Shown: positions 1 to 64,000 of the stretch, one piece after another
Numbering within the stretch: the stretch's first letter is position 1
Layout of the letters: each line of letters opens with the position of its first letter
Assembly: GCA_964558555.1 (NCBI GenBank)
Contig: CAZLEO010000002.1
Span: 14,612-78,611, forward strand
Source: an uncultured Rickettsiales bacterium
Lineage (GTDB): Bacteria; Myxococcota_A; UBA796; UBA9615; CAYRNR01
Length of the DNA stretch: 64,000 nt
Direction: 5' to 3'
Program-made: the position numbers and the translations under genes
The notes under the pieces: generated by a model
Database searches by the model: none
The model's input: only the letters and a program-made list of their open reading frames with translations
What the model was told of the DNA's origin: nothing

Positions 1-807
1 CCGGAGACGGTCCAGGATCAGGAGTGGTTCGGCGGGGCGTCGCCGTCCGGGCTGAGCAACTTCGAGGTGTTCGAGTTCGGCGGATTCGAGTTCCTGTTCC
101 TGCACCTGGCCGTGGACCCGCGCGCCGAGGAGCGGCAGTGGGCCCAGCAGGTGCTGGACGATCACCCGACGGCACTGGTGCACCTGACCACCCACCGCTA
201 CCTGTACGACTACCGCATCGTCGAAGCGATGCCCGACCCCCTGCCCATGCTCACCGGAGGACGCAACAACACCCTGATCCACAGCCTGGGCGGGCAGGCG
301 CTGTACTACACCGACAGCATCTCGGCGGACGATCTGTTCGCCGAGCTCATCGCGCCCAACCGCAACATCTACATGGTGCAGTGCGGCCACGTGGACGCGG
401 AGTACCGCCAGACCAGCCTCAACGAGGCGGGGCTGCCCGTCGAGGAGGTGCTCACCGACTTCCAGGCGTACCACCCCAATGGCGGCAACGGCTGGATGAA
501 GCTGCTGACCTATGATCTCGACGCGGGCACCGTCCACGTGCAGACGTACTCGCCGCTGCAGGACGAGTACCGGGCCAACGGCGACGGCCTGGACGTGTCG
601 CTGGAGGTGTTGCAGGACGCGCTGGACTACTTCGGGTCGTACCTCGAGACCTTCGGGCTGGACCCGGACGAGCTGCAGGAGCTGCTGGACCACTGGACGC
701 AGACCGAGGAGGGCCGCCAGGAGTACTTCGAGGCGGCCTACGGCGACGGCCAGCGGGACAGCGACTTTGTCGTGGATGTGGACTTCGGCGCGTACGCGGG
801 GCGGTAG
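1..807 (+). CDS. Partial 3' end of a calcineurin-like metallophosphoesterase-family protein; the gene begins upstream of the window
   Basis: Frame +1 is open from nt 1 (PETVQDQEWFGG...) to the TAG at 805-807. GH-containing motifs (MVQCGHVDAEY, FLHLAVDP) resemble metallophosphoesterase C-terminal motifs. Codon usage is GC3-rich. Confidence 0.45.
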   Translation, partial: PETVQDQEWFGGASPSGLSNFEVFEFGGFEFLFLHLAVDPRAEERQWAQQVLDDHPTALVHLTTHRYLYDYRIVEAMPDPLPMLTGGRNNTLIHSLGGQALYYTDSISADDLFAELIAPNRNIYMVQCGHVDAEYRQTSLNEAGLPVEEVLTDFQAYHPNGGNGWMKLLTYDLDAGTVHVQTYSPLQDEYRANGDGLDVSLEVLQDALDYFGSYLETFGLDPDELQELLDHWTQTEEGRQEYFEAAYGDGQRDSDFVVDVDFGAYAGR

Positions 808-810
808 CCC

Positions 811-2511
811 CTACTTCTTGAACAGCTTGCTCAGCATCCCCTTCTTCTTCTTGCTGTCTCCGTCCTCGGATTCCTCGTCCCAGCTGTCGTCGAAGACCTG
901 GTCGTATTGCTGAGGTTCATCGGGCTCGGGCTCGGGCTCGGGGTCGGGCTCGGGGTCGGGCTCGGGGTCCCTCGAGAACACCTGTTCGAACTCCGGTTCG
1001 GTCATGGGCTTGCGATCGAGGGGCGGTTCGGCGTCCTGGCTCGGACCGTCGTGGACGACCTCGTAGCTGCTCGAGATCTCGTCGGAGAGATCTCCCGTGA
1101 TCTCGTCCGCGTCGTAGCGATCGGTCGCCCCCGGCACGATCGAGCCCTGCGGGGCCTCGTCGGTGCTGTCCTCGATCTCCAGGACCACGCTGGCCGTGGA
1201 GGCCGCCGCGTCACCGAGGATGGGGCGCTGGACCGTGGTGGGGTCGGGGAGTTCCTCGGCCCTCAGCGTGGTGGCCTCCTCGTCGAGATCGTCGTCGGTC
1301 TCGTCCACGGACTCGTCGATCCCCGGCCCCTCGTCCGTGGTGGGATCGTCGTCGATCTGCATCTCGATGCTCGCGGAAGTGGCCGCGTCGAGGCCGCCGG
1401 GATCGGCCTCCATATCGAAGCTCGGATCCGCGTCGAACTCCATGACGAGGCTGACGGACTCGCTGGCCCCGTCGCCGAGACCGAGATCCTCGTCGCGGTC
1501 GTCCTCGACCTCGGTCTCCAGCTCGTCGTCCTCGGTGAGGAGGTCGTCGTCACCGAGGCTGAATACACCCGAATCGAAGGCGGCGAACTGGCTCTCCTCG
1601 GCCACCCAGCTGGAGATGTCGAAGATGCAGCGGGGGCAGAAGTCGATGGAGCCCATGGCCACGGCGTCGGCCGCGCCGCAGCTGGGGCAGGTGAAACTGC
1701 GCGGCGGATCCGGATCCACGGCCAGGGCGCGCCGCAGGTCGTACGCCCGGCTGGAGACGGCCGGGTCCAGGGTCGCGTGGTTCATGGCCAGCATCTTGCG
1801 CTGGGGGCGCGACAGCCACGAGTTCGTGTCGTCGAGGAGCCACCACAGCACGTCGAGCTTGGCAGCGCGGAGCACGTCGGCAGATGGCTCGGTGAGAGGG
1901 AAGCGCGCGTGGTCCCAGCGGGAGAGCGCGGCCTCGAGGAAGGCCTCTGCCGCCTCCATCAGCGCCGCGGCGTGGCCGATGGAACCGGGCGACGGCTGGT
2001 CGGGGGGCGCCGTGGCGAGGCGGCGGAAGGCGCGGTAGGGGTCGGCCACGGCCGACTCGAAGGTGAGCATCCCCCACCACCGCACCTGGCACGCGACGAA
2101 CCCGTCGACGGCCCAGGCCTGGGTGAACTCTCGCTCCTCGGCCACGGGGAAGAGCCAGGCCAGCAGCCGCCAGTACGCCCGGGCGTGGGCCCTCCAGGTG
2201 TGCGGGTCCGGCTTGATGGCGGCCTGGCGCATGGAGCCCGCCAGCTGCGTGAGCTCCTCCCGGGCGCCCTGCCAGGCTTCGGCCGGCGCCTCGGGCGCCT
2301 CGAGGGCCATGTGGTGTAGCGCGCCCTCGAAGTAGACCTCGTGGTGGACGAACGCCTTCCCCGCGCACTTGCGGCAGATCCGCGTGTAGGCGAGCTCGGT
2401 GGACGCCTCGGATGCGTCGCAGCCGACGCAGGTGTACTGATAGACCTCGACCAACTTCGTGCCCCTACCCTTCCCCTCACCACCCAGGATATCAGGAGTT
2501 GGACTATCCTT
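811..2511 (-). CDS. Hypothetical protein with two CxxC...CxxC zinc-ribbon-like motifs, a long acidic disordered tail with (PE/PD)n repeats, and a C-terminal lysine-rich amphipathic tail (KKKKGMLSKLFKK)
   Basis: The ORF-track frame 811..3345 has its first ~278 codons antisense to the kinase gene. The plausible start is MKDSPTP at 2509-2511. Cys pairs are CVGCD...CRKC and CPSCG...CPRC. No recognised family. Confidence 0.55.
   Translation of the reverse strand, partial: KDSPTPDILGGEGKGRGTKLVEVYQYTCVGCDASEASTELAYTRICRKCAGKAFVHHEVYFEGALHHMALEAPEAPAEAWQGAREELTQLAGSMRQAAIKPDPHTWRAHARAYWRLLAWLFPVAEEREFTQAWAVDGFVACQVRWWGMLTFESAVADPYRAFRRLATAPPDQPSPGSIGHAAALMEAAEAFLEAALSRWDHARFPLTEPSADVLRAAKLDVLWWLLDDTNSWLSRPQRKMLAMNHATLDPAVSSRAYDLRRALAVDPDPPRSFTCPSCGAADAVAMGSIDFCPRCIFDISSWVAEESQFAAFDSGVFSLGDDDLLTEDDELETEVEDDRDEDLGLGDGASESVSLVMEFDADPSFDMEADPGGLDAATSASIEMQIDDDPTTDEGPGIDESVDETDDDLDEEATTLRAEELPDPTTVQRPILGDAAASTASVVLEIEDSTDEAPQGSIVPGATDRYDADEITGDLSDEISSSYEVVHDGPSQDAEPPLDRKPMTEPEFEQVFSRDPEPDPEPDPEPEPEPDEPQQYDQVFDDSWDEESEDGDSKKKKGMLSKLFKK
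921..969. repeat. Tandem 6-7 nt microsatellite (GGGCTC/GGGGTC x ~8) inside the coding sequence; it encodes PEPDPEPDPEPEPEPD on the minus strand
   Basis: Direct reading of cgggctcgggctcgggctcggggtcgggctcggggtcgggctcggggtc. Confidence 0.85.
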
Positions 2512-2559
2512 CATAGGTTCGAGTCCAAGCGCCGGCCCGATCGGCGAAGGGAAAGCGAT

Positions 2560-4830
2560 ATGTCGATGGACTCCTTCAATTTTGACAGCGACGTTTTTCG
2601 CACCAGCCTCCGCACGGCCATCGTCGGCGGCGGCCAGGGTTGCGAATCCATCCTGCGCATGGTGAGCGAGGACACCCTGGGGCGCTTCCGCATGGAGATC
2701 CTGGGCGTGGCCGAGGTGTCCGCGGCGGCGCCCGGAGTGCGCTACGCCCGCGAACAGGGCGTGCCGCTGATCACGACGGACTACCGCGAGCTGTACGACA
2801 TCCCGGACCTCGACCTGCTGATCGAGCTGACCGGGCTGGTGTCCGTGCGCGACGAGATCGAGCGCACGCGTCCGCGGCACGTGACGCTCATCGATCACGT
2901 GGGCGCCCGCCTGTTCTGGCAGCTCCACCGCGCCGAGGAGAGCATCCTCCACCAGCGCAGCGAGCTGCGCCTGCAGGTGGAGGCGGAGCAGCAGCGCATC
3001 CAGCAGATCTTCGATTCCATCCCCGACGAGATCCTCGTGGTGGACAACGAGATGGTCGTGCAGGAGGCCAACCACGCCTTCTTGCACAACAACGACCTGG
3101 AGATCGGCGGGGTGCGCGGCAAGCACTGCTACGAGGTGGAGCAGCACGCCCGCGGCGAGTGCCAGGTGGCCGTGGGCAACTGCCCGTTCATCCAGGTGAC
3201 CAAGGACAAGAGCCGCGCGTCGCTGGTACGCAAGCACTTCGACGAGGAGGGAAACCCCCGCTTCGCCGCCATCGTCGCCGGTCCCATGCTGGACACGGAC
3301 GGCGAGGTGGTCGGCATGATCGAGGTCACGCGCGACATCTCCCACCGCATCCTGCTCGAGGAGGATCTAAAGGCCGCCGAGAACCAGCTGCAACAGTTCA
3401 TGATGCGCGCCCCCGTGGCCGTGCTGGTGGAGAACCGCCAGGGCCAGTTCGTCGACGCCAACGAGGCCGCCTGCGATCTGCTGAGGACGCCCAAGGGCCA
3501 GATCATCGGCAAGACGGCGCTGGAGCTGCTGCCGCGGGAGACCGCCGAGAGGATGCGCCGCGGTTCCCGGTACATCCTCAAGGAGGGCCGGGAGGTCAAC
3601 TTCGACGCGGTGGTCGAGCTCGGCGGAAACTCCGTGCACCTGTCGGTGATCCGCTTCCCCATCCTCGACGCCGCGGGCAAGGTCGCCGCCGTGTGCTCCC
3701 TGTCCAAGGACGTCACCGCCCAGCGGGAGGCCGAGGCCGCCCTGACGCACACCCGCGAGTACCTGCAGCACATCCTCGACAACTCACCGGTGATGATCAT
3801 CACCGCGGACCTCGACGGGAAGATCGTGTCGTTCAACCGCGGCGCCGAGGAGAGCCTGGGGTACGCGGCCGAGGAGATGATCGGGCGGGAGGCGTCGCGG
3901 ATGTACGCGGAGAGGGGGGAGCGCGATGCCCTGCTGCGCCGGGTCCACCAGGAGGGTGCGGTCCGCGACTACCAGACGGACCTGTACGGCAAGGACGGCG
4001 AGCCGTTGCCCGCGTCGCTGACCCTGTCCCAGCTGCGCGACGCCTCGGGGAAGATGATCGGCACCGTGGGCATCGCCAAGGACATCTCACGCCGCAAGGC
4101 GCTGATGGACCAGATCCTGCTGTCCGAGCGTCTCGCCGCGGTGGGGCGCCTCGCCGCCGGGGTGGCCCACGAGATCAACAACCCCCTCGCCGTCATCGGC
4201 GAGATCGGCGGCCTGCTCACCGACGTGGTGGAGGAGAACCCGGCGCACGAGGAGCTGCTCGAGGAGCTGCAGCAATGGCTCCCCAAGCTCAACGACCAGG
4301 TCCGCCGCGGCCGCAGCGTGACCTACCGCATGCTCAGCTTCGCCCGCAAGAGCGAGTCCGACGTGCACGTGGTCGACGTCAACGCCGCGCTGGAGGAGAC
4401 CCTGCCGTTCGTGACCAAGGAGGCCGACCTGGCGCAGGTCACCCTGCACACCGACTACGGCGACGACCTGCCCGACGTGCGGGTCGAGGAGATGCAGCTG
4501 CAGGAGATCTTCATCAACCTGATCAACAACGCCATCCAGGCGCTGGGCGAGGACGACGGCGGCAACATCTGGCTGTCCACCCGTTTCGAGGAGGGCAAGG
4601 TGCGCGTCGCCGTGCGCGACGACGGGCCGGGCATCGCCGAGGAGGTGCGCGACCGCCTCTTCGATCCGTTCGTCACGACCAAGCCGCCGGGTAAGGGCAC
4701 CGGGCTGGGGCTGAGCATCTGTTACGGGATCGTCAAGCGGTACGACGGCGAGATTCAGGTGGATTCGGCGCTGGGAGGGGGCACCACCTTCACGGTGATC
4801 TTCCCCCCGCACTCCAGGAAGGACGGCTGA
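2560..4830 (+). CDS. Cytoplasmic multi-PAS sensor histidine kinase with N-terminal Rossmann-like module, PAS domains, HisKA and HATPase_c
   Basis: HisKA H-box LAAGVAHEINNPLAVI. ATP-binding G-boxes GLGLSICYGIVKRYDGEIQV...GGGTTFTVIFP. PAS-like segments include a Cys-rich one (CYEVEQHARGECQVAVGNCPF). The N-terminus AIVGGGQGCESIL looks like a dinucleotide-binding fold. No TM helices. Start chosen at ATG 2560 (MSMDSF). The upstream in-frame start at 2341 is less likely because it overlaps the divergent gene. Confidence 0.8.
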   Translation: MSMDSFNFDSDVFRTSLRTAIVGGGQGCESILRMVSEDTLGRFRMEILGVAEVSAAAPGVRYAREQGVPLITTDYRELYDIPDLDLLIELTGLVSVRDEIERTRPRHVTLIDHVGARLFWQLHRAEESILHQRSELRLQVEAEQQRIQQIFDSIPDEILVVDNEMVVQEANHAFLHNNDLEIGGVRGKHCYEVEQHARGECQVAVGNCPFIQVTKDKSRASLVRKHFDEEGNPRFAAIVAGPMLDTDGEVVGMIEVTRDISHRILLEEDLKAAENQLQQFMMRAPVAVLVENRQGQFVDANEAACDLLRTPKGQIIGKTALELLPRETAERMRRGSRYILKEGREVNFDAVVELGGNSVHLSVIRFPILDAAGKVAAVCSLSKDVTAQREAEAALTHTREYLQHILDNSPVMIITADLDGKIVSFNRGAEESLGYAAEEMIGREASRMYAERGERDALLRRVHQEGAVRDYQTDLYGKDGEPLPASLTLSQLRDASGKMIGTVGIAKDISRRKALMDQILLSERLAAVGRLAAGVAHEINNPLAVIGEIGGLLTDVVEENPAHEELLEELQQWLPKLNDQVRRGRSVTYRMLSFARKSESDVHVVDVNAALEETLPFVTKEADLAQVTLHTDYGDDLPDVRVEEMQLQEIFINLINNAIQALGEDDGGNIWLSTRFEEGKVRVAVRDDGPGIAEEVRDRLFDPFVTTKPPGKGTGLGLSICYGIVKRYDGEIQVDSALGGGTTFTVIFPPHSRKDG

Positions 4831-4836
4831 GGCGGG

Positions 4837-5268
4837 CTACCAGCCCTTCTTGCCGACGATCTCCGAGACCGCGTCCTCGGCGCGTTGCCGGGCCAGCGAG
4901 GCCTTGCGGTCGCCGGCCTCCTCGATCTTGGCCAGGAGGTCCTTGAAGTCGGCGGGCTTCTCCAGGAAGTCCATGGCGCCGAGCTTCATCGCTTCCACGC
5001 CTGCGCTCACCGTGGCGTGACCGGTCAACAGGATGATCTGCAGATCCGGATCGGCGACGCGGAGCTTCTTGAGGGTCTCGATTCCGTCGATACCGGGCAT
5101 GGCGAGGTCCAGCACGATCACGTCGTAGTCGCGGGCCTCGGCCATCTCCAGCGCGACGTTGCCATTCTCTGCGGTGGCCACGTCGTAGCCGCGTTTGGCC
5201 ATGCGCTGGGCCAGGGCGGTGAGGAAGAGTTCCTCGTCGTCCACCAGGAGCACTCGGTACTGCGTCAT
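4837..5268 (-). CDS. Stand-alone response-regulator receiver (CheY-like REC) protein
   Basis: MTQYRVLLVDDEELFL...DVIVLDLAMPGIDG...KLGAMDFLEKP contains the canonical REC acidic pocket, the phospho-accepting Asp and the conserved Lys. It is convergent with the kinase across a 6-nt gap. Confidence 0.85.
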   Translation of the reverse strand: MTQYRVLLVDDEELFLTALAQRMAKRGYDVATAENGNVALEMAEARDYDVIVLDLAMPGIDGIETLKKLRVADPDLQIILLTGHATVSAGVEAMKLGAMDFLEKPADFKDLLAKIEEAGDRKASLARQRAEDAVSEIVGKKGW

Positions 5269-5467
5269 GATTCCAACCTCGTTGCGCGTGTTTCCCGTGT
5301 TCTCAGCGCCAGCGAAGGTGCGCATCGTAGCTCAAGCCAACGATCAGGGCTACTTTGCCCTCTCCGATTCGCCAGCGCCACCCCCTTTGTGCAGCGCCTC
5401 GTTCACCCTGCGTTTCACCCCACCTGGAGAAATCTTGCGCCGTTCGTGGTGAAATGATCGTCTGGCG

Positions 5468-6175
5468 ATGATCCGTTGCGTGCCCATGCTGTCCATCCTC
5501 GGCTTGCTGGCGTCGGCCTGTGCCTCCGAGGTGGGGTACATCACCGACGACTTCGAGGACGGCCACCTCGACGAGAACCTCTGGCAGGAGTTCAGCTACT
5601 CCAACACCGGGGTGCTCGAGGAGGTGGACGGGACGCTGCACATGTTCCACCTCAGCGGCGGCTGGGACGGCGTGGGGGTGCGCTTCCGGCAGGTGGTCGA
5701 TCTGACCGTCGGTCCGATGACCGTGGAGTTCCGCGCCCGCAGCGGCAACTCCGAGGTCGTACTGGCCATGGCCCACCGCGAGACGCGGGGCGATCCTTAC
5801 CTCGAGCAGCCCATGAGCGAGTGGTACATCAAGGATGGGACGTGGAAGTTCAACTCCGCCGACAACGGCCACGACGTGACCCCCAAGTACACCATCGACG
5901 TGGATCAACAGCGGTTCCACACCTACTCCGTGACCCTGACGCCCACGGGTAATGCCCAGGTCTACGACTACCGCACCCTCGTCGACGACGGCGCCACGGG
6001 CGAGGCTCGCGGCAAGTGGATGCCCAACACCGGGGACCCGTCCCGCCTGCACCTGTACTTCACCGTCTGCCAGGAGGACGACTCGCCCCCCAACGACGGC
6101 AGCTTCATCGACGACATCTTCATCGAGTCGCCGTCGGTGACCGGCGAGGCCGGTGGCTGCCAGGTCGGGTTGTAA
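5468..6175 (+). CDS. Secreted or lipoprotein of unknown function
   Basis: N-terminal signal peptide MLSILGLLASACAS (lipobox-like LASAC). No recognised catalytic motifs. It lies 52 nt upstream of the acyl-CoA ligase gene on the same strand. Confidence 0.6.
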   Translation: MIRCVPMLSILGLLASACASEVGYITDDFEDGHLDENLWQEFSYSNTGVLEEVDGTLHMFHLSGGWDGVGVRFRQVVDLTVGPMTVEFRARSGNSEVVLAMAHRETRGDPYLEQPMSEWYIKDGTWKFNSADNGHDVTPKYTIDVDQQRFHTYSVTLTPTGNAQVYDYRTLVDDGATGEARGKWMPNTGDPSRLHLYFTVCQEDDSPPNDGSFIDDIFIESPSVTGEAGGCQVGL

Positions 6176-6227
6176 CTTCCCACGCGCCCGCGAGGCTGTA
6201 CAATCCCCCCTCACGAGGAGGGAAACC

Positions 6228-7934
6228 ATGGACAAGCCCTGGTTCGCGCACTACGACGAGTGGGTCCCGCACACCTTCGACATCCCGGACGTCCCCCTGG
6301 ACCGGCTGCTGAGGGACTCGGCCGCCTCGCACCCCGACCACACGGCGCTGATATTCGGCGCGCGGGTCGGTTCGCGGCTGCTCGACGCGGCCATCTCGTA
6401 TCGCGACCTCGACGCCATGGTCGACCGCTTCGCAGGGGGCCTGCAGGACCTCGGGGTGGGCCAGGGCGATCGCGTGGCGATCATGCTGCCCAACAGCCCG
6501 CAGTTCATCATCGCGGCCTACGCCGCCTGGCGCATCGGCGCCGTGGTGGTGTGCTGCAATCCCCTGTACGTGGAGCGCGAGGTCGAGCACCTGCTGAAGG
6601 ACTCCGGCGCCGAGACCATGGTGGTCATGAGCAGCCTGTACGATCGGGTCAAGGCGGTGCGGGCGAACACGTCGCTGAAGCGGGTGGTGGTGGCCAACAT
6701 CAAGGAACACTTCCCGTTCCTGCTGAAGTGGATGTTCACCCTGACCAAGGAGCGCAAGGAGGGCCACCGGGTGGACCTCTCCGGCGACGCCGACACCCAC
6801 CCGTTCCCCGACATCCTGCGCGGCGGTCCGGAGCGACCGTCCCCCGTGGAGGTGGATCCCCGCGGCGTGTCCACGCTGATCTACACCGGTGGTACCACCG
6901 GCGGCCCCAAGGGCGCGCAGCTCACGCACCGCAACCTGGTCTCCAACGCCACCCTCCTCAACCTCTGGGCGAAGAGTCGACGCGCGGGCGAGGTGCTGAT
7001 CTCGCTGATGCCGTTCTTCCACAGCTACGGCCTGACCGTGGGCATCAACACCGTGTTCGCCAACGCCCTGACCGCCGTGCTGATTCCCAACCCGCGGGAC
7101 CTGGAGCACACGTTGCTGTCGGTTCAGAAGCACCGGGCCACGTTCCTGCCCGCCATCCCCACCCTGTTCGTGGCGTTCTCGAACCACCCCGACCTCGACC
7201 AGTACGACCTGTCGTCGGTGCGGTTCGCCCCCAGCGGCGCGGCACCCCTGGCCCCGGAGGTGCAGAAGCGCTTCGAGGGCATCACCGGCTGCAAGATGGT
7301 CGAGGCCTACGGCCTCACCGAGACCAGCCCCACGGCCACCATGGACCCCATCGGCCGCCCCATGGACCACTCCATCGGCGTGCCCATCCCCAACACCGAC
7401 GTGAAGATCGTGGACATCGAGGACGGCGCCAAGGAGCTGCCCCAGGGGGAGATCGGCGAGATCATCATCAAGGGACCGCAGGTGATGAAGGGCTACTGGA
7501 ACCTGCCCGAGGAGTCGGCCAAGGCCATCCGCACCGGCCCGGACGGGGAGGAGGGCTGGTTCTATTCTGGCGACATCGGCTACCAGGACGAGGAGGGGTA
7601 CTTCCACATCGCCGACCGCAAGAAGGACATGATCATCGCCGGCGGGTACAACATCTACCCCGCCGACGTGGAGGCGGTGCTGTTCGAGCACCCCGCCGTC
7701 CTCGAGGCCGCCGTCATCGGCGTGCCCGACGAGAAGCGCGGCGAGACGGTCAAGGGGTTCGTGGTCCTCAACGAGGGGCAGACCGCCACCGAGGACGAGA
7801 TCATCGCGTTCTGCCGCGAGCGCATGGCCGCGTACCGCATCCCGCGGTTGGTGGAGTTCCGCGACGAGCTCCCCAAGACCGTCATCGGCAAGGTCTTGCG
7901 GCGGGAGCTGCGCGAACAGGAGCTGTCCAAGTGA
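6228..7934 (+). CDS. fadD: Long-chain-fatty-acid--CoA ligase / AMP-dependent synthetase (FadD-like)
   Basis: AMP-binding signature LIYTGGTTGGPKGAQLTH. Motifs YGLTETSP, GEIGEIIIKGPQVMKGYWN, FYSGDIGYQDEEGYFHIADRKKDMI and PKTVIGKVLRREL. RBS GAGGAGGG lies 6 nt upstream of ATG 6228. Confidence 0.9.
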   Translation: MDKPWFAHYDEWVPHTFDIPDVPLDRLLRDSAASHPDHTALIFGARVGSRLLDAAISYRDLDAMVDRFAGGLQDLGVGQGDRVAIMLPNSPQFIIAAYAAWRIGAVVVCCNPLYVEREVEHLLKDSGAETMVVMSSLYDRVKAVRANTSLKRVVVANIKEHFPFLLKWMFTLTKERKEGHRVDLSGDADTHPFPDILRGGPERPSPVEVDPRGVSTLIYTGGTTGGPKGAQLTHRNLVSNATLLNLWAKSRRAGEVLISLMPFFHSYGLTVGINTVFANALTAVLIPNPRDLEHTLLSVQKHRATFLPAIPTLFVAFSNHPDLDQYDLSSVRFAPSGAAPLAPEVQKRFEGITGCKMVEAYGLTETSPTATMDPIGRPMDHSIGVPIPNTDVKIVDIEDGAKELPQGEIGEIIIKGPQVMKGYWNLPEESAKAIRTGPDGEEGWFYSGDIGYQDEEGYFHIADRKKDMIIAGGYNIYPADVEAVLFEHPAVLEAAVIGVPDEKRGETVKGFVVLNEGQTATEDEIIAFCRERMAAYRIPRLVEFRDELPKTVIGKVLRRELREQELSK

Positions 7935-9349
7935 AGATCTGGACCCTGCTCTGGGTGCTGTTGCTGCTCGTGGGCTGCCCCGGCGGCGACGACGACGACT
8001 CCGCGACGCCCGTGGACGACGACGACGACGACTCCGCCGCCGACACGTCCGTGCCCTGGACGAAGGACCTGCCGTCGCTGGAGGGGGACATCGGCCTGGT
8101 GCGTGGCTTCCGGCCGATGCGGTCCATCCTCCACTTCCACTCGGTGTTCTCCCACGACGCCTGCGACGGGTTCGGGTATCAGGACGGCGTGCTCGACGAG
8201 GTCTGCCTCGCCGAGATGCGCGACGGCCTGTGCCGCGTCGGCATCGACTTCGCCTACGTCTCCGACCACCCCAGCTACGCGGCGTTCCACGCCTTCGACG
8301 AGATCCTGCTGTTCCGCGACGACGACGTGCCCATCGAGGAGGGCGGCGAGACCATCGCCAACCTCATCCAGTGCCCGGGCGGCCACGAGGTCGTCTACAT
8401 GGGCGGCATCGAGGACGACGTGATGCCCCTGGGCCTCGATCGCCACGCCGCACCCGTCGGCCAGGAAGCCGACGAGCTGTACAACACCACGAACCCCGAG
8501 CTGTTCGACGCCGTGGCCGCGGCCGGCGGCATGGTCTTCCAGGAGCACCCCGAGGAGCGGGATCTGGAGACGCTGGAGCAGCGCCAGGACATGGGCATGG
8601 TCGGCCTCGAGGTCTTCCAGCTGCACTCCATGCTCGACCCGGACTCCCGCGAGGAGATCTACGGCCTCGACCCCTTCGGCTGGATCGAGGACATCGGCCC
8701 GTTCACCGACCCGGAGGGCACGGGCGAGCCGGACCTGCTGTTCGCCGCGTTCTTCCAGGAGCTCGGCCCCAACGTCGAGCGCTGGGACCACCTGCTCCAG
8801 CGCGGGCCGGCCGTGGGCATCGCGGCCACCGACGCCCACCGCAACGTGCTGCCGTACCTGCTGCGGGACGACGAGCGGCCCGACGGCTACCGCCGCAACT
8901 TCCGCTGGTTCTCCAACGTGGTGCTGGCCGACGACAAGACGCCCGCCGCCGCGGACGAGGCCGTGGGCGCGGGTCGCCTGTTCATGGCCTTCGAGATCTT
9001 CGGCACCCCCGCGGACCTGGCCTTCCACTACGACGACGGTGGCACAGAGCTGGAGATGGGTGAGTCCTGTACCGGCTGCACCGGCGGGACGCTGCACCTG
9101 CAGTGCCCGACCCTGTCGTCCGCCTCGCCCCGCGACGGCGAGAACGACCCGGTGATCGAGGCCACGGTGTTCCGCGACGGCGAGGTCTGGCAGACCGGCT
9201 GCGGCAGCTTCGACGTCTCCGAGCCCGGCGCCTACCGCGCCCGCGTCGACATCACGCCGGATCACCTCACGCCGTTCCTGGGCGAGGACCCCACGCCCTA
9301 CCTCCACCCGTTCCCGTGGGTGTACACCAACGCTATTCGGGTGCAGTGA
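7931..9349 (+). CDS. PHP-domain (polymerase/histidinol-phosphatase-like metallohydrolase) lipoprotein with poly-Asp linker
   Basis: GTG start overlaps the fadD stop (GTGA). Signal peptide plus lipobox WVLLLLVGC, followed by GGDDDDSATPVDDDDDDS. PHP metal-binding motifs LHFHSVFSHDA and TDAHRN. Confidence 0.65.
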   Translation: MKIWTLLWVLLLLVGCPGGDDDDSATPVDDDDDDSAADTSVPWTKDLPSLEGDIGLVRGFRPMRSILHFHSVFSHDACDGFGYQDGVLDEVCLAEMRDGLCRVGIDFAYVSDHPSYAAFHAFDEILLFRDDDVPIEEGGETIANLIQCPGGHEVVYMGGIEDDVMPLGLDRHAAPVGQEADELYNTTNPELFDAVAAAGGMVFQEHPEERDLETLEQRQDMGMVGLEVFQLHSMLDPDSREEIYGLDPFGWIEDIGPFTDPEGTGEPDLLFAAFFQELGPNVERWDHLLQRGPAVGIAATDAHRNVLPYLLRDDERPDGYRRNFRWFSNVVLADDKTPAAADEAVGAGRLFMAFEIFGTPADLAFHYDDGGTELEMGESCTGCTGGTLHLQCPTLSSASPRDGENDPVIEATVFRDGEVWQTGCGSFDVSEPGAYRARVDITPDHLTPFLGEDPTPYLHPFPWVYTNAIRVQ

Positions 9350-10811
9350 ACGCCGGGTGCGCGGTCAGCGGCGCCCGGTCCGGCCTGGGTAGCCGCCCCT
9401 CGTCGGTCTCCCGCTGAAGGTAGGGGACCAGCTCCTCGAACATGATCCAGGTGCGCACCTGCAGCCCGGCGCGGCTGAGGTGGAACGTGTCCGTGTACAG
9501 GCCCGGCCACGGCGGCATCTGCGCGGCCACGTCGAACCACGTCGTCGAGGAGCGCTCGGCCCACCCCGCCAGGGCGTGGTTCTGGGCGGCGAAGGCCTCC
9601 TCGAGGCTGGCGTAGCTGCACGGCCAGTAGTGGACGTTGAGGTGCTCGAAGAGCGACGCGTCGTCCCAGGGGTCGAGGCGCAGGCCGTCGTGGACCATCG
9701 TGGCGAAGGAGAACACCACGAGCTCGGCGCCCGCGTCTGCGGTGGCGGCCCGGATGGTGTCGAGCGCGGTCAGGACGCGGGCGAGGTCGGGATCGTCGCG
9801 GGCCGCGCCCGGGGGGAGGCGCTGCGCCGGCTTGGGCCACTCCGGCAGACCCTCGGGGGCGGCGGCCAGTCGAGCCAGTCGCTCCCCCATCGCGGAGTAC
9901 CGCGCCAGCGCGGGACGAGCGGATCGGGTCGGACGTGGACCGATGTCGCGTTCGGCGTGGGGGATCGGCCCGGCGGTCTGTTCGAGCTCCACCTGTGAGC
10001 ACGGCTGGAAGTCGTTGGCGCCCTCGTAGTAGAGCACCAGATCGGGCTCCATCGGCAGCACCTCGTGGCGCACGACGGCCTCGATGTCGGCCGCACCGAT
10101 GCCCTCCCGGCCCGCGTTGATCACCTCGAACCGCACCTCGAGCCCCTGCGACGCCGCCCACAGCCCCAGCCAGTGCTGCAACAGCCGCGGGTAGTCGATC
10201 TCCAGGCCGGGGGACGCGGTGGTCGATGCGCCGACGCAGGCGATGCGTATCGTGTCAGGGGCCTTGTCCAGCGGCAGCGACTCGCCGCGCCAGCCGAACT
10301 CGTTGGTGATCATGCCTGGCGCGGGCGAGGCCAGCGGCGGATAGCGGTAGCGGGGCACGGGGCGCCCGTCCGGCGGCGCGAACAGCGACAGCTCCTCGGC
10401 CTCGAGCAGGAACGGCAGGTCCTTCGCCCACTGGGAACCGGGCTCGACGCCCCGGACGAACGCCTCGTTCCACACGTAGGACGACTGCCAGCCCCAGCGG
10501 TGCTGGAGGCGGCGCTGTCGGGCCGTGGCGGGGTGCTCGGGCAGCGGCGGCGGCACATCCGCGATCCAGGACCAGTCCACGCCTTCGGGCATCGCTCGCC
10601 CGTCCACGAACGCCTCGATCAGCGCCTCACCCCGATCATCGAGCCCGCCGCGCGCCTGGATGTCCCGCTGTACGGCCTTGCGCTGGAGCTGCGCCGAGTC
10701 GAGTCGGTACCCGTCGATGATGCGCAACGCCGCCTCGGCAACGAAGAGGGCGACGACCGTTGCGGCGACGGCCAGGGCGAGGCGTGGGAGGAGACGGCGA
10801 GCTTTCACCAC
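9333..10811 (-). CDS. SGNH/GDSL-family hydrolase with N-terminal membrane anchor
   Basis: Block I IRIACVGASTT (GDS-like), LVLYYEGANDF and a hydrophobic N-terminus LPRLALAVAATVVALFVA. GTG start with RBS GGGAG. The stop overlaps the PHP gene end by 17 nt, convergent. Confidence 0.6.
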   Translation of the reverse strand: MVKARRLLPRLALAVAATVVALFVAEAALRIIDGYRLDSAQLQRKAVQRDIQARGGLDDRGEALIEAFVDGRAMPEGVDWSWIADVPPPLPEHPATARQRRLQHRWGWQSSYVWNEAFVRGVEPGSQWAKDLPFLLEAEELSLFAPPDGRPVPRYRYPPLASPAPGMITNEFGWRGESLPLDKAPDTIRIACVGASTTASPGLEIDYPRLLQHWLGLWAASQGLEVRFEVINAGREGIGAADIEAVVRHEVLPMEPDLVLYYEGANDFQPCSQVELEQTAGPIPHAERDIGPRPTRSARPALARYSAMGERLARLAAAPEGLPEWPKPAQRLPPGAARDDPDLARVLTALDTIRAATADAGAELVVFSFATMVHDGLRLDPWDDASLFEHLNVHYWPCSYASLEEAFAAQNHALAGWAERSSTTWFDVAAQMPPWPGLYTDTFHLSRAGLQVRTWIMFEELVPYLQRETDEGRLPRPDRAPLTAHPAFTAPE

Positions 10812-10871
10812 CCCGAGTCTCCCTGATCTCGCATAGAATCGCCAAGCATCCGTGGCACAGGGGATGGAACC

Positions 10872-12392
10872 ATGGCCAAGTACGACGTGATCGTCATCGG
10901 CGCGGGACTCGGTGGGCTGTCCGCCGCCACCATGATGGCGCACCAGGGGCTGCACGTGCTGCTGCTGGAGCGGCACAACGTGCCCGGCGGCTACGCGACG
11001 AGCTTCGTGCGGGGGCGGTACGAGTTCGAGGTGGCGCTGCACGAGCTGTCGGGGATCGGCCCGCCGGAGAAGCGCGGCGCGCTGTATCGCTACCTCGACG
11101 AGATCGGCGTGGCGCAGCGAGTGGGGTTCCGCCAGACCGAGAACCTGTTCCGGTCGGTCTTCCCGGACCTGGACGTGATCCTGCCGGTGGGCCGCGAGGC
11201 GTACACGGACAAGCTGTGCGAGCTGTTCCCCCACGAGGCGAAGGGCATCCGCAAGTTCCTCGACCGGGTGTTCGCCATGGGCCGGGACTTCGGCCGCATC
11301 GTGCGCGCCCGGGGCCAGGTGGATCCACGGACGGTGGCGCTGAAGTACCGCCACTTCTTCCGCTACGTGCCCACGAAGTGGGGCGACGTGCTCGACCGGG
11401 ACGTGCAGGACCCCATGGCCCGGGCGATGCTGTCGCAGTACTGGGGCTACGTGGGCGCGGGCCCGGCGGAGATCTCGTTTCTGTTCCACGCGGCCACCCT
11501 CGCGGCGTACGTGCTGCGCGGGGCGGCCTTCCCCGAGGGGCGGTCGCAGGCCCTGTCCGCGGGGTTCCTCGAGGCGTTCCGCGCCCACGGCGGCGAGGTT
11601 CGTTTCGGCTGCGGTGCCTCCAAGGTGGTCCTCTCCAACGGCCGCGCGGCAGGGGTGATCACGGACGAGGGCGAGGAGATCGCCTCGAAGTGGGTCGTGT
11701 CCAACGCCGATCCCATCCGCACCTGTCACGATCTGGTGGGCCTGGAGAACGTGCCGGGTAAGTTCCTGCGCAAGCTGCAGTCCTCGGAGGTGGCGCCGTC
11801 CACGGTCAACGTCTACCTGGGCCTGAACCGGACGCTGGAACAGCTCGGCCTGGACGAGCACGAGATCTTCCTGAACTCGGACAGCGACTTCGACCGCCAC
11901 GCCGCGGGAATGCGATCCATCGGCCCCGCCGAGGCCATCGCGGTGACCTCCTACAACGCGGTGTACCCCGAGATCTCTCCGCCCGGCACGTCCATGGTCG
12001 TGCTGACGGCCCTGGCCTACGGCCAGCCGTGGTGCGAGCTGCCGCCGGATCGGTACGTGGACACCAAGAACAAGGTGGCCGACTCGTTGATCCGCTTCGC
12101 CGAGAAGGTGGCGCCCGACCTGCGGGAGTACGCCGAGGTCTGCGAGGTCTCCACCCCCATCACGAACATGCGCTTCGCCGGCGCCACCGGCGGCAGCATC
12201 TACGGTTTCGCGCAGCCGCCGCGCGACAACATGGTCTGGCGCATGGGCAGCCGCGGGCCGGTGGACAACCTGGTCTTCGCCGGCGCCTGGACCCGCCCCG
12301 GCGGCGGGTTCGAGCCCTGCATGATGTCCGGCCGCATGGCCGGGGCGATCGTGGTGGGCAAGCTGGGCGCCGAGAAGGGGGAGGCGAGCTGA
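10872..12392 (+). CDS. NAD(P)/FAD-dependent oxidoreductase, phytoene desaturase (CrtI) family
   Basis: N-terminal dinucleotide-binding motif YDVIVIGAGLGGLSAA...LLLERHNVPGGYA with a CrtI-like overall layout. Start MAKYDV. Confidence 0.7.
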   Translation: MAKYDVIVIGAGLGGLSAATMMAHQGLHVLLLERHNVPGGYATSFVRGRYEFEVALHELSGIGPPEKRGALYRYLDEIGVAQRVGFRQTENLFRSVFPDLDVILPVGREAYTDKLCELFPHEAKGIRKFLDRVFAMGRDFGRIVRARGQVDPRTVALKYRHFFRYVPTKWGDVLDRDVQDPMARAMLSQYWGYVGAGPAEISFLFHAATLAAYVLRGAAFPEGRSQALSAGFLEAFRAHGGEVRFGCGASKVVLSNGRAAGVITDEGEEIASKWVVSNADPIRTCHDLVGLENVPGKFLRKLQSSEVAPSTVNVYLGLNRTLEQLGLDEHEIFLNSDSDFDRHAAGMRSIGPAEAIAVTSYNAVYPEISPPGTSMVVLTALAYGQPWCELPPDRYVDTKNKVADSLIRFAEKVAPDLREYAEVCEVSTPITNMRFAGATGGSIYGFAQPPRDNMVWRMGSRGPVDNLVFAGAWTRPGGGFEPCMMSGRMAGAIVVGKLGAEKGEAS

Positions 12393-13579
12393 TGGAACTG
12401 CTGTACTGGCTCCAGGACGTCCGCCAGCACAGGGTGGTCAACCGCCGCCGCGAGGCCCTGCGCGAGCCCGGGCAGGGGGTGGACTACTCCGCCGAGATCT
12501 ACGGCCGGCAGGTCCCTGACGTGGTCCAGAGGCTCCACCCGTCGCGCATGGAGCTCCGGGTGGTCCAGGTCCGCGAGGAGACGCCGTCCACCAAGACGCT
12601 GCGGCTCGAGCGCACCGACGGCGACCTGCCCCCGTTCCGGCCCGGGCAGTACGTCAACCTCTTCGTCGAGATCGACGGCGTGCGCAGCTCCCGGCCGTAC
12701 TCCATCGCGTCGCCCCCCGGCACGGGCTACATCGAGCTGACCGTGCGCCGCGTGGGCGGCGGATTCGTGGCGCCGTACCTGCTGTCGAAGGTCGAGGAGG
12801 GCCAGGAGCTGGCCAGCACCGGCCCGGCGGGCAGCTTCTATCACGAGCCCCTGATCGACGGCGACGAGCTCGTGTTCATCGCCGGCGGCAGCGGCATCAC
12901 GCCGTTCGCCTCCATCATCCGCGACGCCGTGGCCCGGGAGCGGGCCCTGGACGTGCACCTGCTGTACGGCAGCCGTTCGCCGGAGGACGTGATCTTCGGA
13001 ACGGAGTTCGCCCGGCTCGCCGACGAGCACCGGCGCCTCCACTACTCCCTGGTCATCTCCCACCCGCCCCACGACTACGACGGGCTCACCGGGTTCATCG
13101 GGGCCGACCTGATCACCGAGCGCGTCGGCGACGTCTCGGGCAAGACCTTCTACCTGTGCGGCCCCGGGGCGATGATCGACCACGTGCTGCCGGCGCTCGA
13201 TGAGCTGGGCGTTCCCCGCCACAAGATTCGCCGGGAGGTCTACGGCCCCCCCGAGCACATCACCGGCGAGCCGGGCTGGCCCGACGGCGTCACGCGCAGC
13301 AAGGAGTTCCGCATCACCACGAACCGCGGCGAGCCCTTCACCGCCCGCGCCGGCGAGCCCCTGATGAACGCGCTGGAGCGCGAGGGAATCGAGCTGCCGT
13401 CCGTGTGCCGTTCCGGCGAGTGCTCCTACTGCCGCACCCGGCTGGTGTCGGGGCAAGTCTTCATGCCCCAGCACGTGGGCGTGCGCCAGTGCGACCGCGA
13501 CCACGGCTACATCCACCCGTGCCTGGCCTACCCCGTATCCGACGTCGAGCTGGAGCTGCCGCACTCGGCCCGGACCTGA
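12392..13579 (+). CDS. Ferredoxin-NADP reductase-like oxidoreductase with C-terminal plant-type [2Fe-2S] ferredoxin domain
   Basis: FAD-binding RPYSIAS, NAD-binding LVFIAGGSGITP and YLCGPGAM, and a C-terminal CRSGECSYCRTRL...C cluster. The ATG shares one nt with the upstream TGA (TGATG). Confidence 0.75.
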   Translation: MELLYWLQDVRQHRVVNRRREALREPGQGVDYSAEIYGRQVPDVVQRLHPSRMELRVVQVREETPSTKTLRLERTDGDLPPFRPGQYVNLFVEIDGVRSSRPYSIASPPGTGYIELTVRRVGGGFVAPYLLSKVEEGQELASTGPAGSFYHEPLIDGDELVFIAGGSGITPFASIIRDAVARERALDVHLLYGSRSPEDVIFGTEFARLADEHRRLHYSLVISHPPHDYDGLTGFIGADLITERVGDVSGKTFYLCGPGAMIDHVLPALDELGVPRHKIRREVYGPPEHITGEPGWPDGVTRSKEFRITTNRGEPFTARAGEPLMNALEREGIELPSVCRSGECSYCRTRLVSGQVFMPQHVGVRQCDRDHGYIHPCLAYPVSDVELELPHSART

Positions 13580-13585
13580 TCCTCG

Positions 13586-14911
13586 ATGCTCCAGCGCCTC
13601 CTCGCCCCACCGCCTCCCGCTGATCCGGTCCAGGGGGACGTGGATCGCGTCTGGCGCCACTGGCAGTTCCGCACCATGGGGGCGATGATCGTCGGGTACG
13701 CCCTGTACTACTTCGTCCGCAAGAACCTCAGCATGGCCATGCCGGCGCTGGACGACGAGCTGGGGCTGACCAAGACCGATCTGGGGCTGATCCTCACGCT
13801 GTTCTCGGTCATCTACGGGGTGGGCAAGCTGGTCAACGGCATGCTCGCCGACCGGGCGAACGCGCGCTACTTCATGGCCATCGGGCTGCTGGGCGCGGCC
13901 GCGGTCAACGTGTTCTTCGGGTTCGGCGCGTCCCTGGCGTGGTTCGGCGCGTGCTGGCTGATCAACGCGTACTTCCAGTCCATGGGCTGGCCGCCCTGCG
14001 CGCGAATGCTGACCCACTGGTACCCCAAACAACGCCTGGGTACGTGGTGGGGCATCTGGAACATGTCCCACCAGCTGGGGGGTGCCGGCATCCTCGTGCT
14101 GGGCGGGTACCTGGTGGCGAACCACGGCTGGCGATCGGCGTTCTACGTGCCCGCCGGGCTGGCGGTGATCGGCGTGCTCGTCATGGTCGCGCTGTTGCGC
14201 GACACGCCGCGGTCGGTGGGCCTGCCTCCGGTGGAGACCCTGGACCCGGGCCACGATCCCGCGGTCGCCGTGGACGAGGAGCCGTCCCTGCCGCTGAAGA
14301 AGATCCTCTTCGAGCAGGTGCTGACCAACAAGCTCGTGTGGCTGATGTCCCTGGCCAACTTCTTCGTGTACGTGGTGCGCATCGGCATGCTCGACTGGGC
14401 GCCGACGTATCTGGTGGAGGCCAAGGACTCGTCGCTGGAGGGCGCGGGATGGCAGGTGGCCGGCCTCGAGATCGCGGGCATCCTGGGCTCCATCTGCGCG
14501 GGCTTCATCTCCGATCGGGTGTTCCGCGGCAACCGCGCGCCGGTCAACGTCGCGTACATGGTCGGGCTCATCGTCTTCGTGGTGCTGCTGTGGTTCATCC
14601 CGCCGGGGCACGCCTGGCTCGACGCGGCGGCGCTGGTGGGCGTGGGCTTCCTCGTCTACGGGCCGCAGATGCTCGTCTCGGTGGCCGCGGCCGACTACGC
14701 GTCGAAGAAGGCCGCGGCCACGGCCACGGGCATGACCGGCCTGTTCGGCTATCTGGGCTCCGCCGTCTGCGGCATCGGCGTCGGCGTGGTGGTCGACCGC
14801 TGGGACTGGGACGGCGGCTTCGTGCTGTTCACCGCCGCCGCCGTGGGCGGGCTGGTCCTGTTCGTCCTGGCCCTGTTGTGGACGCGCAAGCGGCCGGCGC
14901 CGACCGGGTGA
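13586..14911 (+). CDS. MFS organophosphate:phosphate antiporter (GlpT/UhpT-like)
   Basis: Strong resemblance to the E. coli GlpT N-terminus (RWQFR..GY.LYYFVRKN.SMAMP.L...GLTKTDLG...GWPPCARMLTHW) with ~12 TM segments. Confidence 0.8.
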   Translation: MLQRLLAPPPPADPVQGDVDRVWRHWQFRTMGAMIVGYALYYFVRKNLSMAMPALDDELGLTKTDLGLILTLFSVIYGVGKLVNGMLADRANARYFMAIGLLGAAAVNVFFGFGASLAWFGACWLINAYFQSMGWPPCARMLTHWYPKQRLGTWWGIWNMSHQLGGAGILVLGGYLVANHGWRSAFYVPAGLAVIGVLVMVALLRDTPRSVGLPPVETLDPGHDPAVAVDEEPSLPLKKILFEQVLTNKLVWLMSLANFFVYVVRIGMLDWAPTYLVEAKDSSLEGAGWQVAGLEIAGILGSICAGFISDRVFRGNRAPVNVAYMVGLIVFVVLLWFIPPGHAWLDAAALVGVGFLVYGPQMLVSVAAADYASKKAAATATGMTGLFGYLGSAVCGIGVGVVVDRWDWDGGFVLFTAAAVGGLVLFVLALLWTRKRPAPTG

Positions 14912-14956
14912 TCCATTTCGGGGACTGTCGCTGAGGGCGCCGTCGGTTTATCTTCG

Positions 14957-16765
14957 GTGCAAGAAAGCAGCGCCGTGTCGACGACCATCACCCAGACTCA
15001 CGAGGGCAAGCCAGCCACGCGGGGGACCCCTGCGGCGGACCTGGAGAAGACCCACGGGTTCGAGCACGACACGCGCCAGCTCGAGGAGCGCAAGAAGTAC
15101 CGGCTGACGTCGCAGCGGATGGGGATCATCTGTGTGGCCGGCGCGATCCTGTTCCCCATCTACATCTTGCTGGACCTCGGCACGGCCGGCGGCGAGCTGG
15201 AGCGCAGCGATCTCGGCCTGATCATCGGGATGCGGCTGCTGGCGGGCCTGCTGTTCGGTGCGCTGGCGCCGCTGTTCTTCCGGCACTGGTTCAGTCCCCG
15301 GCGCCTCGGGTGGGCCGAGAACCTGTCGTTCCTGTTCGTGGGCTTCATCACGTCGTCCATCGTCGCGCTGATGTGGGACGTGGTGCCGGACTACTACATC
15401 GGCATCGGTCAGCTCATCGTGGTGCGGTGTGTGCTGCTGCCGGGTGGACCGAAGCGGGCCATCCCGATCTGCGCGGTGCTGCTCGCCTCGCTCCCGCTGA
15501 GCCTGCTGGGCTTCTACGGGCTGGACGCCGAGGTGTTCACCGGGGCGGGCGGTGAGCGGGTGATCGCGGCGCTGTCCGGGCTGGTGGGGCTCATGGCGGT
15601 GGGCATGATCGGCTCGTACGTGTACGAGCGCGCCCTGCAGGGCACCGTGCTCGCCAAGCACCAGGACCGCTACCTGCTCGAGGCGTTCCTGGGCCAGGGC
15701 GGCATGGGCGCCGTGTACCGGGCCCAGGACGTGATGCTCGGCCGGCCCTGCGCGCTGAAGGTCATCGACAAGGAGCTGTCGGACCGCCCCGAGCTGACTG
15801 CGAAGCGGTTCGTGGAGGAGGCGCGCAAGACCAGCCAGCTCAGCGGCAGCCACGTGATCGACATCTTCGACTACGGCGTGACGTTCGAGGGCCAGCTGTT
15901 CTACGCCATGGAGTACCTGCACGGCTGGGACATCTCGGACATCGTCCGCCGCAAGGGACCGATCCCCGCCGAGCGGATCATCCACCTGGGGCGTCAGGCC
16001 TGCCTGGGGCTCGGATCGGCGCACAAGGCGGGGTTGTTGCACCGGGACGTCAAGCCACCCAACCTCTTCGTCACCGAGCGGGACGAGGATCCCGACTTCC
16101 TCGTGGTGCTGGACTTCGGCCTCGTCCAGACCGCGGCCGCGGCCGCCCAGCCGCGCCCCAAGAAGGAGGAGCTGCGGGAGGTGTCTCAGGACCAGGCGCC
16201 CGCGCGGTTGACCCAGCACGGCATCCTGGTGGGCACGCCCGCGTACCTGGCCCCGGAGCAGATCGAGCGGGACGAGGCCGACGGGCGCACGGACGTGCAC
16301 GCCCTGGGGTGCGTGCTCTACTTCATGCTCACCGGGGTGGAGGCCTACACGGCCGAGAACCAGTGGGCGCTGTTCATGAAGAAGATGGAGGGGCCGCCGC
16401 CACTGGCGACCCAGCGCCGGCCCGATCTCGACATCCCCGCCGACCTGGCGGCCGTGGTGCAGCGCTGCCTCACCCTCGAGCCCGAGGATCGCTACCAGAC
16501 GATGACGCAGCTGCGCGACGCCCTGGGCGCCTGCGAGGCGGCGGACCGCTGGTCACCGACGGACGCGAGGCGTTTCTGGGATGAGTGGGGGCGGGACCTC
16601 GACGACGGCGAGACCGAGTTCCTGGACCACTCCACCGAGCACCTCGGCGGCGTGGGCGAGTGGGATCCCGACGCCTACACCCGGACCGGCCCGCTGCCGG
16701 ACAGCAACGCCTCCACCGCCACGGTCGGCCTCGGCCGCGACTGGAAGCCGGACTCGGACGACTGA
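14957..16765 (+). CDS. Ser/Thr protein kinase with N-terminal polytopic membrane domain
   Basis: Hanks kinase motifs GQGGMGAVYRA, ALKVI, HRDVKPPNLF, DFGL and GTPAYLAPE in the C-terminal half. About 6 hydrophobic helices lie in the first ~230 aa. The true start may be internal (MGIICVAG). Confidence 0.8.
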   Translation: MQESSAVSTTITQTHEGKPATRGTPAADLEKTHGFEHDTRQLEERKKYRLTSQRMGIICVAGAILFPIYILLDLGTAGGELERSDLGLIIGMRLLAGLLFGALAPLFFRHWFSPRRLGWAENLSFLFVGFITSSIVALMWDVVPDYYIGIGQLIVVRCVLLPGGPKRAIPICAVLLASLPLSLLGFYGLDAEVFTGAGGERVIAALSGLVGLMAVGMIGSYVYERALQGTVLAKHQDRYLLEAFLGQGGMGAVYRAQDVMLGRPCALKVIDKELSDRPELTAKRFVEEARKTSQLSGSHVIDIFDYGVTFEGQLFYAMEYLHGWDISDIVRRKGPIPAERIIHLGRQACLGLGSAHKAGLLHRDVKPPNLFVTERDEDPDFLVVLDFGLVQTAAAAAQPRPKKEELREVSQDQAPARLTQHGILVGTPAYLAPEQIERDEADGRTDVHALGCVLYFMLTGVEAYTAENQWALFMKKMEGPPPLATQRRPDLDIPADLAAVVQRCLTLEPEDRYQTMTQLRDALGACEAADRWSPTDARRFWDEWGRDLDDGETEFLDHSTEHLGGVGEWDPDAYTRTGPLPDSNASTATVGLGRDWKPDSDD

Positions 16766-16768
16766 TCG

Positions 16769-17488
16769 CTAGTCCCGCGCCGCGTCCCACGCCGCCAGCA
16801 CCGCCGTCACCGCCTCGTCGAGGGTGAACACATCCATGTTCAACACGATGTCGTAGTTGTCCGGATCGGTGATGTCGGCCTTGAAGTAGTGCTTGGCGAA
16901 CGCCTTGCGGTCGGCCTCGCGCTGCAGGATCAGCAGCTTGGCGCGCACGGTGGACATGTCGAGGATGTTGGCGATGTAGTCCATGCGCATCTCCAGCGGG
17001 GCGATGATGCGCACGCGCAGGCAGTTCTCGCGCGGGAAGATGAAGTTGGCGCCGCGGCCCACCACGACACCCCCGGCGCCCTCGCCGATCTCGAGGACCA
17101 CCTTGGTGAGGTGTTCGAGGTACTCGTCGGGCCGCAGGTTGAGGTGGCGCAGGTATCGCTGGGGCATGAGCTGGCGCTGCGTGACCAGCGAGTCGAACCA
17201 CCCCTCCATCACCGAGTGCCCCCGCTCGTCGCGGCTCTCCACGGCCCCCTCGTCGGTCCGCGCGCTCTGGGCGATCTTGAGGATGAGCTCGCGGTCGTAG
17301 TAACGCAGGCCCGCCTCCTGGGCCACGCGCGCGGCGATGAGCTTGCCCCCGCTGCCCGCCTGGCGCGAGACGGTGATCACGCGCAGGTCGAACTTGCGGG
17401 CCTCCTTGCGCCGGGTCTCCACGCCGTCCCACTTGCCGAGCTGGTCCGCCAGGACCTTCTCCATTCCCTCGGTCATCGTCTTGGTCAT
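16769..17488 (-). CDS. Cytidylate-kinase-like (AAA/P-loop) family protein
   Basis: P-loop ITVSRQAGSGGKLIA. The overall layout resembles the Cytidylate_kin2 family. Start MTKTMTE has RBS GGGAGG. Confidence 0.6.
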   Translation of the reverse strand: MTKTMTEGMEKVLADQLGKWDGVETRRKEARKFDLRVITVSRQAGSGGKLIAARVAQEAGLRYYDRELILKIAQSARTDEGAVESRDERGHSVMEGWFDSLVTQRQLMPQRYLRHLNLRPDEYLEHLTKVVLEIGEGAGGVVVGRGANFIFPRENCLRVRIIAPLEMRMDYIANILDMSTVRAKLLILQREADRKAFAKHYFKADITDPDNYDIVLNMDVFTLDEAVTAVLAAWDAARD

Positions 17489-17739
17489 GCACCCTCCCAG
17501 GGCTTCCTCATCCTCTTCGAGGGTACCACAGCGGCGTCCCATCGCCGCTGCCGAAGCATCCGGGCTCCTAATATGGGGGCGGCTGTTTTCATTTTTCGAC
17601 TGTCCTCCGCGGTGAAAGCTGTTACTGTTTCGTCTGGTTCGAAACCAATACGTAGAACAGCGGACATCAGCAGAGAACCTGCCACGTACACACCGCACAT
17701 CCACAACAGCCGGGGGGCGACCGGGAGGAGAGAAGTACT

Positions 17740-18411
17740 ATGCCGGCCAAGAATCCACTGCAGGAGGCCATCGAGAAGGCAGCACAGAATTTTGCCGCAG
17801 AGCTTCTGCTGGCCATTCGCAACGCGACCGTCGACGACATCGCCAGCCTGACGGAGGGGGCGGCGGCGCCCGCCAAGGACGCCGCTCCCGAGGCGGAGGC
17901 CGCCCCGGTCAAGAAACCCCGCAAGAAGCGTGCGTGGCCCACGTGCTCCGTGGACGGGTGCGAGAAGAATGTGTACATGCCTTCGGGCGCCAAGAAGATG
18001 TGCTACGCCCACCACATGGAAGCCGGCGGCAAGCCCTCTCCGCTGGTCGGTGTGCACAAGAAGAAGAAGAAGGCCGCGGTAAAGGCCAAGCCTGCCAAGA
18101 AGGCCGCGCCGAAGGCCGCGCCGAAGGCGGTGAAGAAGGAAGCGGCGCCCGCGGTCGAGGCCGCGCCGGAGAAGAAGGCCCGCAAGAAGCGCGCCTGGCC
18201 CACCTGCACGGTGGACGGCTGCACCAAGAACGTCTACATGCCGTCCGGCGACAAGAAGATGTGCTACGCCCACCACCTCGAGGCGGGCGGCAAGGAGTCG
18301 CCGCTGGTCGCGGCCACCAAGAAGCGCAAGGCGGCGGCCAAGAAAGCGCCGGCCAGGAAGAAGGCCGTGGTGCGCAAGGCCGGCCAGACCTCCCTCAAGA
18401 GCAAGAAGTAG
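17740..18411 (+). CDS. Lys/Ala-rich (histone H1-like) protein with two tandem copies of a putative zinc-binding Cys3-His2 motif
   Basis: RAWPTC(S/T)VDGC(E/T)KNVYMPSG(A/D)KKMCYAHH(M/L)EAGGK occurs twice, separated and flanked by AKPAKKAAPKAAPKAVKK-type tails. RBS GGGAGGAGAG. Preceded by a ~250-nt lower-GC leader. Confidence 0.7.
   Translation: MPAKNPLQEAIEKAAQNFAAELLLAIRNATVDDIASLTEGAAAPAKDAAPEAEAAPVKKPRKKRAWPTCSVDGCEKNVYMPSGAKKMCYAHHMEAGGKPSPLVGVHKKKKKAAVKAKPAKKAAPKAAPKAVKKEAAPAVEAAPEKKARKKRAWPTCTVDGCTKNVYMPSGDKKMCYAHHLEAGGKESPLVAATKKRKAAAKKAPARKKAVVRKAGQTSLKSKK
17917..18310 (+). repeat. Imperfect ~130-bp direct repeat (17917-18046 and 18181-18310) encoding the duplicated zinc-motif module
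   Basis: cgcaagaagcg(t/c)gc(g/c)tggcccac(g/c)tgc...aagaagatgtgctacgcccaccac is present twice with ~80% nt identity. Confidence 0.8.
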
Positions 18412-18415
18412 CCGC

Positions 18416-19672
18416 CTAGGCGGCGTCCTCTCCCAGCCTCCCGAAGTCCGCCCCCGTCGGGTCCTGGAACACCCTCAGGTCGAACTCCGGCACCGCCGCG
18501 AGCAGGTGGTCGAAGACGTCCGCCTGGATGCCCTCGTACTCCACCCACACCGTGGTCCGGGTGAAGACGTAGATCTGGATCGGCAGGCCGTGCTCGGAGG
18601 GGGCGAGCTGGCGCACCAGGAACGTCATGCCCTCGGTGTGGATGTCGGGGTGGTGTTTCAGGTAGGCCGAGACGTAGGCACGGAAGGTGCCGACGTTGGT
18701 GAGCCGACGGCCGTTGACCTTGAGGGTGTCGTCGACCTTGTGGGTGTCGTTGTACTCGGCGACCTCGGCCTCGACCTGTTCGAGGTACTCGCGGATGAAC
18801 TCGATCTTGTGGAAGCGCTCGAGCATCTCCGGCGTGCAGAACCGGATGGAGCTGACGTCGATGTTGATCGACCGACAGATGCGCCGCCCGCCCGAGTCGG
18901 TCATGCCGCGCCAGTTCTTGAACGAGTCCGAGATCAGCGCGTAGGTGGGGATGGTGGTGATGGTCTTGTCCCAGTTCTGGACCTTGACCGTGGTCAGGGA
19001 GATGTCGATCACCGTTCCGTCGGCGCCGTACTTGGGCAACGCGATCCAGTCGCCGAGGTGGACCATGTTGTTGGCGGTGAGCTGGATGCCGCCCACGAAC
19101 CCCAGGATGGGGTCCTTGAACACCAGCATGAGCACCGCGGTCAGCGCGCCGAGGCCGCCGAGGAAGAACTTGGGCGACTCGCCCATGAGGATGGACAGCA
19201 CGAAGATGCCCACCACGAAGGCGATGATCACCTTGATGACCTGGAAGAACCCGCGGATCGGCACGCGCTGGGCCACGTCGAACGTGCGGTAGATGCCCAG
19301 CACGCCGTTGAGCAGGGCGTCCACCACCAGGAAGCCGACGATCAGCATGTAGATGTTGGCCGCGCCGTGGGTGACCGAGATCAGCCGCTCGTGGCCGGCA
19401 AACGGGATCTCGGCGGCGAGGTAGATGACGATGGACGGCGCGAGGTGGGCCGCGCGGTTGAACAGCCGCTTCTCCAGCAGCTGGTCGTCCCACTTGGTGC
19501 CGGACCTGCGGATGGCCTTGGACACCAGGGTGAGCAGGATCCGCTTGGTGATGATGTTGGCCAGGTAGCTCAGCAGGATGACCAGCACCACGAGGATGGC
19601 GCGGGCGGCCAGGTCGGCGACGCCTTCGGTGGCGCCGAGCTTGGTGAGGTAGGGCACGAGGTAGTCGATCAT
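18416..19672 (-). CDS. Mechanosensitive ion channel, MscS family (YbdG/MscM-like)
   Basis: N-terminal TM helices followed by the conserved MscS beta-domain GDWIALPKYGADGTVIDISLTTVKVQNWDKTITTIPTYALISDSFKNW. Confidence 0.85.
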   Translation of the reverse strand: MIDYLVPYLTKLGATEGVADLAARAILVVLVILLSYLANIITKRILLTLVSKAIRRSGTKWDDQLLEKRLFNRAAHLAPSIVIYLAAEIPFAGHERLISVTHGAANIYMLIVGFLVVDALLNGVLGIYRTFDVAQRVPIRGFFQVIKVIIAFVVGIFVLSILMGESPKFFLGGLGALTAVLMLVFKDPILGFVGGIQLTANNMVHLGDWIALPKYGADGTVIDISLTTVKVQNWDKTITTIPTYALISDSFKNWRGMTDSGGRRICRSINIDVSSIRFCTPEMLERFHKIEFIREYLEQVEAEVAEYNDTHKVDDTLKVNGRRLTNVGTFRAYVSAYLKHHPDIHTEGMTFLVRQLAPSEHGLPIQIYVFTRTTVWVEYEGIQADVFDHLLAAVPEFDLRVFQDPTGADFGRLGEDAA

Positions 19673-19752
19673 GGTTCCCTCCCGGGGGGTCGCTGGGGGA
19701 GGGGATGCTACCAGAGTTCGCCGGCGGACGGCTCGTGGCTTAGGATGGAGTC

Positions 19753-21123
19753 ATGGGTGACAAGCTCGACGCAGAACGGACGGTCGTCCTGTTCATCGAC
19801 GACGACGCCACCGGGCGCGAGGTGGCCGCGTACCAGCTGCGTCAGGCCGGGTTCGGCGTGGACCTGGCCGCGGACGGCGTCGAAGGGCTGAGCCGGTTCG
19901 ACCCCCACCGGCACGCCGTGGTGGTCACCGATCTGAAGATGCCCAGGATCGGCGGCATGGAGGTGCTGCAGCGGGTGCGAGAGCAGGCGCCCGAGGTGCC
20001 GGTGCTGGTGATCACGGCGTTCGGGTCGCTGGAGGTGGGCGTGGACGCCATGCGCAGCGGCGCCTACGACGTGCTGGCCAAGCCGTTCCAGGCCGATCAA
20101 CTGCAGCTGATCGTGGCTCGTGCCGCCGAGCGGAGCCGCCTGGCGCAGGAGAACCGCCGCCTGAGGCGCCAGCTCAGTGGCGTGGAACGGCCCATCGTGC
20201 ACGCCTCGGGCGCGATGACCGAGCTGATCGCCACCGTGGACCGCGTGGCGCGGTCCGACGCCACGGTGCTGGTCACCGGAGAGAGCGGCACGGGCAAGGA
20301 GCTCGTGGCGCGGCGGCTGCACGCCCGCAGCGGCCGGTCGGAGGGCCCGTTCGTGGCGGTGAACTGCGCGGCCGTCCCCGCCGAGCTGCTGGAGTCGGAG
20401 CTGTTCGGCCACGACAAGGGCGCATTCACCGGCGCCGCGAGGGCGCGCAAGGGGCGGTTCCGCCGGGCCCACGGCGGCACGCTGTTCCTCGACGAGGTGG
20501 GGGCCCTGCCCGCCGACCTGCAGTCCAAGCTGCTGCGCGTGTTGCAGGAGCGGGTGGTGGACGTGGTCGGGCGCGACGAGCCCGTTCAGGTGGACATCCG
20601 CCTCGTGGCCGCCACCAACCGGGACCTGCGCGCGGCCGCGGTGGGCGAGGAGTTCCGCGAGGACCTGTTCTACCGGCTGGCCGTGGTGGAGCTGGAGTTG
20701 CCGCCGCTGCGCGAGCGGCCCGACGACGTCGAGCCGCTGGCCCGGTATTTCATCGCCCAGGCGGCGCGGGACCGTGGCCTGGATGTGCCCGGCGAGGTCG
20801 TCGAGGCCCTGCAGCTGCGGCCGTGGCCCGGCAACGTGCGCGAGCTCGAGAACGCCTGCGAGCGCATGGCCATCCTGGCCCCGGGCGACGAGGTGCGCGT
20901 CGAGGACCTCCCGCCGGTGCGCGGCCAGCGCCCCGCCGACGGGGACACCTGGCTCGACCACCTGCCCGACGGCATCTCCCTGATCGACCTGGAGAAGCAG
21001 GCCATCGAGCACACCCTGCGGCGCTGCAGCGGCAACGTGTCGGCGGCAGCGCGCGCCCTCGGCGTGCCGAGGCACATCCTGGTGTACCGCATCGAGAAGT
21101 ACGGGATACGCGCGGATGGCTGA
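19753..21123 (+). CDS. Sigma-54-dependent Fis-family response regulator (NtrC-type enhancer-binding protein)
   Basis: REC domain (VLFIDDD...VVVTDLKMP). AAA+ sigma-54 activator with Walker A GESGTGKE and GAFTGA (HDKGAFTGA). C-terminal Fis-type HTH. Confidence 0.9.
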   Translation: MGDKLDAERTVVLFIDDDATGREVAAYQLRQAGFGVDLAADGVEGLSRFDPHRHAVVVTDLKMPRIGGMEVLQRVREQAPEVPVLVITAFGSLEVGVDAMRSGAYDVLAKPFQADQLQLIVARAAERSRLAQENRRLRRQLSGVERPIVHASGAMTELIATVDRVARSDATVLVTGESGTGKELVARRLHARSGRSEGPFVAVNCAAVPAELLESELFGHDKGAFTGAARARKGRFRRAHGGTLFLDEVGALPADLQSKLLRVLQERVVDVVGRDEPVQVDIRLVAATNRDLRAAAVGEEFREDLFYRLAVVELELPPLRERPDDVEPLARYFIAQAARDRGLDVPGEVVEALQLRPWPGNVRELENACERMAILAPGDEVRVEDLPPVRGQRPADGDTWLDHLPDGISLIDLEKQAIEHTLRRCSGNVSAAARALGVPRHILVYRIEKYGIRADG

Positions 21124-22237
21124 TCCGGCCCCCCCCAGCCCCTGGCGGCGCCTGTTCGGCTGGCGCATGGTGCTCGGCGTCTGGCTGCCCATCGCCGTGG
21201 TCAGCGCGGTGCACTACGGCACGCCGCCGTGTCACCACTGGGTGCACGACGTGGCGCGGCGGCTGTACTACCTGCCGATCATCCTCGGCGCGTTCTTCGC
21301 CGGCACGCGCGGTGGGGTGGCCGCGGCCGCGGTCGCGTCGGCCGCGTACCTGCCCCACGCGTTCACGCACATCGCCCACATGGATCCTGGGTCGCCGCTG
21401 GAGAAGTTCCTCGAGGTGGTGCTGTACGGGGTCGTGGGGGTGGTGGGTGGCATGCTGGTGGACCGGGAACGGGCGGAGCGCCTTCGCCAGCAAGACCTGG
21501 CCCGCGAGCTCCAGCGCACCCTCGACGACCTCAAGGAGACCGAGCAGCAACTCGTGCGCAGCGGCCGCCTGGGCGCCCTGGGCGAGCTGACGGTGGGGCT
21601 GGCCCACGAGATCAAGAATCCCCTGCACGCCATGCGCGGCACGGCCGAGATCGTGCGCGACGCCGTCGAGGGCGGGAGCGAACAGCGCCGCATGGCCGAC
21701 CTGCATCTGCAGGAGATCGACCGCCTGTCGGGGGTGCTCGAACGCTTCCTCGCCTTTGCCCGGCCGCAGGTCACGCACCACAAGGAGGTGGATCTGGTCG
21801 ACGTGGTGCGCCGGGTCCAGGACCTGACGGCCGCCCAGGCGCGCAAGGCGGATGTGTCCGTGCGCGCGGATCTGCCCGTGGCGCCGCAGCACGTCCTGGG
21901 TGATCCGGAGCAGCTGGTCCAGGTGGCGCTGTCCGTGGTGCTCAACGCGCTGGACGCCCTGCAGGAGCGCCCTGACGATCGCTGGCTGCGCATCGCCCTG
22001 CGCGACGAGCAGCGCGGCTCGAGGACCTACCGCACCGTCGACATCGCCAACGCCGGCCCCGCGATCCCGGACGAGCTGCTCGAGCGCATCTTCGATCCCT
22101 TCGTGACCACCAAGGACGACGGCACCGGCCTCGGCCTCTCCATCGCCGCGCGCATCGTCGACGCGCACGAGGGCCACATCGAGGCCGTCAACCTCGACGA
22201 CGGGGTCAGCTTCAGGATCAGGGTTCCGGCCGCCTGA
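21116..22237 (+). CDS. Membrane sensor histidine kinase, cognate partner of the sigma-54 regulator
   Basis: Start overlaps the regulator stop (ATGGCTGA). N-terminal TM region with a CHHW motif. H-box LAHEIKNPLHAM. HATPase GLGLSIAARIV. Confidence 0.85.
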   Translation: MADPAPPSPWRRLFGWRMVLGVWLPIAVVSAVHYGTPPCHHWVHDVARRLYYLPIILGAFFAGTRGGVAAAAVASAAYLPHAFTHIAHMDPGSPLEKFLEVVLYGVVGVVGGMLVDRERAERLRQQDLARELQRTLDDLKETEQQLVRSGRLGALGELTVGLAHEIKNPLHAMRGTAEIVRDAVEGGSEQRRMADLHLQEIDRLSGVLERFLAFARPQVTHHKEVDLVDVVRRVQDLTAAQARKADVSVRADLPVAPQHVLGDPEQLVQVALSVVLNALDALQERPDDRWLRIALRDEQRGSRTYRTVDIANAGPAIPDELLERIFDPFVTTKDDGTGLGLSIAARIVDAHEGHIEAVNLDDGVSFRIRVPAA

Positions 22238-25200
22238 GGAACCGCTGCGCCCGCCTCCACAGCAGATACAGCGCCGGCAGCACCACCAGCGTCAGCACCA
22301 AGGACGAGACCATGCCCCCCACCATGGGCGCGGCGATGCGCTTCATGACGCGGCTGCCGGCCTCGGTCCCCAGCAGCACCGGGACGAGGCCGAGCACCGT
22401 GGTGGCGACGGTCATGAGCTTGGGCCGCAGGCGCTCCACCGCGCCCTCGACGATGGAGGCGCGCAGGGCGCCGACCGTGTTCAGGCGGCCCTCCCGCTGC
22501 CAGCGGTGAAAGGCCTCGTCCAGGTACACGAGCATGACCACGCCGGTCTCGGCGGCCAGCCCCGCCAGGGCGATGAAGCCGACGCCCACGGCCACCGACA
22601 GGTTGTAGTCGGCGAGCGCCAGCAGCCACACGCCGCCGACGAGGGCGAAGGGCAGCGAGAGCATGACCAGGCCGGACTCGACGATGGACCGGAAGTGGGC
22701 GTACAGCAGCAGGAAGATCAGGCCCAGCGTCAGGGGGATCATCAGCAGCAGGCGGCGGTTGGCGCGCTGCATGTACTCGTACTGGCCCGACCAGGCGACG
22801 GACACGCCGTCGGGCACGTCCACCTCCGCCTCCACGAGGCGACGGGCGTCGCGCACGTAGCCGCCGATGTCGCCGGTGCGCAGATCCACGTAGACCCACG
22901 CGGTCTGGCGGGCGTTCTCGCTCTTGATGGCCGCGGGGCCATCGCTGAGGCCCACGTCGGCCACCTGGCCCAGGGCCACGGCGTGGCCCAGCGGCGTGGG
23001 CACGGCGATGCGCTTCAGCGCCTCGGGATCGTCGCGCAGGTCCCGCGGATAGCGGACGTTGACGGGGTAACGCTCGAGCCCCTCGACGGTCCAGGTGACG
23101 TTCATGCCGCCGATGGCGGAGCGGACCACGTCCTGCACGTCGGCCACGGTCAGGCCGTAGCGGGCGGCCTCGACCCGGTCCACGTCGATGTCGAGGTAGT
23201 GGCCGCCCATGACCCGGTCGGCATACACCGAGTGGGTGTCCGGGTGGGTGCGCAGCGCCCCCTCGATCTGCTCGGCGACGTCGGCGAGCTGCTGCAGGTC
23301 GTCGCCCATGATCTTCACGCCCACCGGCGTCTTGATGCCCGTTGCGAGCATGTCGATGCGCGTGCGGATGGGCATGGTCCAGGAGTTGGTGAGGCCGGGG
23401 AACTGCACCATCTGATCCAGCTCGGCGATGACGTCCTCGATGGTCTTGCCATCGGGCCACTGCTCCGTGGGGGTGAGCAGGATCGTGGTCTCGAGCATGG
23501 ACAGTGGAGCAGGGTCGGTGGCGGTCTCGGCGCGTCCAGCCTTGCCCAGCACGTGGGCCACCTGGGGGTGGCTGGCGATGATGCGGTCCGTGCGCTGGAG
23601 CACCTCGCGGGCCTCGGCGATGCTGATGCCCGGCGGGGTGGTGGGCATGTACAGCAGGTCGCCCTCGTTGAGCGGGGGCATGAACTCGGTGCCCAGGCGG
23701 GCGGCGGGCCAGGCCGTGGCGAGGGTCAACGCGACGGCGACCAGGACGGTGAGGACGGGGAAGCGCAGCGCGGCGCGCAGGACGGGTCGGTACAGGGCGA
23801 TGGAGGCGCGGGTGATCGGGTGGCGACCCTCGGGGCGGATGCGGCCGCGCACGAGGTAGACCATCAACACCGGCACCACCGTGACCGCGAGCACGGCCGA
23901 CGCGGCCATGGCGAACGTCTTGGTCCACGCCAGGGGCGTGAACAGGCGCCCCTCCTGCTGTTGCAGCGTGAACACGGGCAGGAAGCTCACGGTGATGATC
24001 AGCAGCGAGAAGAACAGGGCCGGCCCCACCTCGCGGGCCGACCGCTGGACCAGCTGGATGTGTGGGAGATCCGGGGTTCGCTCCCGGTGCTTGTGGAGGT
24101 TCTCGACCATCACCACCGAGGCGTCCACCATGACCCCCACGGCGATGGCGATGCCCCCCAGGCTCATGATGTTGGCGTTGATGCCCAGGATGCGCATCAC
24201 CAGCAGCGCCGCGAGCACGCCCGTGGGGATGGTCAGCACGGCCACCAGGGACGACCGCAGGTGCAGCAGGAACAGCGCGATCACCAGCGCCACCACCAGC
24301 ATCTCCAGCAGCAGCTTGGCGGTGAGGTTGTCGATGGCGCGGTGGATCAGCGTCGAGCGGTCGTACGAGGTGTGGACCACCACCCCCTCGGGCAGGCCCT
24401 CGGCGAGCTCGTCCAGGCGCCGCTCGACGCGCTCGATCACCCGCAGGGCGTTCTCTCCGGAACGCATCACGACGATGCCCGAGACCACCTCCCCCTGACC
24501 GTTCATCTCCACCAGCCCGCGGCGCAGCTCCGGGCCGAGGTGTACATGGGCGATCTGCTGCAACAGGACCGGCGTGTGCCGGACCGGATCGATGCCCACG
24601 GGCACGATTTGAAGGTCCTCGATGGACCGCAGGTACCCCTGGCTGCGGACCATGAACTCGGTCTCGGCGATCTCCACCAAGCGGCCGCCGGTGTCGCCGT
24701 TGGATCGCTGGATGGCGCGCTTGACCTGGGCCAGGCTCACCCCGTGGGCCCGCATCTTCTCGGGGTCGACCTCCACCTGATACTGGCGCACGAAGCCGCC
24801 CACGGACGCCACCTCGGACACGCCGTCGAGGGCGGTGAGCTCGTAGCGCAGGTACCAGTCCTGGATCGAGCGCAGCTCGGAGAGGTCGTGGCGGTCGCTG
24901 GTCAGGGTGTACTGGTAGATCCAGCCGACGCCGGTGGCGTCCGGCCCGAGGCGGGGGTTCGCACCCTCGGGGAGCCGGTCTGCGGCCGCGTCGAGCGCCT
25001 CGGCCACGCGGGAGCGGGCCCAGTACTGGTCCGTGCCGTCCTCGAAGATCACGTAGACCATGGACAGCCCGAAGAACGAGTACCCGCGCACGTTGCGGGC
25101 GTAGGGCACCGACAGCAGGGCCGTGGCCACGGGGTAGGTGACCTGGTCCTCCACCACCTGGGGCGCCTGGCCGGGGTGGTCGGTTACCACGATGACCTGC

Positions 25201-25346
25201 ACGTCGGACAGGTCGGGGATGGCGTCCACGGGGGTGGTCAGCAGGGCCCACACGCCGCCGGCGATGAGCATCAGCAGCCCGATCAGCACCATCACGCGGT
25301 TGCGGATGCTGGCGTCGATGATGCTGGCGACGAGGCCGCGTTCCAC
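22218..25346 (-). CDS. CusA/CzcA-family heavy-metal efflux RND transporter, inner-membrane pump
   Basis: 1042 aa with 12-TM RND architecture, typical of the HME-RND family. The 3' end overlaps the kinase gene end by 20 nt, convergent. Confidence 0.9.
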   Translation of the reverse strand: MERGLVASIIDASIRNRVMVLIGLLMLIAGGVWALLTTPVDAIPDLSDVQVIVVTDHPGQAPQVVEDQVTYPVATALLSVPYARNVRGYSFFGLSMVYVIFEDGTDQYWARSRVAEALDAAADRLPEGANPRLGPDATGVGWIYQYTLTSDRHDLSELRSIQDWYLRYELTALDGVSEVASVGGFVRQYQVEVDPEKMRAHGVSLAQVKRAIQRSNGDTGGRLVEIAETEFMVRSQGYLRSIEDLQIVPVGIDPVRHTPVLLQQIAHVHLGPELRRGLVEMNGQGEVVSGIVVMRSGENALRVIERVERRLDELAEGLPEGVVVHTSYDRSTLIHRAIDNLTAKLLLEMLVVALVIALFLLHLRSSLVAVLTIPTGVLAALLVMRILGINANIMSLGGIAIAVGVMVDASVVMVENLHKHRERTPDLPHIQLVQRSAREVGPALFFSLLIITVSFLPVFTLQQQEGRLFTPLAWTKTFAMAASAVLAVTVVPVLMVYLVRGRIRPEGRHPITRASIALYRPVLRAALRFPVLTVLVAVALTLATAWPAARLGTEFMPPLNEGDLLYMPTTPPGISIAEAREVLQRTDRIIASHPQVAHVLGKAGRAETATDPAPLSMLETTILLTPTEQWPDGKTIEDVIAELDQMVQFPGLTNSWTMPIRTRIDMLATGIKTPVGVKIMGDDLQQLADVAEQIEGALRTHPDTHSVYADRVMGGHYLDIDVDRVEAARYGLTVADVQDVVRSAIGGMNVTWTVEGLERYPVNVRYPRDLRDDPEALKRIAVPTPLGHAVALGQVADVGLSDGPAAIKSENARQTAWVYVDLRTGDIGGYVRDARRLVEAEVDVPDGVSVAWSGQYEYMQRANRRLLLMIPLTLGLIFLLLYAHFRSIVESGLVMLSLPFALVGGVWLLALADYNLSVAVGVGFIALAGLAAETGVVMLVYLDEAFHRWQREGRLNTVGALRASIVEGAVERLRPKLMTVATTVLGLVPVLLGTEAGSRVMKRIAAPMVGGMVSSLVLTLVVLPALYLLWRRAQRFLRRPEP

Positions 25347-25356
25347 CGGGTCCTCC

Positions 25357-26568
25357 TCAGTGATCGTGGCCGCGCCGGGACAGCAGGTCGGCGGTGGACT
25401 GGCGCAGCTGGCTCTCCGAGTCGAGCAGGAACTGGCCGGACAGGACGATCTCCTGGCCCTCGTCGAGGCCCGCGAGGATCTCGGTCTCGCCGTTGCCCAC
25501 CAGGCCGGGGATCACATCCACGGCGCGGAACAGGCCGTCGCCCTCGGACACGTAGACCGAGTTGCTGTCGCCGGATCGCAGGATGGCCTCGGTGGGGACC
25601 TTGAGCACCCCCTCGCGGCCCTGCACCCGCAGGGTCACCGTGGCGAACATGCCGGGTCGCAGGGCCAGGTCCGGGTTGTCGAAGGTCAGGCGCACGCGGA
25701 GCGTGCGGGTGCGCTCGTCCAGGGTCGGGTAGAGGTAGTCCACGGTGCCGAGGTAGCGCACGCCCGGGGCGTGGCTGGGTTCGAGCGTCGCGGACTGCCC
25801 CTCGGCGACCCACGGCGCGTCGAACTCGTAGACGTCGGCGAGCACCCAGATGCGGTCCAGGTCGCCGATGTGGAACAGGTCGGCGCCCGCCTTCACGGCC
25901 GAGCCCTCCACCACGTCCTTGTGCAGTACGTGGCCGGCGGCGGGGGCGTACACGGCCACGGCGCGGGAGGCCTGGCCGGCCGCGGCGACGGCGTCGATCT
26001 GGCCGGCGCCCAGGCCCAGGTGCTCCAGCCGCGCCCGGGCGGACCGCGTCAGGGCGGCGTCCTCACCCGACGTGCGGCGGGCCAGCAGGTACTCCTCCTG
26101 GGCAGAGACCAGCTCGGGGCTGTACACGTCCAGCAGGGGCTGGCCGCGGCGTACCTCGTCGCCGGTGCGCGACACGTGCAGGCGCTCGACCCAGCCGTCG
26201 AAGCGCAGGTTGACCGCGTGCAGCTCGTCTTCGGCCACGGCGATCTCGCCGACGGTGCGCACGCCCCGGTCCAGGTCGCCGCGCGTGACCGCGCCCAGCC
26301 GCACACCCATGTTCTGCACCACGCCGGCGTCGAGCTGGAGCTCGGTGACCGCGCCGTCCATGGGCTTCATGGGCGTCAGATCCATCTTGCAGATGGGACA
26401 GAGGCCGGGCCCCTCCTGGATGACGTTGGGGTGCATGCCGCAGGTGTGGAGATCCTCGGCCGGGCCGGCCTCGTGGGCATGGCCGTCGGCCTGGGGAGCG
26501 TCTCCTTCCACATCGAGGAATCCGCAGCCGCTCAGCAGCAGCAACACGACGGTGATCCAGGCTCTCAT
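25357..26568 (-). CDS. CusB/CzcB-family efflux RND periplasmic adaptor with N-terminal heavy-metal-binding domain
   Basis: Lipoprotein signal LLLLSGCG. N-terminal CGMHP...CPICKMDL metal-binding module. A membrane-fusion-protein beta-barrel/lipoyl region follows. RBS GAGGAGG. Confidence 0.85.
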   Translation of the reverse strand: MRAWITVVLLLLSGCGFLDVEGDAPQADGHAHEAGPAEDLHTCGMHPNVIQEGPGLCPICKMDLTPMKPMDGAVTELQLDAGVVQNMGVRLGAVTRGDLDRGVRTVGEIAVAEDELHAVNLRFDGWVERLHVSRTGDEVRRGQPLLDVYSPELVSAQEEYLLARRTSGEDAALTRSARARLEHLGLGAGQIDAVAAAGQASRAVAVYAPAAGHVLHKDVVEGSAVKAGADLFHIGDLDRIWVLADVYEFDAPWVAEGQSATLEPSHAPGVRYLGTVDYLYPTLDERTRTLRVRLTFDNPDLALRPGMFATVTLRVQGREGVLKVPTEAILRSGDSNSVYVSEGDGLFRAVDVIPGLVGNGETEILAGLDEGQEIVLSGQFLLDSESQLRQSTADLLSRRGHDH

Positions 26569-27830
26569 CGGTCCTCCTCGTCGAACACCACACCGCACAG
26601 CCGCTGCACCTCCACCTGGGCGAGGTGGACGTCCACGCCGGAGACGACGGCGTCGCGCTGCATGGCGAGCACCCGCTCCCACGCCTGCACGAGGGTGGGG
26701 AACGCCGCGCGGTCCACCTGATAGGCGGCCAGGGTGGCCTCCCACGTGGCGCGCGCGCCGGGGACCAGGTCCTCGCGGTGGCGCCGCTCTCGATCCGCGG
26801 CGCGTTCCCAGCGGGCCAGGGCAGCGTCGAGCTCCCCCTGCACCCCGGCGCGGGCCGAGTCGAGCTGGTCTGCGGCGGCTCGTGAACGGGCCTCGTGCTC
26901 GGCGGCGCGCGCGCCCCAGCGGCTCTTCGCCGCGGTGGGTAGCGGAATCGCGATCCCCAGCGACGCCTGGTTCATCCCCTCGTCCATGCCGTCGATGGGG
27001 GCGCGGACGCGGTAGCCGGCCCAGACGGTGAGGTCGGGGTGGGCCTCCTGCCGCGCCGCGTCGGCGGCCCGCTGCTCGGCGTCGGCCGCCGCGGCCCCGC
27101 CGCCCAGGGTCGGGCTCTCGCGCAGGGCCGTCTCCAGCAAGGGATCGCGGCGCGGGACCGGCGGCAGGGGAGCGAGGTCGCCGGGGGTGACGACCTCGAG
27201 CGTCCCGTCCAGCTGGACTGCCGCGGCCAGCCCGGCGAGCACCTCGCGTTCGGCGCGGCCGTGGTCCTCGGCCACCTCGTTCAGGTGATCGCGACCCAGC
27301 TGCGCCGAGAGCAGCTGGTACTGCTCGGCGCGTCCCACCTCGTAGCCCGCGCGGACCGCCTCGACGAGCTGTCCGGCCAGGTCCACCTGCTCGTGGGCCA
27401 GGGCGCCGAGCTGGCGGTGCAGGGTGAGGTTCCAGTAGCCGCGACGCACGGCCGCGGCCAGGTCCACCTGCGCTGCGCGCAGCGCCTCGTCGGCCACCTC
27501 AGCTTGCGCCTCGGCGGCGGATCTGCGGTGGGTGAGGGTCCCCGGAGCCAGCAGGGACTGACGCACGGACAGCTGCACGCCGCTCATGGGGTGCACGCCG
27601 GGGTAGGGGGCGGTCACCGGCATGTTGGAGTACTCCAGGCCCAGCAGCGGCTCGGGGCCGGCGCCGGCCTGGGTGATGCGGTGATCCACGGCCGCTGCCT
27701 GCGCCTCGAGGCTCGACAGGGTGGCGTTCGCCTGCAGCGCCGCGCGGACGAGGTCGTCGGGACCCTCCGCGGCGGTCGCGGGTATCGTGGTCGCCGCCAG
27801 GAGGGCGAGCGTGGCCAGGGCGCGGATCAT
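26565..27830 (-). CDS. TolC/CzcC-family outer-membrane efflux protein
   Basis: Signal peptide followed by two OEP coiled-coil/barrel repeats. Its stop overlaps the adaptor start (ATGA). Confidence 0.8.
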   Translation of the reverse strand: MIRALATLALLAATTIPATAAEGPDDLVRAALQANATLSSLEAQAAAVDHRITQAGAGPEPLLGLEYSNMPVTAPYPGVHPMSGVQLSVRQSLLAPGTLTHRRSAAEAQAEVADEALRAAQVDLAAAVRRGYWNLTLHRQLGALAHEQVDLAGQLVEAVRAGYEVGRAEQYQLLSAQLGRDHLNEVAEDHGRAEREVLAGLAAAVQLDGTLEVVTPGDLAPLPPVPRRDPLLETALRESPTLGGGAAAADAEQRAADAARQEAHPDLTVWAGYRVRAPIDGMDEGMNQASLGIAIPLPTAAKSRWGARAAEHEARSRAAADQLDSARAGVQGELDAALARWERAADRERRHREDLVPGARATWEATLAAYQVDRAAFPTLVQAWERVLAMQRDAVVSGVDVHLAQVEVQRLCGVVFDEEDR

Positions 27831-27838
27831 CGACTCGA

Positions 27839-28273
27839 TCAGCCCTCGGCCGGTCTGGCGATGAAGGACTGCGGGTCGGCCTCGAACCTGCCCTGGCAGC
27901 CGGGGCAGCAGTAGCCGTAGTACTTGCCGTCCACCACCGAGAACACGGTCTTGTCCGTGACCAGGAAGGCCTCCCCGCTGACGGGACAGATGCCCTTGGC
28001 GCCGATGTCCGGCTTGCCGCCCCAGGACTTCACGGCGCCCTCCGGGTCCACCTTGGCCATGCCCTCCATCTCCATGGCGGCCTCGCCTGCGGTGGCCTCT
28101 TCGGCCGTGGCGGCGTGGTCGGCCTGCGCGTGTCCCTCGTGGTCCACGTGGGAGTGGGCGGCGTGGTCGTGGTCGTGGGCGTGCTCGTCAGCGGTGCCAC
28201 CACACGCGGCGATGTTCAGGGCGGCCAGCAGGCCGAGGGTCAGGGTCGAGAGGGTGACGGTCGACTTGATCAT
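27839..28273 (-). CDS. His-rich periplasmic metal-binding lipoprotein with YHS domain (probable Cu/heavy-metal chaperone)
   Basis: Signal peptide plus lipobox LNIAACGG. His-rich stretch [26 protein letters not shown] motif ICPVSGE...[14 protein letters not shown]. First gene of the efflux operon. Confidence 0.8.
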
Positions 28274-28304
28274 GGGGGTACCTCCGGTTCGTCGCCGACG
28301 GACG

Positions 28305-28321
28305 TTGCAGGAGGCTTGCCA
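28305..28321 (-). promoter_or_regulatory. Candidate sigma-54 (-24/-12) promoter for the YHS-czcCBA operon
   Basis: The minus strand reads TGGCAAGCCTCCTGCAA, against consensus TGGCAC-N5-TTGCW. GG and GC are correctly spaced, with 2 mismatches. The predicted TSS lies ~20 nt upstream of the start codon. A sigma-54 activator gene is nearby. Confidence 0.5.
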
Positions 28322-28409
28322 GAAACGCGGGATTCGAAAAAGTGCTTTGAAAACAGCCGGATACCGGGACCGCCGTGGGGGCGTGCGGTGGCGATCCGGG
28401 CCCGAGTGC

Positions 28410-28441
28410 ACAATAGTCTGCAACCCGCTGGAGACTATTGT
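28410..28441. promoter_or_regulatory. Perfect 10-bp inverted repeat (ACAATAGTCT-N12-AGACTATTGT) in the nadA upstream region; candidate operator
   Basis: Direct reading. An AT-richer element in a GC-rich intergenic region ~85 nt upstream of the nadA start. Function unknown. Confidence 0.4.
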
Positions 28442-28526
28442 TCATCTTGCCCGCGCCCGCGCGGGGCTTGGACACCCCGGGCAACCGTGCTATGTGAGCA
28501 CCCGACGCAACCGCGGAGGTCCAGCC

Positions 28527-29600
28527 ATGCCGACCCGGGCCGAGTCCATCCACGAGGAAGTCCAGCGGGCCATCGAGCGCGCGAAGCGCAGCGCGCCCGG
28601 CTCCGAGCAGGAGCAGGCCGATCTCGCAGAGCGCATCGCGCAGCTGCTCGAGGAGAAGGACGCGATCCTGGTGGCCCACTACTACACCCGGTCGGAGCTG
28701 CAGGAGCTGGCCGAGGCCACGGGCGGAATCGTGGCGGACTCGCTGGAGATGGCCAAGTTCGGCAATGCTCACCCTGCGTCCACGCTGGTGGTGTGCGGTG
28801 TGCGCTTCATGGGGGAGACCGCCAAGATCCTCAACCCCGAGAAGACCGTGCTCATGCCGGACCTGGAGGCCGACTGCTCGCTGGACCTGGGCTGCCCGGC
28901 CGACGAGTTCGCGGCGTTGTGTGACGCTCACCCGGACCGGACCGCCGTGGTCTACGCCAACACCAGCGCCGCGGTGAAGGCCCGCGCCGACTGGGTGGTG
29001 ACCTCGGGCATCGCCCTGAAGATCGTGGGGCACCTGCACGAGCGCGGCGAGAAGATCCTCTGGGCGCCCGACCGCCACCTGGGATCGTACGTCCAGAAGG
29101 AGACCGGCGCGGACATGATCCTGTGGGACGGCACCTGCGTGGTGCACGAGGAGTTCCGCGCCGAGGAGATCGACGCCCTGGTCGAGCGCCACCCCGGCGC
29201 CCGGGTCCTCGTCCACCCCGAGTCGCCGGCCGCGGTGATCGAGAAGGCCCACGTGGTGGGCTCCACCAGCGCCATGATCGAGGCCGTGCGCACCGGCGAT
29301 GCCGACACCTACATCGTCGCCACCGACCGCGGCATCTTCCACGAGATGCAGCAGGCGTCGCCCGGCAAGCGTCTCATCGAGGCGCCCACCATCGGCGTCG
29401 GCGCCACCTGCCAGTGCTGCGCCCACTGCCCGTGGATGGAGATGAACGGCCTGCGCGACCTCGTCGAGGTCCTCGAGACCGGCCGCAACGAGATCCTCGT
29501 GGACCCGGCCGTGGGCCGCGAGGCCATGGTCTCGCTGCAGCGCATGATCGATTTTTCGATGAGTCTGGATCAGCCCGTCCTGGGCCAGTGCACGGTCTAA
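28527..29600 (+). CDS. nadA: Quinolinate synthase A
   Basis: Conserved NadA blocks [47 protein letters not shown] and VHPE, plus a C-terminal Cys-rich [4Fe-4S] region [18 protein letters not shown]. Confidence 0.9.
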
Positions 29601-29735
29601 CTCCCTGAAATCTCGGCAGTTGCATAGTCCATCGATTTCGTGGAATTAGTTAGAGCTAACGTATATATGTATATTCTTATATTTGACTATGCGTGATCGA
29701 GTGGGTAGGGTTTCCTCGAATCCTGGAGGAACTCG
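29601..29735. promoter_or_regulatory. AT-rich (~35-40% GC) intergenic island upstream of the arsR-psr operon; it contains TTGACT (-35-like) and short inverted repeats that may be an ArsR operator
   Basis: cgatttcgtggaattagttagagctaacgtatatatgtatattcttatatttgactatgcg. This is the lowest-GC stretch in the window. GTTAG-AG-CTAAC is a short inverted repeat. Confidence 0.5.
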
Positions 29736-30074
29736 ATGCCACCCAAGATCGACCTCGACCCCCAGCTCTTCGAGATACAGGCGGAGTTCTGCCGGATGAT
29801 GGGCAACCGCAACCGGCTGATGATCCTCCACGCCCTGCGCGAAGGAGAGATGTGCGTGTCCGATCTCACCGAGATCCTGGGCGTCTCGCAGCCGGTGGTC
29901 TCCCAGCACCTGGCAGTGCTGCGCAAGCTCGGCGTGGTCCTCATGCGCCGGGACGGCCAGCACGTCTTCTACAGCCTGTCCGACCCCAACATCTCCAGCG
30001 CGTGCGACATGATCCGCGCCATCCTGCAGCGCACCGTGCAGGCGCGCTCGGAGGTCCTGGGAGGGAACTCCTGA
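29736..30074 (+). CDS. ArsR/SmtB-family metalloregulator or redox-sensing transcriptional repressor
   Basis: Winged-HTH with the RLMILHAL...LGVSQPVVSQHLAVLRKLGVV signature. Cys at EMCVSDL (compare the ArsR ELCVCDL metalloid site) plus a C-terminal Cys89. The stop overlaps the start of the molybdoenzyme gene (TGATG). Confidence 0.85.
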   Translation: MPPKIDLDPQLFEIQAEFCRMMGNRNRLMILHALREGEMCVSDLTEILGVSQPVVSQHLAVLRKLGVVLMRRDGQHVFYSLSDPNISSACDMIRAILQRTVQARSEVLGGNS

Positions 30075-32323
30075 TGGCACCCGTCAGCCGAAGGCAATTC
30101 ATCAAGATCGGGGCCGCGTCGTCGGCCGGAGTCGCCGCGGGAGCGGCCCTGGCGCCGTCCTTGCTACGGCCCCGCCGGGCCCTGGCCGCGCACGATCCCA
30201 CGCCCGACGACGTCCAGATCAGGCACAGCTACTGTGAGATGTGCTTCTGGAAGTGCGCGGTGCGGGCGTACGTGTCCGGTGACCGCATCTGGAAGCTCGA
30301 GGGCAACCCCGCCGATCCGTTGACCCGAGGGCGGCTGTGCCCCCGCGGCACCGGCGGGATCGGCACCTACACGGATCGCGATCGTCTGCGCACCCCCCTG
30401 ATCCGCACCGAACAGCGGGGCAAGCAGGTGTTCCGCGAGGCGAGCTGGGACGAGGCGCTGGGGTACATCGCCGACAAGCTCGACCACGTGAAGAAGACGT
30501 GGGGCCCGTCGAGCGCTGCGCTCTTCTACCACGGCTCTGGCGGCGCCTACCTCAAGGAGCTGATGAAGGCCTACGGCTCGGCCAACGTGGCCGCGCCCAG
30601 CTACGCCCAGTGCCGGGGCCCGCGCGAGGCCGCGTTCCAGGTGACCTACGGCCGGGGGGTCGGCTCGCCCGAGAACACCGACATCGCCAACACCCGCTGC
30701 CTCGTGCTCATCGGCAGTCACCTCGGCGAGAACATGCACAACTCCCAGGTGCAGGAGTTCTCCCGGGCCATCGACCGCGGCGCGGACATCATCGTGGTGG
30801 ACCCGCGCTTCTCCACCGCCGCGGGCAAGGCCAGGCACTGGCTGCCCATCCGTCCGGCCACGGACGTGGCGCTGTTGCTGGCGTGGATCCACGTGATCAT
30901 CGAAGAGGAGCTGTACGACGAGCAGTACGTGGAGCGGTACACCTACGGCTTCGACCAGCTGCGGGCGGCCGTGGCCAGCAACACCCCGGAGTGGGCCTGG
31001 CCCATCACCGGCATCGAGCCGGCACAGATCCGCGAGACCGCCCGCGCCATGGGCCGCGCCGCCCCGGCCACGCTGGTGCACCCGGGCCGTCACGTCACCT
31101 GGTACGGCGACGACACCCAGCGGTCCCGCGCCGTGGCCATCCTCAACGCGCTGCTGGGCTCGTGGGGGCGTCGCGGCGGGTTCTACGAGCCGGCCAGGGC
31201 CCGGATCCCCAAGTACCCGTACGCTGACACCGAGGCCCCCGAGCACACCTGGCGCACGACCCTGGGGGGCCGGTACCCCATGGCGAACCTGGCCCTGGCC
31301 CACGAGCTGGCCGACGCGTCCACGCCGCGGCCCGTCGACGCCCCCGACACCAAGGCCTGGATCGTGTACGGCACCAACCTGTCGCTGACCCTGCCGGACT
31401 TCGGCAGCATCCAGGAGAGGATCCGCGATCTGGAGCTGCTGGCGGTGGTGGACATCCTGCCGTCCGAGATCACCGGCTGGGCCGACGTGGTGCTGCCGGA
31501 GGCCGGCTACCTCGAGCGCGGTGACGACCTGAGGCTGTCGCCGTACAAGTCCCCGTCCATCGCGCTGCGCGATCCGGTGGTTCCCCCGGTGGGCGACTCC
31601 AGGCCGGGCTGGTGGATCACCAAGCAGCTCGCCGAGAAGATGGGGCTGGGCGACCACTTCCCCTGGAACGACCTCGACGAGTACCTGCGAGCCCGCCTCG
31701 ACGGCACCGGGATCACCCTGGAGCAGCTGCGCGCCGAGGGTGTCGTGCGGCTCCCCGACCAGCCCATCTACTGGGACGAGGGCCTGGCACCGGCCTTTGC
31801 CACGCCCAGCGGCAAGATCGAGCTGTACTCGACCGCCCTGGCCGAGGCGGGCTTCGACCCCGTCCCCACCTACACCCACCACGAGCAACCCCCGCCGGGC
31901 TCGTTCCGGCTGCTGTACGGCCGCTCGCCGGTCCACACCTTCGGCCGCACCACCAACAACCCGCTGCTGCTGGAGGTGGAGGACACCAACGTGGTGTGGA
32001 TCAACGCCGACGCGGCCGCCGACCTCGGCATCGAGTACGGAGACTGGGTGACGCTGACCAACCAGGACGGGGTCACCTCCAACCGCGCCCGCGCCAAGGT
32101 CACCCAGGGCATCCGCGCCGACGCCGTGTACGTGGTCCACGGCTTCGGCCACACCAGCAAGTCGATGCGGGCGTCGTACCTCAAGGGAATCGACGACGCC
32201 GGCCTGATCACGCGGTTCAGCCGCGACCCGATCATGGGCGGCACCGGCATGCGGGGGAACTTCGTGACCGTGACCAAGGTGGACGGGCCGGCACCCGGCG
32301 CGCACGGGGAGGAGGTGGCCTGA
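30074..32323 (+). CDS. Molybdopterin oxidoreductase catalytic subunit, PsrA/PhsA-type (polysulfide/thiosulfate reductase-like), Tat-exported
   Basis: Twin-arginine signal SRRQFIKIGAASSAGVAAGAALA. N-terminal [4Fe-4S] motif CEMCFWKC...C (C-x2-C-x3-C-xn-C). 749 aa, typical of PsrA/PhsA rather than ArrA or TtrA. MGD-binding domain layout. Confidence 0.8.
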   Translation: MAPVSRRQFIKIGAASSAGVAAGAALAPSLLRPRRALAAHDPTPDDVQIRHSYCEMCFWKCAVRAYVSGDRIWKLEGNPADPLTRGRLCPRGTGGIGTYTDRDRLRTPLIRTEQRGKQVFREASWDEALGYIADKLDHVKKTWGPSSAALFYHGSGGAYLKELMKAYGSANVAAPSYAQCRGPREAAFQVTYGRGVGSPENTDIANTRCLVLIGSHLGENMHNSQVQEFSRAIDRGADIIVVDPRFSTAAGKARHWLPIRPATDVALLLAWIHVIIEEELYDEQYVERYTYGFDQLRAAVASNTPEWAWPITGIEPAQIRETARAMGRAAPATLVHPGRHVTWYGDDTQRSRAVAILNALLGSWGRRGGFYEPARARIPKYPYADTEAPEHTWRTTLGGRYPMANLALAHELADASTPRPVDAPDTKAWIVYGTNLSLTLPDFGSIQERIRDLELLAVVDILPSEITGWADVVLPEAGYLERGDDLRLSPYKSPSIALRDPVVPPVGDSRPGWWITKQLAEKMGLGDHFPWNDLDEYLRARLDGTGITLEQLRAEGVVRLPDQPIYWDEGLAPAFATPSGKIELYSTALAEAGFDPVPTYTHHEQPPPGSFRLLYGRSPVHTFGRTTNNPLLLEVEDTNVVWINADAAADLGIEYGDWVTLTNQDGVTSNRARAKVTQGIRADAVYVVHGFGHTSKSMRASYLKGIDDAGLITRFSRDPIMGGTGMRGNFVTVTKVDGPAPGAHGEEVA

Positions 32324-32862
32324 TGCCTCGCTTCGCCATGACCATGGACACGCGCAAGTGTGTGGGCTGCTCCGACTGCGTGCTCGCGTGCAAGAACGAG
32401 AACCAGTTACCCGAGGGGCTGGCCCGGGACTGGATCGTCAGGGAGACGGGCGGGCGGTTCCCCGACCTGTGGCAGGAGATCCGCTCGGAACGGTGCAATC
32501 ACTGCTCGAACGCCCCGTGCGTCCACACCTGCCCCACGGGCGCGAGCCACGTGGACCGCGACACCGGCGTGGTCCTGGTCACGCCCCACGAGTGCATCGG
32601 CTGCAAGTCGTGCATCGCCGCGTGTCCGTACGACGCGCGCTACATCCACCCCGAGGGCCACGTCAGCAAGTGCACCTTCTGCATCCACCGGACGAAGGAA
32701 GGTGAGAATCCCGCCTGCGTCTCGGTGTGTCCCACGTACTCGCTGGAGTTCGGCGATCTCGACGATCCCGACTCCGAGGTCAGCAAGCTCCTGGCAAGCC
32801 GCAAGTACAAGACCCTGCTGCCCGAGGCCGGCACCCGGCCCAACGTCTACTTCCTGGTGTGA
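32323..32862 (+). CDS. 4Fe-4S ferredoxin-type electron-transfer subunit (PsrB/PhsB/NrfC-like)
   Basis: Four Cys clusters (CVGCSDCVLAC, CNHCSNAPCVHTCP, CIGCKSCIAACP, CTFC...C). Start overlaps the upstream stop (TGATG). Confidence 0.85.
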   Translation: MPRFAMTMDTRKCVGCSDCVLACKNENQLPEGLARDWIVRETGGRFPDLWQEIRSERCNHCSNAPCVHTCPTGASHVDRDTGVVLVTPHECIGCKSCIAACPYDARYIHPEGHVSKCTFCIHRTKEGENPACVSVCPTYSLEFGDLDDPDSEVSKLLASRKYKTLLPEAGTRPNVYFLV

Positions 32863-32874
32863 GGGGATACGACG

Positions 32875-33822
32875 ATGGAACGCGAGATCGAGATCATTTC
32901 GGGTCGCATGAATCACGAGATCGACCCCCACCTGGAGATCTGGGGCTGGGAGCTGCCCGCCTACTTCTTCCTGGGGGGGCTGGCCGCGGGCGTGCTGATC
33001 CTGTCGGCCGCGCTGCTGTTGTCGGGCAAGGAGGAGCGCTACCCCGCGGCCGTTCGGTACGCGCCTCTGGTGGTCGCTCCGGCGCTGGGGCTCGGGCTGG
33101 TGCTCCTCATGCTGGACCTGAGCCATGTGTGGCACTTCTACCACCTGTTCCTCACCTTCGAGCCCACCTCGCCCATCTCCTGGGGTACGTGGTTGCTGAC
33201 CCTGGTGATGCCCTTGTCGGTGGTGTACGCCTTTGCCGTACTCCCGCGGACGGTGTTCCTCAACTGGGTGCGGATCGAGCTGCTGCTCCCCATCCACGAC
33301 CGGCTCCAGCCCATCGTCCGCCCCCTGGCCGTCGTGCTGGCCGTGCTGGCCGCCGGCGTCGGTATCTACACCGGCGTGCTGCTTTCCACGCTGCAAGCCC
33401 GGCCGTTCTGGAACTCCAACGTGCTCGGCGCCCTGTTCCTGTCGTCCGGGCTGACTGCGGGCACGTCCGTCGCGCTGCTGGTCGCCTGGCTCGAGCACGA
33501 GCGCAAGCTCCTCGCCACGGTCCTCATGGGCACCATCGGCGTGGAGCTCGTGCTGCTGCTGCTGTTCGTGCTGGGGCACGCCACCGGCGGTGAGGCCTCC
33601 CAGCAGGTGGCCCACATGCTGCTCGGGGGCGAGATGGCCCTGCACTTCCTGGTCTTCGACGTGGCCGTCGGCCTCGTCGCGCCGCTGCTGCTGCTGGTGT
33701 TCCAGCTCAGCGGCCGCGCCCGCTACACCCCCATCGCGCCGCTGCTGGCCCTGTTCGGCGGCGTGATGCTCCGTCTGACCATGGTCCACGGCGGCCAGAT
33801 CACCCAGTGGCTGCCGTACTAG
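32875..33822 (+). CDS. NrfD/PsrC-family polytopic membrane anchor (quinol-interacting subunit)
   Basis: About 8 TM helices with NrfD-family topology. Located directly downstream of the A and B subunits. Confidence 0.8.
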   Translation: MEREIEIISGRMNHEIDPHLEIWGWELPAYFFLGGLAAGVLILSAALLLSGKEERYPAAVRYAPLVVAPALGLGLVLLMLDLSHVWHFYHLFLTFEPTSPISWGTWLLTLVMPLSVVYAFAVLPRTVFLNWVRIELLLPIHDRLQPIVRPLAVVLAVLAAGVGIYTGVLLSTLQARPFWNSNVLGALFLSSGLTAGTSVALLVAWLEHERKLLATVLMGTIGVELVLLLLFVLGHATGGEASQQVAHMLLGGEMALHFLVFDVAVGLVAPLLLLVFQLSGRARYTPIAPLLALFGGVMLRLTMVHGGQITQWLPY

Positions 33823-33833
33823 GAGAGGGACGC

Positions 33834-34346
33834 ATGTCCAACGTACCCAAGCGATACGTCAACCCCTACGTCTCCGGGCTGCTGCTCGGCGTCGTGCTGT
33901 TCAGCGCCCTGTTCGTGGTGGGACGCGGCCTGGGCGCGTCGGGCGCGATGATGCGGACGGCGGCCCACGCGACCGAGATCGTCGCCCCCGAGGTCGTCGA
34001 GGCCAACGCGTACCTCGGCCGGTACGCCGAGCGGAGCCTGCTGGACGACTGGCTGTTCATCGAGATCCTCGGTGTGGCCGTGGGCGCGCTGCTCAGCGCC
34101 GCGCTGGGCCGACGGTTGAGGTGGGAGATCCTCAAGGGGCCGCGCATGAGCGGCGCCGCGCGGCTGGGGCTCGCCCTGCTCGGCGGCGGGATCTTCGGCT
34201 TCGGCGCCCGCCTCGCCCGGGGGTGTACCTCCGGGCTCGCCCTGTCCGGCGGGGCCACCCTCGCCCTGGGCTCCATGGTGGGCATGATGTGCATCTTCGC
34301 GGGCGCCTACGCGTTCGCGTACTTCTTGCGGAGGCAATGGATCTGA
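33834..34346 (+). CDS. YeeE/YedE-family sulfur-compound (thiosulfate-type) transporter, N-terminal half-size protein
   Basis: Family motif FGFGARLARGCTSGLALSGG (GC-x-SG) with ~4 TM helices. RBS AGGAGAGGG. Confidence 0.7.
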   Translation: MSNVPKRYVNPYVSGLLLGVVLFSALFVVGRGLGASGAMMRTAAHATEIVAPEVVEANAYLGRYAERSLLDDWLFIEILGVAVGALLSAALGRRLRWEILKGPRMSGAARLGLALLGGGIFGFGARLARGCTSGLALSGGATLALGSMVGMMCIFAGAYAFAYFLRRQWI

Positions 34347-34945
34347 TGGCACCTCTGGCCAAGGTAGGAGAGTGGGCGCCCCAGATCGGGCTGATCGCGG
34401 CGTTCGTGATCGGGATCGGCTTCGGCTGGGCGCTGGAGATGGGCGGGCTGGGCAACTCCCGCAAGCTCGCCTCGCAGTTCTATTTCCGCGACCTGACGGT
34501 CTTCAAGGTCATGTTCACCGGCATCGTCACGGCCATGCTGCTGATGTTCGGCGCCGGCGCCCTGGGGTGGATGGATCTGTCGCTGGTCTACCTCAACCCC
34601 ACGTTCCTGTGGCCGATGGCCATCGGCGGCTTCGTCATGGGGGCCGGCTTCGTCGTCGGCGGGTGGTGACCGGGCACCTGCGTGATCGGTGCGGTCACGG
34701 GAAAGATAGACGGTCTGATGTTCCTCGTCGGCGCCATGGGCGGCATGCTCGCCTTCGGGTTCGCTTACCCCGCCGTCGAGGGTCTGTTCATGGCCGGCGA
34801 GATCGAGGGCTCACCCACCGTCGCGTCGTGGCTCGGCGTCCGCCCGGGCGTCATCGCCCTGGGCATGACGGTGGTGGCGGTCGTCGGATTCATCGGCGCC
34901 CATTGGGCCGAAAAGCGCTTCGGAGAGGGGCCGGTACAGCCATGA
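34346..34945 (+). CDS. YeeE/YedE-family transporter second half, interrupted by an in-frame TGA at 34667-34669; either a selenocysteine recoding candidate or a pseudogene
   Basis: ORFs 34346..34669 and 34670..34945 are in the same frame with one TGA between them. Joined, they give a ~199-aa half-transporter with GFVVGGW-[TGA]-PGTCVIG. The TGA sits within one residue of the GG-C position conserved in the family. Start overlaps the upstream stop (TGATG). Confidence 0.5.
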
Positions 34946-35622
34946 GCTTCAGATGGGAGTACATCGCAGCGGGCCTCGGCCTGCTCCTCGCCGTCGGCGT
35001 GGCCTCGAGCCGGGCCGGCGTCGGTACCATGGGCGCCTGGGAAGCGGTCGGCCGCCCCGCCGAGGCCGTCCCTGCCGACGTCGTCGCCCCTGCCGACGTG
35101 CCCCCCGCGGGCGTCCCGGCTATCACCGCGGACGAGCTCGCCGCGGATCTGCTGGCCGGCGCCCCCGGCCTCACCGTGGTGGACGTGCGCGCTGCTGACG
35201 AGTCCCCGGCCGACCGCATCCCGGTCGCGTACTGGATGCCCCTCGACGACGCCGGGTGGCAGCCGCCGGGGCCGTTCCCCGAGCACCGCCGTCTCGTCCT
35301 CGTGGCCGCCGCCGCGGACACGGCCGAGGCGGCCTGGAGCCACGCGCGCGGCCTGGGCTACGAGCGCGTCGCCGTGCTGGACGGCGGTCAGGCCGCCTGG
35401 AACGCGAGGTACGGAGATCCCCAGGAGCCCGGGGCGGACGCCTCCAGGCTCGACTGGCAGGACTACCGGGCCCGACGGGCTGCCTCCCTGTACCTCACCG
35501 GGGGCTTCGGCGCCCTCGACCAGGGCGCTCCTGGCAAGGGATCGGAGCCCCCCGCTGCAGCGCCTCCCCCGCTCCCGGCGCGGCGGCTGGCCACCAGCCC
35601 CGGGTCGGGCGAGGGCTGCTGA
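34942..35622 (+). CDS. Rhodanese-homology-domain protein with no catalytic Cys (predicted inactive or regulatory), N-terminal TM anchor
   Basis: Rhodanese fold signature LTVVDVRAADE...IPVAYWMP...RRLVLVAAAADTAEAAW, with Ala in place of the active-site Cys. Start overlaps the upstream stop (ATGA). Confidence 0.6.
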   Translation: MSFRWEYIAAGLGLLLAVGVASSRAGVGTMGAWEAVGRPAEAVPADVVAPADVPPAGVPAITADELAADLLAGAPGLTVVDVRAADESPADRIPVAYWMPLDDAGWQPPGPFPEHRRLVLVAAAADTAEAAWSHARGLGYERVAVLDGGQAAWNARYGDPQEPGADASRLDWQDYRARRAASLYLTGGFGALDQGAPGKGSEPPAAAPPPLPARRLATSPGSGEGC

Positions 35623-35712
35623 CAACCGGGAATCCGAGTCCGGGCAGCCACAGCGTGAATCTCCATCGAGCCCCGATGGCTCTATGCAGATGAACCCCGG
35701 AGGACGAACCCC

Positions 35713-36117
35713 ATGTCCACGACCGAACTCGGACACACGCTGCGATTCACCGACACCCCCTTCGACGCCGTGGTCGAGCGCACCACCGCGGCGCTGGCCG
35801 ACCAGGGATTCGGCATCATCACGGAGATCGACGTCAAGGCCACGATGAAGAAGAAGCTCGACGTCGACGGCCTGCCCTACAAGATCCTCGGCGCCTGCAA
35901 CCCCGGCTTCGCCCACAAGGCGCTGACCGCCGATCCGCAGATCGGCCTGCTGCTGCCGTGCAACGTCATCGCCTACGAGGGCGACGACGGCGCCGTCACC
36001 GTGTCCATCGTCAAGCCCGAGAAGATGTTCGAGCTCGTCGACGATCCGCGCATGGGCGAGCTGATGGGCGAGGTCTCGGAGGCGCTCGTGAAGGTCCGCG
36101 ACGCCCTCACCAGCTGA
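35713..36117 (+). CDS. DUF302-family small protein
   Basis: 134-aa protein with FGIITEIDVKATMKKKL...YKILGACNPGFAHKAL, typical of DUF302. Commonly found in sulfur-metabolism neighbourhoods. Confidence 0.6.
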   Translation: MSTTELGHTLRFTDTPFDAVVERTTAALADQGFGIITEIDVKATMKKKLDVDGLPYKILGACNPGFAHKALTADPQIGLLLPCNVIAYEGDDGAVTVSIVKPEKMFELVDDPRMGELMGEVSEALVKVRDALTS

Positions 36118-36192
36118 TCCCCGCGTCGTCCCGTCCAGCCACCAGCCTGCTCCAACTTGGTACAATGGGTGCCTCTGGAGAGGGGTACCCGA

Positions 36193-38043
36193 ATGAAAAA
36201 CTGGTGGCTTTTTTGTGGGCTGATCTGTTCTCTGGGCCTGGTCGCGAGCGGCTGTGACGGTGGTGACGGCAGTGACGACGACGACGACGTCGGCGCAGAT
36301 GACGACGATGACGACACGAGCGACCCGGGAGACCCCGAGGACCTCGACCGCGTCGCCCTGAACCACTACACCGTGATGCTGGTCGGCCAGGGGGACAGCG
36401 AACAGATCGTACCCACGGCCTACGACTCGGAGGACCGGATCATCGACACCGAGTTCACGTTCGAGTCGCTGAGCCCGGGGGTGATCGACGTCTCGGCGGA
36501 CGGCGTGGTCACGGCATCGGCCGAGCTGGGATCGGCCGTGATCCTCGTGTACGTGGACGGCGAGCCGTGGAACTTCGCCTACTTCTTCGCCGCGCACCCG
36601 AAGGAGGGGGCGCTGGTCTACACCGAGGAGCAGGTCGTGGGTGACGTGGAGTGGCACGTGGACGGCTTCACCTCGCTGGTGGGGATAGAGCACACGGTGA
36701 CGCTCTCGGGCATCGAACCGCCTGCCGTGGGGACCGCCGTGCTGCCACGACACGGCGACTGGGCGGCCGGCCTCGTGGTGTCCACCGAGGCCGTGGGGGA
36801 CGACACGGCCGTCACGCTCGCGACCGCGCCCCTGACGGCGCTGTTCGAGGACCTGCAGCTGGAACACCGATACGACATCGACACCATCACGGAGACCTTC
36901 GACTCCGGGCGGGAGTACGACTTCGAGGCCGGCGAGTTCGAGTGCACCGCAGACTCGGAGATCTGGCTGGATCCGCCCGAGTACACCGGCGAGTTCACGG
37001 CCACGCTGTACGTGGGGCTCACCTACGTCATCTCGTCGGGTGAGCTCACCGCGGCCGAGCTGCTCGCGGGCGGGGACATCGCGCTGACCCTGGACACGTA
37101 CCTCATCTTGCCGTCCGGCTGGCTGGGTACGGTCCGGTGTGACAAGGCGTTCACGCCCCTGACCACCAAGACCCTCCCCGGCGGTCCGCTCACGAAGTAC
37201 ATCGAACCCGACATCCCCTGGGGCGCCGGCTTCGAGCTGGTCGGAACCCTGGGCGGCACCGACGCTCAGGTGGGCGTGATGGCCGACGTGGAGATCGCCC
37301 TGGAGATCGGCCTGGCCTACGACCCGGAGGAGGGGCTGACGATCATCGATCAGTTCGAGGCCGAGGAGACCATCGAGCCCTACATGACGTTCCCGACCCC
37401 CGAGGACAACCTGTACGCCGAGTTCAGCGCCCATGCGTTCACCACCGCGGGCCTGGGCATGGTGCTCGAGGACCTGCCGTTCCTCGAGAACGACGTTCGC
37501 CTGGACATCGCGCGGGCCCGGTTCGGACCCAAGGTGAGCGGCGAGGTGGCCACCCCCCTGGGGCAGGTGCTGCTCGACGACTACCGCTCCCACTACGACA
37601 TGGGGCTGGCCTGGGACTTCGAGGGTTGTGCCGCGGCTCAGCCGTTCCTGGCCAGCATGGGCATCGACACCGCCGTGGACCTGTCGTCGCTGGGAGAGAC
37701 GCCCCTGTTCCACTCCCCGTCCGGCACCGTGACCGCGGACGCGACCACGGTGGCCGTGAACGAGCCCGTGACGGCGACGATCGCCCTCGAGGATCTGTTC
37801 TTCTATCCGTCCACCTACAACCTCACCTCCCTGGACATCTACAAGTACGACGGCGTCGAGGTCGAGCTGGTCGACTCGTACGAGCCCGTCGACCCCGAGG
37901 ACACGTTCGACTGGGTCTGGACACCCGACGCCGAGGACGTCGGTACGCACACGTTCTACGCGTTCACCCAGACCGATCTCGTCCCCCTCGTCCCCTTCGA
38001 GGTGTCCGAGGACGCCTCCTTCGTCGTGGAGGTCACGCCCTGA
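36193..38043 (+). CDS. Hypothetical secreted lipoprotein with poly-Asp linker
   Basis: Signal plus lipobox LVASGC, followed by DGGDGSDDDDDVGADDDDDDTSD. RBS GGAGAGGGG before ATG 36193. An alternative TTG start lies at 36157. Confidence 0.6.
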   Translation: MKNWWLFCGLICSLGLVASGCDGGDGSDDDDDVGADDDDDDTSDPGDPEDLDRVALNHYTVMLVGQGDSEQIVPTAYDSEDRIIDTEFTFESLSPGVIDVSADGVVTASAELGSAVILVYVDGEPWNFAYFFAAHPKEGALVYTEEQVVGDVEWHVDGFTSLVGIEHTVTLSGIEPPAVGTAVLPRHGDWAAGLVVSTEAVGDDTAVTLATAPLTALFEDLQLEHRYDIDTITETFDSGREYDFEAGEFECTADSEIWLDPPEYTGEFTATLYVGLTYVISSGELTAAELLAGGDIALTLDTYLILPSGWLGTVRCDKAFTPLTTKTLPGGPLTKYIEPDIPWGAGFELVGTLGGTDAQVGVMADVEIALEIGLAYDPEEGLTIIDQFEAEETIEPYMTFPTPEDNLYAEFSAHAFTTAGLGMVLEDLPFLENDVRLDIARARFGPKVSGEVATPLGQVLLDDYRSHYDMGLAWDFEGCAAAQPFLASMGIDTAVDLSSLGETPLFHSPSGTVTADATTVAVNEPVTATIALEDLFFYPSTYNLTSLDIYKYDGVEVELVDSYEPVDPEDTFDWVWTPDAEDVGTHTFYAFTQTDLVPLVPFEVSEDASFVVEVTP

Positions 38044-38084
38044 CCCCTCGGTGATCTCGGACGCGGTGGTATTCTCGTCGCTGC

Positions 38085-38684
38085 ATGACCCCGCCCGCTC
38101 CACCCCTGCGCGATCTCCTGCTTTCCCTTTTCCGTCACATCTGGTGGCCGGCGCTGCTGTTCCCCGTTCTCGCGGTCGGCGCATCGATCGGCGTCCTGCT
38201 GGGCTCGTTCTGGCTCACGCCCCTGTGGCCCAACAAGGCCGGCGCGGAGCTGGCGGCGCTGGCGTTCACGCCGCTGATCCCGCTGACGGCCGGCGTCCGA
38301 TACGCGCTGCATCGGCGGCCGTTCTTGCTGTGGCTCGCCGTCCTGGGCGCCCTGATCGTCTGGCGCGAGATCCACCTGGACTTCGCCGGCGCGGACACGC
38401 TGACGCTGTCCGCGGTGGTCGGGATGGGTGTGCTGGTCTGTCGTCGGTACGCGTGGTTCGAACAGGAGTTGCGGAGCCGCGTCACCGTGACGCTGCTGGC
38501 CACGGCGGCCTGGACCTACGCGCTGACCCAGTTCCTCGATTCGGGGGCGCTGGCATGGGTCCCTGGAGAGGATCTGTTCGAGACGCGGACCGGGGAGACC
38601 GTCGAGCTGCTGGGTCACGCGCTGGTGCTGGCCGCGGTCGTCTCCGTCCGTCGTGCGGCGAGTCCACGCACGATCACCGAGTAG
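38085..38684 (+). CDS. Hypothetical integral membrane protein
   Basis: Four or five hydrophobic helices with GC3-rich coding. The 3' end overlaps the convergent gene by 70 nt. Confidence 0.5.
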   Translation: MTPPAPPLRDLLLSLFRHIWWPALLFPVLAVGASIGVLLGSFWLTPLWPNKAGAELAALAFTPLIPLTAGVRYALHRRPFLLWLAVLGALIVWREIHLDFAGADTLTLSAVVGMGVLVCRRYAWFEQELRSRVTVTLLATAAWTYALTQFLDSGALAWVPGEDLFETRTGETVELLGHALVLAAVVSVRRAASPRTITE

Positions 38685-39286
38685 AGGATCGTCCACGACG
38701 CCACGAGCTCCCACCCCTCCTCGCGGTAGTTGCCGGACAGGGCCGTGATGTCGGGGCACGGCAGCAGCGCGTACGCGAACCGCGCGCTCACCATGTACAC
38801 GGCGAACACGGCGCCCACGGCGCGGGGCGGAAGCAGCGGCCCGAGTACCGCGTGACGCCGCAGCGGGCCGATCCACGGCAGGACCACGAAGTAGAGGAAG
38901 AACGATCCGCGGAAGACCAGCATCAGGTCGAATCCGAACGCCGTGCGGTTGTGGAAGTTGCTGTCCCCGTGGGCGTTGAACAGCCGCATCCATCCGGGGA
39001 CCTCGTAGTGCAGGTACTCCCGCAGCCAGCTCGTCTCCTCCATGGCGAACACGAAGCAGCACACGGCCCACAAGACGAAGAACCCACCCCGCCGGACGAA
39101 GGCCAGGGCGAACCCCGCTCCCACCAGGGCCGACGCCAGGGTCAGCACCTCGACGGGGCCTTCCTTGCGCAGCACCACCAGCAGGTCGTCGGGAGCCAGC
39201 AGCTGCGCCGCGATCTGGCCGGCGAGGAGGGCGCCGACGGCGTAGGCGAGGATCGTCCAGGGGTGTCGCTTCACCACGCCGGGCAT
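38615..39286 (-). CDS. Hypothetical integral membrane protein
   Basis: Start MPGVVKRHPW. Multiple TM helices. No recognised domain. Confidence 0.5.
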   Translation of the reverse strand: MPGVVKRHPWTILAYAVGALLAGQIAAQLLAPDDLLVVLRKEGPVEVLTLASALVGAGFALAFVRRGGFFVLWAVCCFVFAMEETSWLREYLHYEVPGWMRLFNAHGDSNFHNRTAFGFDLMLVFRGSFFLYFVVLPWIGPLRRHAVLGPLLPPRAVGAVFAVYMVSARFAYALLPCPDITALSGNYREEGWELVASWTILYSVIVRGLAARRTETTAASTSA

Positions 39287-39300
39287 TGTGTCACAGCGTG

Positions 39301-39852
39301 TCAGGGATCGAGCAGCTCCAGGGCCTTGCCCGCGTACTCCCGGATCCAGGCGTCGTCCGAGTCCAGGGACAGCTGCAACTTCGCCGCCACCCCGTCGAAC
39401 GCCTCCGGATACACGCCGGCCAGCCGCCACACCGCCCAGTGCGCCCCGCGCTCGAACGGCTCCTCGGTGAGGTACTGGGGCAGCATGCGCGCGTACTCGT
39501 CGACCAGCTCGGGCACGTTGACGAGGATCTCGGCCATGATCTCCGGGGCCACCCGCAGCAGCGCGCCGGACTCGTCGTTCATCCACCACATGAGCTTGCG
39601 GATGGTGTCCTTGACGCTCTCGAGGTCGTCTTCGGCCATCACACCAGCGACGCGGCCGCACGCCTCGATGGCCTGCCAGCGGATCGACTCCTCGCGGTCG
39701 TGCACGAATAGCAGCAGGTGTCGGAACGTCCGCTTGGTGCCCGCGTCTCGCGCGTGTCTCACGACGCCGTCGATGTCTCGGCGGGACAGCATCTCGCGGA
39801 TCGCCTTCTTGCCGTTGCGGCGGGCCTGTACTCGATTGCCGATCATGCGCAT
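39301..39852 (-). CDS. HEAT-repeat-like helical protein of unknown function
   Basis: Start MRMIGNR with RBS GGAGGAG. Helical repeats LLLFVHDREESIRWQAIEACG. The family assignment is tentative. Confidence 0.45.
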   Translation of the reverse strand: MRMIGNRVQARRNGKKAIREMLSRRDIDGVVRHARDAGTKRTFRHLLLFVHDREESIRWQAIEACGRVAGVMAEDDLESVKDTIRKLMWWMNDESGALLRVAPEIMAEILVNVPELVDEYARMLPQYLTEEPFERGAHWAVWRLAGVYPEAFDGVAAKLQLSLDSDDAWIREYAGKALELLDP

Positions 39853-39959
39853 GACTCCTCCGGGTGTTCCGGTGGGAGGAAGCTGCAATCGCTGTGCCAT
39901 CGAAGATCTGCTGCGTTGGGGCGGCGGATGCGGTACATCTCCGTCGAAGAGGAGGGCAC

Positions 39960-41180
39960 ATGCGTCACGTCTGGATCGTCGCCTCGTTGTTCCTGCTGGT
40001 TCCGGGATGCCCGGAGGACGTGGACACCACGCCCGAGCCCGAGGAGCCGCCGGCATTCCGCCACGCCGAGTTCTACGAGGACGTCCAGACCTGGGCCGAG
40101 ACCCTGACCCGCATCGACGGCGACTGGAAGGAGGACTGGGGGGACGGGGCGTTCTTCGGCCTGGGATTCTACGCCCGGGAGGGGACGAGCTCGTCGAGCG
40201 AGGAGTACCTCGCCATCGCCGACGAACTGATGGCGCGCAACCTCGCTCTGATCGAGGGCGAGAACCTGATCACCGGCGACGTCAACGAGATCGCCATGTG
40301 CCTGCTGGGGCTGATCGAGTACGTCTCGGCCACGGGTGACTCATCGGCGCTGGCGACCATCGACGAGATGATCGCCGTGCTCAACGACCTGCTGGAGGCG
40401 GTGGACGGGTACTTCCCGCCCGAGGCCGTGGACAGCTTCGCCATGGACTTCTACGGCCCCACCTCCATCAACGGCCTGCTCGCGCTGATCAGCCTGCAGC
40501 GCGCCTACCTGCTCGCCGGCGACGACGATCTCGTCGACGTGGCAGCCCAGGTCGTCGACGCCATCGACGCCCGCGCCTGGAACGGCACCTACTACGACTT
40601 CAGCGACACCCGCGACGGGCTGTACCTCTACCCCAACGTCACGATGATCCTGGTGCAGGTGCGGCTGTTCCAGCTCACCGGCGACGCCGCCCACCTGGAC
40701 CGCGCCCTGGCCGTCCACGCCGGCATCCAGCCCCTGCGCGTGGCCGAGGACAGCGGCCTGGCCGGCCCAGGCCGCTACCGATCCCCCTACAGCGCTGACA
40801 TCGAGGGCGCCCAGACCGACGACTACACCACCCTGTCGAGCCAGAACTACCTGATGATGGCGCTGATGCTGCTGTACGAGGTCACCGGCGAGGCCGCCTA
40901 CCTCGTCGAGGTGGACGACGTCCTGGACTTCCTCGAGACTTACATGGTCGGCGAGTGGTGTCTGTCCCACTTCCACACCGATGACTGCGCCTCTCCCTGC
41001 GACGACGGCGACGTCTGCATCGAGGAGGCCTGCTTCGAGGACACCTGCCAGCGAGGGGTCCTCCACCACTGGATCGACGGCCGCGTGGCCGTGCCCGAGG
41101 ACACGGTGCTGATCTGTTCGGGGTGTAATCTGCAGCTGCTGTACGTGATGTGGTATCGGCAGAACCTCGTCGCTGCGTGA
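39960..41180 (+). CDS. Hypothetical lipoprotein, possibly an alpha/alpha-barrel glycosidase-like fold
   Basis: Signal plus lipobox LLVPGC. RBS GGAGGG. Cys-rich C-terminus. No firm family call. Confidence 0.5.
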   Translation: MRHVWIVASLFLLVPGCPEDVDTTPEPEEPPAFRHAEFYEDVQTWAETLTRIDGDWKEDWGDGAFFGLGFYAREGTSSSSEEYLAIADELMARNLALIEGENLITGDVNEIAMCLLGLIEYVSATGDSSALATIDEMIAVLNDLLEAVDGYFPPEAVDSFAMDFYGPTSINGLLALISLQRAYLLAGDDDLVDVAAQVVDAIDARAWNGTYYDFSDTRDGLYLYPNVTMILVQVRLFQLTGDAAHLDRALAVHAGIQPLRVAEDSGLAGPGRYRSPYSADIEGAQTDDYTTLSSQNYLMMALMLLYEVTGEAAYLVEVDDVLDFLETYMVGEWCLSHFHTDDCASPCDDGDVCIEEACFEDTCQRGVLHHWIDGRVAVPEDTVLICSGCNLQLLYVMWYRQNLVAA

Positions 41181-41276
41181 CGTGGGTGTCCACCGTGGGA
41201 ATCCACGACCTCACCGACGATCCCCTCACGAGCCTGCAGGCGTCGAAAACCTCCGGACCACCGTGACACCACTGGT

Positions 41277-42416
41277 ATGCTCGCCGAGGAGGGACCCGTG
41301 CGCACTTCTCTGTTCGTCGCCCTGACCGCGGTCGTCGGCTTGCTCGTCGGCTGTGGGGACGAGGCGGCGGACGACTACGCGCCGGACGACGACGCGGTGG
41401 GCGACGACGACGTGGCTTCGGACGACGACGTTGCTGCGGTGCCCGTCGAGATCACCGAGACCTACCCCGTCGCCGGGGCCACCGACGTCTATCACCGCAA
41501 CGACCTCATCGTGTGGTTCGACGGGATCGCGGATCAGGTCGAGACCACGCTCGTCGACGACGACGGAGATCCCATCGAGGGGGTACTCGCGTTCAACAGC
41601 GAGTCCGCGTCCACGACCGTGGCAACGTTCGATCCCTACGGCGAGAGCGAGAACCAGCACCTCGATCCCAGCACTGCCTACACTGCGACCGTGACCTGGG
41701 TCCATCACGATCCCGTCACCTGGGAGTTCGTCACGAGCGAGGTCGGAGCGCCGGTCACCGACGTGGCCTCGCTGGTCGGGCGTGACTTTCGGCTGGACCT
41801 GGCCTCGGCCCGCTTCACCCAGCCAACCGGGGTGGGCAGCCTGCTGGGGCAGTACCTGGGCGATCTGGATCTGATCGCCCACATCGCGTCCATCGAGGAC
41901 ACGGACATCCAGATCCACGTCGGGAGCGTGGAAGTGGCGGACGGTGCCTACACGCAGGACCTGTGCGATCCCACGCTGGCCATGACCAGCGTGGACGGCG
42001 ATCCCGGTCCTGGGCTCTTCGACAATCCCTACGTGCACTTCGGCCCGGGCGATCTCCACCTGGCCATCGAGGGGTACGAGGCCACGCTGCTCCACGTGGA
42101 GATCGGCGTCAGCTTCACCGCGGACGGTGCCGCCCTCGCCGGTGGGACGCTGGACACGTTCATGGAGGTGGTGGGGGTCGGCTTCCCCGAGGATCCGGGC
42201 GCCGAGTGCGACTTGCTGGAAACGCTCGGGATCGAGTGTGTCGACTGCCCGGATGGGTCGGGGGAGTATTGCCTGCCCGTGTCCGCCTTCGACATGGCCG
42301 GTGAGAGGGTCGATGTCAGCGGAGTCCATCCCGAGACCGGTGAGCCGACGCAAGGATTGGTGGAGGTGACCGAGGAGATGATCACGGCCTGGAGGGCCGA
42401 GGACCTCTGCCCCTGA
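41277..42416 (+). CDS. Hypothetical lipoprotein with poly-Asp linker
   Basis: Signal plus lipobox LLVGCG, followed by DEAADDYAPDDDAVGDDDVASDDDVA. The overlapping minus-strand ORF 41226..43331 is Ser/Arg-rich antisense noise. Confidence 0.55.
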   Translation: MLAEEGPVRTSLFVALTAVVGLLVGCGDEAADDYAPDDDAVGDDDVASDDDVAAVPVEITETYPVAGATDVYHRNDLIVWFDGIADQVETTLVDDDGDPIEGVLAFNSESASTTVATFDPYGESENQHLDPSTAYTATVTWVHHDPVTWEFVTSEVGAPVTDVASLVGRDFRLDLASARFTQPTGVGSLLGQYLGDLDLIAHIASIEDTDIQIHVGSVEVADGAYTQDLCDPTLAMTSVDGDPGPGLFDNPYVHFGPGDLHLAIEGYEATLLHVEIGVSFTADGAALAGGTLDTFMEVVGVGFPEDPGAECDLLETLGIECVDCPDGSGEYCLPVSAFDMAGERVDVSGVHPETGEPTQGLVEVTEEMITAWRAEDLCP

Positions 42417-42438
42417 ACGCCGCGGAGTAGGAGGGGAC

Positions 42439-45400
42439 GTGCGCCGAGCTATCGCCATCGCCCTGCTGGTCCTGGTTCCCGTTGGCGCGCTCGGCCCGGT
42501 CCCGGTCACGGCGGCGCCACCCGAAATACGTGAAGAGACCATCGTGACGCGGGAGGAGGGCGTCTCCCCTGACGAGAAGTACGGGGAGGTCGCGAGCTGG
42601 TACGAACCTCTGGGTGGCCTGGGGATGGTCCTGCGCGAGATCCAGATCGATCCGTCGTCCGAGGCAGGCGCTTCCGCGACCGTCCATCCGCTGTCCGAAG
42701 AACGCGCTCGGGAGCTGCTGCAGCGCGCCGATCCCATCGACACGGGCGAGACGGTGCCGGAGCCGTTCGCCGTGCGGCAGGGGCCCCGTCCGAGATCGCA
42801 AGAGGCGGAGCGGATCGTCCTTGCGGCGGACTCGCACAGGTCCGCGTCCGTCCCGGAAGTCGAGAGAGGAACGGACGTCCTGGAGGTCGTGCGGTACGCG
42901 CCGGAGGGGGACGCGGGCCGGCCGTTCCAGGTCTCGATCGTGTTCTCGCAGCCCATGGTGGCGCTGTCGGCGGTGGAGGGAACGGACGCGGATGGGTTTG
43001 CGCGCATCGAACCCGAGATGCCCGGGCGCTGGCAGTGGCTGGGCAACCGCACGCTGGTCTTCGAGCCCGAAGGTGACTTCACGCCGGCGACGACCTTCGA
43101 CGTGACCGTGCCTGCGGGGACGCGGTCCGCATCCGGGGGCGCGCTCGCCGAGGCGCTGGAGTTCGGGTTCGAGACGGCGCCGATCGGGGTCCTGTACACG
43201 ACCCTCGAGGACGTGCTCCAGCGGCTGCAGCCCGTGGTCTTCGTCGCATTCGACCGCAAGGTGGACCGTGAGCAGATTCTGGCGCAGATGCGGCTGGAGG
43301 GAGGAATCTCTCGTCGGCTACGTCTGCTCACGGACGAGGAGAACGACGAGGTCGGGGATCAGTACGTCGACTGGTTCGACGAGAGATACGGCGCGGGCTC
43401 GTGGCTCGCCGTGAGGCCGGCCGAACCGCTGGAGCCGAATACCGGGTACAGCTTTGTGCTGGGTGACGGCGCTGGGGGAGCGGAGCAAGAACGGTTCGAA
43501 CCCTCCTCGTTCCCGTTCCGTACCTATGGGCCCTTGCGGCTCACCGGGCACGGCTGTGACTCGGGCTGGTCCAGCGATGACCTCACCGAGGAATGCGACG
43601 GTTCCGACCGGTGGGTCGCCGAGTTCGCCAACCCCCTCGAGAGGGACCAGGGGAGCGCCATCTCGGTAACGCCGGCTGACCCCGAGATGACCGTGGAGAC
43701 TGGGTGGAAAGGTGTCGAGGTACGCGGAGTCCGCGAGGCAGGTGTTCGGTACACCGTCACGATCCCCCCCGGCCTGAAGGACGTGCACGGGCAGACGCTG
43801 GGCGAGGCGGTTCAGCTCGAGTTCACGTTCGACTCGGTCCGGGACAGGAGCACGGCCCAGCTGTTCCTGCCTGGCACGGCGATGGTCGTGGCCGATCCCA
43901 CCGCGCCTCCGTGCTACGAGTTCTCCAGCACCGACCTCGAGTCCGTCCGGGTGCGGATCCACCGATCCGACGATCCAGCCGGGGATCTGACCGCGTGGGT
44001 CGAGGACTACCTGGCCACCTACGACCCCGAAGAGCCCGAACACCCCCGCCCGGGCACCCTGGTCAGCGACGAGGTCCACACCCTCGCGGGCGACGAGGGG
44101 GAGCGCGTCGAGACGCGAATCGACCTGCAGCCGTACCTGATCGATGGCCACGGGCAGTTCATCCTCTGGTTCGAGCCCGGCCGCGCGCTCGGCGGCTTCC
44201 ACTTCTCGTCGCGCCGCAGCGTCTGGGTCCAGGTGACCGACATCGGCCTGACAGCCCTCGAGTCGGGCGGGGAGCTCCTGGTCTGGGCCACCGGCCTGAC
44301 CGACGGTGCGCCCCTTCAGGACGTGGACCTGCAGCTGCTCCCGGCCGGCACGAGTCACTCCCGTACTGACGCCGAGGGCCTGGCGCGCCTCGAGATGAGC
44401 ACGAACGCCGAGGACCAGAGGTGGGTGCTGGCGCTCCGGGGTCCCGACAAGGCCCTCCTGGATTCGGGAGATCCGGTCTCTTTGTACGAGTCCGCGAAGA
44501 GCTGGCGCGCGAGCACCTGGGACGGCCGGAGCTACCGCTGGTACATCGACGATCCCCGCGGCCTGTACCGCCCCGGGGAGACCGCCCGCGTCAAGGGCTG
44601 GATCCGCGACGTGGAGCAGAGCGCCGCCGGCTTCGACCCGTGGGCTGCCGCCCCACCTCCGACGCTGGATTGGCGGCTGTACGAACCCAGCTGGCGCGCC
44701 GTCCACGAACCGTATTCCACCGTCGTGATCGCCGAGGGAACCACCGCGGTCGACGAGCTCGGCGGCTTCGACATCGCCGCTGACCTGCCCGATGACGTAT
44801 CCCACGGGTATGCGCACCTGGAGGTCTCGGTTCCGGGCGAACCGGAGACCTCGACTGCGGATCGGCGCCATGCGTTCGAGGTCGAGGAATACCGCAAGCC
44901 CCGGTTCACCGTCGGCATCTCACCGTCGCACGACACCAGCATGGCGGGCGAGGAACTCGTCTTCGACATCCGTACGACGCTGCTCACGGGCGGGGGACTC
45001 GCCGGCGCCGAGCTGTCGGGGTACGTGGACGCCTCGGTGGCATCGTTCCGGCCGCCAGGGCACGACGAGTTTCGGTTCGGTCCCTGGACGCCGTGGTGGT
45101 CCGGGAGCGTCCGGGGAGGCTTCGGCGGCCGGTACTTCTACGACGGGATCGCCGACGGACGGGGCGAGTACCGCCTGGGCGTGGAGTTCGCGTCGTCGAA
45201 TCCGCCGCGTCCGTGGCTGGTCGGCGGGGCCGTGTACGCGCGGGACCAGGCCCGTCAGCGCTGGACGGCGTACAGCGATCCCGTCCTGGTCCACCCGGCG
45301 GAGCTCTATGTCGGCCTGCGCTCGGCGAGCTCTCTCGTCCGCGCTGGCGAGCCCTTCGACGTCGAGGCGCTGGTCGTGGACCTTCGGGGAGAGGTGGTCC

Positions 45401-48400
45401 ATGACGCGGACGTCCGCATGACCCTGGTCCAGCAGAAGGGGTGGTCGGTCGTCGATGGGCACCACGTCATGGAGGAGGCCGATGTCGGCGAGTGCAGCCT
45501 GATCGCCGGCGCGGCGTCCAGGTCCTGCCGTTTCGAGGTCGACGAGGCCGGCCGCTACCGGGTCGTCGCCCGTATCGCCGATGCGGCGAACCGGCCCAAC
45601 CAGACGGACTTGTACCTCTGGATCGCGGAGGCCGACGATGATGGCGGGGGGACCGGCCGGTGGTCCAGGCTGGCCGTGGAGGGCCTCGAGCTGGTCCCGG
45701 GCACCCAGGACGTCCAGCCCGGTGACACGCTCGAGCTGCTGGTGCGATCCCCGGTCTACCCATCGACCGGCCTGCTGACCACGTCGATCCACGGGATCGT
45801 CCTGCGCACCGAGCTGTTCAGAATGGACGGTCCGACGGCGACCCTGCGGATCCCGATCGTCGAGGCTCACGTGCCCCTGGTCCAGATCGGCGTTTTTGTC
45901 GTGGCGGCCGAGGGAGGCGGTTCCGCAGGTGGTCCGGGGCGAGCCGAACCGCGCTGGCCGTCGTCCCGCAAGGCTGCCGTGAACCTCTCCGTCCCGCCCC
46001 TCGACCGCGCCCTGGAGGTGAGCGTCGAGCCGGACGCGGCCGACCTGCAACCGGGCGACGAGACACCCCTGAGGGTCCGGGTGGCCGACAGCTCGGGCGC
46101 TCCCGTCCAGGGTGCCCAGGTGACGCTGGCCGTGGTGGACGAAGCCATCCTGCAGCTCTCCGACCACGAGTGGCTCGATCCCTTGTGGTTCTTCTACGAA
46201 CCCGCGTACGGCCACTGGCTCGACTACCGGCACCAGTTCGTCGGCCCCTACCCGGGCGTCTGGACCGGCCGGGACCTCCGCAACACGGTCCTGCTGGCTA
46301 CCCCGCCCCAAGGCCAGGCCGATGGGCCCGGGAACGCCGAGCAAACTCTCCGGGGAACCGGGCGCCATCCCCGATACCGGCCGTGGGATTGGGTCGCCGG
46401 AGATCCCTTCTCCAACATGAGCCGCGATATCCCTCCCGGCGTTCCGAGACCGATCCCCTCGCGCAAGGACTTCGGCCCCCTCGCCCTGTTCGAACCGGCG
46501 GTCCTCACCGACGCCGACGGCCGCGCCGTCGTGCCCCTGCACGCGCCCGGATCGCTGACCCGCTACCGGATCACCGCCCTGGCCGCCACCCGCGACCAGT
46601 TCGGACTCGCCGAGTCCTCGATCACGGCCCGACGCCCGCTCATGGTCCGGCCCTCGCCGCCGCGATTCCTCAACGTCGGGGACCGCTGCGAGTTGCCGTT
46701 GCTGGTGGAGAATCGCACCGACCTGTCCCTGAACGTGGAGCTGGCCGTACAGGCCCTCAATGCCGATCTCGGGAACGACGACGGGTACTCTTCCGATCCG
46801 GTCGGCCGCGAACTCGTTCTTCCTCCCCGCACCCAGGTCGAGGTCCGCATCCCGGTGGCATCCAGGCTCCCCGGACAGGCCCGGTTCCAGGTGGTGGCTT
46901 CGTCAGACGACTTCACCGACGCCGTCGTCTTCGACGTCCCCGTGTGGACCCCCGCGGCGGCCGAGGAGGTCGCGGTCTACGGAACGCTCGAGGCCGGCGC
47001 GGTCGCCGTCCCGGTGCGCGCCCCGCCCGACGTCTGGACCGAGGCAGGTGGACTGCAGGTCGACCTGTACGCCTCCAGGCTGCAGGGGCTCGCCGATGCC
47101 GGGCACTACCTCGAGCGCTACGTCCCCAGCTGCAGCGAGCAGGTGGCATCGCGGATCCTGGCCCAGCTCGCGCTCGGGGACACGTTCGGCCCGACAGGGG
47201 ATGGCAGCGCGACACAGCGCAGGGATCGCAGGCGCGCAATCGAGGCGGATCTGTTCCTGCTCGAGGGGCGGCAGTCCCACGATGGGGGGTTCTACACGTG
47301 GCACTCCTCCAGGCGCGCCTCACCGTTCGTCAGCGTCCACGTGATCCACGCACTGGTCCTTGCCCGCACGGCTGGATTCCAGATCCGCGACGAGGTGATG
47401 GACGAAGCCGATGTCTACCTCGGCGGCCTCGCCGCGAACCTCGACGAGGGCTACCCCGTGGACGCCGCCCGGTCGATCCGGGCCTACGCCCTGTACGTCC
47501 GCCATCTCATGGGCGATGACGATGTGGACGCTGCACGCACGCTCGTCGCCGAGGCCGACGACGGTCAGCTCCCCCTCGAAGCCCAGGGCTGGCTCCTGCG
47601 CGTGCTGGCCGCGGGCGGGACCGAGGCCGACACGGTCCCGCTGGAGCGCAGCATTGCCGCCAGCGTCACCGAGACCGCTGCCGGCGCCCACTTCGTCACC
47701 TCCTACGGCCCAGGAGATCCCCTGCTCCTGCACTCGGACCATCGCGCCGATGCCGTGATCCTCGCCGCGCTGCTCGAAGTCGGCTCCCACGACGACCTGG
47801 TCGCCAAGCTGGCCCACGAGCTCCTCGCCAACCGTAGCGACGGCCACTGGACCAACACCCTTGAGACCGCCCTCGCCGTCGTGGCCCTCGCCCGGTATGC
47901 CGAGGTCCACGAGAGCCGCCGGCCGCGTGTCGACGCCGAGGTCTGGCTCGGCGACGCGTACGCTGGGCGCCACTCCTTCCGCACGCGCGATGCACCCCCG
48001 TCCCGCATCCACGTTCCCATGGACCACCTCGCCAACCTCGACGGCGGCCGCGACCTCGTGCTCTCACGCAAGGGCCGCGGTCCGCTGTACTACCGTGTCG
48101 GCCTGGACTACGTCCCCCGATCCCCCGACCTCCCCGCCCTCGACCGCGGCTTCGTCCTGCAGCGCCACTACCAGGCCGTGGACGATCCCGACGACGTGTG
48201 GCGCGACGACCAGGGCGCCTGGCACATCCGCGCCGGCGCCCGCGTCGAGGTCGTCGTCACCGTGCAGGTCTCTGACGAGCGCCACCACGTCTCCATCGTC
48301 GACCCCCTCCCCGCCGGCCTGGAGTTCGCCAGCGACACCGTCGCCGGCAACCAGTTCCTCAGCGACTCGGCCGACCTCCACGCCCCCGGCTGGCACGCGT

Positions 48401-48606
48401 TCCTCGATCACTACATGACCATGGACCGTCGCGACGAGCGCACCGACGTCTTCGCGTCGCTGCTCCGCGAGGGCATCCACACCCTTCGCTACGAGGTCCA
48501 GGCCACCACCCCGGGCGAGTTCGTCGCCCCTCCGACGCGGGCCGAGGAGATGTACCACCCCGAGACCTTTGGGCGGAGCGCGACGGATCGGGTGATGGTG
48601 GAGTGA
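42439..48606 (+). CDS. Alpha-2-macroglobulin-family giant protein (2055 aa) with candidate thioester motif CSEQ
   Basis: Signal peptide MRRAIAIALLVLVPVGALG. Thioester-domain-like RYVPSCSEQVASRIL (compare the A2M PYGCGEQ motif). C-terminal signature GEFVAPPTRAEEMYHPETFGRS. The size and layout resemble bacterial A2M/YfhM-like proteins. Confidence 0.7.
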   Translation: MRRAIAIALLVLVPVGALGPVPVTAAPPEIREETIVTREEGVSPDEKYGEVASWYEPLGGLGMVLREIQIDPSSEAGASATVHPLSEERARELLQRADPIDTGETVPEPFAVRQGPRPRSQEAERIVLAADSHRSASVPEVERGTDVLEVVRYAPEGDAGRPFQVSIVFSQPMVALSAVEGTDADGFARIEPEMPGRWQWLGNRTLVFEPEGDFTPATTFDVTVPAGTRSASGGALAEALEFGFETAPIGVLYTTLEDVLQRLQPVVFVAFDRKVDREQILAQMRLEGGISRRLRLLTDEENDEVGDQYVDWFDERYGAGSWLAVRPAEPLEPNTGYSFVLGDGAGGAEQERFEPSSFPFRTYGPLRLTGHGCDSGWSSDDLTEECDGSDRWVAEFANPLERDQGSAISVTPADPEMTVETGWKGVEVRGVREAGVRYTVTIPPGLKDVHGQTLGEAVQLEFTFDSVRDRSTAQLFLPGTAMVVADPTAPPCYEFSSTDLESVRVRIHRSDDPAGDLTAWVEDYLATYDPEEPEHPRPGTLVSDEVHTLAGDEGERVETRIDLQPYLIDGHGQFILWFEPGRALGGFHFSSRRSVWVQVTDIGLTALESGGELLVWATGLTDGAPLQDVDLQLLPAGTSHSRTDAEGLARLEMSTNAEDQRWVLALRGPDKALLDSGDPVSLYESAKSWRASTWDGRSYRWYIDDPRGLYRPGETARVKGWIRDVEQSAAGFDPWAAAPPPTLDWRLYEPSWRAVHEPYSTVVIAEGTTAVDELGGFDIAADLPDDVSHGYAHLEVSVPGEPETSTADRRHAFEVEEYRKPRFTVGISPSHDTSMAGEELVFDIRTTLLTGGGLAGAELSGYVDASVASFRPPGHDEFRFGPWTPWWSGSVRGGFGGRYFYDGIADGRGEYRLGVEFASSNPPRPWLVGGAVYARDQARQRWTAYSDPVLVHPAELYVGLRSASSLVRAGEPFDVEALVVDLRGEVVHDADVRMTLVQQKGWSVVDGHHVMEEADVGECSLIAGAASRSCRFEVDEAGRYRVVARIADAANRPNQTDLYLWIAEADDDGGGTGRWSRLAVEGLELVPGTQDVQPGDTLELLVRSPVYPSTGLLTTSIHGIVLRTELFRMDGPTATLRIPIVEAHVPLVQIGVFVVAAEGGGSAGGPGRAEPRWPSSRKAAVNLSVPPLDRALEVSVEPDAADLQPGDETPLRVRVADSSGAPVQGAQVTLAVVDEAILQLSDHEWLDPLWFFYEPAYGHWLDYRHQFVGPYPGVWTGRDLRNTVLLATPPQGQADGPGNAEQTLRGTGRHPRYRPWDWVAGDPFSNMSRDIPPGVPRPIPSRKDFGPLALFEPAVLTDADGRAVVPLHAPGSLTRYRITALAATRDQFGLAESSITARRPLMVRPSPPRFLNVGDRCELPLLVENRTDLSLNVELAVQALNADLGNDDGYSSDPVGRELVLPPRTQVEVRIPVASRLPGQARFQVVASSDDFTDAVVFDVPVWTPAAAEEVAVYGTLEAGAVAVPVRAPPDVWTEAGGLQVDLYASRLQGLADAGHYLERYVPSCSEQVASRILAQLALGDTFGPTGDGSATQRRDRRRAIEADLFLLEGRQSHDGGFYTWHSSRRASPFVSVHVIHALVLARTAGFQIRDEVMDEADVYLGGLAANLDEGYPVDAARSIRAYALYVRHLMGDDDVDAARTLVAEADDGQLPLEAQGWLLRVLAAGGTEADTVPLERSIAASVTETAAGAHFVTSYGPGDPLLLHSDHRADAVILAALLEVGSHDDLVAKLAHELLANRSDGHWTNTLETALAVVALARYAEVHESRRPRVDAEVWLGDAYAGRHSFRTRDAPPSRIHVPMDHLANLDGGRDLVLSRKGRGPLYYRVGLDYVPRSPDLPALDRGFVLQRHYQAVDDPDDVWRDDQGAWHIRAGARVEVVVTVQVSDERHHVSIVDPLPAGLEFASDTVAGNQFLSDSADLHAPGWHAFLDHYMTMDRRDERTDVFASLLREGIHTLRYEVQATTPGEFVAPPTRAEEMYHPETFGRSATDRVMVE

Positions 48607-48665
48607 GGGGAGCGAGAGCGCGTTGCTGGATTGAGACTCGTCGCCTCGCGGGCCTGGATCGGTCG

Positions 48666-50141
48666 CTACAAGCTCCACGGATCGATGTCCCAGTCCCGTT
48701 GATGGGCTTCTCCCGGGATCGGGACCAGGTCCTGGGGCCCCAGGTAGGCGGTCTCTCCCCCGGTGATCGTGACCGCCCCCTCCCAGGCTTCGAAGCCCCC
48801 GATCTTGATGCGCACGATCACGCTCCCGGCATCGACGGAATCACAACGTAGATACCGGGAGCGGAGCAGACAGGACAGGTGGTCCCGTCCGTGCTGTGGG
48901 TGCGTCGCGAGGACCTCGACGTGAGCGTCGTCAGGGGTATCCGACGGCAGGAGCGCTTCGAGGGTGCCGCCTGGATGGAGGGTCACGTCCAGGACGGTCT
49001 CTCCCTGCTGAAGACGTGCCCCTTCCCAGCCGTATCCTTCCGCGGTGCACTCGACGAAGGAGCCCAGGGGCGTCGTGTTGCATACGTCGGCGAGGCCGTC
49101 TCGGTCCGTGTGGACGACCTCGCCGGAGCTGAGGGCGCTGCGGTCCGTTCGCAGGGTCGCGACCACGCGGACGTAGGCGCCGGGTATCGGCCTGCCCTCC
49201 TCGTCATGGACGAAGACGGACCAGCAGCTGTCGGGCTCGAGCTCGATCGTGGCGGGTTCCGGGCAGGCGCCACCGTCGTGCCAGTGCAGCTCGACGAACG
49301 AGGGCCGATACCCGTCCAGGTCCGCGTGGATCGTCCAGTCGCCGGACAGCAGCGAGGGAAGGGCGAAGCTGCCGTCCTCGTCGCTGTTCGTGGTGTACGA
49401 GAAGTATCGGCCGCGCGTCTCCGGGTGCCTGGCCGAGTAGGCGTCGGGGTCGCCGCGGAGCATGTCGCCCAGGTAGTGGGAGGGATCCGCAGCCACCTGA
49501 GCTACGAGGGGTTCACCGTTCACGTCACGCACCTCGCCTCGGATGGAGCAGGCCTCCTCGAGGACGATGTCGCGGCGGATACGAAACGGCAGCTCGTCCT
49601 CTTCAGGTGGGTCGTGCTCCTCCCCGCGGCCTGGTCTCGGCCTGGTGGTCGCCGCGGCCATGCGTAGCGGGCAGATGTCCTGGGGTGGCAGCTCGTAGTC
49701 GCCCTGCTCGTCCGTCTCGATGCCGGTGTCGATCCAGGTTCCGCCCCCCACGGATCCCGTTCGCTTGTTGGTCAGGATCTCGATTCGAGCCCGCTGTGCG
49801 GGGGTCGTGTCAGCCCAGCGGACCGACCCGAACGGCTGACAAGGCGGCGGTCGATTCGCGGGATCGTTCATGACCCGCAGGCGCATGGCCATGACCTCGT
49901 CCAGCCACTCGGTGTGGAACGGCTCGGTGCCGAAGAGGTCGTCGCGGGGGACGTGTCCGGCGGAATGGGAGCGGTCTGCGGGAAGGGTGGTCTGGTCATC
50001 CACGCTCGGCCCGGGACGCCCCTCCGAAGCGGGGCTGCTGCGGTCGGTGACCGACCGCCCGAGGACGATCACCACCACCGCCAGGACGAGGACCGACACG
50101 ACCGCGAACAGCCGCTTCGTGGGCCACGCTGGCTCTCCCAT
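48666..50141 (-). CDS. Membrane-anchored protein with two carboxypeptidase-regulatory-like (prealbumin-fold) domains
   Basis: N-terminal TM LFAVVSVLVLAVVVIVL. Motifs DEDGSFALPSLLSGDWTIHADLDGYRP and GEVRDVNGEPLVAQV resemble CarboxypepD_reg-like domains. Confidence 0.55.
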   Translation of the reverse strand: MGEPAWPTKRLFAVVSVLVLAVVVIVLGRSVTDRSSPASEGRPGPSVDDQTTLPADRSHSAGHVPRDDLFGTEPFHTEWLDEVMAMRLRVMNDPANRPPPCQPFGSVRWADTTPAQRARIEILTNKRTGSVGGGTWIDTGIETDEQGDYELPPQDICPLRMAAATTRPRPGRGEEHDPPEEDELPFRIRRDIVLEEACSIRGEVRDVNGEPLVAQVAADPSHYLGDMLRGDPDAYSARHPETRGRYFSYTTNSDEDGSFALPSLLSGDWTIHADLDGYRPSFVELHWHDGGACPEPATIELEPDSCWSVFVHDEEGRPIPGAYVRVVATLRTDRSALSSGEVVHTDRDGLADVCNTTPLGSFVECTAEGYGWEGARLQQGETVLDVTLHPGGTLEALLPSDTPDDAHVEVLATHPQHGRDHLSCLLRSRYLRCDSVDAGSVIVRIKIGGFEAWEGAVTITGGETAYLGPQDLVPIPGEAHQRDWDIDPWSL

Positions 50142-50248
50142 CCCCGGACCCTCCCCTCGTGTGGTCGCCCGTAGAGTCTACACGTGTATCCGATTGTGGC
50201 CCTTGATACGCTCGTGTCACGTGAGCGTTCCATGCGTGATCGCGAGGT

Positions 50249-53200
50249 GTGACCGCGTGGGGGCGGACGTTCTGGGAAGTCGATCTGGTGATCGTTCGTA
50301 AGGCGATTCTGCTGCTCCTGGTCCTTGGATCGTGCTCCTCGCCTGGTCGGGCCGAGGGGAGCGACGACGAGCGGTTGCGGATCATCGTTCGCGAAGTCCA
50401 GCACCAGGCGACACAGACGCCCGAAGGGGGCGGAGCTGTCGGTCGGCCCCTCACCGCGGAGGAGATCGAGGCGCTGCTGGGGAGAGTGGAGCCCCTGCCC
50501 GCTGTTCCGACGGCCGACGCGTCGTTCACGGTGCTCGGATCGAGGGCTCGTCCGCGGGGGACCGACGCCGCCGTCGACGCGCCGTTCCCGCCGGCGAGGG
50601 GGCAGCGCGCCGAGGTCCCGCACGCCGATGGTGCGGAGGAGTCGGGCGTACTGGAGGTCCTGCGGTTCGCGCCGGACGGGGTGGTGGACCGCGAAGCGGT
50701 GGTGTCCGTCACGTTCTCGCAGCCCATGGTCGGGGTGGGGGAGCAGGCGCGAGTGGGAATCCCAACGCCTGCTCGCCTGGAGCCCGAGCTCCCGGGGACC
50801 TGGCAGTGGTTGGGGACCCGGACGCTGGTCTTCGAGCCCGCGGAGTCGCTCCCACCGGCCAGCCGGTTCGAGGTCACCGTGCCCGCCTCGACGCAGTCGA
50901 TGCGCGGCGAGGAGCTCGCCGAAGATGTGACGTTCGGCTTCTCGACGCCGCCCCCACGGCTGCGCTCCGGGTCCCCGACCGGCACCGTGCAGGATCGATC
51001 TCCGGTCGTCTTCCTCGTCTTCGATCAGGTCGTGGTCGGGTCCCAGGCCGCAGAGCGGATCGAGCTGGTGGGAGAACGGAGCCACGAGCTGCGACCGGCC
51101 ACCACGGAGGAGATCCGCCAGGAGGAGGAGCCTGACTGGTTCGACAGACGCTACGGTGCCGGCCGCTGGATCGCGCTCGAGCCCGTCGAGCCCCTGCCCC
51201 TCGCCACCGAGTTCAAGGTGACGGTGGCGCCGGTGCCCGGCGTGCCGGACGCACCCCTGCGTGAGCGAGAGGACGACTCGTTCACGTTCACCACGTTCGG
51301 GCCGCTGGAGATCGTGGCCCACCACGGGATGTACGAGTCCGAGTCGTCGGCCTGCCCGGTGGTATCACCGTGGGAGATCGTCCTGAACAACCCCCTCGAT
51401 CCCGACCGGCCGCCCACGGTCTCAGTGCGCCCGGAGCTGCCCGGACTCGAGATCACCGTCGAGGGGAACAAGCTGATCGTCGACGGTGAGCGGGACCGCG
51501 AGACGACCTACACCGTCACCGTCCACGGGGGGCTGCGCGACGTCCACGGCCAGACGCTGGGACGTTCCAGGCAGGTGGTGTTCCGGACCATCCCCTCGCG
51601 GCGGTACCTCGCCGGCCCGCGCGGCGAGCTGATCACCCTGGATCCCGCGGGCCCTGCGACCGTCCCCGTGTACACGGTCAACCACGACTCTCTGAGGGTG
51701 CGCATCCACCGCGTGGACGACGTGATGGGCGACTGGGAGACCTGGCTGCGCTTCTTTCATACGACAGCTCATCCCCGCCAGTGGGACGACCGCCCCCCAC
51801 TGCCTCCCCTGCCGGGGACGGTCCTGTTCGACGCCGAGGTGGACATCGTGGGTGCCCTGGATGATCTCGCCGAGACGCCCGTGGACCTGTCGCCGTACCT
51901 GGTCGATGGCCACGGGCAGTTCATGCTCTGGATCGAACCGACGGACCAGGATGAGTCGTCGCGGAGGATCGACGAGGTGGTCGCCTGGGTCCAGGTCACC
52001 GATCTCGGGCTGACCGCATTCAGCGACCAGGACCAGTTGTTGATCTGGGTCACCGACCTGGCGACAGGGCAGCCGCTGGAGGGCGTGCCGGTCGATCTCC
52101 TCCCCGGAGCCGAGCCGGGGGTTCCGAGCGATGCCGCGGGATGGGTCCGGATCGAGCGGCCCGGTCTGGAGAAGTTGGCCGTGGCGCGGCGCGGTACGGA
52201 CGTGGCGATCCTGCCCGAATTCGACATGTCCTGGACCGATCACTGCCACTGGCACCGGTATTACGACCGCCCCCCTCGGCAGATCTGGTTCGTGATGGAC
52301 GACCGGGGACTGTACCGACCGGGTGAGACCGTCCATCTCAAGGGATGGCTGCGGAACAGGAACCGGGAGACCGACGAGGTCACGCCGCGTATCGAGGGTC
52401 TGCCCGAGGAGGTCCAGTGGCGATTGTGGCAGCCCACGGCGTACGGGGACGACCCGCCCGCCGATCTGGCCAGAGGTGACGCCGCGGTCGGCGATCTGGG
52501 TGGCTTCTCCGTGGAGCTCGAGCTGCCGGCGGACATGGAGCCGGGAGACGCGCACCTGACGTTCTGGCCGGCGGGAGTGGAGAACCCCGGCTGGGCCGAA
52601 CGGCATGTCCACGATTTCCGCGTCGAGGCGATGCGGAATCCAGAGTTCACCGTCGCCCTGTCGGCCGGTCCCGGCCCTGTGGTGGCGGGGGAAGAGGTCG
52701 TCGTCGGTGCGACCACGTCGTACTTCAGCGGGGGCGGCCTCCCGGGCGCGTACACCTATTGGCGGCTGACCGCGCGGGGCACCCGCTATCACCCACCGGG
52801 CCACGAAGACTATGGATTCGGTTTCACCCAGCTGGGGCGCGTGGACGGACCCAGCATGGGATTCCTGGGATCGAAGGGTCTGAGTGGCCGGACCGATGCG
52901 GCGGGTGAGCACCAGATCGCCGTATCGCTGGCCGACCTCGATCCGATGGTGCCGGTCGCCGTCGAGGTGCAGGTGACCGTCGCCGACGTGAACCGCCAGC
53001 GGTGGGCCGCCACGGAGCGCCTGGTCGTGCATCCGGCGCAGCTGTACGTGGGGCTGAAGCCGGTGCGCGACGTCGTCGTCGAGGGCGAGCCCGTCGAGCT
53101 GGACGTGATCGTGGTGGACCTGGACGGAGTCCCGGTCCCCGGCATCGACGTCGAGCTGAGCATGGCCCGGCGCCAGTGGAAGATCAGCGACGGTCGCCGG

Positions 53201-56200
53201 GTGGTCTTCGAGACCGATCCGATGGAGTCGCGCACGACGTCGGAGGACGTCGCGAGGCGTGTCTCCTTCGTACCGGCGGGACCGGGAGTCCAGATCATCG
53301 AGGCCGCGGTCGTCGACGCCCACGGTCGCCGCGCGGCGACCGGAATGCGCGTCTGGGTCGCCGGTGCCTCGGTGCCGTCCGGCCTCGGTGCAGATGCCGC
53401 AGAGGTCGCGGTCACGCTGGTCCCGGAGGACGCCGAGGTCCAGCCCGGTGACGTGGCTCGCATCCACGTCACGGCTCCCTTCTACCCGGCCCACGGCGTG
53501 GTGACGGTCCGGCAGCGCAACGTGCTGACCTTCGAGACCCTCGAACTCCTGGAACCCTCGACCGTCGTGGAGTTGGATGTCCAACAGCGGCATCTGCCGC
53601 AGTTCACGGTGCAGGTGGATCTGGTCGGCTCCAGGATCGGAGACGACGGGCGGCTCCACGTGGCTCACGCGACCGGCGAGGTGACCCTGCATGTTCCGCC
53701 GAGCGATCACCGGCTGGATGTCGAGGTCGCGCCGCGTGACGAGGTCGTCGAGCCCGGCGGCCGGACAGAGATCGCCGTCGTCGTGACCGATCGGTCCGGT
53801 GAACCGGTGGCCGGGGCCGAGGTGGCGGTGTTCGTCGTGGACGAGGCGGTCCATGCGGTGAGCGGGTACGAGCTGCGACATCCCCTCGACGCCATGTACA
53901 CGCCGTCAGCGTGCTACGTGGACGACTTCCGCGGACGCGAGTACGTGGCCTCGTTCGACCAGGAGGCGGCTCGGGCCCGGGCGAGGGATCGCGAGAGCAC
54001 CCACTACTACTACCAGCTCCATCCGGAGCACGCGCATCGGTACTGCATCATCGACGATGGCAGTGACGGCGATGAAGGGGACTACTCCACGCCGGTGTCG
54101 GCCCTTCCGATCCGAGTCCGAGGCGACTTCGATCCGGTCGCCCTCTTCGTTCCAGCGGCGACCACGGACGAGCAGGGACGGGTACGCGTCCCGGTCGAAC
54201 TCCCCGACTCGCTCACTCGATATCGGGTGATGGCCGTCGTCGCCACCGTCGAGGACTTCGGCGCCGGGGAGGACTCGATCACGGCGCGTCTGCCACTGAT
54301 GGTCCGACCGTCTCCACCACGCTTCGTCGCTGCGGTCGATCGTTTCGAGTTGCCCGTCGTACTCCACAACCACACCGGCGATCCCCTCGACGTGGCGCTG
54401 GCCGTGCACGGGGACAACGCCGTCTTCGCCGAGGCCCTCGACCGGCTCGAACCCGGCGCGGTCGCAGGAGACAACACCTCGGGTGTAGCCCTCACCGTCC
54501 CCCCCCACGATCGGATGGAGGTCCGATTCCCCGCCGCGGCCGTTCAGACGGGGACCGCGCGTTTCCAGGCCGTGGCTGCGGCAGGCGTGTACGCGGACGC
54601 GTCCACCTTCGAGCTGCCGGTGAAGGCCCCGCTGCCCCTCGAGTCCTACGCGACCTACGGCACCCTCGACGGGGGCTCGCTCGCGTATGATCTGGGTCTC
54701 CCTGCCGACGCCTGGGAAGGATTCGGCGGGCTGGAGATCGACCTCTCACCCTCGCGCCAGGGCGAGCTGGTGGATGCCAGGCGCTACCTGCGGCGCTATC
54801 CCTTCGCCTGCAGCGAGCAGATCGCCAGTCGCGTGCTCGCCCTGGCCGGGCCACGACACCCGGCGGCTCGACAGGGACCGGGGACTTCTGCGAGAGGGCT
54901 GCGCAGGGCCCTCGACCAGGACCTGGCCGAGATCGTGGCGCGCCATAACGACGACGGCGGCTGGCCCCTGTGGGCCAGGGGCCACGATTCCCTCCCCTTC
55001 CTCTCGGTCCACGTGACCCACGCCCTGGTCCGCGCCCGGGAGCGCGGCCACGACGTCCCGGACGCGACGCTCGTTCAGGCCACCGCCTACCTGGCGAACA
55101 TCGACGGCCACCTCCCCGGCACCCTGTCGCCGCGGACTCGATGGACCATCCGCGCGTACGCGCTGAACGTACGCTTCCGCCACGACGGCACCGGCACTGA
55201 TGCGGCTGCCGCGCTGCTCGCAGAGGTGGGGGTGGAGGACCTCCCCGAAGAGGCGATGGGGTGGCTGCTGCCGGTGCTGGCGGGGGGTGGGGAGGCCGAC
55301 GCTGCGGCACGTATCCGGCAACAGCTGCGCGACACCGTCACCGAGACCGCCGACACCGCGCACTTCGACTCGGGCTATGGACGAGACGGATTCCGTGTGT
55401 TCCACGGCAGCTTCCGGGCCGACGCCGTCATCCTGGAGTCCCTGATCGACGTCGATCCGGACAGCGACCTGATCCCCAAGCTCGCCAGGGGCCTGCTGGC
55501 CAGCCGCGTGGACGGCCGCTGGCTCAACACCCAGGACACCGGCTTCGTCACGCGGGCCCTGACCCGGTACTTCGAGACCCACCAGGGTCATCGGCCGAGG
55601 TTCGTCACGCGTGTGTGGATCGGGGATCGCTTCGCGGGCAAGCGTGCGTTCCGTCCGGCCCGCCTCGAGTCAGCCCGTATCCGGGTCCCCCTGGCGACCC
55701 TCGCCGAGACACCCGACGGCCAGCAGCTGACCCTGGCGATGAAGGGCAAGGGACGGCTCCACTACCGGATCGGGATCGAGTTCGCCCCGCTCGATCCCGG
55801 TCAGCCTCCGCTGGATCGAGGATTCGGCATCGAGCGCGAGTACCGCGCCCTCGACGATCCCGAGGACGTCAGGCAGGGCGCGGACGGCACGTGGCACATC
55901 CGGGCGGGAGCCCGCGTCCAGGTACGCCTCGTCCTGGATTCGAGCTCGCACCACCACCACGTGGCCCTGGTCGATCCGCTGCCCGCGGGCCTGGAGCCGG
56001 TCAACCTCGCGCTCGAGGGCACGGGTCGCGCCGACCGATCCAACGAGTGGTGGTGGCGCTACTGGTACGACCACGAGGCCATGCACGACGACCGCGTCGA
56101 GGTCTTCGCGGAGCAACTGTGGGAGGGCGCGGTCGTCTACACCTACATCGCCGAGGCCACGACTCCGGGGATCTTCGTCGCGCCAGCAGCTCGGGCCGAG

Positions 56201-56260
56201 GAGATGTACCGGCCGGAGATTTTCGGCCGCACCGGGACCGGGTGGGTGGTGATCGAGTAG
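50249..56260 (+). CDS. Alpha-2-macroglobulin-family giant protein, paralog 2 (~2000 aa), lipoprotein, with candidate CSEQ thioester motif
   Basis: Collinear similarity to 42439..48606 (VLEVLRFAPDG...SVTFSQPMVGV...PGTWQWLGTRTLVFEP; RYPFACSEQIASRVL; C-terminus GIFVAPAARAEEMYRPEIFGRT). Signal plus lipobox LLLLVLGSC. The true start may be a downstream GTG. Confidence 0.7.
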   Translation: MTAWGRTFWEVDLVIVRKAILLLLVLGSCSSPGRAEGSDDERLRIIVREVQHQATQTPEGGGAVGRPLTAEEIEALLGRVEPLPAVPTADASFTVLGSRARPRGTDAAVDAPFPPARGQRAEVPHADGAEESGVLEVLRFAPDGVVDREAVVSVTFSQPMVGVGEQARVGIPTPARLEPELPGTWQWLGTRTLVFEPAESLPPASRFEVTVPASTQSMRGEELAEDVTFGFSTPPPRLRSGSPTGTVQDRSPVVFLVFDQVVVGSQAAERIELVGERSHELRPATTEEIRQEEEPDWFDRRYGAGRWIALEPVEPLPLATEFKVTVAPVPGVPDAPLREREDDSFTFTTFGPLEIVAHHGMYESESSACPVVSPWEIVLNNPLDPDRPPTVSVRPELPGLEITVEGNKLIVDGERDRETTYTVTVHGGLRDVHGQTLGRSRQVVFRTIPSRRYLAGPRGELITLDPAGPATVPVYTVNHDSLRVRIHRVDDVMGDWETWLRFFHTTAHPRQWDDRPPLPPLPGTVLFDAEVDIVGALDDLAETPVDLSPYLVDGHGQFMLWIEPTDQDESSRRIDEVVAWVQVTDLGLTAFSDQDQLLIWVTDLATGQPLEGVPVDLLPGAEPGVPSDAAGWVRIERPGLEKLAVARRGTDVAILPEFDMSWTDHCHWHRYYDRPPRQIWFVMDDRGLYRPGETVHLKGWLRNRNRETDEVTPRIEGLPEEVQWRLWQPTAYGDDPPADLARGDAAVGDLGGFSVELELPADMEPGDAHLTFWPAGVENPGWAERHVHDFRVEAMRNPEFTVALSAGPGPVVAGEEVVVGATTSYFSGGGLPGAYTYWRLTARGTRYHPPGHEDYGFGFTQLGRVDGPSMGFLGSKGLSGRTDAAGEHQIAVSLADLDPMVPVAVEVQVTVADVNRQRWAATERLVVHPAQLYVGLKPVRDVVVEGEPVELDVIVVDLDGVPVPGIDVELSMARRQWKISDGRRVVFETDPMESRTTSEDVARRVSFVPAGPGVQIIEAAVVDAHGRRAATGMRVWVAGASVPSGLGADAAEVAVTLVPEDAEVQPGDVARIHVTAPFYPAHGVVTVRQRNVLTFETLELLEPSTVVELDVQQRHLPQFTVQVDLVGSRIGDDGRLHVAHATGEVTLHVPPSDHRLDVEVAPRDEVVEPGGRTEIAVVVTDRSGEPVAGAEVAVFVVDEAVHAVSGYELRHPLDAMYTPSACYVDDFRGREYVASFDQEAARARARDRESTHYYYQLHPEHAHRYCIIDDGSDGDEGDYSTPVSALPIRVRGDFDPVALFVPAATTDEQGRVRVPVELPDSLTRYRVMAVVATVEDFGAGEDSITARLPLMVRPSPPRFVAAVDRFELPVVLHNHTGDPLDVALAVHGDNAVFAEALDRLEPGAVAGDNTSGVALTVPPHDRMEVRFPAAAVQTGTARFQAVAAAGVYADASTFELPVKAPLPLESYATYGTLDGGSLAYDLGLPADAWEGFGGLEIDLSPSRQGELVDARRYLRRYPFACSEQIASRVLALAGPRHPAARQGPGTSARGLRRALDQDLAEIVARHNDDGGWPLWARGHDSLPFLSVHVTHALVRARERGHDVPDATLVQATAYLANIDGHLPGTLSPRTRWTIRAYALNVRFRHDGTGTDAAAALLAEVGVEDLPEEAMGWLLPVLAGGGEADAAARIRQQLRDTVTETADTAHFDSGYGRDGFRVFHGSFRADAVILESLIDVDPDSDLIPKLARGLLASRVDGRWLNTQDTGFVTRALTRYFETHQGHRPRFVTRVWIGDRFAGKRAFRPARLESARIRVPLATLAETPDGQQLTLAMKGKGRLHYRIGIEFAPLDPGQPPLDRGFGIEREYRALDDPEDVRQGADGTWHIRAGARVQVRLVLDSSSHHHHVALVDPLPAGLEPVNLALEGTGRADRSNEWWWRYWYDHEAMHDDRVEVFAEQLWEGAVVYTYIAEATTPGIFVAPAARAEEMYRPEIFGRTGTGWVVIE

Positions 56261-56319
56261 TCGATCCCGGCCGACGACCCGGCTTGACCGCCGCTGTGTC
56301 ACCTCCCACGATCCACTCC

Positions 56320-56868
56320 ATGCAGTACGAGCTCGCCACCCGCGTTGGATCCGGGGTCGTCCGCCACACCCTCGACGGCGACTACATGACCGTGGAGTAC
56401 GAAAAGACGGGCCGGCGCGACGTGATCCCGCTGGACGACGTCACGCAGCTGCACCTGCTGCGCGAGTTCGCGGGGATCTACCGGATGAAGGTCTCGCGGC
56501 GGCGCGGAAGGACGCTGTCCATCCCGTCGAGGCATTTCGAGGCGGTTGGGCAGTTCGAGGACCGGGGTCCGCAGTACGCCGAGTTCGTGCGTACGCTCCA
56601 CGCCGAGTGCCACCGCGTCACGCCGCGCACCAGGTTCGTGGCGGGGTCGACGTTCTTGTTCTGGCTGGGCTGGTTCTTCGTCGTCTGCGGCGCTGCGCTG
56701 GGGCTCCTCCTGTTGCAGGACATGGCGGCCGCGCCCTGGGCTCCGCCGCTGAAGCTCGTATGGATCCTGCCGATGATGGCCGTGGTGGGGGCGTCGCTCA
56801 TCGTGCAGGGGAGGCGGGTGCGGTACGAGCACCACTCGATCCCTGCGAAGTTCCTGCCGGGTGGCTGA
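56320..56868 (+). CDS. Hypothetical membrane protein
   Basis: 182 aa with two C-terminal TM helices. No recognised domain. Confidence 0.45.
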   Translation: MQYELATRVGSGVVRHTLDGDYMTVEYEKTGRRDVIPLDDVTQLHLLREFAGIYRMKVSRRRGRTLSIPSRHFEAVGQFEDRGPQYAEFVRTLHAECHRVTPRTRFVAGSTFLFWLGWFFVVCGAALGLLLLQDMAAAPWAPPLKLVWILPMMAVVGASLIVQGRRVRYEHHSIPAKFLPGG

Positions 56869-56903
56869 CCGCTGCGAGCCTGATCTCGCAGAACCTCGAA
56901 GGT

Positions 56904-57554
56904 TCAGAATCGCCCGACAACGGCCACGCCGGCCTCCGTGGAGGTCGCCCACGGGACGAACACGGGAACGCTCGCGGTCGCCGTCGCGGGCACCTGCTTG
57001 CTCGACGCAGCGGTGATGATCCCCGGGATCAGCATCCCCAGCGCCACGCCAGCGTGGGCGGTGATCATGATCCAGGGGAGCGGCGCGAGGGCCGGGCCCG
57101 GGCCCATGCCGTAGCTGTCGTCGGGATCCGAACTCTCCGACGTGATGGCGAGCTGTATGACCAGGTCGACCAGGGCCACCAGTCCGCTGTAGGCCGCCCC
57201 CTCGAACAGGCCGATGGAGAGGGCCCGCAGGTCTGACGCGGGGGTGCCGTCCGAGAGGAGGCGACGGAAGCCGTCGGCGGTGATCGGCGCGAACGGGATG
57301 CTCACGCCGTGAACGATGGGCCGCCCGACGCTGTACAGGTAGAAGTCCGTTCGTCCCACCGCGACCATCGTCAGGCCGACACCCTGCACCACCAGTCCCG
57401 AGACGACCATCGCGCGCCCCTGGCGCACCGTCTTGTCGCGGTCGGGGTCGGCATCGGCGGCGAACGCCGGGACCACGGATGCCACGGCCATGGCCAGTGC
57501 GATCGCGATGCTCCACGCGTCCGCGGTCCTTGTCCTCGTGCGGGCGCGGCTCAT
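56904..57554 (-). CDS. Hypothetical secreted or membrane protein, last gene of the kor-rubredoxin operon
   Basis: Start MSRARTRTRTADAWSIAIALAMAVASVVPAFAAD with signal peptide and RBS GGAGGAG. Hydrophobic C-terminal half. Confidence 0.5.
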   Translation of the reverse strand: MSRARTRTRTADAWSIAIALAMAVASVVPAFAADADPDRDKTVRQGRAMVVSGLVVQGVGLTMVAVGRTDFYLYSVGRPIVHGVSIPFAPITADGFRRLLSDGTPASDLRALSIGLFEGAAYSGLVALVDLVIQLAITSESSDPDDSYGMGPGPALAPLPWIMITAHAGVALGMLIPGIITAASSKQVPATATASVPVFVPWATSTEAGVAVVGRF

Positions 57555-57910
57555 GGGATCTCCTCCAGCACAACGGTCACGTCCTCGGTGATCACGTGGC
57601 AGAAGTCCCGGTCGACGAACACGTCGGTGAGCACCGCCTCGAACCCGTCCGCGCTGACCTCGATGTCGATGGCGCCGCTGGCCTCCCAGCCGCAGTCCCA
57701 CCGGTCCGAGTGGTCGCTGAACTCGCAGTCCTGGAATTCGGGATCGTCGCTCGATGCGACGAGGTAGCGGACTGCCGCGTCGATCACCACGTCGCCGTGG
57801 ACGTCGACCACGGTCACATGGACGGATTCAACCTCCTCTTCGGTACAGGTGCAGCCGATCCAGACGGCCATGGCGGCGGCGAGCGCCGCGAAAACGCGCA
57901 GATTCGTCAC
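57551..57910 (-). CDS. Small lipoprotein of unknown function
   Basis: GTG start with RBS GGAGGAA. Signal plus lipobox AMAVWIGCTC. 119 aa. Confidence 0.45.
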   Translation of the reverse strand: MTNLRVFAALAAAMAVWIGCTCTEEEVESVHVTVVDVHGDVVIDAAVRYLVASSDDPEFQDCEFSDHSDRWDCGWEASGAIDIEVSADGFEAVLTDVFVDRDFCHVITEDVTVVLEEIP

Positions 57911-57978
57911 GGTTCCTCCTTCGGCCCCTGCCTGGAGGATGTGAGCGAAGCAGGATTCGTGACGATCCGTCGTGCGGC

Positions 57979-58923
57979 TCAGTGCCCGAAGACCAGCTTG
58001 CCCCCCAGCATGCCCAGGCGGGCGGTGAGGGCGTTGCCCACCAGCAGCAGGCCGGTGAAGGCGCCGATCTCGACGACACCGGTGGGGGCCTCGGTCCAGC
58101 CGGCCCAGAAGCGGAAGCCGACGGTGAGGGCGGCGACGACCATCAGCACCCACGACCACAGCTTCTTCTCGGGGAAGATGCCGGTGGTGGTGGAGCCGAA
58201 GCGGTGCCTGGCGTCGGACCAGCCGGAGTAGAAGGTGACCGGCGACACGACCATGGCGATGAGCGCGAGGTAGGTGGTGGTGCGCTCGAGGGAGGCCTCG
58301 CCGGTGATCAGGAAGGCGATCCAGAACAGCAGGGCCAGGGGCAGCGCGCCGTTGGGGAAGTGGGCCGAGACCGGATGCAGGTGGAGGCGCTCGATGAGGC
58401 CGGAGAAGCCCTTGTGGTGGTGGTCGGGGCTCTCGGTCTCGGGCTCGAAGTAGTCCTTGCCCTTGCCGCAGACCGGGCAGACGTCGGGGGGTTCGGGGCC
58501 GTCGTGGATGTAGTTGCAGACCACGCAGCGCCAGCGGTCGGCTTTCACCGGCTTCTTGGGCTCCGGCGTGGGCTCGGCGGCCTTGGCCTTCGGTCGGGCC
58601 GGCGGAGGGTGCTCCTGGCCCTGTTCGTGGGGCACGAACGCGGTCCAGGGTTTGCGGCAGACCGGGCACTCGTCGGGGGGGGAGTCGCCGTGGTGGATGT
58701 AGCGGCAGACGGTGCAGTACCACTGTCGCTCGGTGCTGACGTCCTCGGTCGCCTCGCCCTCGGTGGGCTCCTCGTCCTCGGTGGGCTCGTCGTCCTGAGT
58801 GGGCTCCTCGTCCTCTTCCTCGACCGGCTCGAAGAACTCCTTGCCCTTCTTGCACACGGGGCAGATGTCGGGGGGCTCGTCGCCTTCGTGGACGTACTTG
58901 CAGATCGTGCAGATCCACTTCAT
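57979..58923 (-). CDS. Triple-rubredoxin fusion protein with C-terminal 4-TM membrane domain
   Basis: Three Fe(Cys)4 rubredoxin modules: WICTICKYVH...DICPVCKKGK, WYCTVCRYIH...DECPVCRKPW and WRCVVCNYIH...DVCPVCGKGK. They are separated by acidic or Pro/Lys linkers. A hydrophobic domain with HLHPVSAHFP follows. Confidence 0.75.
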   Translation of the reverse strand: MKWICTICKYVHEGDEPPDICPVCKKGKEFFEPVEEEDEEPTQDDEPTEDEEPTEGEATEDVSTERQWYCTVCRYIHHGDSPPDECPVCRKPWTAFVPHEQGQEHPPPARPKAKAAEPTPEPKKPVKADRWRCVVCNYIHDGPEPPDVCPVCGKGKDYFEPETESPDHHHKGFSGLIERLHLHPVSAHFPNGALPLALLFWIAFLITGEASLERTTTYLALIAMVVSPVTFYSGWSDARHRFGSTTTGIFPEKKLWSWVLMVVAALTVGFRFWAGWTEAPTGVVEIGAFTGLLLVGNALTARLGMLGGKLVFGH

Positions 58924-58933
58924 CGGACCGCTC

Positions 58934-59806
58934 CTAGATGAACTCGGACTTGATGGCCTCGTACGCCTCGTCGGGAAGCGGCCGCAGGCCGCGCTCGACC
59001 AGCGGGCCGTCGGCCAGGGCGGGGAGCTGGGACTCGTAGCTCGGCGCCTCGGCGTCGCGGTAGAGCACGCCCACGGGGATGCGATCGCCCCACTCGAGGG
59101 CCTTGCCCATGGCCGCGCCGAGGTCGGAGGTGTCGTAGCCCTCCTCCTCGTCGAGCTTGTACACGCGCTGGCGGTACCAGGGGTAGCTGAGCGCAGGGTT
59201 GAAGGTGACGCAGACCTGCAGGGTGTCGATCAGGGCGTAGCCCGGGTGGTCCATGGCCTGGCGGATCAGATCGGCGAAGTGGGCCATGTCCAGGGGGAAG
59301 GCGCGGGCCACGAAGGTGGCGCCGGCGGCCAGGGCGACGCTGAGGGGGTTGATGGGCTGGTCGACGGCGCCCTCGGGGGAGGTCTTGGAGACGAACCCGG
59401 CGGGGCTGGTGGGGGAGTACTGGCCCTTGGTCAGGCCGTACACGCGGTTGTTCTGGACCAGGTCCACCAGGCCGATGTTGCGGCGGGCGGCGTGGATGAA
59501 GTGGTTGCCGCCCATGCCGTAGCCGTCGCCGTCGCCGTGCACGACCAGGACCTTCATGCCGTGGTTGGCCAGGCGGACACCGGTGGCCACGGCCACGGCG
59601 CGGCCGTGCAGGGTGTGGAACCCGTTGACCTTCATGTAGTGGGGCATCTTCGAGCCGCAGCCGATGCCGGAGATGAGCTGGACCTGGTGGGGGGCCACGT
59701 CGGCCTCGGCCAGCGCGCGCTTGAGCGCGGCGAGGATGCCGAAGTTGCCGCAACCGGGACACCAGGTGGGGTCCATGGACCCCTGGTAGTCGTTGGCGGT
59801 GACCAT
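58934..59806 (-). CDS. korB: 2-oxoacid:ferredoxin oxidoreductase beta subunit (TPP-binding, KorB-like)
   Basis: WCPGCGNFGIL...GIGCGSKMPHY...VVHGDGDGYGMGGNHFIHAARRN carries the TPP-binding GDG motif and Cys ligands. RBS GAGGAGG. Confidence 0.85.
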   Translation of the reverse strand: MVTANDYQGSMDPTWCPGCGNFGILAALKRALAEADVAPHQVQLISGIGCGSKMPHYMKVNGFHTLHGRAVAVATGVRLANHGMKVLVVHGDGDGYGMGGNHFIHAARRNIGLVDLVQNNRVYGLTKGQYSPTSPAGFVSKTSPEGAVDQPINPLSVALAAGATFVARAFPLDMAHFADLIRQAMDHPGYALIDTLQVCVTFNPALSYPWYRQRVYKLDEEEGYDTSDLGAAMGKALEWGDRIPVGVLYRDAEAPSYESQLPALADGPLVERGLRPLPDEAYEAIKSEFI

Positions 59807-59808
59807 GT

Positions 59809-61557
59809 TCACACCTCCTCGGAGAGCCGGCCGACGATGAAGTCGGCGGACAGGGGACGGCCGTCCCACTTGAGGACCTCGCCCTCGAACGTGCAGCCGA
59901 GCTCGCTGCGCAGGACGGACGCCAGCTGGCCCGTGGAGTTGCCCTCCACGGCGACCAGCCGCCCGGCCTTGACCAGCTCGTCCAGCGCGGCGTCCCGGTC
60001 CAGGGGCCACAGGTCGGCGAACTGCAGCACGTTGACCGATCCGCCGCCGGCGTTGATCTGCGCGGCGGCCTCGCGGGCGGGGCCGGTGGTGCCGCCCCAG
60101 CACACCAGGGTCGTGTCGGCGTCCTCGGGGCCGTGCCAGACGGGCGCTCTCATCTCTGCCGCGGCTGCGGCCAGCTTGCTCATGCGCTTGTACTGCTGCG
60201 TGGTGCGGGTCTCGGCGTCCTCGGTGAGGGCGCCGGCGGTGGTGTGCTCGTTGCCGGTGATCGTGAACACGGCCCTGGGGTGGCCGGGCAGGGCCCGCGG
60301 CGACACGCCGGTGTTCGTCACCTCGTAGCGCACGTAGGGCACATCCAGCTCGTCCAGGGCCGCCGCGTCCAGCAGGGAGCCGCGGTCGATGTGGACCTTC
60401 GACACGTCGAACACGTCGGTCTCCACGGTGCGGATGGACGTGGCGAGGTAGTGCTCGGTGAGCACGATGACCGGGCACTGATACTGCTCGGCGAGGTTGA
60501 ACGCCCGCCAGCCCGCCTCGAAGCACTCCTCGATGGTGCCGGGGGCGAGCAGGATGCGCGGGAACTCCCCGTGGCCCGCGTGCAGGGCGAACTTCAGGTC
60601 TGCCTGCTCGGTGCGGGTGGCCAGGCCGGTGGCCGGGCCCGGGCGCTGGGCCAGGACGATCACCGCCGGGGTCTCGCTCATCCCGGCCAGGCTGAGCGCC
60701 TCGACCATCAGCGAGAAGCCGCCGCCCGACGTGGAGGTCATGGCGCGTGCGCCCATGTGGGCCGCGCCGACGACCATGTTCATCGCCGAGATCTCGTCCT
60801 CGGTGTGCTTGACCACGACGCCGTGGCTGGCGCCCTTGCCCGCGAGCCACTCGAAGATGGAGGTGCCCGGGGTCATGGGGTAGGCCGCGAGGAAGCTGCA
60901 GCCCCCGACCAGGGCGCCGTAGGCCAGGGCGTGGTTGCCGTCGATCAACATCCGCTCGGGCGGGTCGTCCTGGGCGCGCAGCCGGTACTCGAACCCCTCG
61001 GCGTGGTGCTCGGCGCCGTACTCGTAGGCGGCCCTGGCCACGGCGCGGTTGGCCTCGATGACCTTGTCGCCCTTCTTCTTGAACTGCCGCGCGAGGGTGT
61101 CCAGCAGCGGCTCGATGGGATAGCGGAACACCGCCGCGGCCACGGCCACGGACGCGGCCCCGGCCATGACGGGCCTGCCGCCGATCTCCTTGGCGATCTT
61201 GATCAGCGGCGCGGGCATCGCCCGGACGCCGCGCGACTCCAGGGCCGCGACGTCCACCTCGAGGTCCTCGTCGTAGATCACGCCGCCACCGGGCACGATC
61301 TGGTCGGCGAAGCGACCCACGGCCTCGGGGGTCTGCGCGAGCAGCAGGTGGATGTGGTGGCCGTGCGCGTGCACCGGGTCCTCGTCCACGTCCATGCGGT
61401 AGAAGTTGAGGCCGCCGCGGATGCGGGACTCGTAGTCCTTGCGGCCGAACACGTGCAGGCCGCCCCGCGCCAGGGTGCGGGCCAGCAGCGCGCCGTTGGA
61501 CTCGACCCCCTGGCCGGCCTGGCCGGCGAACTTGATGGCGATTCTCTGTTCCGTCAT
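59809..61557 (-). CDS. korA: 2-oxoacid:ferredoxin oxidoreductase alpha subunit (KorA-like)
   Basis: 582-aa OFOR alpha/gamma fusion typical of two-subunit KorAB enzymes (AYPMTPGTSIFEWLA, GGGFSLMVEALSLAGMSETPAVIVLAQRPGPATG). Confidence 0.85.
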   Translation of the reverse strand: MTEQRIAIKFAGQAGQGVESNGALLARTLARGGLHVFGRKDYESRIRGGLNFYRMDVDEDPVHAHGHHIHLLLAQTPEAVGRFADQIVPGGGVIYDEDLEVDVAALESRGVRAMPAPLIKIAKEIGGRPVMAGAASVAVAAAVFRYPIEPLLDTLARQFKKKGDKVIEANRAVARAAYEYGAEHHAEGFEYRLRAQDDPPERMLIDGNHALAYGALVGGCSFLAAYPMTPGTSIFEWLAGKGASHGVVVKHTEDEISAMNMVVGAAHMGARAMTSTSGGGFSLMVEALSLAGMSETPAVIVLAQRPGPATGLATRTEQADLKFALHAGHGEFPRILLAPGTIEECFEAGWRAFNLAEQYQCPVIVLTEHYLATSIRTVETDVFDVSKVHIDRGSLLDAAALDELDVPYVRYEVTNTGVSPRALPGHPRAVFTITGNEHTTAGALTEDAETRTTQQYKRMSKLAAAAAEMRAPVWHGPEDADTTLVCWGGTTGPAREAAAQINAGGGSVNVLQFADLWPLDRDAALDELVKAGRLVAVEGNSTGQLASVLRSELGCTFEGEVLKWDGRPLSADFIVGRLSEEV

Positions 61558-61597
61558 CGAATACCTCGATTCTTCGCCTCGACGCCGGGCAGTCTAT

Positions 61598-61612
61598 GCA
61601 GATTCGGTGCCA
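61598..61612 (-). promoter_or_regulatory. Candidate sigma-54 promoter upstream of korA
   Basis: The minus strand reads TGGCACCGAATCTGC: a perfect -24 TGGCAC, and CTGC at -12 (1 mismatch to TTGC), with correct GG-N10-GC spacing. It lies ~40 nt upstream of the korA start. Confidence 0.5.
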
Positions 61613-61815
61613 TTGTCTGCAGACCGGTCGCCTCGGCTGGCGTGCACCGGAGGGAGCCTCCCGCGGAGAGCCGGTGGGACAGGTGGCGGTGTCTCCTGAG
61701 ACATCACACCGTTCGCGAGACAGGCCGACGAGGCGGGTCGTCGCGGCTCGAAGATCGCGTCAAGGGCTCGACGTGCAACGCCCGCCAGGGGTTCTGGCGA
61801 CCCTCTCGCCCCCGT

Positions 61816-61831
61816 TGGTACGGACCTTGCT
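61816..61831 (+). promoter_or_regulatory. Candidate sigma-54 promoter upstream of the erythrin-like gene pair
   Basis: TGGTACGGACCTTGCT against TGGCAC-N5-TTGCW: 1 mismatch, perfect -12, correct spacing. About 60 nt upstream of ATG 61894. Confidence 0.5.
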
Positions 61832-61893
61832 ATTCTCTCGTCTCGTCCCCACGGCGGACGGTCGCTGCGGGAGATCGACAAGAGGGAGCAGCG

Positions 61894-62388
61894 ATGGCTC
61901 AGAGCTTCAACATCGACGAGATCCTGCAGATGGCCACCCAGATCGAGCGCAACGGCGGCAAGTTCTACCGCCTGGCCGCCGATCTGACCGACGACGAGCC
62001 GGTCAGGCAGACCCTGACCATGCTCGCGCAGATGGAGGACGACCACGAGGTCACCTTCGAGTCCATGCGCGAGTCGGGCGACTTCTCCGGCTTCGACGAG
62101 TTCGATCTCGACGGCCAGGCGGGCGCCTACCTGCAGGCGGTCGCGGACGGGTACGTCTTCGACGTCAACGAGGACCCGGCCGACGTGCTGGCGGGCAACC
62201 CCGACGCCCTGCGCATCCTGCGCATCGCCATCGGCCGGGAGAAGGACGCGGTCACGCTGTTCGCCGGCCTCAAGGAGGCCATGCCCAGCACCTGGGGACA
62301 GGACAAGGTCGACGCCATCATCCGCGAGGAGCTGTCCCACATCGCCATCCTCAGCAACGAGATCCGCCAATTGAAGGAGCGCAACTGA
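61894..62388 (+). CDS. Ferritin-like/rubrerythrin-family di-iron four-helix-bundle protein (erythrin-like, no rubredoxin domain)
   Basis: Di-iron ligand pattern E(IERNGGKFY)...ExxH(MEDDHE)...E(GREKDAV)...ExxH(EELSHI). RBS GAGGGAG. Confidence 0.65.
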   Translation: MAQSFNIDEILQMATQIERNGGKFYRLAADLTDDEPVRQTLTMLAQMEDDHEVTFESMRESGDFSGFDEFDLDGQAGAYLQAVADGYVFDVNEDPADVLAGNPDALRILRIAIGREKDAVTLFAGLKEAMPSTWGQDKVDAIIREELSHIAILSNEIRQLKERN

Positions 62389-62915
62389 TGTCCGATACGC
62401 CTACCTTTGGTCAGATCGTGGCCACCGCCCTGGAGATGGAGGGCAAGGGTCGAAGGTTCTATGCAGAGCAGCTCACCAAGTGCGGCAACGCCTTGACCAA
62501 GGAGCTGTTCCAGCGGCTGCACGACGACGAGATCGAGCACGTGCGCCGCATCAAGAACATCGTGGCGTCCCTGGACGCGGGTGTGAGCCTCGACGGCGTC
62601 GAGTTCGGCGATCCCGACGAGGACGACCTCGGTTCGTTCTTCCGCACCATGGCCCGCAAGCACGGCGCCAGCGTGGACGACCAGACCGTGGACGTGGAGG
62701 CGGTGGAGATCGGCATCGACTTCGAGCAGCGGGCGGTGACCTTCTACAAGGACCGCCTGGAGATCTCCACGGATCCGGCCGAGCGCAGATTCCTCCAGGC
62801 CATGGTCACCGAGGAGCGGGGCCACCACGCCACGCTGCGCGATCTGAAGTTCTACCTCACCGATCCCGAGGGGTACTTCGCCGAGCTCGAGCGCGCCGGC
62901 CTCGACGGCGCGTGA
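62388..62915 (+). CDS. Ferritin-like/rubrerythrin-family di-iron protein, paralog 2
   Basis: E(LEMEGKGRRFY)...ExxH(DEIEHV)...E(DFEQRAV)...ExxH(EERGHH). Start overlaps the upstream stop (TGATG). Confidence 0.65.
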   Translation: MSDTPTFGQIVATALEMEGKGRRFYAEQLTKCGNALTKELFQRLHDDEIEHVRRIKNIVASLDAGVSLDGVEFGDPDEDDLGSFFRTMARKHGASVDDQTVDVEAVEIGIDFEQRAVTFYKDRLEISTDPAERRFLQAMVTEERGHHATLRDLKFYLTDPEGYFAELERAGLDGA

Positions 62916-62925
62916 GCGATTCCCG

Positions 62926-63993
62926 TCAGGAACGCTCGGGGACCCTCGCCTCGGTCGGAAGGATGGGCATGATCTTGATGCCCACCACGAACAGCAACCC
63001 GACGAAACCGAAGACGCCCAGCGCCTGGAGGAACTCCAGGAAGGTGGGCGTGTAGGTGGCGACCCCTTCCACGGCCGTGTAGGCGGCGAACTCCGCGGGT
63101 GTGGGCACGATCTCCATGCCGGGGAACAGGTCGGCGGGGTGGATCAGGCCCGGGATCACGATGACGTAGCGCTCGCACAGCACGCCGAACACCACCATGG
63201 AGCCGGCGACGACCACGCCTCGCACCGTCTTGCCGTAGCGGCTGAAGAGGATGAACAGCGGCGTGACGAATCCGACCAGGAACATCCCGCCCCAGAACAA
63301 GAAGCCGTGGAAGCCCTCGAACAGGTAGTGAATCGCGGCCTCCCGGGACCCGATCATGTAGAAGCGATGGAGGTTCTCGATCAGGATGAGGTACAGCACC
63401 ACGATGATGAACACGCTCATCAGCCGGCCCAGCCAGATCACCAGCTGGTCGTCCAGGTGCCGCTTCGTCAGCCTGAACAGCACCACGAACAGCACGATGA
63501 TGAACCCCGCGCCGGACGCCAGGGCCGCGGCCACGAAGCTCGGCGGCAGCAGCGGCGACGTGTACAGCTCCCGGGGTACGAAGCCGAAGATCGCGGCCGT
63601 GCCGCTGTGCACCATGATGGCCCAGCCCACGACCACGTAGGCCGACACCTTGGTCAGCCGCGGCATCTCCCGGAGCAGGGCGAACAGGTAGACGACGCAC
63701 AGGAAGATGTGCCCACCGTACAGTCCGGGATTGATGGAGAACATCGACAGCAGGTTGAAGTGCACGAAGGGCTCGATGAAGAACCGATCGAGCCGCCCCT
63801 GATCCGTGGTGATGGACAGCAGCCCCGCGATCAGGAAGAGCATCGCCATGAAGGCGGCGAGCCGGGCGAAGGGCTTGTAGTCGAGCTTGCCGAAGACCCC
63901 GTAGAGGCCCGACACGATCAGCGATCCTGCCGACAGCCCGATGTAGTAGATCGCCAGGATGATCTGCAGCCCCCACGCCGCGCGGTTGGTCAT
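62926..63993 (-). CDS. NrfD/PsrC-family polytopic membrane protein
   Basis: Start MTNRAAWGLQIIL at the window edge. About 9 TM helices with NrfD-like topology. Partner subunits presumably lie beyond the window. Confidence 0.6.
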   Translation of the reverse strand: MTNRAAWGLQIILAIYYIGLSAGSLIVSGLYGVFGKLDYKPFARLAAFMAMLFLIAGLLSITTDQGRLDRFFIEPFVHFNLLSMFSINPGLYGGHIFLCVVYLFALLREMPRLTKVSAYVVVGWAIMVHSGTAAIFGFVPRELYTSPLLPPSFVAAALASGAGFIIVLFVVLFRLTKRHLDDQLVIWLGRLMSVFIIVVLYLILIENLHRFYMIGSREAAIHYLFEGFHGFLFWGGMFLVGFVTPLFILFSRYGKTVRGVVVAGSMVVFGVLCERYVIVIPGLIHPADLFPGMEIVPTPAEFAAYTAVEGVATYTPTFLEFLQALGVFGFVGLLFVVGIKIMPILPTEARVPERS

Positions 63994-64000
63994 CCCCGTG

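Follow-up and report, generated by a model that had tools for sequence, protein, structure and literature searches.

The kinase-activator pair and the adjacent efflux operon

The locus analysed here combines a sigma-54-type two-component system with a heavy-metal efflux operon and raises the question of whether the former controls the latter and, if so, what signal the kinase reads. We examined a 64-kb stretch of DNA (hereafter the window), whose GC content is 70%, together with a comparative set of 104 related loci, cited below by L numbers. The genes concerned are the following:

19753..21123, plus strand: NtrC-type enhancer-binding response regulator (EBP) with Pfam domains REC, Sigma54_activat (E 5e-69), AAA_lid_14 and HTH_8
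21116..22237, plus strand: histidine kinase with Pfam domains HisKA and HATPase_c
22218..25346, minus strand: CusA-like heavy-metal RND pump (TIGR00914, 1168 bits)
25357..26568, minus strand: CusB-like periplasmic adaptor lipoprotein (MFP) with HlyD_D23 (E 9e-74), HlyD_D4 (CusB hairpin) and HMBD
26565..27830, minus strand: outer-membrane factor (OMF) of the TolC/CusC class (Pfam OEP, E 2.7e-24)
27839..28273, minus strand: small lipoprotein, first gene of the operon, with a lipobox (IAAC), a His-rich stretch and a C-terminal Cys motif ('CPVSG...')

This layout bears out the original prediction, which had placed the EBP and its membrane kinase at the far end of an operon running from lipoprotein through OMF and adaptor to RND pump. 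The EBP and kinase genes share 8 nt. The 3′ end of the kinase gene overlaps that of the pump gene by 20 nt, the EBP-kinase unit and the efflux operon being convergent. With its receiver domain, an AAA+ domain containing a GAFTGA loop (within 'GHDKGAFTGAARA') and a Walker A motif ('GESGTGKE'), and a C-terminal HTH_8 domain, the EBP has the makeup of the NtrC class; its scores lie below the NCBIfam equivalog cutoffs for AtoC (433 bits vs 714) and ZraR (352 vs 760). The search for sigma-54 or activator sites suggestive of autoregulation found none within 80 bp upstream of the EBP gene. Divergent from this gene lies an mscS-like channel gene, both in the window and in the closest relatives.

In the kinase, a 120-residue N-terminal membrane sensor domain is followed by a coiled coil leading directly into HisKA and HATPase_c; the domain search detected no HAMP, PAS or periplasmic domain. 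The NCBIfam ZraS model covers residues 133-371 only, scoring 149 bits against a cutoff of 479, and the solved structure closest to the catalytic core is that of ZraS (9jfj, E 1e-28). Members of the kinase family are called 'HydH' in the JGI annotation.

The efflux operon had initially been labelled Czc, a name that the pump does not sustain. Compared with PDB structures, the pump scored 1199 bits with CusA and 556 bits with ZneA, which is CzcA-like. CzcA-type (Zn/Co/Cd) HME-RND pumps carry the motif DFG..DGA..VEN in transmembrane helix 4; the helix-4 motif found here is instead AVG..DAS..VEN ('AVGVMVDASVVMVEN', matching 'AVGAMVDAAIVMIEN' of CusA). The residues aligned to M573, M623 and M672 of CusA, the methionine triad typical of CusA-type (Cu/Ag) pumps, are conserved, as is the one aligned to the proton-relay residue D405. 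The adaptor, whose gene overlaps that of the OMF by 4 nt (ATGA), has CusB as its best NCBIfam match (163 bits, under the 390-bit cutoff). Its N-terminal metal-binding domain, previously proposed from CxxxP and CPxC motifs, was recognised as Pfam HMBD (30 bits, above the 23.6 cutoff) at 'CGMHP...CPICKM'. The C-terminal region of the small lipoprotein contains the Cys pattern and gave weak matches to YHS (20.0 bits vs 30.3) and TRASH (21.9 vs 27), both under the Pfam cutoffs. Homologous lipoproteins are encoded by the first operon gene in L081 and L085, the L085 orthologue giving the same weak matches.

A predicted sigma-54 promoter preceded by tandem candidate activator sites

The region upstream of the lipoprotein gene contains these elements:

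28281..28285, minus strand: ribosome-binding site GGAGG, 7 nt before the ATG
28306..28321, minus strand: sigma-54 −24/−12 element TGGCAAGCCTCCTGCA, whose GG and GC begin 12 nt from each other, like those of TGGCAC-N5-TTGCW
28332..28355, minus strand: T-rich tract TGTTTTCAAAGCACTTTTTCGAAT, lying between −24 and the candidate activator sites
28407..28422, minus strand: proximal candidate activator site TGCAGACTATTGTGCA
28429..28444, minus strand: distal candidate activator site TGAACAATAGTCTCCA

The −24/−12 element lies 34 nt before the lipoprotein ATG (28273) and matches 6 of the 8 flanking consensus positions. A transcript starting some 11-12 nt after the GC, near 28296, would have a leader of about 22 nt, and the positions of GGAGG (28285..28281) and of the ATG agree with the short, RBS-containing leader that had been anticipated. 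The pattern TGGCA-N7-TGCW occurs four times in the 64-kb window (0.64 expected); the expectation derived from the window figure for the 255-bp intergenic region, on the operon strand, is about 0.001. No sigma-70-like promoter was found within 19500-28700.

The promoter is conserved in L081 and has equivalents in L084, L085, L086, L088, L004 and others. In 18 loci, approximately 15 of them non-redundant, the 800 nt preceding the pump operon contain a site matching at least 6 of the 8 positions; the background is 0.05 sites per kb-strand, which amounts to about 0.04 per locus. A sigma-54 site precedes the pump operon in most loci despite their differing gene arrangements; a few relatives have no recognisable GC at −12, and L009, L010 and L013 have no detectable site. 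A chance origin of the match was rejected because of this conservation across loci. The T-rich tract, similarly placed in L081, could represent a bend or an IHF site, the latter reading being dropped because there is no convincing match to WATCAANNNNTTR.

Inverted repeats for EBP binding had been expected upstream of 28321, and such repeats were indeed found 86-123 bp upstream. Each candidate site is 16 bp long; the two are 22 bp apart centre-to-centre and precede the −24 motif by about 95 and 117 bp, inside the approximate 80-150 bp range of NtrC-class activators. In a matrix scan of the 64-kb window the two sites ranked first and second at 21.9 bits each, the next match reaching 13.25 and the shuffle maximum 15.6, with a matrix trained without the window or its close relatives but not fully independent, since the sites were first spotted by eye from the window motif. 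The proximal site is identical in L081, and the distal one is conserved in both L081 and L084. Upstream of −24, 20 loci have tandem or single sites matching TGnnGAATATTCnnCA, and the density of the motif is 34.9 per Mb in family loci outside the training set vs 3.8 per Mb in controls. Activators whose HTH reads 'NVS' are paired with ACTATT/AATAGT cores and those reading 'NQx' with GAATATTC. We infer that the EBP of the window binds the sites at 28407-28444.

Linkage is conserved through rearrangement

Linkage to pump genes was scored in loci no shorter than 15 kb. Of 43 such loci with the sensor domain, 25 encode an HME-RND pump or adaptor no more than 10 kb away, as against 0 of 39 controls whose NtrB-like kinases are of other kinds, counts that overstate the number of independent events because the loci are phylogenetically related. 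The controls were unrelated kinases among the matches listed from a profile search with the full-length kinase alignment (generic HisKA patterns). About 40% of the long family loci have no pump within this distance; adjacency is therefore common, not universal.

Where the pump is present, gene order varies. The units converge in the window and in L081; EBP and kinase genes come before OMF, MFP and RND genes in L084, L085, L086 and L088, and follow them in L004, L099, L104, L109 and L122 (OMF-MFP-RND-EBP-HK). Linkage, −24/−12 site and upstream activator site are conserved through these rearranged loci of several phyla. In relatives without an RND pump, the combination of activator site and sigma-54 site precedes genes for YHS, HMBD or HMA proteins, for Cys-rich tails or for a MacB-type exporter. 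One sub-branch adjoins Nramp genes, with no detectable site between. Together, these comparisons support the predicted pairing of two-component system and efflux operon in one sigma-54 regulatory unit, and the proposed regulatory link between them is comparatively well supported across loci.

The membrane sensor domain of the kinase

21116..21478, plus strand: sensor domain, with residues conserved across 80 distinct sequences

Nine residues of this domain (H33, H44, R49, P54, Y78, P80, H81, E100 and G112) are invariant or nearly so, being kept in 76 to 80 of the 80 sequences, and D45 is nearly invariant (73 of 80). Residues 81-90 form a His/Met-rich loop, 'HAFTHIAHMD'. A CHHW motif had been noticed in the transmembrane region and suggested as a possible metal ligand. 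The motif is real (residues 39-42) but sits in the loop that follows hydrophobic helix 1 rather than inside that helix, and its poor conservation speaks against a ligand role: C39 is restricted to the closest relatives, the 80 sequences most often having H (18), S (11) or D (10) in its place, and residues 40-42 vary as well.

Our searches found no solved structural relative of the 120-residue domain and, in the literature, no published description of the kinase family or its motif. DUF4118, a KdpD-type membrane domain, matched residues 50-124 weakly (17.4 bits vs a cutoff of 28.4, E 0.004), and weak precomputed DUF4118 matches exist in many kinase relatives. The AlphaFold model has three long helices, implying that the N-terminus is out; this conflicts with hydropathy and the positive charges before helix 1, which indicate four segments with the N-terminus in. 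Contigs with family members carry the labels Myxococcota, Desulfuromonadales, Acidobacteriota, Planctomycetota, Candidatus Eisenbacteria, Candidatus Methylomirabilis and a Desulfosporosinus; locus L026 is from Desulfosporosinus hippei DSM 8344, a cultured carrier. The kinase is a member of this widespread, so far uncharacterised family of probable metal sensors, in which the conserved His, Asp and Glu residues would act as metal ligands. More tentatively, and with somewhat less than even confidence, we propose that the N-terminal membrane domain, with the invariant H33, H44, H81 and E100 and the near-invariant D45, is a previously undescribed metal-binding module that defines a family of sigma-54-coupled sensor kinases.

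Comparison with known systems

To our knowledge, metal-responsive two-component systems acting through sigma-54 are limited to a few cases (ZraSR, CorSR), both with periplasmic sensing. The efflux genes resemble E. coli CusCFBA in the Cus-type pump, with its methionine triad and proton-relay Asp kept, as well as in adaptor and OMF; they differ in that CusF is absent, a YHS-like lipoprotein comes first and the adaptor carries an HMBD. In E. coli CusRS, the OmpR-type regulator CusR acts at a sigma-70 promoter, whereas regulation here would involve sigma-54 and an NtrC-type activator. Kinases of the PmrB/ColS type, a separate family with OmpR-type partners, a HAMP domain and ExxE motifs, illustrate that metal can be sensed by no more than a short extracytoplasmic loop with acidic or His ligands; the searches run revealed no sequence relationship between them and the window kinase.

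ZraSR (HydHG) of E. coli and Salmonella is also a sigma-54-dependent two-component system responding to metal or envelope stress, and its kinase core is the closest solved relative. However, ZraS senses through a periplasmic domain, the match of our kinase to the ZraS model is confined to residues 133-371, and the ZraSR target is zraP, in place of which we find a Cus-type pump and a YHS-like protein. Scores of 149 bits vs 479 for ZraS and 352 vs 760 for ZraR set the pair outside this system.

The likeness to CorSR of Myxococcus xanthus, with the proviso of a distinct sensor, was fairly drawn. In both cases a histidine kinase is combined with a REC-AAA+-HTH_8 activator that acts, in our case by prediction, on sigma-54 promoters of envelope metal-resistance genes, with which the regulator genes are clustered (PMC3707914). 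CorS is built from a signal peptide, a periplasmic sensor domain, one more transmembrane segment and a HAMP domain (PMC3707914), none of which is present in the kinase of the window. CorSR controls a multicopper oxidase and a P-type ATPase (CopA) rather than an RND operon, and its genes are located within the controlled operon rather than in a convergent unit. The present pair thus stands apart from CorSR in both sensor and target. Metal efflux is not mentioned in the D. vulgaris sigma-54 regulome paper.

Alternative readings of the locus

The kinase might respond to general envelope or membrane stress (membrane perturbation, redox, pH), the metal-handling genes being only part of its output. 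Such a role has been argued for ZraSR, and the core of our kinase is most similar to ZraS. Very little of the sensor's mass is extracytoplasmic, as in intramembrane-sensing kinases; outputs differ by locus (RND pumps, MacB-type exporters, small proteins alone); and the divergent mscS-like gene of the window and its closest relatives would suit a stress response. Yet a Cys/His metal-binding protein or a metal pump either heads or makes up each identified output, and the conserved polar residues of the sensor, His, Asp and Glu, are typical metal ligands. Moreover, the matrix scan of all 64 kb brought up no further activator site, in keeping with a regulon that is narrow, at least in this neighbourhood. 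We regard this interpretation as unlikely.

A kinase with so minimal a sensor domain could also read an accessory protein, such as the YHS-like or HMBD lipoprotein of the first operon gene or the pump, rather than sense by itself, much as BceS reads BceAB and CpxA reads CpxP. Of all regulon members, a small metal-binding protein of the periplasm recurs most constantly from locus to locus. Its fold, however, changes (YHS, HMBD, HMA) while the invariant sensor residues stay fixed, and L084 retains intact promoter, activator sites and kinase although its YHS gene survives only as a decayed remnant of 20 codons. The accessory-protein scheme strikes us as quite improbable.

Finally, adjacency could be coincidental, the promoter being served by another activator, such as an Nla28-like protein, and the two-component system controlling other genes. 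High-GC deltaproteobacterial genomes encode many EBPs, and the convergent units are not co-transcribed. The M. xanthus cusBA operon (MXAN_0989, cusA/cusB) has a predicted sigma-54 promoter listed as an Nla28 target (PMC9765219). We give this idea very little credence in view of the pump counts in family and control loci (25/43 vs 0/39), of promoter and activator sites that travelled with the operon through inversion and are still beside the kinase, of the 9-fold enrichment of the motif in family loci, of the covariation between HTH sequence and motif core, and of a window site unlike Nla28 half-sites.

A model for metal-responsive control

The reading that we favour, and hold to be likely, is that kinase and sigma-54 activator constitute a self-contained metal-stress module controlling a CusCBA-type pump operon. 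In the model, the membrane kinase would detect metal through the conserved His, Asp and Glu residues of its compact sensor; judging from the cargo genes, the inducing signal is most likely Cu(I) or Ag(I). The kinase would then autophosphorylate on H164 and phosphorylate the adjacent activator at its receiver domain, a transfer suggested by the adjacency and overlap of the two genes. The activated EBP would bind the two 16-bp sites (28444..28407), form an AAA+ ring, contact sigma-54 RNA polymerase at 28321..28306 by looping of the DNA, and spend ATP to open the promoter. The resulting single transcript is predicted to encode the periplasmic His/Cys metal-binding lipoprotein and the tripartite pump, which would export the metal across the envelope.

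The finding overturns no concept. It joins the familiar output logic of sigma-54 to a compact, membrane-embedded sensor for which no solved or described relative was found, in a family that is found widely among uncultured bacteria of soil, sediment and the sea and whose operator, promoter and targets can be read from genomes. If the membrane domain is a metal sensor, then the operator TGnnGAATATTCnnCA and the regulon, consisting of an exporter together with a small Cys/His protein of the periplasm, could become predictable from sequence alone. The family as such offers a means of annotating metal-resistance regulons in metagenomes and defined residues for metal-binding tests, and the small, portable sensor-promoter pair may lend itself to use as a biosensor.

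Organization of the locus

The locus consists of two convergent units, the activator and kinase genes on the plus strand and a tightly packed four-gene efflux operon on the minus strand. Domain searches and translations recovered every gene of the original prediction, namely the activator/kinase pair and the lipoprotein, outer-membrane factor (OMF), adaptor and RND pump operon:

19753-21123 (+): NtrC-type activator, 456 residues, with REC, Sigma54_activat AAA+ (GAFTGA), AAA_lid_14 and HTH_8 domains
21116-22237 (+): histidine kinase, 373 residues, with an 8-nt overlap between its gene and the activator gene
28273..27839 (-): lipoprotein, 144 residues, containing a stretch rich in His and a Cys motif of YHS/TRASH-like type that scores under Pfam cutoffs
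27830..26565 (-): OMF, second gene of the efflux operon
26568..25357 (-): CusB-like adaptor, its N-terminus matching the Pfam heavy-metal-binding domain (HMBD) over its cutoff
25346..22218 (-): RND pump, 1042 residues, last gene of the operon

The stop ends of the pump and kinase genes overlap by 20 nt. The start of nadA at 28527, divergent from the lipoprotein gene, limits the control region to 253 bp. An MscS-type mechanosensitive channel gene (18416-19672, -) diverges from the activator gene with 80 bp between them; the same pair occurs in the related loci L081 and L082 and in one JGI relative, and is missing from more distant loci. A molybdopterin oxidoreductase gene (29693-32323, +) lies downstream of nadA and is preceded in L081 and L082, which are syntenic, by a small ArsR-type (HTH_5) regulator gene; this may be a further unit connected with metals or metalloids. 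Farther along, 42439-48606 (+) encodes a bacterial alpha-2-macroglobulin of 2055 residues with MG2, MG3, bait-region, A2M and MG10 domains.

The label Czc originally given to the pump did not hold. The RND protein scores 1199 bits against Escherichia coli CusA versus 556 bits against ZneA, a CzcA-like pump; the counterparts of CusA M573, M623, M672 and D405 are all conserved in the alignment, and helix 4, AVGVMVDASVVMVEN, is CusA-like. Thus, as judged from sequence, the operon is Cus-like (monovalent Cu/Ag type) and not Czc-like. It differs from the E. coli Cus system in that CusF is absent and the YHS-like lipoprotein holds the first position instead.

Linkage of the kinase/activator pair to the pump

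Genome and metagenome collections yielded 168 loci for comparison, 104 of which encode the sensor domain of the kinase. Of the 43 family loci that are 15 kb or longer, 25 have a gene for an HME-RND pump or adaptor within 10 kb and 4 have an Nramp gene; neither was found in any of the 39 loci of that size with other NtrB-like kinases. These counts are not independent, since the loci are all related and some nearly duplicate one another. Gene order varies: the convergent arrangement is shared with L081; in L084, L085, L086 and L088 both units are on one strand, with the activator-kinase pair first; and the pump operon comes first in L004, L099, L104, L109 and L122. In L084, whose kinase is 73% identical, the operon has the opposite orientation to that in the window. 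Its promoter and upstream sites have moved with it and now lie directly 3' of the kinase stop codon. Between this conserved promoter and the OMF gene, L084 has a 20-codon ORF (11298-11360, +), MIKHATRMAPIAAADQPAEG, apparently a decayed remnant of the YHS lipoprotein gene, since its three initial and four final residues match those of the window protein.

A predicted sigma-54 promoter and two candidate activator sites

The -24/-12 element TGGCAAGCCTCCTGCA occupies 28321..28306 of the efflux operon's coding strand, with GG and GC in canonical register, and is followed by GGAGG at 28285..28281 and an ATG at 28273. The loose pattern TGGCA-N7-TGCW occurs four times in the whole window versus 0.64 expected by chance; the expectation is about 0.001 for the coding strand of the operon's intergenic region alone. 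No sigma-70-like promoter was found in 19500-28700. In 18 loci, a -24/-12 site scoring at least 6 of 8 (background, 0.05 per kb-strand) precedes the first pump gene by no more than 800 nt; where the distance is 400-500 nt, the DNA in between encodes a small lipoprotein of the YHS or HMBD kind. No such site was found before the pump operon in three loci. Four low-GC loci (L145 at ~15373, L150 at ~12318, L152 at ~12586 and L155 at ~9047) keep TGGCAC at -24 and have GTGTA, TTTGA or ATGAA in place of TTGCW, hence no GC at -12; GAATATTC activator sites still stand upstream of their pump-operon promoter. The register of the element and its conservation across loci support the predicted promoter.

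Other sigma-54-like sites were seen in the window. A good match, TGGCACCGAATCTGCA (61597-61612, -), ends 40 nt before an ATG at 61557, where a gene for a pyruvate/2-oxoacid:ferredoxin oxidoreductase starts (59809-61557, -). An ORF whose product is rubrerythrin-like in its C-terminal region (61596-62915, +) overlaps this site on the opposite strand. Two more, TGGCACAGCGATTGCA (39884-39899, -) and TGGCAGGTTCTCTGCT (17669-17684, -), lie among ORFs with no Pfam match.

A search for inverted repeats 80-150 bp upstream of the promoter, as originally suggested, revealed two candidate activator sites, a distal one, TGAACAATAGTCTCCA, at 28444..28429 and a proximal one, TGCAGACTATTGTGCA, at 28422..28407. 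Measured from the -24 GG, their centres lie 117 and 95 bp upstream, a spacing of 22 bp, and both sites are unchanged in L081 despite diverged surroundings. In 20 other loci the upstream region has a related site, or a pair of them, at a comparable distance (consensus TGTAGAATATTCTACA). A weight matrix built from 33 sites, with the window and L081/L082 left out, ranks the two candidates first and second in the 64-kb window at 21.9 bits each; the next-best match reaches 13.25 bits and the maximum over 50 shuffles was 15.6. At a threshold of 17 bits, the density of matches is 34.9 per Mb in family loci outside the training set versus 3.8 per Mb in control loci. The matrix found no further site in the window, including upstream of the activator gene, and so gave no sign of autoregulation or of a second local target. 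Across family loci, activators with "NVS" in the HTH go with ACTATT/AATAGT cores and those with "NQx" with GAATATTC cores, a correspondence that is suggestive though it follows phylogeny. We infer that the window activator binds the sites at 28444..28407.

The sensor domain of the kinase

Similarity to solved kinases, ZraS being the best match, begins only at residue ~121-143, and a domain search found no HAMP, PAS or periplasmic domain. Searched against 5.8 billion proteins, the kinase has many full-length relatives, which are 360-400 residues long. The N-terminal 121 residues alone gave 755 matches at E ≤0.001 and 192 at E ≤1e-10 among 1.84 billion cluster representatives; of the matches listed, full-length ones are mostly 340-400 residues with the domain N-terminal, and many of the rest are fragment-like.

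The CHHW motif, previously singled out as a possible metal ligand, is not conserved: across 80 distinct kinase sequences, position 39 is most often H (18), S (11) or D (10), and positions 40-42 vary too. Strongly kept residues are P54, E100 and G112 (80/80), H33, H44 and P80 (79/80), R49 (78/80), H81 (77/80), Y78 (76/80) and D45 (73/80). Candidate ligands for a putative sensing mechanism are instead H33, H44, D45, H81, the 81-90 loop (HAFTHIAHMD in the window, with His in most relatives too) and E100. The predicted structure implies a three-span, N-out topology; a four-segment, N-in topology fits the positively charged residues ahead of helix 1, as well as the GxRGG conserved at 63-67 and a weak match to DUF4118. 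Under both topologies the 81-93 loop would face the periplasm.

Other putative outputs of the family

In family loci lacking an RND pump, the activator site and sigma-54 pair stands before other metal-related genes:

L097 (~11100-11600, -) and L103 (~11090-11640, -): secreted YHS protein, sole gene behind the site pair
L112: HMBD lipoprotein
L114: YHS-activator-kinase operon
L006 and L156: HMA protein, then an FtrD-like protein and a MacB-type ABC exporter
L087: FtrD-like protein, MacB-type ABC exporter and OMF, the recognisable site pair in front of them being 7 kb away from the kinase-Nramp interval

The YHS proteins of L097 and L103 have a long, Cys-rich, metallothionein-like C-terminal tail with CGC/CxC repeats, and their genes converge with the kinase gene as in the window. 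One branch of the kinase family has a gene for an Nramp divalent-metal transporter beside the kinase gene (L087, 11330-12637; L001, L002, L093 and L123), often with a universal stress protein gene alongside; no sigma-54 or activator site was detectable between kinase and Nramp in these loci.

Relation to known systems

The closest described system is CorSR of Myxococcus xanthus, whose copper-responsive activator is sigma-54-dependent (PMC3707914), a likeness already noted in the original prediction together with a distinct sensor. Indeed, CorS has a periplasmic domain and HAMP, both absent from the window kinase, and CorSR drives a multicopper oxidase and CopA (PMC3707914), whereas the window pair adjoins a Cus-type RND operon. 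Sigma-54 control of Cus pumps is not a new idea in this group, since such a promoter has been predicted upstream of an M. xanthus cusBA operon and assigned, again by prediction, to the starvation regulator Nla28 (PMC9765219). The literature covered, which excluded most subscription journals, yielded no publication describing this kinase family or the GAATATTC operator.

Linkage and the conservation of promoter and activator sites give good comparative support to control of the efflux operon by the adjacent two-component system. Most likely, a dedicated sigma-54 system switches on this metal-efflux operon, the activator acting through the two upstream sites on the -24/-12 promoter; the signal is probably Cu/Ag. 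Elsewhere in the family, the common output would be a small secreted protein that binds metal through Cys/His, in some loci accompanied by an exporter.

Follow-up and report, generated by a model that had tools for sequence, protein, structure and literature searches.

A conserved Psr/Phs-type reductase operon with a split YeeE-type channel and a predicted selenocysteine

An eight-gene operon, arsR-psrA-psrB-psrC-yeeE1-yeeE2-rhd-DUF302, extends over positions 29736-36117 on the plus strand of the window, i.e., the whole 64-kb stretch of DNA analysed here. Taken together, the operon is probably best explained as a Psr/Phs-type reductase combined with a split sulfur channel containing selenocysteine (Sec), a carrier arm, and a thiol-based repressor. 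Sulfane sulfur or thiosulfate is the most likely substrate, while arsenate is a possible one. The following features, all on the plus strand, form the basis of this reading.

29601..29735, +, nadA-arsR intergenic region with AT-rich block, ATAT-N4-ATAT and TTGACT
29736..30074, +, ArsR/SmtB-family regulator, 112 aa (Pfam HTH_5 1.5e-18; HTH_metalloreg (NCBIfam) 92.7 bits)
30074..32323, +, PsrA/PhsA-type molybdopterin subunit, 749 aa, TAT signal SRRQFIK
32323..32862, +, PsrB electron-transfer subunit, 179 aa (Pfam Fer4_11 1.8e-26)
32875..33822, +, PsrC, NrfD-type quinol-oxidising membrane anchor, 315 aa (Pfam NrfD 1.1e-45)
33834..34346, +, YeeE1, half-size YeeE/YedE protein (PmpA/B-type), 170 aa (Pfam Sulf_transp 70.8 bits)
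34346..34945, +, YeeE2, half-size YeeE/YedE protein, 199 codons including one UGA (Pfam Sulf_transp 39.7 bits)
34667..34669, +, in-frame UGA, candidate selenocysteine codon 108 of YeeE2, aligned with Cys of homologues
34681..34699, +, SECIS-like hairpin CGUGAUCG-GUG-CGGUCACG, 8-bp stem, beginning 11 nt after the UGA
34942..35622, +, membrane-anchored rhodanese-like protein, 226 aa (Pfam Rhodanese 30.3 bits)
35713..36117, +, DUF302 protein, 134 aa (Pfam DUF302 1.1e-25; PDB TT1751 (1j3m) 3.9e-26)

Coordinates and Pfam matches bear out the genes, domains and overlapping plus-strand junctions proposed in a first-pass annotation, which had, however, counted nine genes; its 107-codon and 87-codon reading frames are a single gene, lying in the same frame with a TGA between them. 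TGATG overlaps join arsR to psrA (30072-30076), psrA to psrB (32321-32325) and yeeE1 to yeeE2 (34344-34348), and yeeE2 overlaps rhd by ATGA (34942-34945). Regarding the co-translational coupling of arsR and psrA suggested earlier, the 1-nt overlap is real, but it recurs only in the close relatives L205-L208; in L005 and L006, arsR is adjacent to psrA without overlap. Upstream of arsR, the ATAT-N4-ATAT element at 29671-29682 is a candidate ArsR operator and TTGACT at 29683-29688 a candidate -35 box, roles that we infer only tentatively since a consensus promoter scan of the nadA-arsR intergenic region found none. The AT-rich block is also kept in L205 and L207, and related palindromes are located upstream of arsR in L005 (ATATTCGAATAT) and L006 (ATATTCGGATAT).

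The reductase and its conserved neighbourhood

By homology, PsrABC is shown to belong to the Psr/Phs (polysulfide/thiosulfate reductase) clade and to be a periplasm-facing, quinol-dependent molybdenum reductase. The catalytic subunit PsrA matches T. thermophilus PsrA (2vpw) over residues 5-740 with E=7e-200 and 669 bits, contains an FS0 domain and retains the equivalents of His145, Cys173 (the Mo ligand) and Arg332 of the Thermus enzyme. In contrast, its match to the ArrA structure (6cz7) reaches 143 bits, and the NCBIfam models score 486.7 for PhsA (cut-off 694), 147 for ArrA (cut-off 1600) and 55 for TtrA. On these scores an identity as ArrA was rejected, and the initial assignment of the enzyme to the Psr/Phs type rather than Arr or Ttr stands. 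The electron-transfer subunit PsrB, whose start codon overlaps the psrA stop, contains 16 Cys in four ferredoxin-type groups, which suffices for four [4Fe-4S] clusters.

The block psrABC-yeeE1-yeeE2-"rhodanese" is a core conserved across many phyla. Its psrABC-yeeE1-yeeE2 part is retained in ~70 of 80 genome loci, among them loci of Ignavibacteriota, Bacteroidota, Acidobacteriota, Gemmatimonadota, Calditrichota and Opitutales. Conservation of the neighbourhood in relatives, which the first-pass annotation had named as a check, is thus far wider than expected. ArsR and DUF302, which had been regarded as integral members of the set, are lineage-specific additions outside this core: both occur in some lineages, whereas the core lacks them. 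Other loci carry a MerR-like or TetR regulator or none, and the DUF302 gene, encoding a protein without signal peptide that may be an accessory, is found in L006 and L205/L206 and, in a second clade, on the opposite strand after arsR. The organisation had not been recognised at first; a phsABC-pmpAB-sulfurtransferase cluster is, however, already on record for Caldithrix abyssi and Ca. Electryonea (PMC9324843), and there is published work on the orthologue from Melioribacter (PMC5492636). The core cluster has been mentioned in the literature but never characterised. A point against the favoured substrates is that C. abyssi, though a carrier of the cluster, respires neither sulfur nor thiosulfate (PMC5317091).

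The split channel and the in-frame UGA

Homology likewise shows YeeE1 and YeeE2 to be complementary halves of a TsuA/YeeE-type sulfur channel that is split over two genes. YeeE1 matches positions 174-309 of the Sulf_transp profile and represents the C-terminal half of TsuA (alignment to TsuA 239-329), while YeeE2 matches profile positions 11-155 and represents the N-terminal half (profile alignment to TsuA 6-94). Cys131 in the GCTSG motif of YeeE1 aligns with TsuA Cys293, and U108 of YeeE2 falls on Cys91. Both TsuA residues are essential, while Cys22 is dispensable (PMC7449682); of the TsuA cysteines, only the positions of the two essential ones are retained in the YeeE pair. A two-gene YedE1E2 complex has been reported to import zero-valent sulfur (PMC10812762), and the sulfur-trafficking role first suggested for the two halves agrees with this published work on TsuA and YedE1E2.

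YeeE2 is most likely a selenoprotein split in two by gene callers, given that its UGA occupies the Cys91-equivalent position and is accompanied by a SECIS-like hairpin. The codon, overlooked in the first-pass annotation, lies within GGW-U108-PGTC, at the place where homologues have the near-invariant Cys of the motif GG[YF]CPGT. At this codon, TGC or TGT is found in 66 of 71 PsrA-linked loci; the other five, all with TGA, are L004, L006 and the contigs that carry the window itself. TGA is retained in four diverged relatives (L004, L006, L205 and L207), and at least 119 true homologues (119 of 121 pattern matches) add further metagenomic TGA forms, while the Cys131 codon of YeeE1 is never TGA, each of the 173 loci examined having TGC or TGT. 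YeeE2 matches full-length, 199-aa homologues with identities reaching 71%. Purifying selection is equally strong on the codons 5' and 3' of the UGA, dN/dS downstream being 0.05-0.39 overall and 0.05-0.16 against close relatives. Since TGA also serves as the ordinary stop of arsR, psrA, yeeE1, yeeE2 and rhd, the standard genetic code applies.

The hairpin of the window has an energy of -10.4 kcal/mol, which is equalled or bettered by 3.3% of 1000 synonymous recodings (p=0.033). Its bases do not vary between the window, L004, L205 and L207 despite a dS of ~0.4-0.5 downstream of the UGA, and a hairpin in the same register recurs in L006, where one change is compensatory and two are one-sided. Mean hairpin energy is -10.8 kcal/mol in the Sec set (n=95), with mostly GGUC or GGGC loops, versus -2.7 kcal/mol for the 66 sequences of the Cys set. 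Tested by recoding, 77% of 87 Sec sequences have a positional hairpin at p<=0.05, compared with 4.5% of the Cys set. Whole-region folding z-scores also separate Sec from Cys forms (Mann-Whitney p=5e-9); the whole-region folding energy of the window itself is no better than that of synonymous recodings (z=+0.6), so that for the window sequence the positional hairpin test alone is significant. An Rfam search of the region returned no SECIS family, and no selA, selB, selD or tRNA-Sec was found within the window.

The regulator and the rhodanese-like protein

The ArsR protein has three cysteines, at positions 19, 40 and 90, instead of the two previously placed at 39 and 89. Three subfamilies of YeeE-linked ArsRs, from three architectures that each include the YeeE pair, keep Cys19 and Cys90, while Cys40, at the classical alpha3 position, is limited to the window, L005 and L006. 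Hence, the conserved pair is Cys19 and Cys90 and not the Cys40-Cys90 pair proposed as a sensor. The suggested likeness to BigR/SqrR was not supported either, as neither conserved residue sits at the alpha2 or C-terminal alpha5 Cys positions of these proteins and the NCBIfam score for BigR is 60.6 (cut-off 155); TsoR scores 60.8 (cut-off 115), and SmtB is the best PDB match (1.3e-14). A canonical CVC As(III) site is not present in ArsR, the sequence being EMCVSDL.

In the rhodanese-like protein, Ala replaces the catalytic Cys of the active-site loop, and the catalytic Cys is kept in only 3 of ~49 aligned orthologues, in line with the non-catalytic domain that had been proposed. An AF2 model comprises a helix (6-22), the rhodanese domain (~60-158, pLDDT mostly >90), a second helix (169-195) and a disordered tail (196-226); the best Foldseek match is the single-domain rhodanese Alr3790. 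The positively charged N-terminal flank places the domain outside the cytoplasm. The protein ends in GEGC-COOH, a terminal Cys that the first-pass annotation had overlooked. Taking the next gene after yeeE2 at each locus, the C-terminus reads [EGR]GC, at times with one further residue, in 84 of 131 loci; of the 60 genome loci among these 131, 55 have it. The stops after the tail Cys are genuine (TGA 20, TAA 17, TAG 13). In the window's clade, the tail is without the polybasic tract found in most orthologues.

Alternative readings and proposed mode of action

Although unlikely, the enzyme could serve arsenate (or thioarsenate) respiration as a reductase that falls outside the Arr clade. As(III) would then be sensed by ArsR through its three cysteines, the oxyanion would be bound by the Cys-less rhodanese domain, whose fold is that of the Cdc25/Acr2 arsenate reductases, and the YeeE pair and tail Cys would handle As-S species. 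Such a role is favoured by the Psr/Phs-type MROS_1774 of Melioribacter roseus, an organism without ArrA, in which this gene is strongly induced in arsenate respiration (PMC5492636), albeit this evidence is at transcript level only; its locus (L045) has the same psrABC-yeeE1-yeeE2-tail-Cys layout with a MerR-like gene upstream. The regulator is of the ArsR family, with its third Cys in the window's clade at the alpha3 position, and a DUF302 gene in the Synechocystis sqr1 plasmid operon resembles a potential Agrobacterium arsenic oxidase gene (PMC5061849). However, the active-site residues agree with Thermus PsrA, the ArrA scores are low in both model and structure comparisons, ArsR lacks the CVC site and belongs outside the core, and the channel's homologues are sulfur carriers. 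Still less probable is a selenium module, in which the Psr-like enzyme would reduce selenite or Se(0), as SrrABC of Bacillus selenitireducens does, and the YeeE pair would import selenium for selenoprotein synthesis, as predicted for YedE. SrrA falls in the same broad enzyme group and the srr operon has rhodanese-domain proteins (PMC12481199), YedE is a predicted selenium-related transporter (PMC9312934), and Sec lies within the channel itself. Yet the Sec residue indicates that the organism uses selenium and is not proof of the channel's cargo; the great majority of PsrA-linked loci have Cys instead, neither selD, yedF nor any other selenium-utilisation gene lies nearby, and the match of YeeE1 to the YedE/FdhT model is weak (27 bits, far under the cut-off of 350).

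It is highly improbable that the TGA is a true stop. YeeE2 would then be a pseudogene or be made as separate peptides of 107 aa and 87 aa, and the hairpin would follow from the protein sequence as encoded in a genome of 70% G+C. YeeE2 is divided by gene callers in every database, a GTG follows 12 nt downstream of the TGA, and the missing Sec machinery and unexceptional whole-region MFE of the window would fit a stop. Against this, the TGA coincides exactly with a near-invariant, functionally essential Cys and is kept in five diverged lineages besides the metagenomic homologues; a split here would strip the PGT motif from both pieces, and neither the equal selection on both sides nor the excess of positional hairpins in TGA over TGC/TGT forms would be expected.

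In the favoured reading as a sulfur-reducing module, PsrABC would reduce sulfane sulfur or a compound of the thiosulfate type on the outer face of the membrane, and the YeeE channel would pass a sulfur species across the membrane by a nucleophilic Cys/Sec relay and not by hydrogen bonding alone. Docking or anion binding may be the task of the rhodanese domain, which is Cys-less and tethered to the membrane. For the disordered tail with its Cys-COOH, we infer a role as swinging carrier arm between channel mouth and PsrA funnel, likened in function to SoxY or Sud. Similarly conjectural is the signal to ArsR, which through Cys19 and Cys90 would act as a cytoplasmic thiol-based repressor, released when channel-imported sulfur (or metalloid) modifies these two residues.

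Gene order and conservation of the cluster

Between nadA (28530-29600) and a lipoprotein gene (from ~36157), eight co-directional genes are located on the + strand.

Genes of the operon, with window coordinates, strand and product
29736-30074, + strand: arsR, 112 aa, ArsR/HTH_5
30074-32323, + strand: psrA, 749 aa, molybdopterin subunit with TAT motif SRRQFIK and FS0 cluster motif
32323-32862, + strand: psrB, 179 aa, ferredoxin with 16 Cys in four groups
32875-33822, + strand: psrC, 315 aa, NrfD
33834-34346, + strand: yeeE1, 170 aa, Sulf_transp, profile positions 174-309
34346-34945, + strand: yeeE2, 199 codons, Sulf_transp, profile positions 11-155
34942-35622, + strand: rhodanese-like gene, 226 aa, Rhodanese
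35713-36117, + strand: DUF302 gene, 134 aa, DUF302

The gene overlaps described in the first-pass annotation are exact, with TGATG at 30072-30076, 32321-32325 and 34344-34348 and ATGA at 34942-34945. Its count of nine genes, however, has to be lowered to eight, as two of the ORFs counted, one of 107 codons that ends at 34669 and one of 87 codons that begins at 34682, share one frame and are parted only by the TGA at 34667-34669. That annotation had thus largely observed the locus correctly but overlooked the UGA, and its interpretation was partly right.

The DNA originates from a metagenome-assembled organism, with identical copies on JGI and ENA contigs, and its G+C content is 65-74% throughout the window. 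A consensus scan for promoters and terminators was uninformative. The gene following DUF302 (36157-38043), which is found at the same place in the homologous loci L205/L206, encodes a predicted lipoprotein of 616-628 aa with LVASGC lipobox, acidic low-complexity N-terminus and a weak Big-like match, and could be co-transcribed with the operon. Elsewhere in the window, a heavy-metal-type RND efflux set (19744-28273, - strand) comprises ACR_tran (1042 aa), a CusB-like adaptor, OEP and a His-rich protein of 144 aa with the motif CPxxG...YYGYCCPGC at its end, and adjoins a sigma54-type response regulator and a histidine kinase on the + strand. Two giant + strand ORFs (42382-48606, 2074 aa; 50249-56260, 2003 aa) display coding-like third-position G+C.

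The neighbourhood is conserved in relatives. When genomes were scanned with PsrA, over 590 relatives were obtained; 80 loci were kept, and about 70 of these 80 share the order psrA-psrB-psrC-yeeE1-yeeE2. Carriers belong to Ignavibacteriota (Melioribacter, Ignavibacterium, Stygiobacter), Bacteroidota (Marinifilum, Labilibaculum, Sunxiuqinia), Acidobacteriota, Gemmatimonadota, Calditrichota, Opitutales and others. The organisation, which the first-pass annotation had not recognised, is not new either: in Ca. Electryonea clarkiae and Caldithrix abyssi, Williams et al. described pmpA/B and a gene for a sulfurtransferase downstream of phsABC, with a function that they considered unclear (PMC9324843). 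Judged by its gene order, the window locus is a member of this phsABC-pmpAB-sulfurtransferase cluster type. With the Caldithrix, Electryonea and Melioribacter roseus clusters (the latter, MROS_1774, being locus L045 with a MerR-like gene upstream) it shares psrABC, two half-size YeeE/PmpAB genes and the 'sulfurtransferase'. In contrast, those three loci carry Cys in YeeE2 and other regulators or none, and the missing catalytic Cys, the terminal Cys and the Sec forms dealt with below are not reported in the literature on these clusters. Marinifilum fragile, Sunxiuqinia elliptica and Stygiobacter electus are further cultured species with the Cys form.

A second Psr clade was encountered in metagenome loci (L100, L111, L124, L130, L145, L203 and others), with a PsrA of ~48% identity to that of the window and a membrane subunit without BLAST match to the window PsrC. 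Its layout is psrAB-X-yeeE1-yeeE2(Sec), followed by a tail-Cys protein (a rhodanese-like protein ending in Cys, here KLKLGRGCS) and arsR, with DUF302 on the opposite strand. Hence, the ArsR/DUF302 association recurs independently.

YeeE2 as a probable selenoprotein in a split channel

Read through the TGA, YeeE2 comprises 199 residues and matches many 199-aa proteins end to end with up to 71% identity, the TGA falling on the near-invariant Cys of their GG(Y/F)CPGT motif. Among the loci found with PsrA, 66 have TGC/TGT at codon 108, and TGA is confined to the contigs of the window itself and to L004 and L006 (93% and 71% amino acid identity, respectively); two further relatives, L205 and L207, also carry TGA at this codon. 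A DNA-pattern search for the TGA form in metagenomes yielded at least 120 stretches, and 119 of 121 among the matches listed are true YeeE2 homologues with in-frame TGA. Sequence differences 3' of the TGA occur mainly at third codon positions, with dN/dS values (0.05-0.16 against L004, L205 and L207, and 0.39 against L006) that are at or below those upstream. The genetic code is standard, since arsR, psrA, yeeE1, yeeE2 and the rhodanese-like gene all terminate at an ordinary TGA stop.

The UGA thus aligns with Cys, is kept in orthologues and is followed by a conserved coding frame, the standard criteria by which selenoproteins are recognised, and on this sequence evidence YeeE2 is very probably a selenoprotein. 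A true stop at this position would agree with all databases, which carry yeeE2 split into "hypothetical" fragments, and no Sec machinery (selA, selB, selD, tRNA-Sec) was found within the 64-kb window using ARAGORN and NCBIfam models on 20 further ORFs; against the conserved frame downstream, termination is nevertheless regarded as highly improbable. None of the NCBIfam models matches the half-size YeeE2.

An 8-bp hairpin, CGUGAUCG-GUG-CGGUCACG, is located at 34681-34699 and starts 11 nt after the UGA. Its apical GUG loop contains a G and its distance from the UGA fits the SECIS-type rule known from the E. coli fdhF SECIS and bSECISearch. A hairpin is found at the corresponding position in L006, where one base pair has undergone a compensatory exchange (C-G to G-C) and two others have changed on one side, while L007, a Cys-form relative, has no such hairpin. 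In the window, L004, L205 and L207, the hairpin bases are invariant despite a dS of ~0.4-0.5 downstream of the UGA. An Rfam scan of 29000-37000 (E<=10) detected no SECIS family and no other credible RNA family, and folding of the window's whole SECIS region did not yield significant z-scores. Since whole-region folding energy is uninformative in this G+C-rich genome, a positional test was used instead, in which the best perfect hairpin with a loop starting 20-28 nt from the U of UGA was compared with those of synonymously recoded sequences generated according to the codon usage of the respective gene.

Positional hairpin test against synonymous recoding
Window: -10.4 kcal/mol, p=0.033
L004: -10.4 kcal/mol, p=0.046
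L006: -12.8 kcal/mol, p=0.048
L007 (Cys form): -1.9 kcal/mol, p=0.42
Sec set (95 unique sequences): mean -10.8 kcal/mol, p<=0.05 in 77% of 87 tested
Cys set (66 sequences): mean -2.7 kcal/mol, p<=0.05 in 4.5%

Hairpins of -6 kcal/mol or below occur in 89% of the Sec set versus 15% of the Cys set, and the two sets differ in their whole-region z-scores as well (Mann-Whitney p=5e-9). Loops of the Sec set are mostly GGUC, which is the loop of the E. coli fdhF SECIS, or GGGC; within the GGUC-loop class, stems vary little.

Both half-size proteins exceed the Pfam cut-off of 27 for Sulf_transp (70.8 bits for YeeE1, profile positions 174-309; 39.7 bits for YeeE2, 11-155) and represent complementary halves. 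Alignment to the thiosulfate transporter TsuA/YeeE of Spirochaeta thermophila (6leo) places the YeeE2 profile on residues 6-94, with U108 on Cys91, and YeeE1 on residues 239-329, with Cys131 (of GCTSG) on Cys293, which identifies the pair as a split TsuA with the gene for the C-terminal half first. The position of TsuA Cys22 is Gly in the split pair. In TsuA, Cys293 binds thiosulfate at a periplasmic indentation and Cys91 lies ~7 A further in; both are essential, whereas Cys22 is dispensable in the Spirochaeta protein (PMC7449682). Hence, according to the alignments, the split system retains exactly the two positions essential in TsuA. YedE1E2/PmpAB belongs to the Sulf_transp fold family as well, and YedE1E2 is likewise a two-gene complex, reported to take up zero-valent sulfur (PMC10812762). 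Compared with TsuA, the system described here differs in being split, with the C-half gene first, in lacking a Cys22 equivalent and in carrying Sec for Cys91. In contrast to both TsuA and YedE1E2, which are linked to assimilation or persulfide dioxygenase genes, the present pair is linked to a periplasmic reductase and has no TusA/YeeD partner gene.

Sec in the YeeE/YedE family has already been catalogued with the motif GUxSG and WP_012471001.1 as example (PMC13188914, PMC9312934). This form also carries its Sec inside a Sulf_transp (PF04143) protein, but the motif of the half-size form is GG[YFW]UPGT, that of the window YeeE2 being GGW-U-PGT and not GUxSG; WP_012471001.1 is set apart by motif alone. 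The GCTSG motif sits in YeeE1, and its Cys is never encoded by TGA in 173 loci. In the window's clade, Cys112 follows Sec108 by four residues (U-P-G-T-C; 34667-34681 in the window), a position held by Ser in most homologues; one helical turn apart, the two residues would allow a selenenylsulfide.

YeeE1-YeeE2(Sec) pairs without adjoining Psr enzyme were also observed, followed by a secreted two-domain rhodanese of ~294-310 aa with the catalytic Cys kept (CQTHHR), as in L104 (4467-5351, oriented on the match) and similarly in L089, L102, L129, L132, L155, L172, L197 and L200. The Sec channel thus pairs with extracytoplasmic sulfurtransferases in more than one context.

Rhodanese-like protein, ArsR regulator and DUF302

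The protein encoded after yeeE2 (Pfam Rhodanese 30.3 bits, cut-off 22.2) has Ala in place of the catalytic Cys, as first noticed in the window sequence, and this loss can be generalised: in ~49 aligned orthologues the catalytic-loop position is mostly Ser and otherwise Ala or Gly in nearly all, with Cys in only 3. A homology search with the protein itself gave 11 close relatives only, and the wider family was taken from gene neighbourhoods. Its members have ~205-225 aa and end in ...(K/R)n-x-EGC, GGC or GRGC(S/T), an ending found in 84 of 131 loci, including 55 of the 60 genome loci; the C-terminal Cys is an invariant feature of the rhodanese-like protein. It is followed by TGA in 20, TAA in 17 and TAG in 13 cases, which marks it as a true terminus without Sec extension. 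Read-through past this Cys to give GC-U was considered and ruled out, because the three stop codons are about equally frequent and the reading frames beyond them show no conservation.

The AlphaFold model (mean pLDDT 77.6) consists of an N-terminal hydrophobic helix (6-22), a disordered linker, the rhodanese domain (~60-158, pLDDT mostly >90), a long helix (169-195) and a disordered tail (196-226), and Foldseek retrieved single-domain rhodaneses only, with Alr3790 as the best match. The mean charge is +2 on the N-terminal side of the hydrophobic helix versus -0.25 after it, so an N-in topology is predicted that would place the domain on the extracytoplasmic side. Most orthologues have a strongly basic stretch in their last 25 residues (mean +5.5), which the window's clade lacks. 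Sud is the rhodanese-type sulfur-delivery protein of Wolinella polysulfide reductase, and the carrier arm of SoxY is GGCGG-COOH. The tail-Cys protein resembles Sud in being of rhodanese type, extracytoplasmic and associated with a Psr enzyme, and SoxY in having Cys at the end of a flexible C-terminal peptide, with no sequence homology to the latter. Unlike Sud and SoxY, it is a membrane-anchored protein without rhodanese active-site Cys and belongs to neither family, the analogy being functional only. As the active-site Cys is absent, any carrier Cys would be the terminal one. By this analogy, we infer a docking or anion-binding domain bearing a swinging terminal-Cys arm, which would act in the manner of SoxY or Sud.

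Next to the YeeE pair, arsR occurs in three architectures. It precedes psrA in the window, in L005, L006 and L205-L208 and, as a more distant case, in L076; in the second Psr clade it follows the tail-Cys gene, DUF302 being encoded on the other strand; and in loci without Psr it stands directly before yeeE1. The window ArsR has Cys19, Cys40 and Cys90. Across the three architectures (38-60% identity), Cys19 (QAE-x-C, alpha1) and Cys90 (AC in alpha5) are conserved, while Cys40 at the classical alpha3 position is restricted to the window, L005 and L006. Classical As(III) sensors of the R773 type carry a CVC/Cys triad in alpha3 (ELCVCDLC); the window's EMCVSDL has a single Cys, again conserved only in these three loci. 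The earlier view took the regulator to be closer to BigR/SqrR/HlyU-type persulfide sensors than to As(III) sensors. The canonical As(III) site is absent, the BigR/SqrR positions are not occupied by Cys either, and the conserved pair is Cys19/Cys90. With BigR/SqrR/HlyU it shares fold, family and a conserved Cys pair with one Cys in alpha5, and BigR-type regulators are also linked to yedE1-yedE2 genes. In SqrR, the pair is C41 (alpha2) and C107 (alpha5), with a sensing cavity lined by alpha2, alpha5 and alpha1'. Here, the partner Cys19 lies in alpha1 instead of alpha2 and Cys90 precedes the position of SqrR Cys107 by about two helical turns; an offset of +10, a register assuming that chain numbering equals residue numbering, puts C41/C107 on Leu31/His32 and ~Leu97. 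NCBIfam scores stay below the cut-offs for BigR (60.6 versus 155 bits) and TsoR (~61 versus 115). Taken together, the Cys pattern, its displacement from the SqrR positions and these low scores point to an uncharacterised two-Cys (alpha1/alpha5) ArsR subgroup. The alpha1/alpha5 pair could share the region of the SqrR cavity, and from its conserved cysteines the protein may plausibly be a thiol-based sensor. A candidate operator is the element ATAT-N4-ATAT (29671-29682), which precedes arsR and has palindromic counterparts in L005 and L006.

DUF302 is clearly identified (PF03625, 1.1e-25, 89.7 bits, cut-off 23; TT1751 structure, 3.9e-26), and DUF302 genes are also known from sox clusters and from the Synechocystis sqr1 plasmid operon (sqr1: PMC5061849). 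In L205/L206 (8800-13442), however, genes for a Rieske protein (91 aa), a cytochrome b (291 aa) and a 1157-aa protein without Pfam match are inserted between the rhodanese-like gene and DUF302, which is hence only loosely attached to the module. The Rieske/cytochrome b insert suggests an alternative electron route on the same module.

Enzyme, substrate and proposed sulfur relay

The catalytic subunit is of Psr/Phs type according to PDB and NCBIfam bit scores and active-site residues. Residues 5-740 of PsrA match Thermus thermophilus PsrA (2vpw) with E=7e-200 and 669 bits, compared to 143 bits for the ArrA structure (6cz7), and the equivalents of Cys173 (Mo ligand), His145 and Arg332, whose roles in the Thermus enzyme were reportedly described by Jormakka et al. 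in 2008, are identical. Among NCBIfam models, PhsA (NF012032) scores 486.7 bits, below its equivalog cut-off of 694, ArrA (NF041714) 147 bits versus a cut-off of 1600 and over the N-terminal 290 residues only, and TtrA 55 bits. PsrA further carries the SRRQFIK motif and exceeds the Pfam cut-offs for Molybdop_Fe4S4, Molybdopterin and Molydop_binding, and a four-cluster ferredoxin (PsrB, Fer4_11 at 1.8e-26) and an NrfD-type anchor (PsrC, NrfD at 1.1e-45) adjoin psrA. As in T. thermophilus PsrABC (2vpw-2vpz), a TAT-exported Mo-bisPGD subunit is thus combined with such a ferredoxin and anchor, although here the genes are joined in an operon with a split YeeE channel, tail-Cys protein, ArsR and DUF302. 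Of the sulfur module proposed in the first-pass annotation, the Psr/Phs-type enzyme is accordingly borne out, with no grouping with ArrA by these scores, while DUF302 cannot count as a firm part. A second NrfD/DsrP-like membrane protein (63.6 bits to DsrP), whose partner subunits would fall beyond the window, is encoded at the window edge (62929-63993, - strand); near it lies the gene for a 2-oxoacid:acceptor oxidoreductase alpha subunit (59812-61557, - strand).

The physiology of the two cultured carriers studied is conflicting. The Psr/Phs enzyme MROS_1774 of M. roseus is induced when the organism respires arsenate, and a role as arsenate reductase outside the Arr group has been proposed for it (PMC5492636), while Caldithrix abyssi has the cluster, yet no sulfur or thiosulfate respiration (PMC5317091). 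An arsenate or thioarsenate reductase, which the former observation would favour and the ArrA scores would not, is considered unlikely. A selenium module would have the Sec of YeeE2 on its side and the Cys forms of the same cluster against it, and appears very unlikely. A sulfur-compound reductase equipped with a relay is the reading that is probably, though by no means certainly, correct.

Homology indicates that quinol is oxidised at PsrC and that electrons are passed via PsrB to the Mo site of periplasmic PsrA. It likewise indicates that YeeE1 and YeeE2 make up a channel of TsuA type, in which Cys131 faces the periplasm and Sec108 lies midway. The substrate would be sulfane sulfur or thiosulfate, and the sulfur species may be relayed, covalently or nucleophilically, between the terminal-Cys arm, Cys131 and Sec108, a relay that would link the periplasmic reductase to the cytoplasmic sulfur pool and the ArsR sensor. 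The mid-channel Sec/Cys and the invariant terminal Cys on a disordered arm also lead to a more far-reaching and rather doubtful proposal, in which YeeE/YedE 'transporters' would be covalent sulfur-relay conduits and the Psr-like complex would reduce carrier-bound sulfane sulfur.

The core organisation is already known, having been noted in the literature, and is widespread. New are the abundant, unannotated UGA/SECIS form of the half-size channel subunit, with the UGA at the position of TsuA Cys91, the combination of an invariant terminal Cys with a catalytic rhodanese Cys that nearly all orthologues have lost, and the alpha1/alpha5 Cys pair of the associated ArsR. As annotation systematically breaks the Sec form into two hypothetical ORFs and no NCBIfam model exists for it, it is missed in metagenome selenoproteome counts and transporter annotations. 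The natural Cys-to-Sec swap at TsuA Cys91 bears on how YeeE/YedE proteins move sulfur; since a selenolate is a nucleophile and not a hydrogen-bond donor, it argues against a pure S-H-S hydrogen-bond model. Hundreds of genomes, originating from anoxic waters, sediments and aquifers, contain the psrABC-yeeE1-yeeE2-tail-Cys cluster, which is routinely scored as "thiosulfate/polysulfide reductase" in metagenomic surveys; an enzyme hard-wired to a channel and a terminal-Cys arm offers concrete, testable hypotheses. If the far-reaching proposal were true, sulfane sulfur on the SoxY-like arm of a Cys-less rhodanese, and not free polysulfide or thiosulfate, would be what is reduced, and the cluster would encode an undescribed respiratory or detoxifying supercomplex, in which a periplasmic molybdoenzyme is coupled both to the passage of persulfide across the membrane and to an ArsR dithiol sensor of a new alpha1/alpha5 kind.

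Follow-up and report, generated by a model that had tools for sequence, protein, structure and literature searches.

A gene in the 64-kb window analysed here (the whole stretch of DNA under study; all coordinates refer to it, and the features described lie on its forward strand) is interrupted by an in-frame UGA that is almost certainly read as selenocysteine (Sec) in place of an essential channel cysteine. The gene, here called half B (34346..34945), would thus encode one full-length membrane protein of 199 residues, with the UGA at 34667..34669 decoded as Sec. Judged from sequence comparison, the explanation as a whole, in which Sec decoding is directed by a downstream hairpin and half B belongs to a two-gene YeeE/YedE-type sulfur transporter with a sulfur relay, has a probability of about 0.88.

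The initial annotation had described a TGA that splits a YeeE/YedE half-gene, and the reading frame bears this out. The two open reading frames (34346..34666 and 34670..34945) lie in the same frame and are interrupted solely by the TGA, in the context ...GFVVGGW-TGA-PGTCVIG..., and reading through yields 199 codons including that for Sec, with the Sec-spanning peptide GGW-U-PGTCVIGAVTGK. With Cys placed at the TGA, half B scores 39.7 bits against the Pfam family PF04143 (Sulf_transp), above the gathering score of 27. Its start overlaps the stop codon of the preceding gene, half A, by one base (TGATG), and its own stop codon in turn shares bases with the start codon of the gene that follows (ATGA). 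In the public records found, half B is always split into two ‘hypothetical proteins’ of 107 and 87 aa, as gene callers restart at a GTG at 34682, 12 nt past the TGA.

The position of the TGA within the family is precise. It had been placed at or within one residue of the marker cysteine, and the alignment of homologs puts it exactly on that residue, rather than merely near it: all 61 full-length homologs have Cys in this column, that of GGY-C-PGT, and the P-G-T that follows is also invariant. Among 80 metagenome loci the codon is TGC or TGT in 74, encodes Cys on inspection in five more, and is TGA in one. A family profile searched against the PDB reaches TsuA (6LEO, E = 8.7e-4) and sets the TGA column on Cys91 of that protein; a phmmer search of the PDB with the single half B sequence gave no match.

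The TGA is also conserved. Identical TGA-bearing sequence is present in at least six independent assemblies (JGI, ENA and Logan, from different samples), which authenticates the codon, and the 107/110-aa products that end at it comprise nine distinct sequences within one 90% cluster. In all, the TGA is retained in 10 distinct sequences (L001, L002, L009, L019, L020, L021, L023, L030, L083 and L126), including species-representative metagenome-assembled genomes (MAGs) at 77% (L019), 72% (L020), 71% (L021) and 70% (L023) identity and at least three distant low-GC lineages with TGA at the same codon (L030, GC 46%; L083, 42%; L126, 37%). Sec-type orthologs therefore exist in related as well as unrelated genomes and, together with the position on the Cys column and the agreement of independent assemblies, they sustain the Cys-to-Sec substitution first proposed for this gene. 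One relative at 69% identity (L022) has TGC at the Sec codon and is a Cys form. Among the MAGs, CAZDDH01, CAZBPN01, CAZOYV01 and CAZITQ01 have Sec forms and CAZXHG01 has a Cys form. The related MAGs have a GC content of 66-72%, which makes their label, uncultured Rickettsiales, implausible, and NadA homologs gave no taxonomic placement, the best named ones being from Burkholderiales at about 68%. The locus L127, whose representative ends in GGY, was left out of the count of Sec forms, as it is frameshifted after its TGA.

The sequence that follows the TGA evolves as coding sequence. Variable sites past the TGA fall at codon positions 3, 1 and 2 in the numbers 36, 10 and 6, and dN/dS in this part is 0.06-0.35, compared with 0.19-0.57 ahead of the TGA, at dS values of up to 0.82. 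Four codons separate the TGA from the first point at which translation could restart; they specify P-G-T-x throughout, the changes being synonymous, and after GGY-TGA the sequences L020, L021 and L023 continue in an unchanged frame with P-G-T-(S/A)-V-V. The part of half B beyond the TGA is under purifying selection and is translated.

Downstream of the UGA, at 34681..34699, lies a predicted bacterial SECIS hairpin, recognized by folding, by a scan with consensus criteria and by a covariation count. It has the sequence CGUGAUCG-GUG-CGGUCACG, with an 8-bp stem and an energy of -9.0 kcal/mol; counting the U of UGA as 1, the loop is G23 U24 G25, and the spacing between UGA and loop is 19 nt. Published criteria for bacterial SECIS elements specify a loop of 3-9 nt that starts with G and then G or U, a stem of 4-16 bp, a distance of 16-37 nt from the UGA and an energy of -7.5 kcal/mol or lower (PMC13188914). 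Scanned with our own implementation of these criteria, with the consensus for membership worded as a G within the first two loop positions, the hairpin conforms in every respect. Among eight sequences of the clade 98.2% of cells are paired, with compensatory changes at two pairs (15-33, CG/GC; 19-29, AU/GC/GU), and this pairing was matched by only 5 of 500 shuffles, while all slid registers were paired to 45% or less; the covariation count rests on eight related sequences, and the shuffle count, as the tool warns, is not a probability. The distant Sec forms have hairpins of their own 18-20 nt downstream (GGUGGC-GGUC-GCCACC, AGUAGC-AGGU-GCUACU and UUGCC-GGUCU-GGCAA). A qualifying hairpin is present in 9 of 10 Sec forms but only in 6 of the 77 with Cys, a difference with Fisher p = 9e-8 when kinship among the sequences is ignored. 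The hairpin of L083 reaches just -6.5 kcal/mol, and the Cys-form L022 also folds at the hairpin site, although its loop, CCG, does not satisfy the loop rule when the tightest pairing is taken. Since Val codons (GUN) are complementary to Thr codons (ACN), part of the hairpin may follow from the encoded amino acids. The folding energy of the region as a whole is no better than that of shuffles, and an Rfam gathering scan of the window returned no matches, a result that is uninformative on bacterial SECIS elements.

This element is separate from the hairpin to which the initial annotation had drawn attention, a structure that embeds the UGA itself (34666-34698). That structure is present in the window, but the local fold has a z-score of only -1.63, with 13 of 200 shuffles as good, and the structure is broken in L020, L021 and L023; with 85% of cells paired, no covariation and 392 of 500 shuffles equal to it, it was rejected as a candidate. 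The supported hairpin has canonical geometry.

Four other accounts of the TGA have to be weighed against Sec insertion. If a nonsense mutation had inactivated half B, the remainder should be decaying; the division of the gene into hypothetical proteins of 107 and 87 aa in public records and the lack of Sec machinery nearby would suit such a pseudogene. That lack also counts against Sec decoding itself. The selA, selB, selD and tRNA-Sec genes were not found in about 85 kb, that is, the window and some 10 kb on each side: ARAGORN detected no tRNA, and hence no tRNA-Sec, in the window or in 10 loci, some 30 ORFs of the window annotated with Pfam included no selA, selB or selD, and the flanks, which contain an HdrA-like/NrfD cluster and regulators, yielded neither sel genes nor other TGA-interrupted genes. 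A pseudogene is nonetheless very unlikely, given that the TGA is kept at considerable synonymous divergence with selective constraint past it, that it recurs at an invariant Cys codon in several unrelated lineages, and that translational coupling to both flanking genes is intact. Misreading of a true TGC or TGT as TGA draws on the prior that metagenome assemblies contain errors, and L127 does appear frameshifted just past its TGA; an error that is repeated identically in the JGI, ENA and Logan assemblies and that extends to 10 distinct sequences is, however, scarcely conceivable. The nonsense mutation and the assembly error, both of which had been put forward as alternatives for this gene, are rejected in view of the conservation of the TGA and the dN/dS of 0.06-0.35 beyond it.

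The two remaining accounts accept the TGA as genuine and differ in how it is read. Reassignment of TGA to Trp or Gly is found in some uncultured lineages, yet in this window 15 of the 19 well-supported genes end in TGA, among them half A, half B and the rhodanese-like gene that follows, and, ordinary adjacent-gene boundaries apart, only one internal TGA with coding signal on both sides occurs in the 64 kb; as the homologs have Cys at the column and not Trp or Gly, a reassigned code in this organism is extremely improbable. Alternatively, the UGA could terminate translation, leaving half A, a 107-aa product and an 87-aa product restarted at the GTG, or it could be read through by a near-cognate Trp, Cys or Arg tRNA. 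The GTG just past the TGA, which gene callers do use, and the fact that Sec insertion is deduced from sequence speak for this possibility. A restart would nevertheless drop the invariant P-G-T, which varies only synonymously, and would break the loop of the channel right at the key residue, and the frame and P-G-T-(S/A)-V-V are kept after the TGA in L020, L021 and L023. Neither termination nor readthrough predicts a stop on an invariant Cys joined with a SECIS-type hairpin at canonical distance across lineages, and we consider this account improbable. Sec insertion at the UGA is the reading followed below.

Half B is part of a larger gene cluster. The first gene encodes an ArsR-type HTH regulator of 112 aa (29736..30074; Pfam HTH_5 and HTH_20 in the gene calls of identical contigs) with Cys residues in EMCVSDL and SACDM, which by analogy with BigR/SqrR-type regulators may be a sulfur-responsive repressor. 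It is followed by the catalytic subunit of a PhsA/PsrA-like molybdopterin oxidoreductase, which has a TAT signal (30074..32323; Pfam Molybdopterin, Molybdop_Fe4S4, Molydop_binding and TAT_signal), for which the best NCBIfam match is thiosulfate reductase PhsA at 486.7 bits, under the cutoff of 694. Next are a PsrB/PhsB-like 4Fe-4S ferredoxin subunit (32323..32862; Pfam Fer4_11 and related models, and NCBIfam NrfC, ArrB, DsrO and TtrB-like) and an NrfD/PsrC-type membrane anchor (32875..33822; Pfam NrfD, E = 1.1e-45).

The transporter genes begin with half A (33834..34346), a PmpA-like YeeE/YedE protein of 170 aa that scores 70.8 bits against PF04143 (cutoff 27). The two halves had been described as matching; both belong to PF04143, but they are not equivalent copies, as half A represents the C-terminal half of full-length transporters (model positions 174-309) and half B, which is PmpB-like, the N-terminal half (model positions 11-155). 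The ARGCTSG motif of half A, with its Cys codon at 34224-34226, aligns with AGGCNIG of 8k1r, 8j4c and 6leo and so corresponds to Cys293 of TsuA; this codon is Cys in all 101 copies from the fetched loci. Downstream of half B is the gene for a membrane-anchored rhodanese-like protein of 226 aa (34942..35622; Pfam Rhodanese and ortholog tails), which has no active-site Cys but whose conserved C-terminal tail has ...EGC as its last residues. This protein probably accepts the sulfur and acts as partner of the channel, and in L027, L030, L031, L119, L097 and L123 a rhodanese-like domain forms one protein with half B. In this fused subfamily a Cys/Sec pair of its own, accompanied by covarying hairpins, occurs in the tail of the partner domain, and Sec is thus recruited recurrently in such systems. 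A second Sec at the C-terminus of the rhodanese-like protein of the window itself, where ...EGC is followed by TGA, was rejected because the corresponding stop codon of the orthologs is TAG or TAA. Further downstream, a DUF302 protein (35713..36117; Pfam DUF302) is encoded by a conserved neighbour in close relatives: on metagenome contigs L006-L016, with DNA identity of about 90% or more, the gene lies downstream of the cluster, either adjoining it or separated from it by an inserted pair of Rieske and cytochrome b genes together with a gene of 1157 aa. It is uncertain whether this protein is part of the transporter system.

A mechanism can be proposed from these elements. The hairpin at 34681-34699 would recruit SelB with Sec-tRNA(Sec) and thereby direct Sec insertion at the UGA. 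Half B, as a subunit of the N-half type, would pair with the C-half-type half A from the adjoining upstream gene, and by analogy with homologous transporters the two would rebuild the pseudo-symmetric channel of TsuA, where Sec would occupy the Cys91 position and the ARGCTSG cysteine the Cys293 position at the constriction. Half A, half B and the rhodanese-like gene form a translationally coupled trio behind a Phs/Psr-type periplasmic molybdoenzyme. What is known of the homologs suggests that the trio most likely carries reduced sulfur across the membrane, in the form of thiosulfate, sulfane or polysulfide sulfur, and passes it on to the rhodanese-like partner at its C-terminal Cys tail.

As it is read here, the half B gene connects a sulfur respiration cluster of the Phs/Psr type with a dependence on selenium. 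A wider and decidedly tentative reading is that the Cys91 equivalent of the channel and the tail Cys of the partner have each been replaced independently by Sec in different lineages, with both replacements in L030, and that YeeE/PmpAB-type channels operate a covalent chalcogen relay. The mechanism proposed for TsuA is guidance of the substrate by hydrogen bonds. Sec at the TsuA Cys91 site and, in other lineages, at the partner tail Cys argues for a role as nucleophile and not as hydrogen-bond donor alone, and a relay of this kind would run from channel to tail through thiols or selenols by way of transient S-S or Se-S intermediates. If the wider reading is true, the Psr/Phs-linked subfamily could handle selenium species, and the ...GGG-U-G tail of L027, L030, L031 and L119, with Sec as the penultimate residue and a likeness to the GCUG tail that animal thioredoxin reductase has, would be a separate and apparently uncatalogued bacterial selenoprotein motif. 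Public records split half B and no NCBIfam model matches it, and as its relatives will fare likewise, inventories of transporters and selenoproteins fall short for these marine and sediment lineages.

Sec-containing YeeE/YedE proteins of PF04143 have already been catalogued, with the motif GUxSG and WP_012471001.1 as an example (PMC13188914, PMC9312934), and half B is therefore not a new kind of selenoprotein; it is a further, mis-annotated member of this known group, of the split PmpB type. Like the catalogued proteins, it has one Sec in place of a conserved channel-motif Cys, and in both cases Sec is predicted from Cys/Sec homology. Half B is set apart from the listed motif, as it has GGW-U-PGTC and its relatives GG[YF]-U-PGT[SAG], a pattern of the form G[WYF]-U-PGT(C/S/A) in which G-U-x-S-G does not occur, and it thus represents a different subfamily; it is also a 199-residue half-transporter beside a separate second half. 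The literature yielded nothing specific on Sec-containing proteins of the PmpB, DUF395 or half-size YeeE kind, and the selenoprotein source papers of 2008 and 2016 do not name the YeeE/YedE family in their main text. The two-gene layout is that of PmpA and PmpB of Serratia and others, which are encoded by adjacent genes, are about 130 aa each and have been proposed to form a heterodimer; the PmpB type is the N-half with the Cys91 equivalent, the PmpA type is the C-half with the Cys293 equivalent, and there is no equivalent of Cys22 (PMC11582611). Each half has one conserved Cys/Sec site in both systems, but the halves described here are longer (170 and 199 aa), have a predicted Sec as the Cys91 equivalent, and are encoded among the genes of a Phs/Psr-type molybdoenzyme and a rhodanese-like partner.

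With regard to decoding, the E. coli fdhF-type SECIS element has G23 and U24 in the numbering of its apical loop. The predicted hairpin resembles it in lying 3' of the UGA within the coding region, in its size of about 17-19 nt, in starting 11-12 nt past the UGA and in its apical G23/U24, and it differs in having a GUG triloop (or GGUGC pentaloop) and no bulged U. YedE/FdhT is a proposed selenium transporter that has not itself been reported as a selenoprotein, in a family linked to selenium handling (Lin et al. 2015, PMC5322559); it belongs to the same superfamily, and half A matches its model NF033796 weakly (E = 2.4e-6, 27 vs 350 bits). In thiosulfate uptake by TsuA (YeeE) and TsuB (YeeD), TsuA is a single chain of nine helices with three Cys (6LEO, 6LEP and 8J4C; PMC7449682, PMC11073785), of which Cys91 and Cys293 are indispensable in the Spirochaeta thermophila protein, and the three E. 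coli equivalents cannot be replaced by Ser (PMC7449682). Half A scores far below the thresholds of the TsuA equivalogs NF052577 (41 bits vs 400) and NF041049 (16 bits vs 645), and half B matches neither. In contrast to TsuA-TsuB, the chain is split here, the Cys22 equivalent is absent (Asn), and the partner is not TusA-like but a membrane-anchored rhodanese-like protein with a C-terminal Cys.

The region 34346..34945 forms a single frame of 199 codons whose sole interruption is the TGA at 34667-34669 (...GFVVGGW-TGA-PGTCVIGAVTGK...). With Cys placed at that codon, the product (half B) scores 39.7 bits against the Pfam model PF04143 (Sulf_transp; gathering score 27) over model positions 11-155 of 310, which bears out the proposal of the initial annotation that the two ORFs, joined through the TGA, give a half-transporter of about 199 residues. 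None of the NCBIfam models searched matches half B. The adjacent half A (33834..34346, 170 aa, motif ARGCTSG) scores 70.8 bits over positions 174-309 of the same model, and because of these two ranges half B is regarded as the N-half and half A as the C-half of a YeeE/YedE transporter, the C-half coming first in gene order and the N-half second. In a scan of the whole window, this is the only internal TGA with coding-type GC3 on both sides, ordinary adjacent-gene boundaries aside; TGA is an ordinary stop in 15 of the 19 confidently placed genes of the window.

About 1,170 homologs of half B were found, the full-length ones of about 199 aa. The TGA had been suspected to lie at or within one residue of the family cysteine; 21 and, in a second alignment, 61 full-length homologs show its column to be an invariant Cys within an invariant C-P-G-T, preceded by G-G-Y. 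The family profile puts this Cys on Cys91 of the solved thiosulfate transporter TsuA/YeeE (PDB 6LEO; E = 8.7e-4), and the half A Cys, which is kept in 101 of 101 copies and replaced in none, aligns with Cys293 of TsuA. C91A and C293A mutants of the S. thermophila protein show no complementation, and in E. coli YeeE the three conserved cysteines are all essential, Ser being no substitute (Tanaka et al., PMC7449682). The form GGW-U-PGT-C, with Trp at -1 (34664-34666) and Cys at +4 (34679-34681), is restricted to the lineages of the window and of its species-level relative L019; in all other forms the Cys/Sec follows Y or F, and position +4 is S, A or G. The additional Cys could resolve a selenenylsulfide.

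A nonsense mutation or an assembly error had been offered as the alternative to selenocysteine. An error in sequencing or assembly is rejected, as the same split into 107-aa and 87-aa products recurs in many independent JGI, ENA and Logan assemblies and the TGA is kept across variants and species. The 90% cluster that contains the 107-residue N-terminal product comprises nine distinct sequences, every one ending ...GGW, and the TGA persists in six DNA variants of 90-92% identity, among which variable sites 3' of it fall at codon positions 3/1/2 in the ratio 36/10/6. Orthologs of the predicted Sec type, which the initial annotation had proposed to look for in related genomes, are present among the species-representative genomes: the TGA is retained in L019 (77% identity, GGW-TGA-PGTC) and, as GGY-TGA-PGT[SA], in L020 (72%), L021 (71%) and L023 (70%), and L022 (69%) has TGC at the codon. 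A pseudogene is contradicted both by this conservation and by dN/dS, which is 0.06-0.35 after the TGA and 0.19-0.57 before it (dS up to 0.82), so that the downstream value is as low as, or below, the upstream one. The TGA also occupies the same codon in unrelated low-GC lineages, namely L030 (GC 46%, labelled Lentisphaeria), L083 (GC 42%) and L126 (GC 37%), in all of which the frame runs on past it with homology maintained. Sec forms are nevertheless a small minority: among 80 metagenome loci the codon is TGA in one and TGC/TGT in 74, and the remaining five are also Cys on inspection. A short low-GC contig (L127, 479-560) has GGY-TGA followed by an apparent 1-nt deletion that shifts the homologous frame TGTALVGCSTGRIDG, yet at 19 nt downstream a strong hairpin, CUGGUUGG-GUGU-UCAACCGG, is still present. 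This contig represents either a Sec form with a sequencing error or a true pseudogene.

A hairpin embedding the UGA in its stem (34666-34698) had been put forward as a SECIS-like element. It does exist in the window sequence but fails in the orthologs: L020, L021 and L023 no longer form pairs 3-29, 4-28, 9-25 and 12-22, and the paired fraction over all cells is 85%, a level equalled by 392 of 500 shuffles. Mutually exclusive with it is a candidate SECIS hairpin at 34681-34699 (CGUGAUCG-GUG-CGGUCACG, -9.0 kcal/mol), which begins 12 nt past the UGA and holds G23 and U24 in its loop (U of UGA = 1), placed as the minimal SECIS of E. coli fdhF is. It fits the published bSECIS consensus (review PMC13188914), which asks for a 3-9 nt loop opened by G then G/U, a 4-16 bp stem, a distance of 16-37 nt from the UGA and an energy no higher than -7.5 kcal/mol. 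Across eight high-GC-clade sequences 98.2% of cells pair, slid registers reach at most 45% each, and pair 15-33 varies between CG and GC and pair 19-29 among AU, GC and GU, a covariation reached by only 5 of 500 shuffles; in this small sample of related sequences, it supports the predicted hairpin, short of proof. The distant Sec forms have their own hairpins 18-20 nt 3' of the UGA: GGUGGC-GGUC-GCCACC in L030, AGUAGC-AGGU-GCUACU (-6.5 kcal/mol) in L083 and UUGCC-GGUCU-GGCAA in L126.

By our own implementation of the bSECIS consensus, a qualifying hairpin occurs in 9 of 10 distinct Sec-form sequences, always at 18-20 nt, and in only 6 of 77 Cys forms, three of them at similar spacing (Fisher p = 9e-8, kinship of the sequences ignored). 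In the Cys-form sister L022 (925-980; same operon), self-complementarity of the Val-Val-Ala-Ala-Thr-Thr codons gives a strong hairpin at the same place, GGUGGUGG-CCG-CCACCACC. The loop of this tightest pairing is without the required leading G; L022 counts among the six by another fold, which has a shorter stem and the loop GGCCGCC. The SECIS site may therefore have been pre-adapted by its coding sequence, and the L022 hairpin may be such a pre-adaptation or a SECIS relic. We estimate a probability of about 0.88 that half B is a real selenoprotein gene.

No selA, selB or selD was found among the roughly 30 annotated ORFs of the window or within about 10 kb past either end, and no tRNA in the window or ten related loci. 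The stretches past the two ends contain an HdrA-like/NrfD cluster, PFOR, rubrerythrins and regulators, with no more TGA-interrupted genes among them. A second NrfD-type gene (62926-63993) crosses the right window end into a cluster (L041, 1361-8632) of Fe-S proteins, rubrerythrins and an HdrA/MvhD(FlpD)-like flavoprotein of 752 aa; HdrA and MvhD are selenoproteins in certain organisms, and no in-frame TGA was seen in this cluster. The window lineage (GC 69%; 66-72% in the nearest MAGs, L019-L023) has sigma-54 activators, Ser/Thr kinases and very large bacterial alpha-2-macroglobulin-like genes (Pfam bMG3, A2M, bMG10) at 42439-48606 (2055 aa) and 50249-56260 (2003 aa). The title 'uncultured Rickettsiales bacterium' that those MAGs bear looks unreliable in view of their GC content and of this gene content.

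Half A and half B lie within a cluster comprising an ArsR-type regulator (29736..30074), a TAT-exported PhsA/PsrA-like molybdoenzyme (30074..32323), a 4Fe-4S subunit (32323..32862), an NrfD anchor (32875..33822), the two halves, a rhodanese-like protein (34942..35622) and a DUF302 protein (35713..36117). Half A and half B overlap by TGATG, and half B and the rhodanese-like gene by ATGA, which indicates translational coupling of the three. The order from regulator to rhodanese-like gene is kept in all close relatives, and L083 too has NrfD, half A, a Sec-bearing half B and the rhodanese-like gene. The regulator, an HTH protein with Cys in EMCVSDL and SACDM, presumably resembles persulfide-sensing repressors of the BigR/SqrR/SoxR type. 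In related loci of about 90% identity (L006-L009, ~11396-16038) the rhodanese-like gene is separated from DUF302 by an insertion, absent from the window version, that encodes a Rieske protein, a cytochrome b and a protein of 1157 aa.

The rhodanese-like protein begins with a membrane anchor, and its catalytic Cys is missing (LVLVAAAADTAEAAW). Comparison of the window protein with those of L002 (10597-11259), L019, L021, L022, L023 and L083 (2155-2778) revealed a conserved C-terminal tail, ...PPPLPVR..GPKxAEGC (...ADGGC in L083), whose Cys truly ends the protein, given that the ortholog stops vary among TGA, TAG and TAA. A more distant subfamily has half B and the rhodanese-like domain in one fused protein, the tail of which reads ...GGCG-stop in L097 and L123 and ...GGG-TGA-GGC-stop in L027 (TGA at ~11207), L030 (11252-11254), L031 (~11252) and L119 (~4207). 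All four TGA tails have a 5-6 bp hairpin 18-19 nt past the TGA, with loops GGU, GUU, AGUU and GUU and covarying stems (ACCGCC/GGCGGU, ACCGUC/GACGGU, GCCGC/GCGGC, GCUGUC/GACAGC); neither Cys tail has one. The TGA tails look like a second selenocysteine site, at the penultimate residue (...GGG-U-G), and L030 would thus carry two Sec residues. Such a Cys/Sec site indicates that organisms with these systems decode Sec, and that the tail Cys matters for function.

The comparisons establish which family the two halves belong to and which residues correspond; beyond this we infer a heterodimer, a substrate and a relay. Half A and half B would form a TsuA-like channel, its constriction lined by Cys at the 293 position and Sec at the 91 position, from which sulfur would be handed to the tail Cys of the rhodanese-like partner, this protein playing for the channel the role of TsuB/YeeD for TsuA.

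Every record examined splits the half-B gene into two hypothetical proteins; the finding corrects this annotation, and a natural Sec substitution bears on the chemistry of the YeeE channel cysteines. Neither Sec in a PmpB-type half nor the ...GGG-U-G tail turned up in an incomplete literature search, which for the tail included selenoprotein catalogues. Sec within the YeeE/YedE family is not new, but the catalogued cases belong to another subfamily, whereas the present gene encodes one half of a split transporter, of PmpB type, in which the motif reads G[WYF]-U-PGT. The ...GGG-U-G tail of the fused subfamily resembles that of thioredoxin reductase. A split pair, with PmpB as the N-half bearing the Cys91 equivalent and PmpA as the C-half bearing the Cys293 equivalent, has been described and a heterodimer proposed (Li et al., PMC11582611); the layout in the window is exactly alike, but with predicted Sec at the PmpB cysteine.
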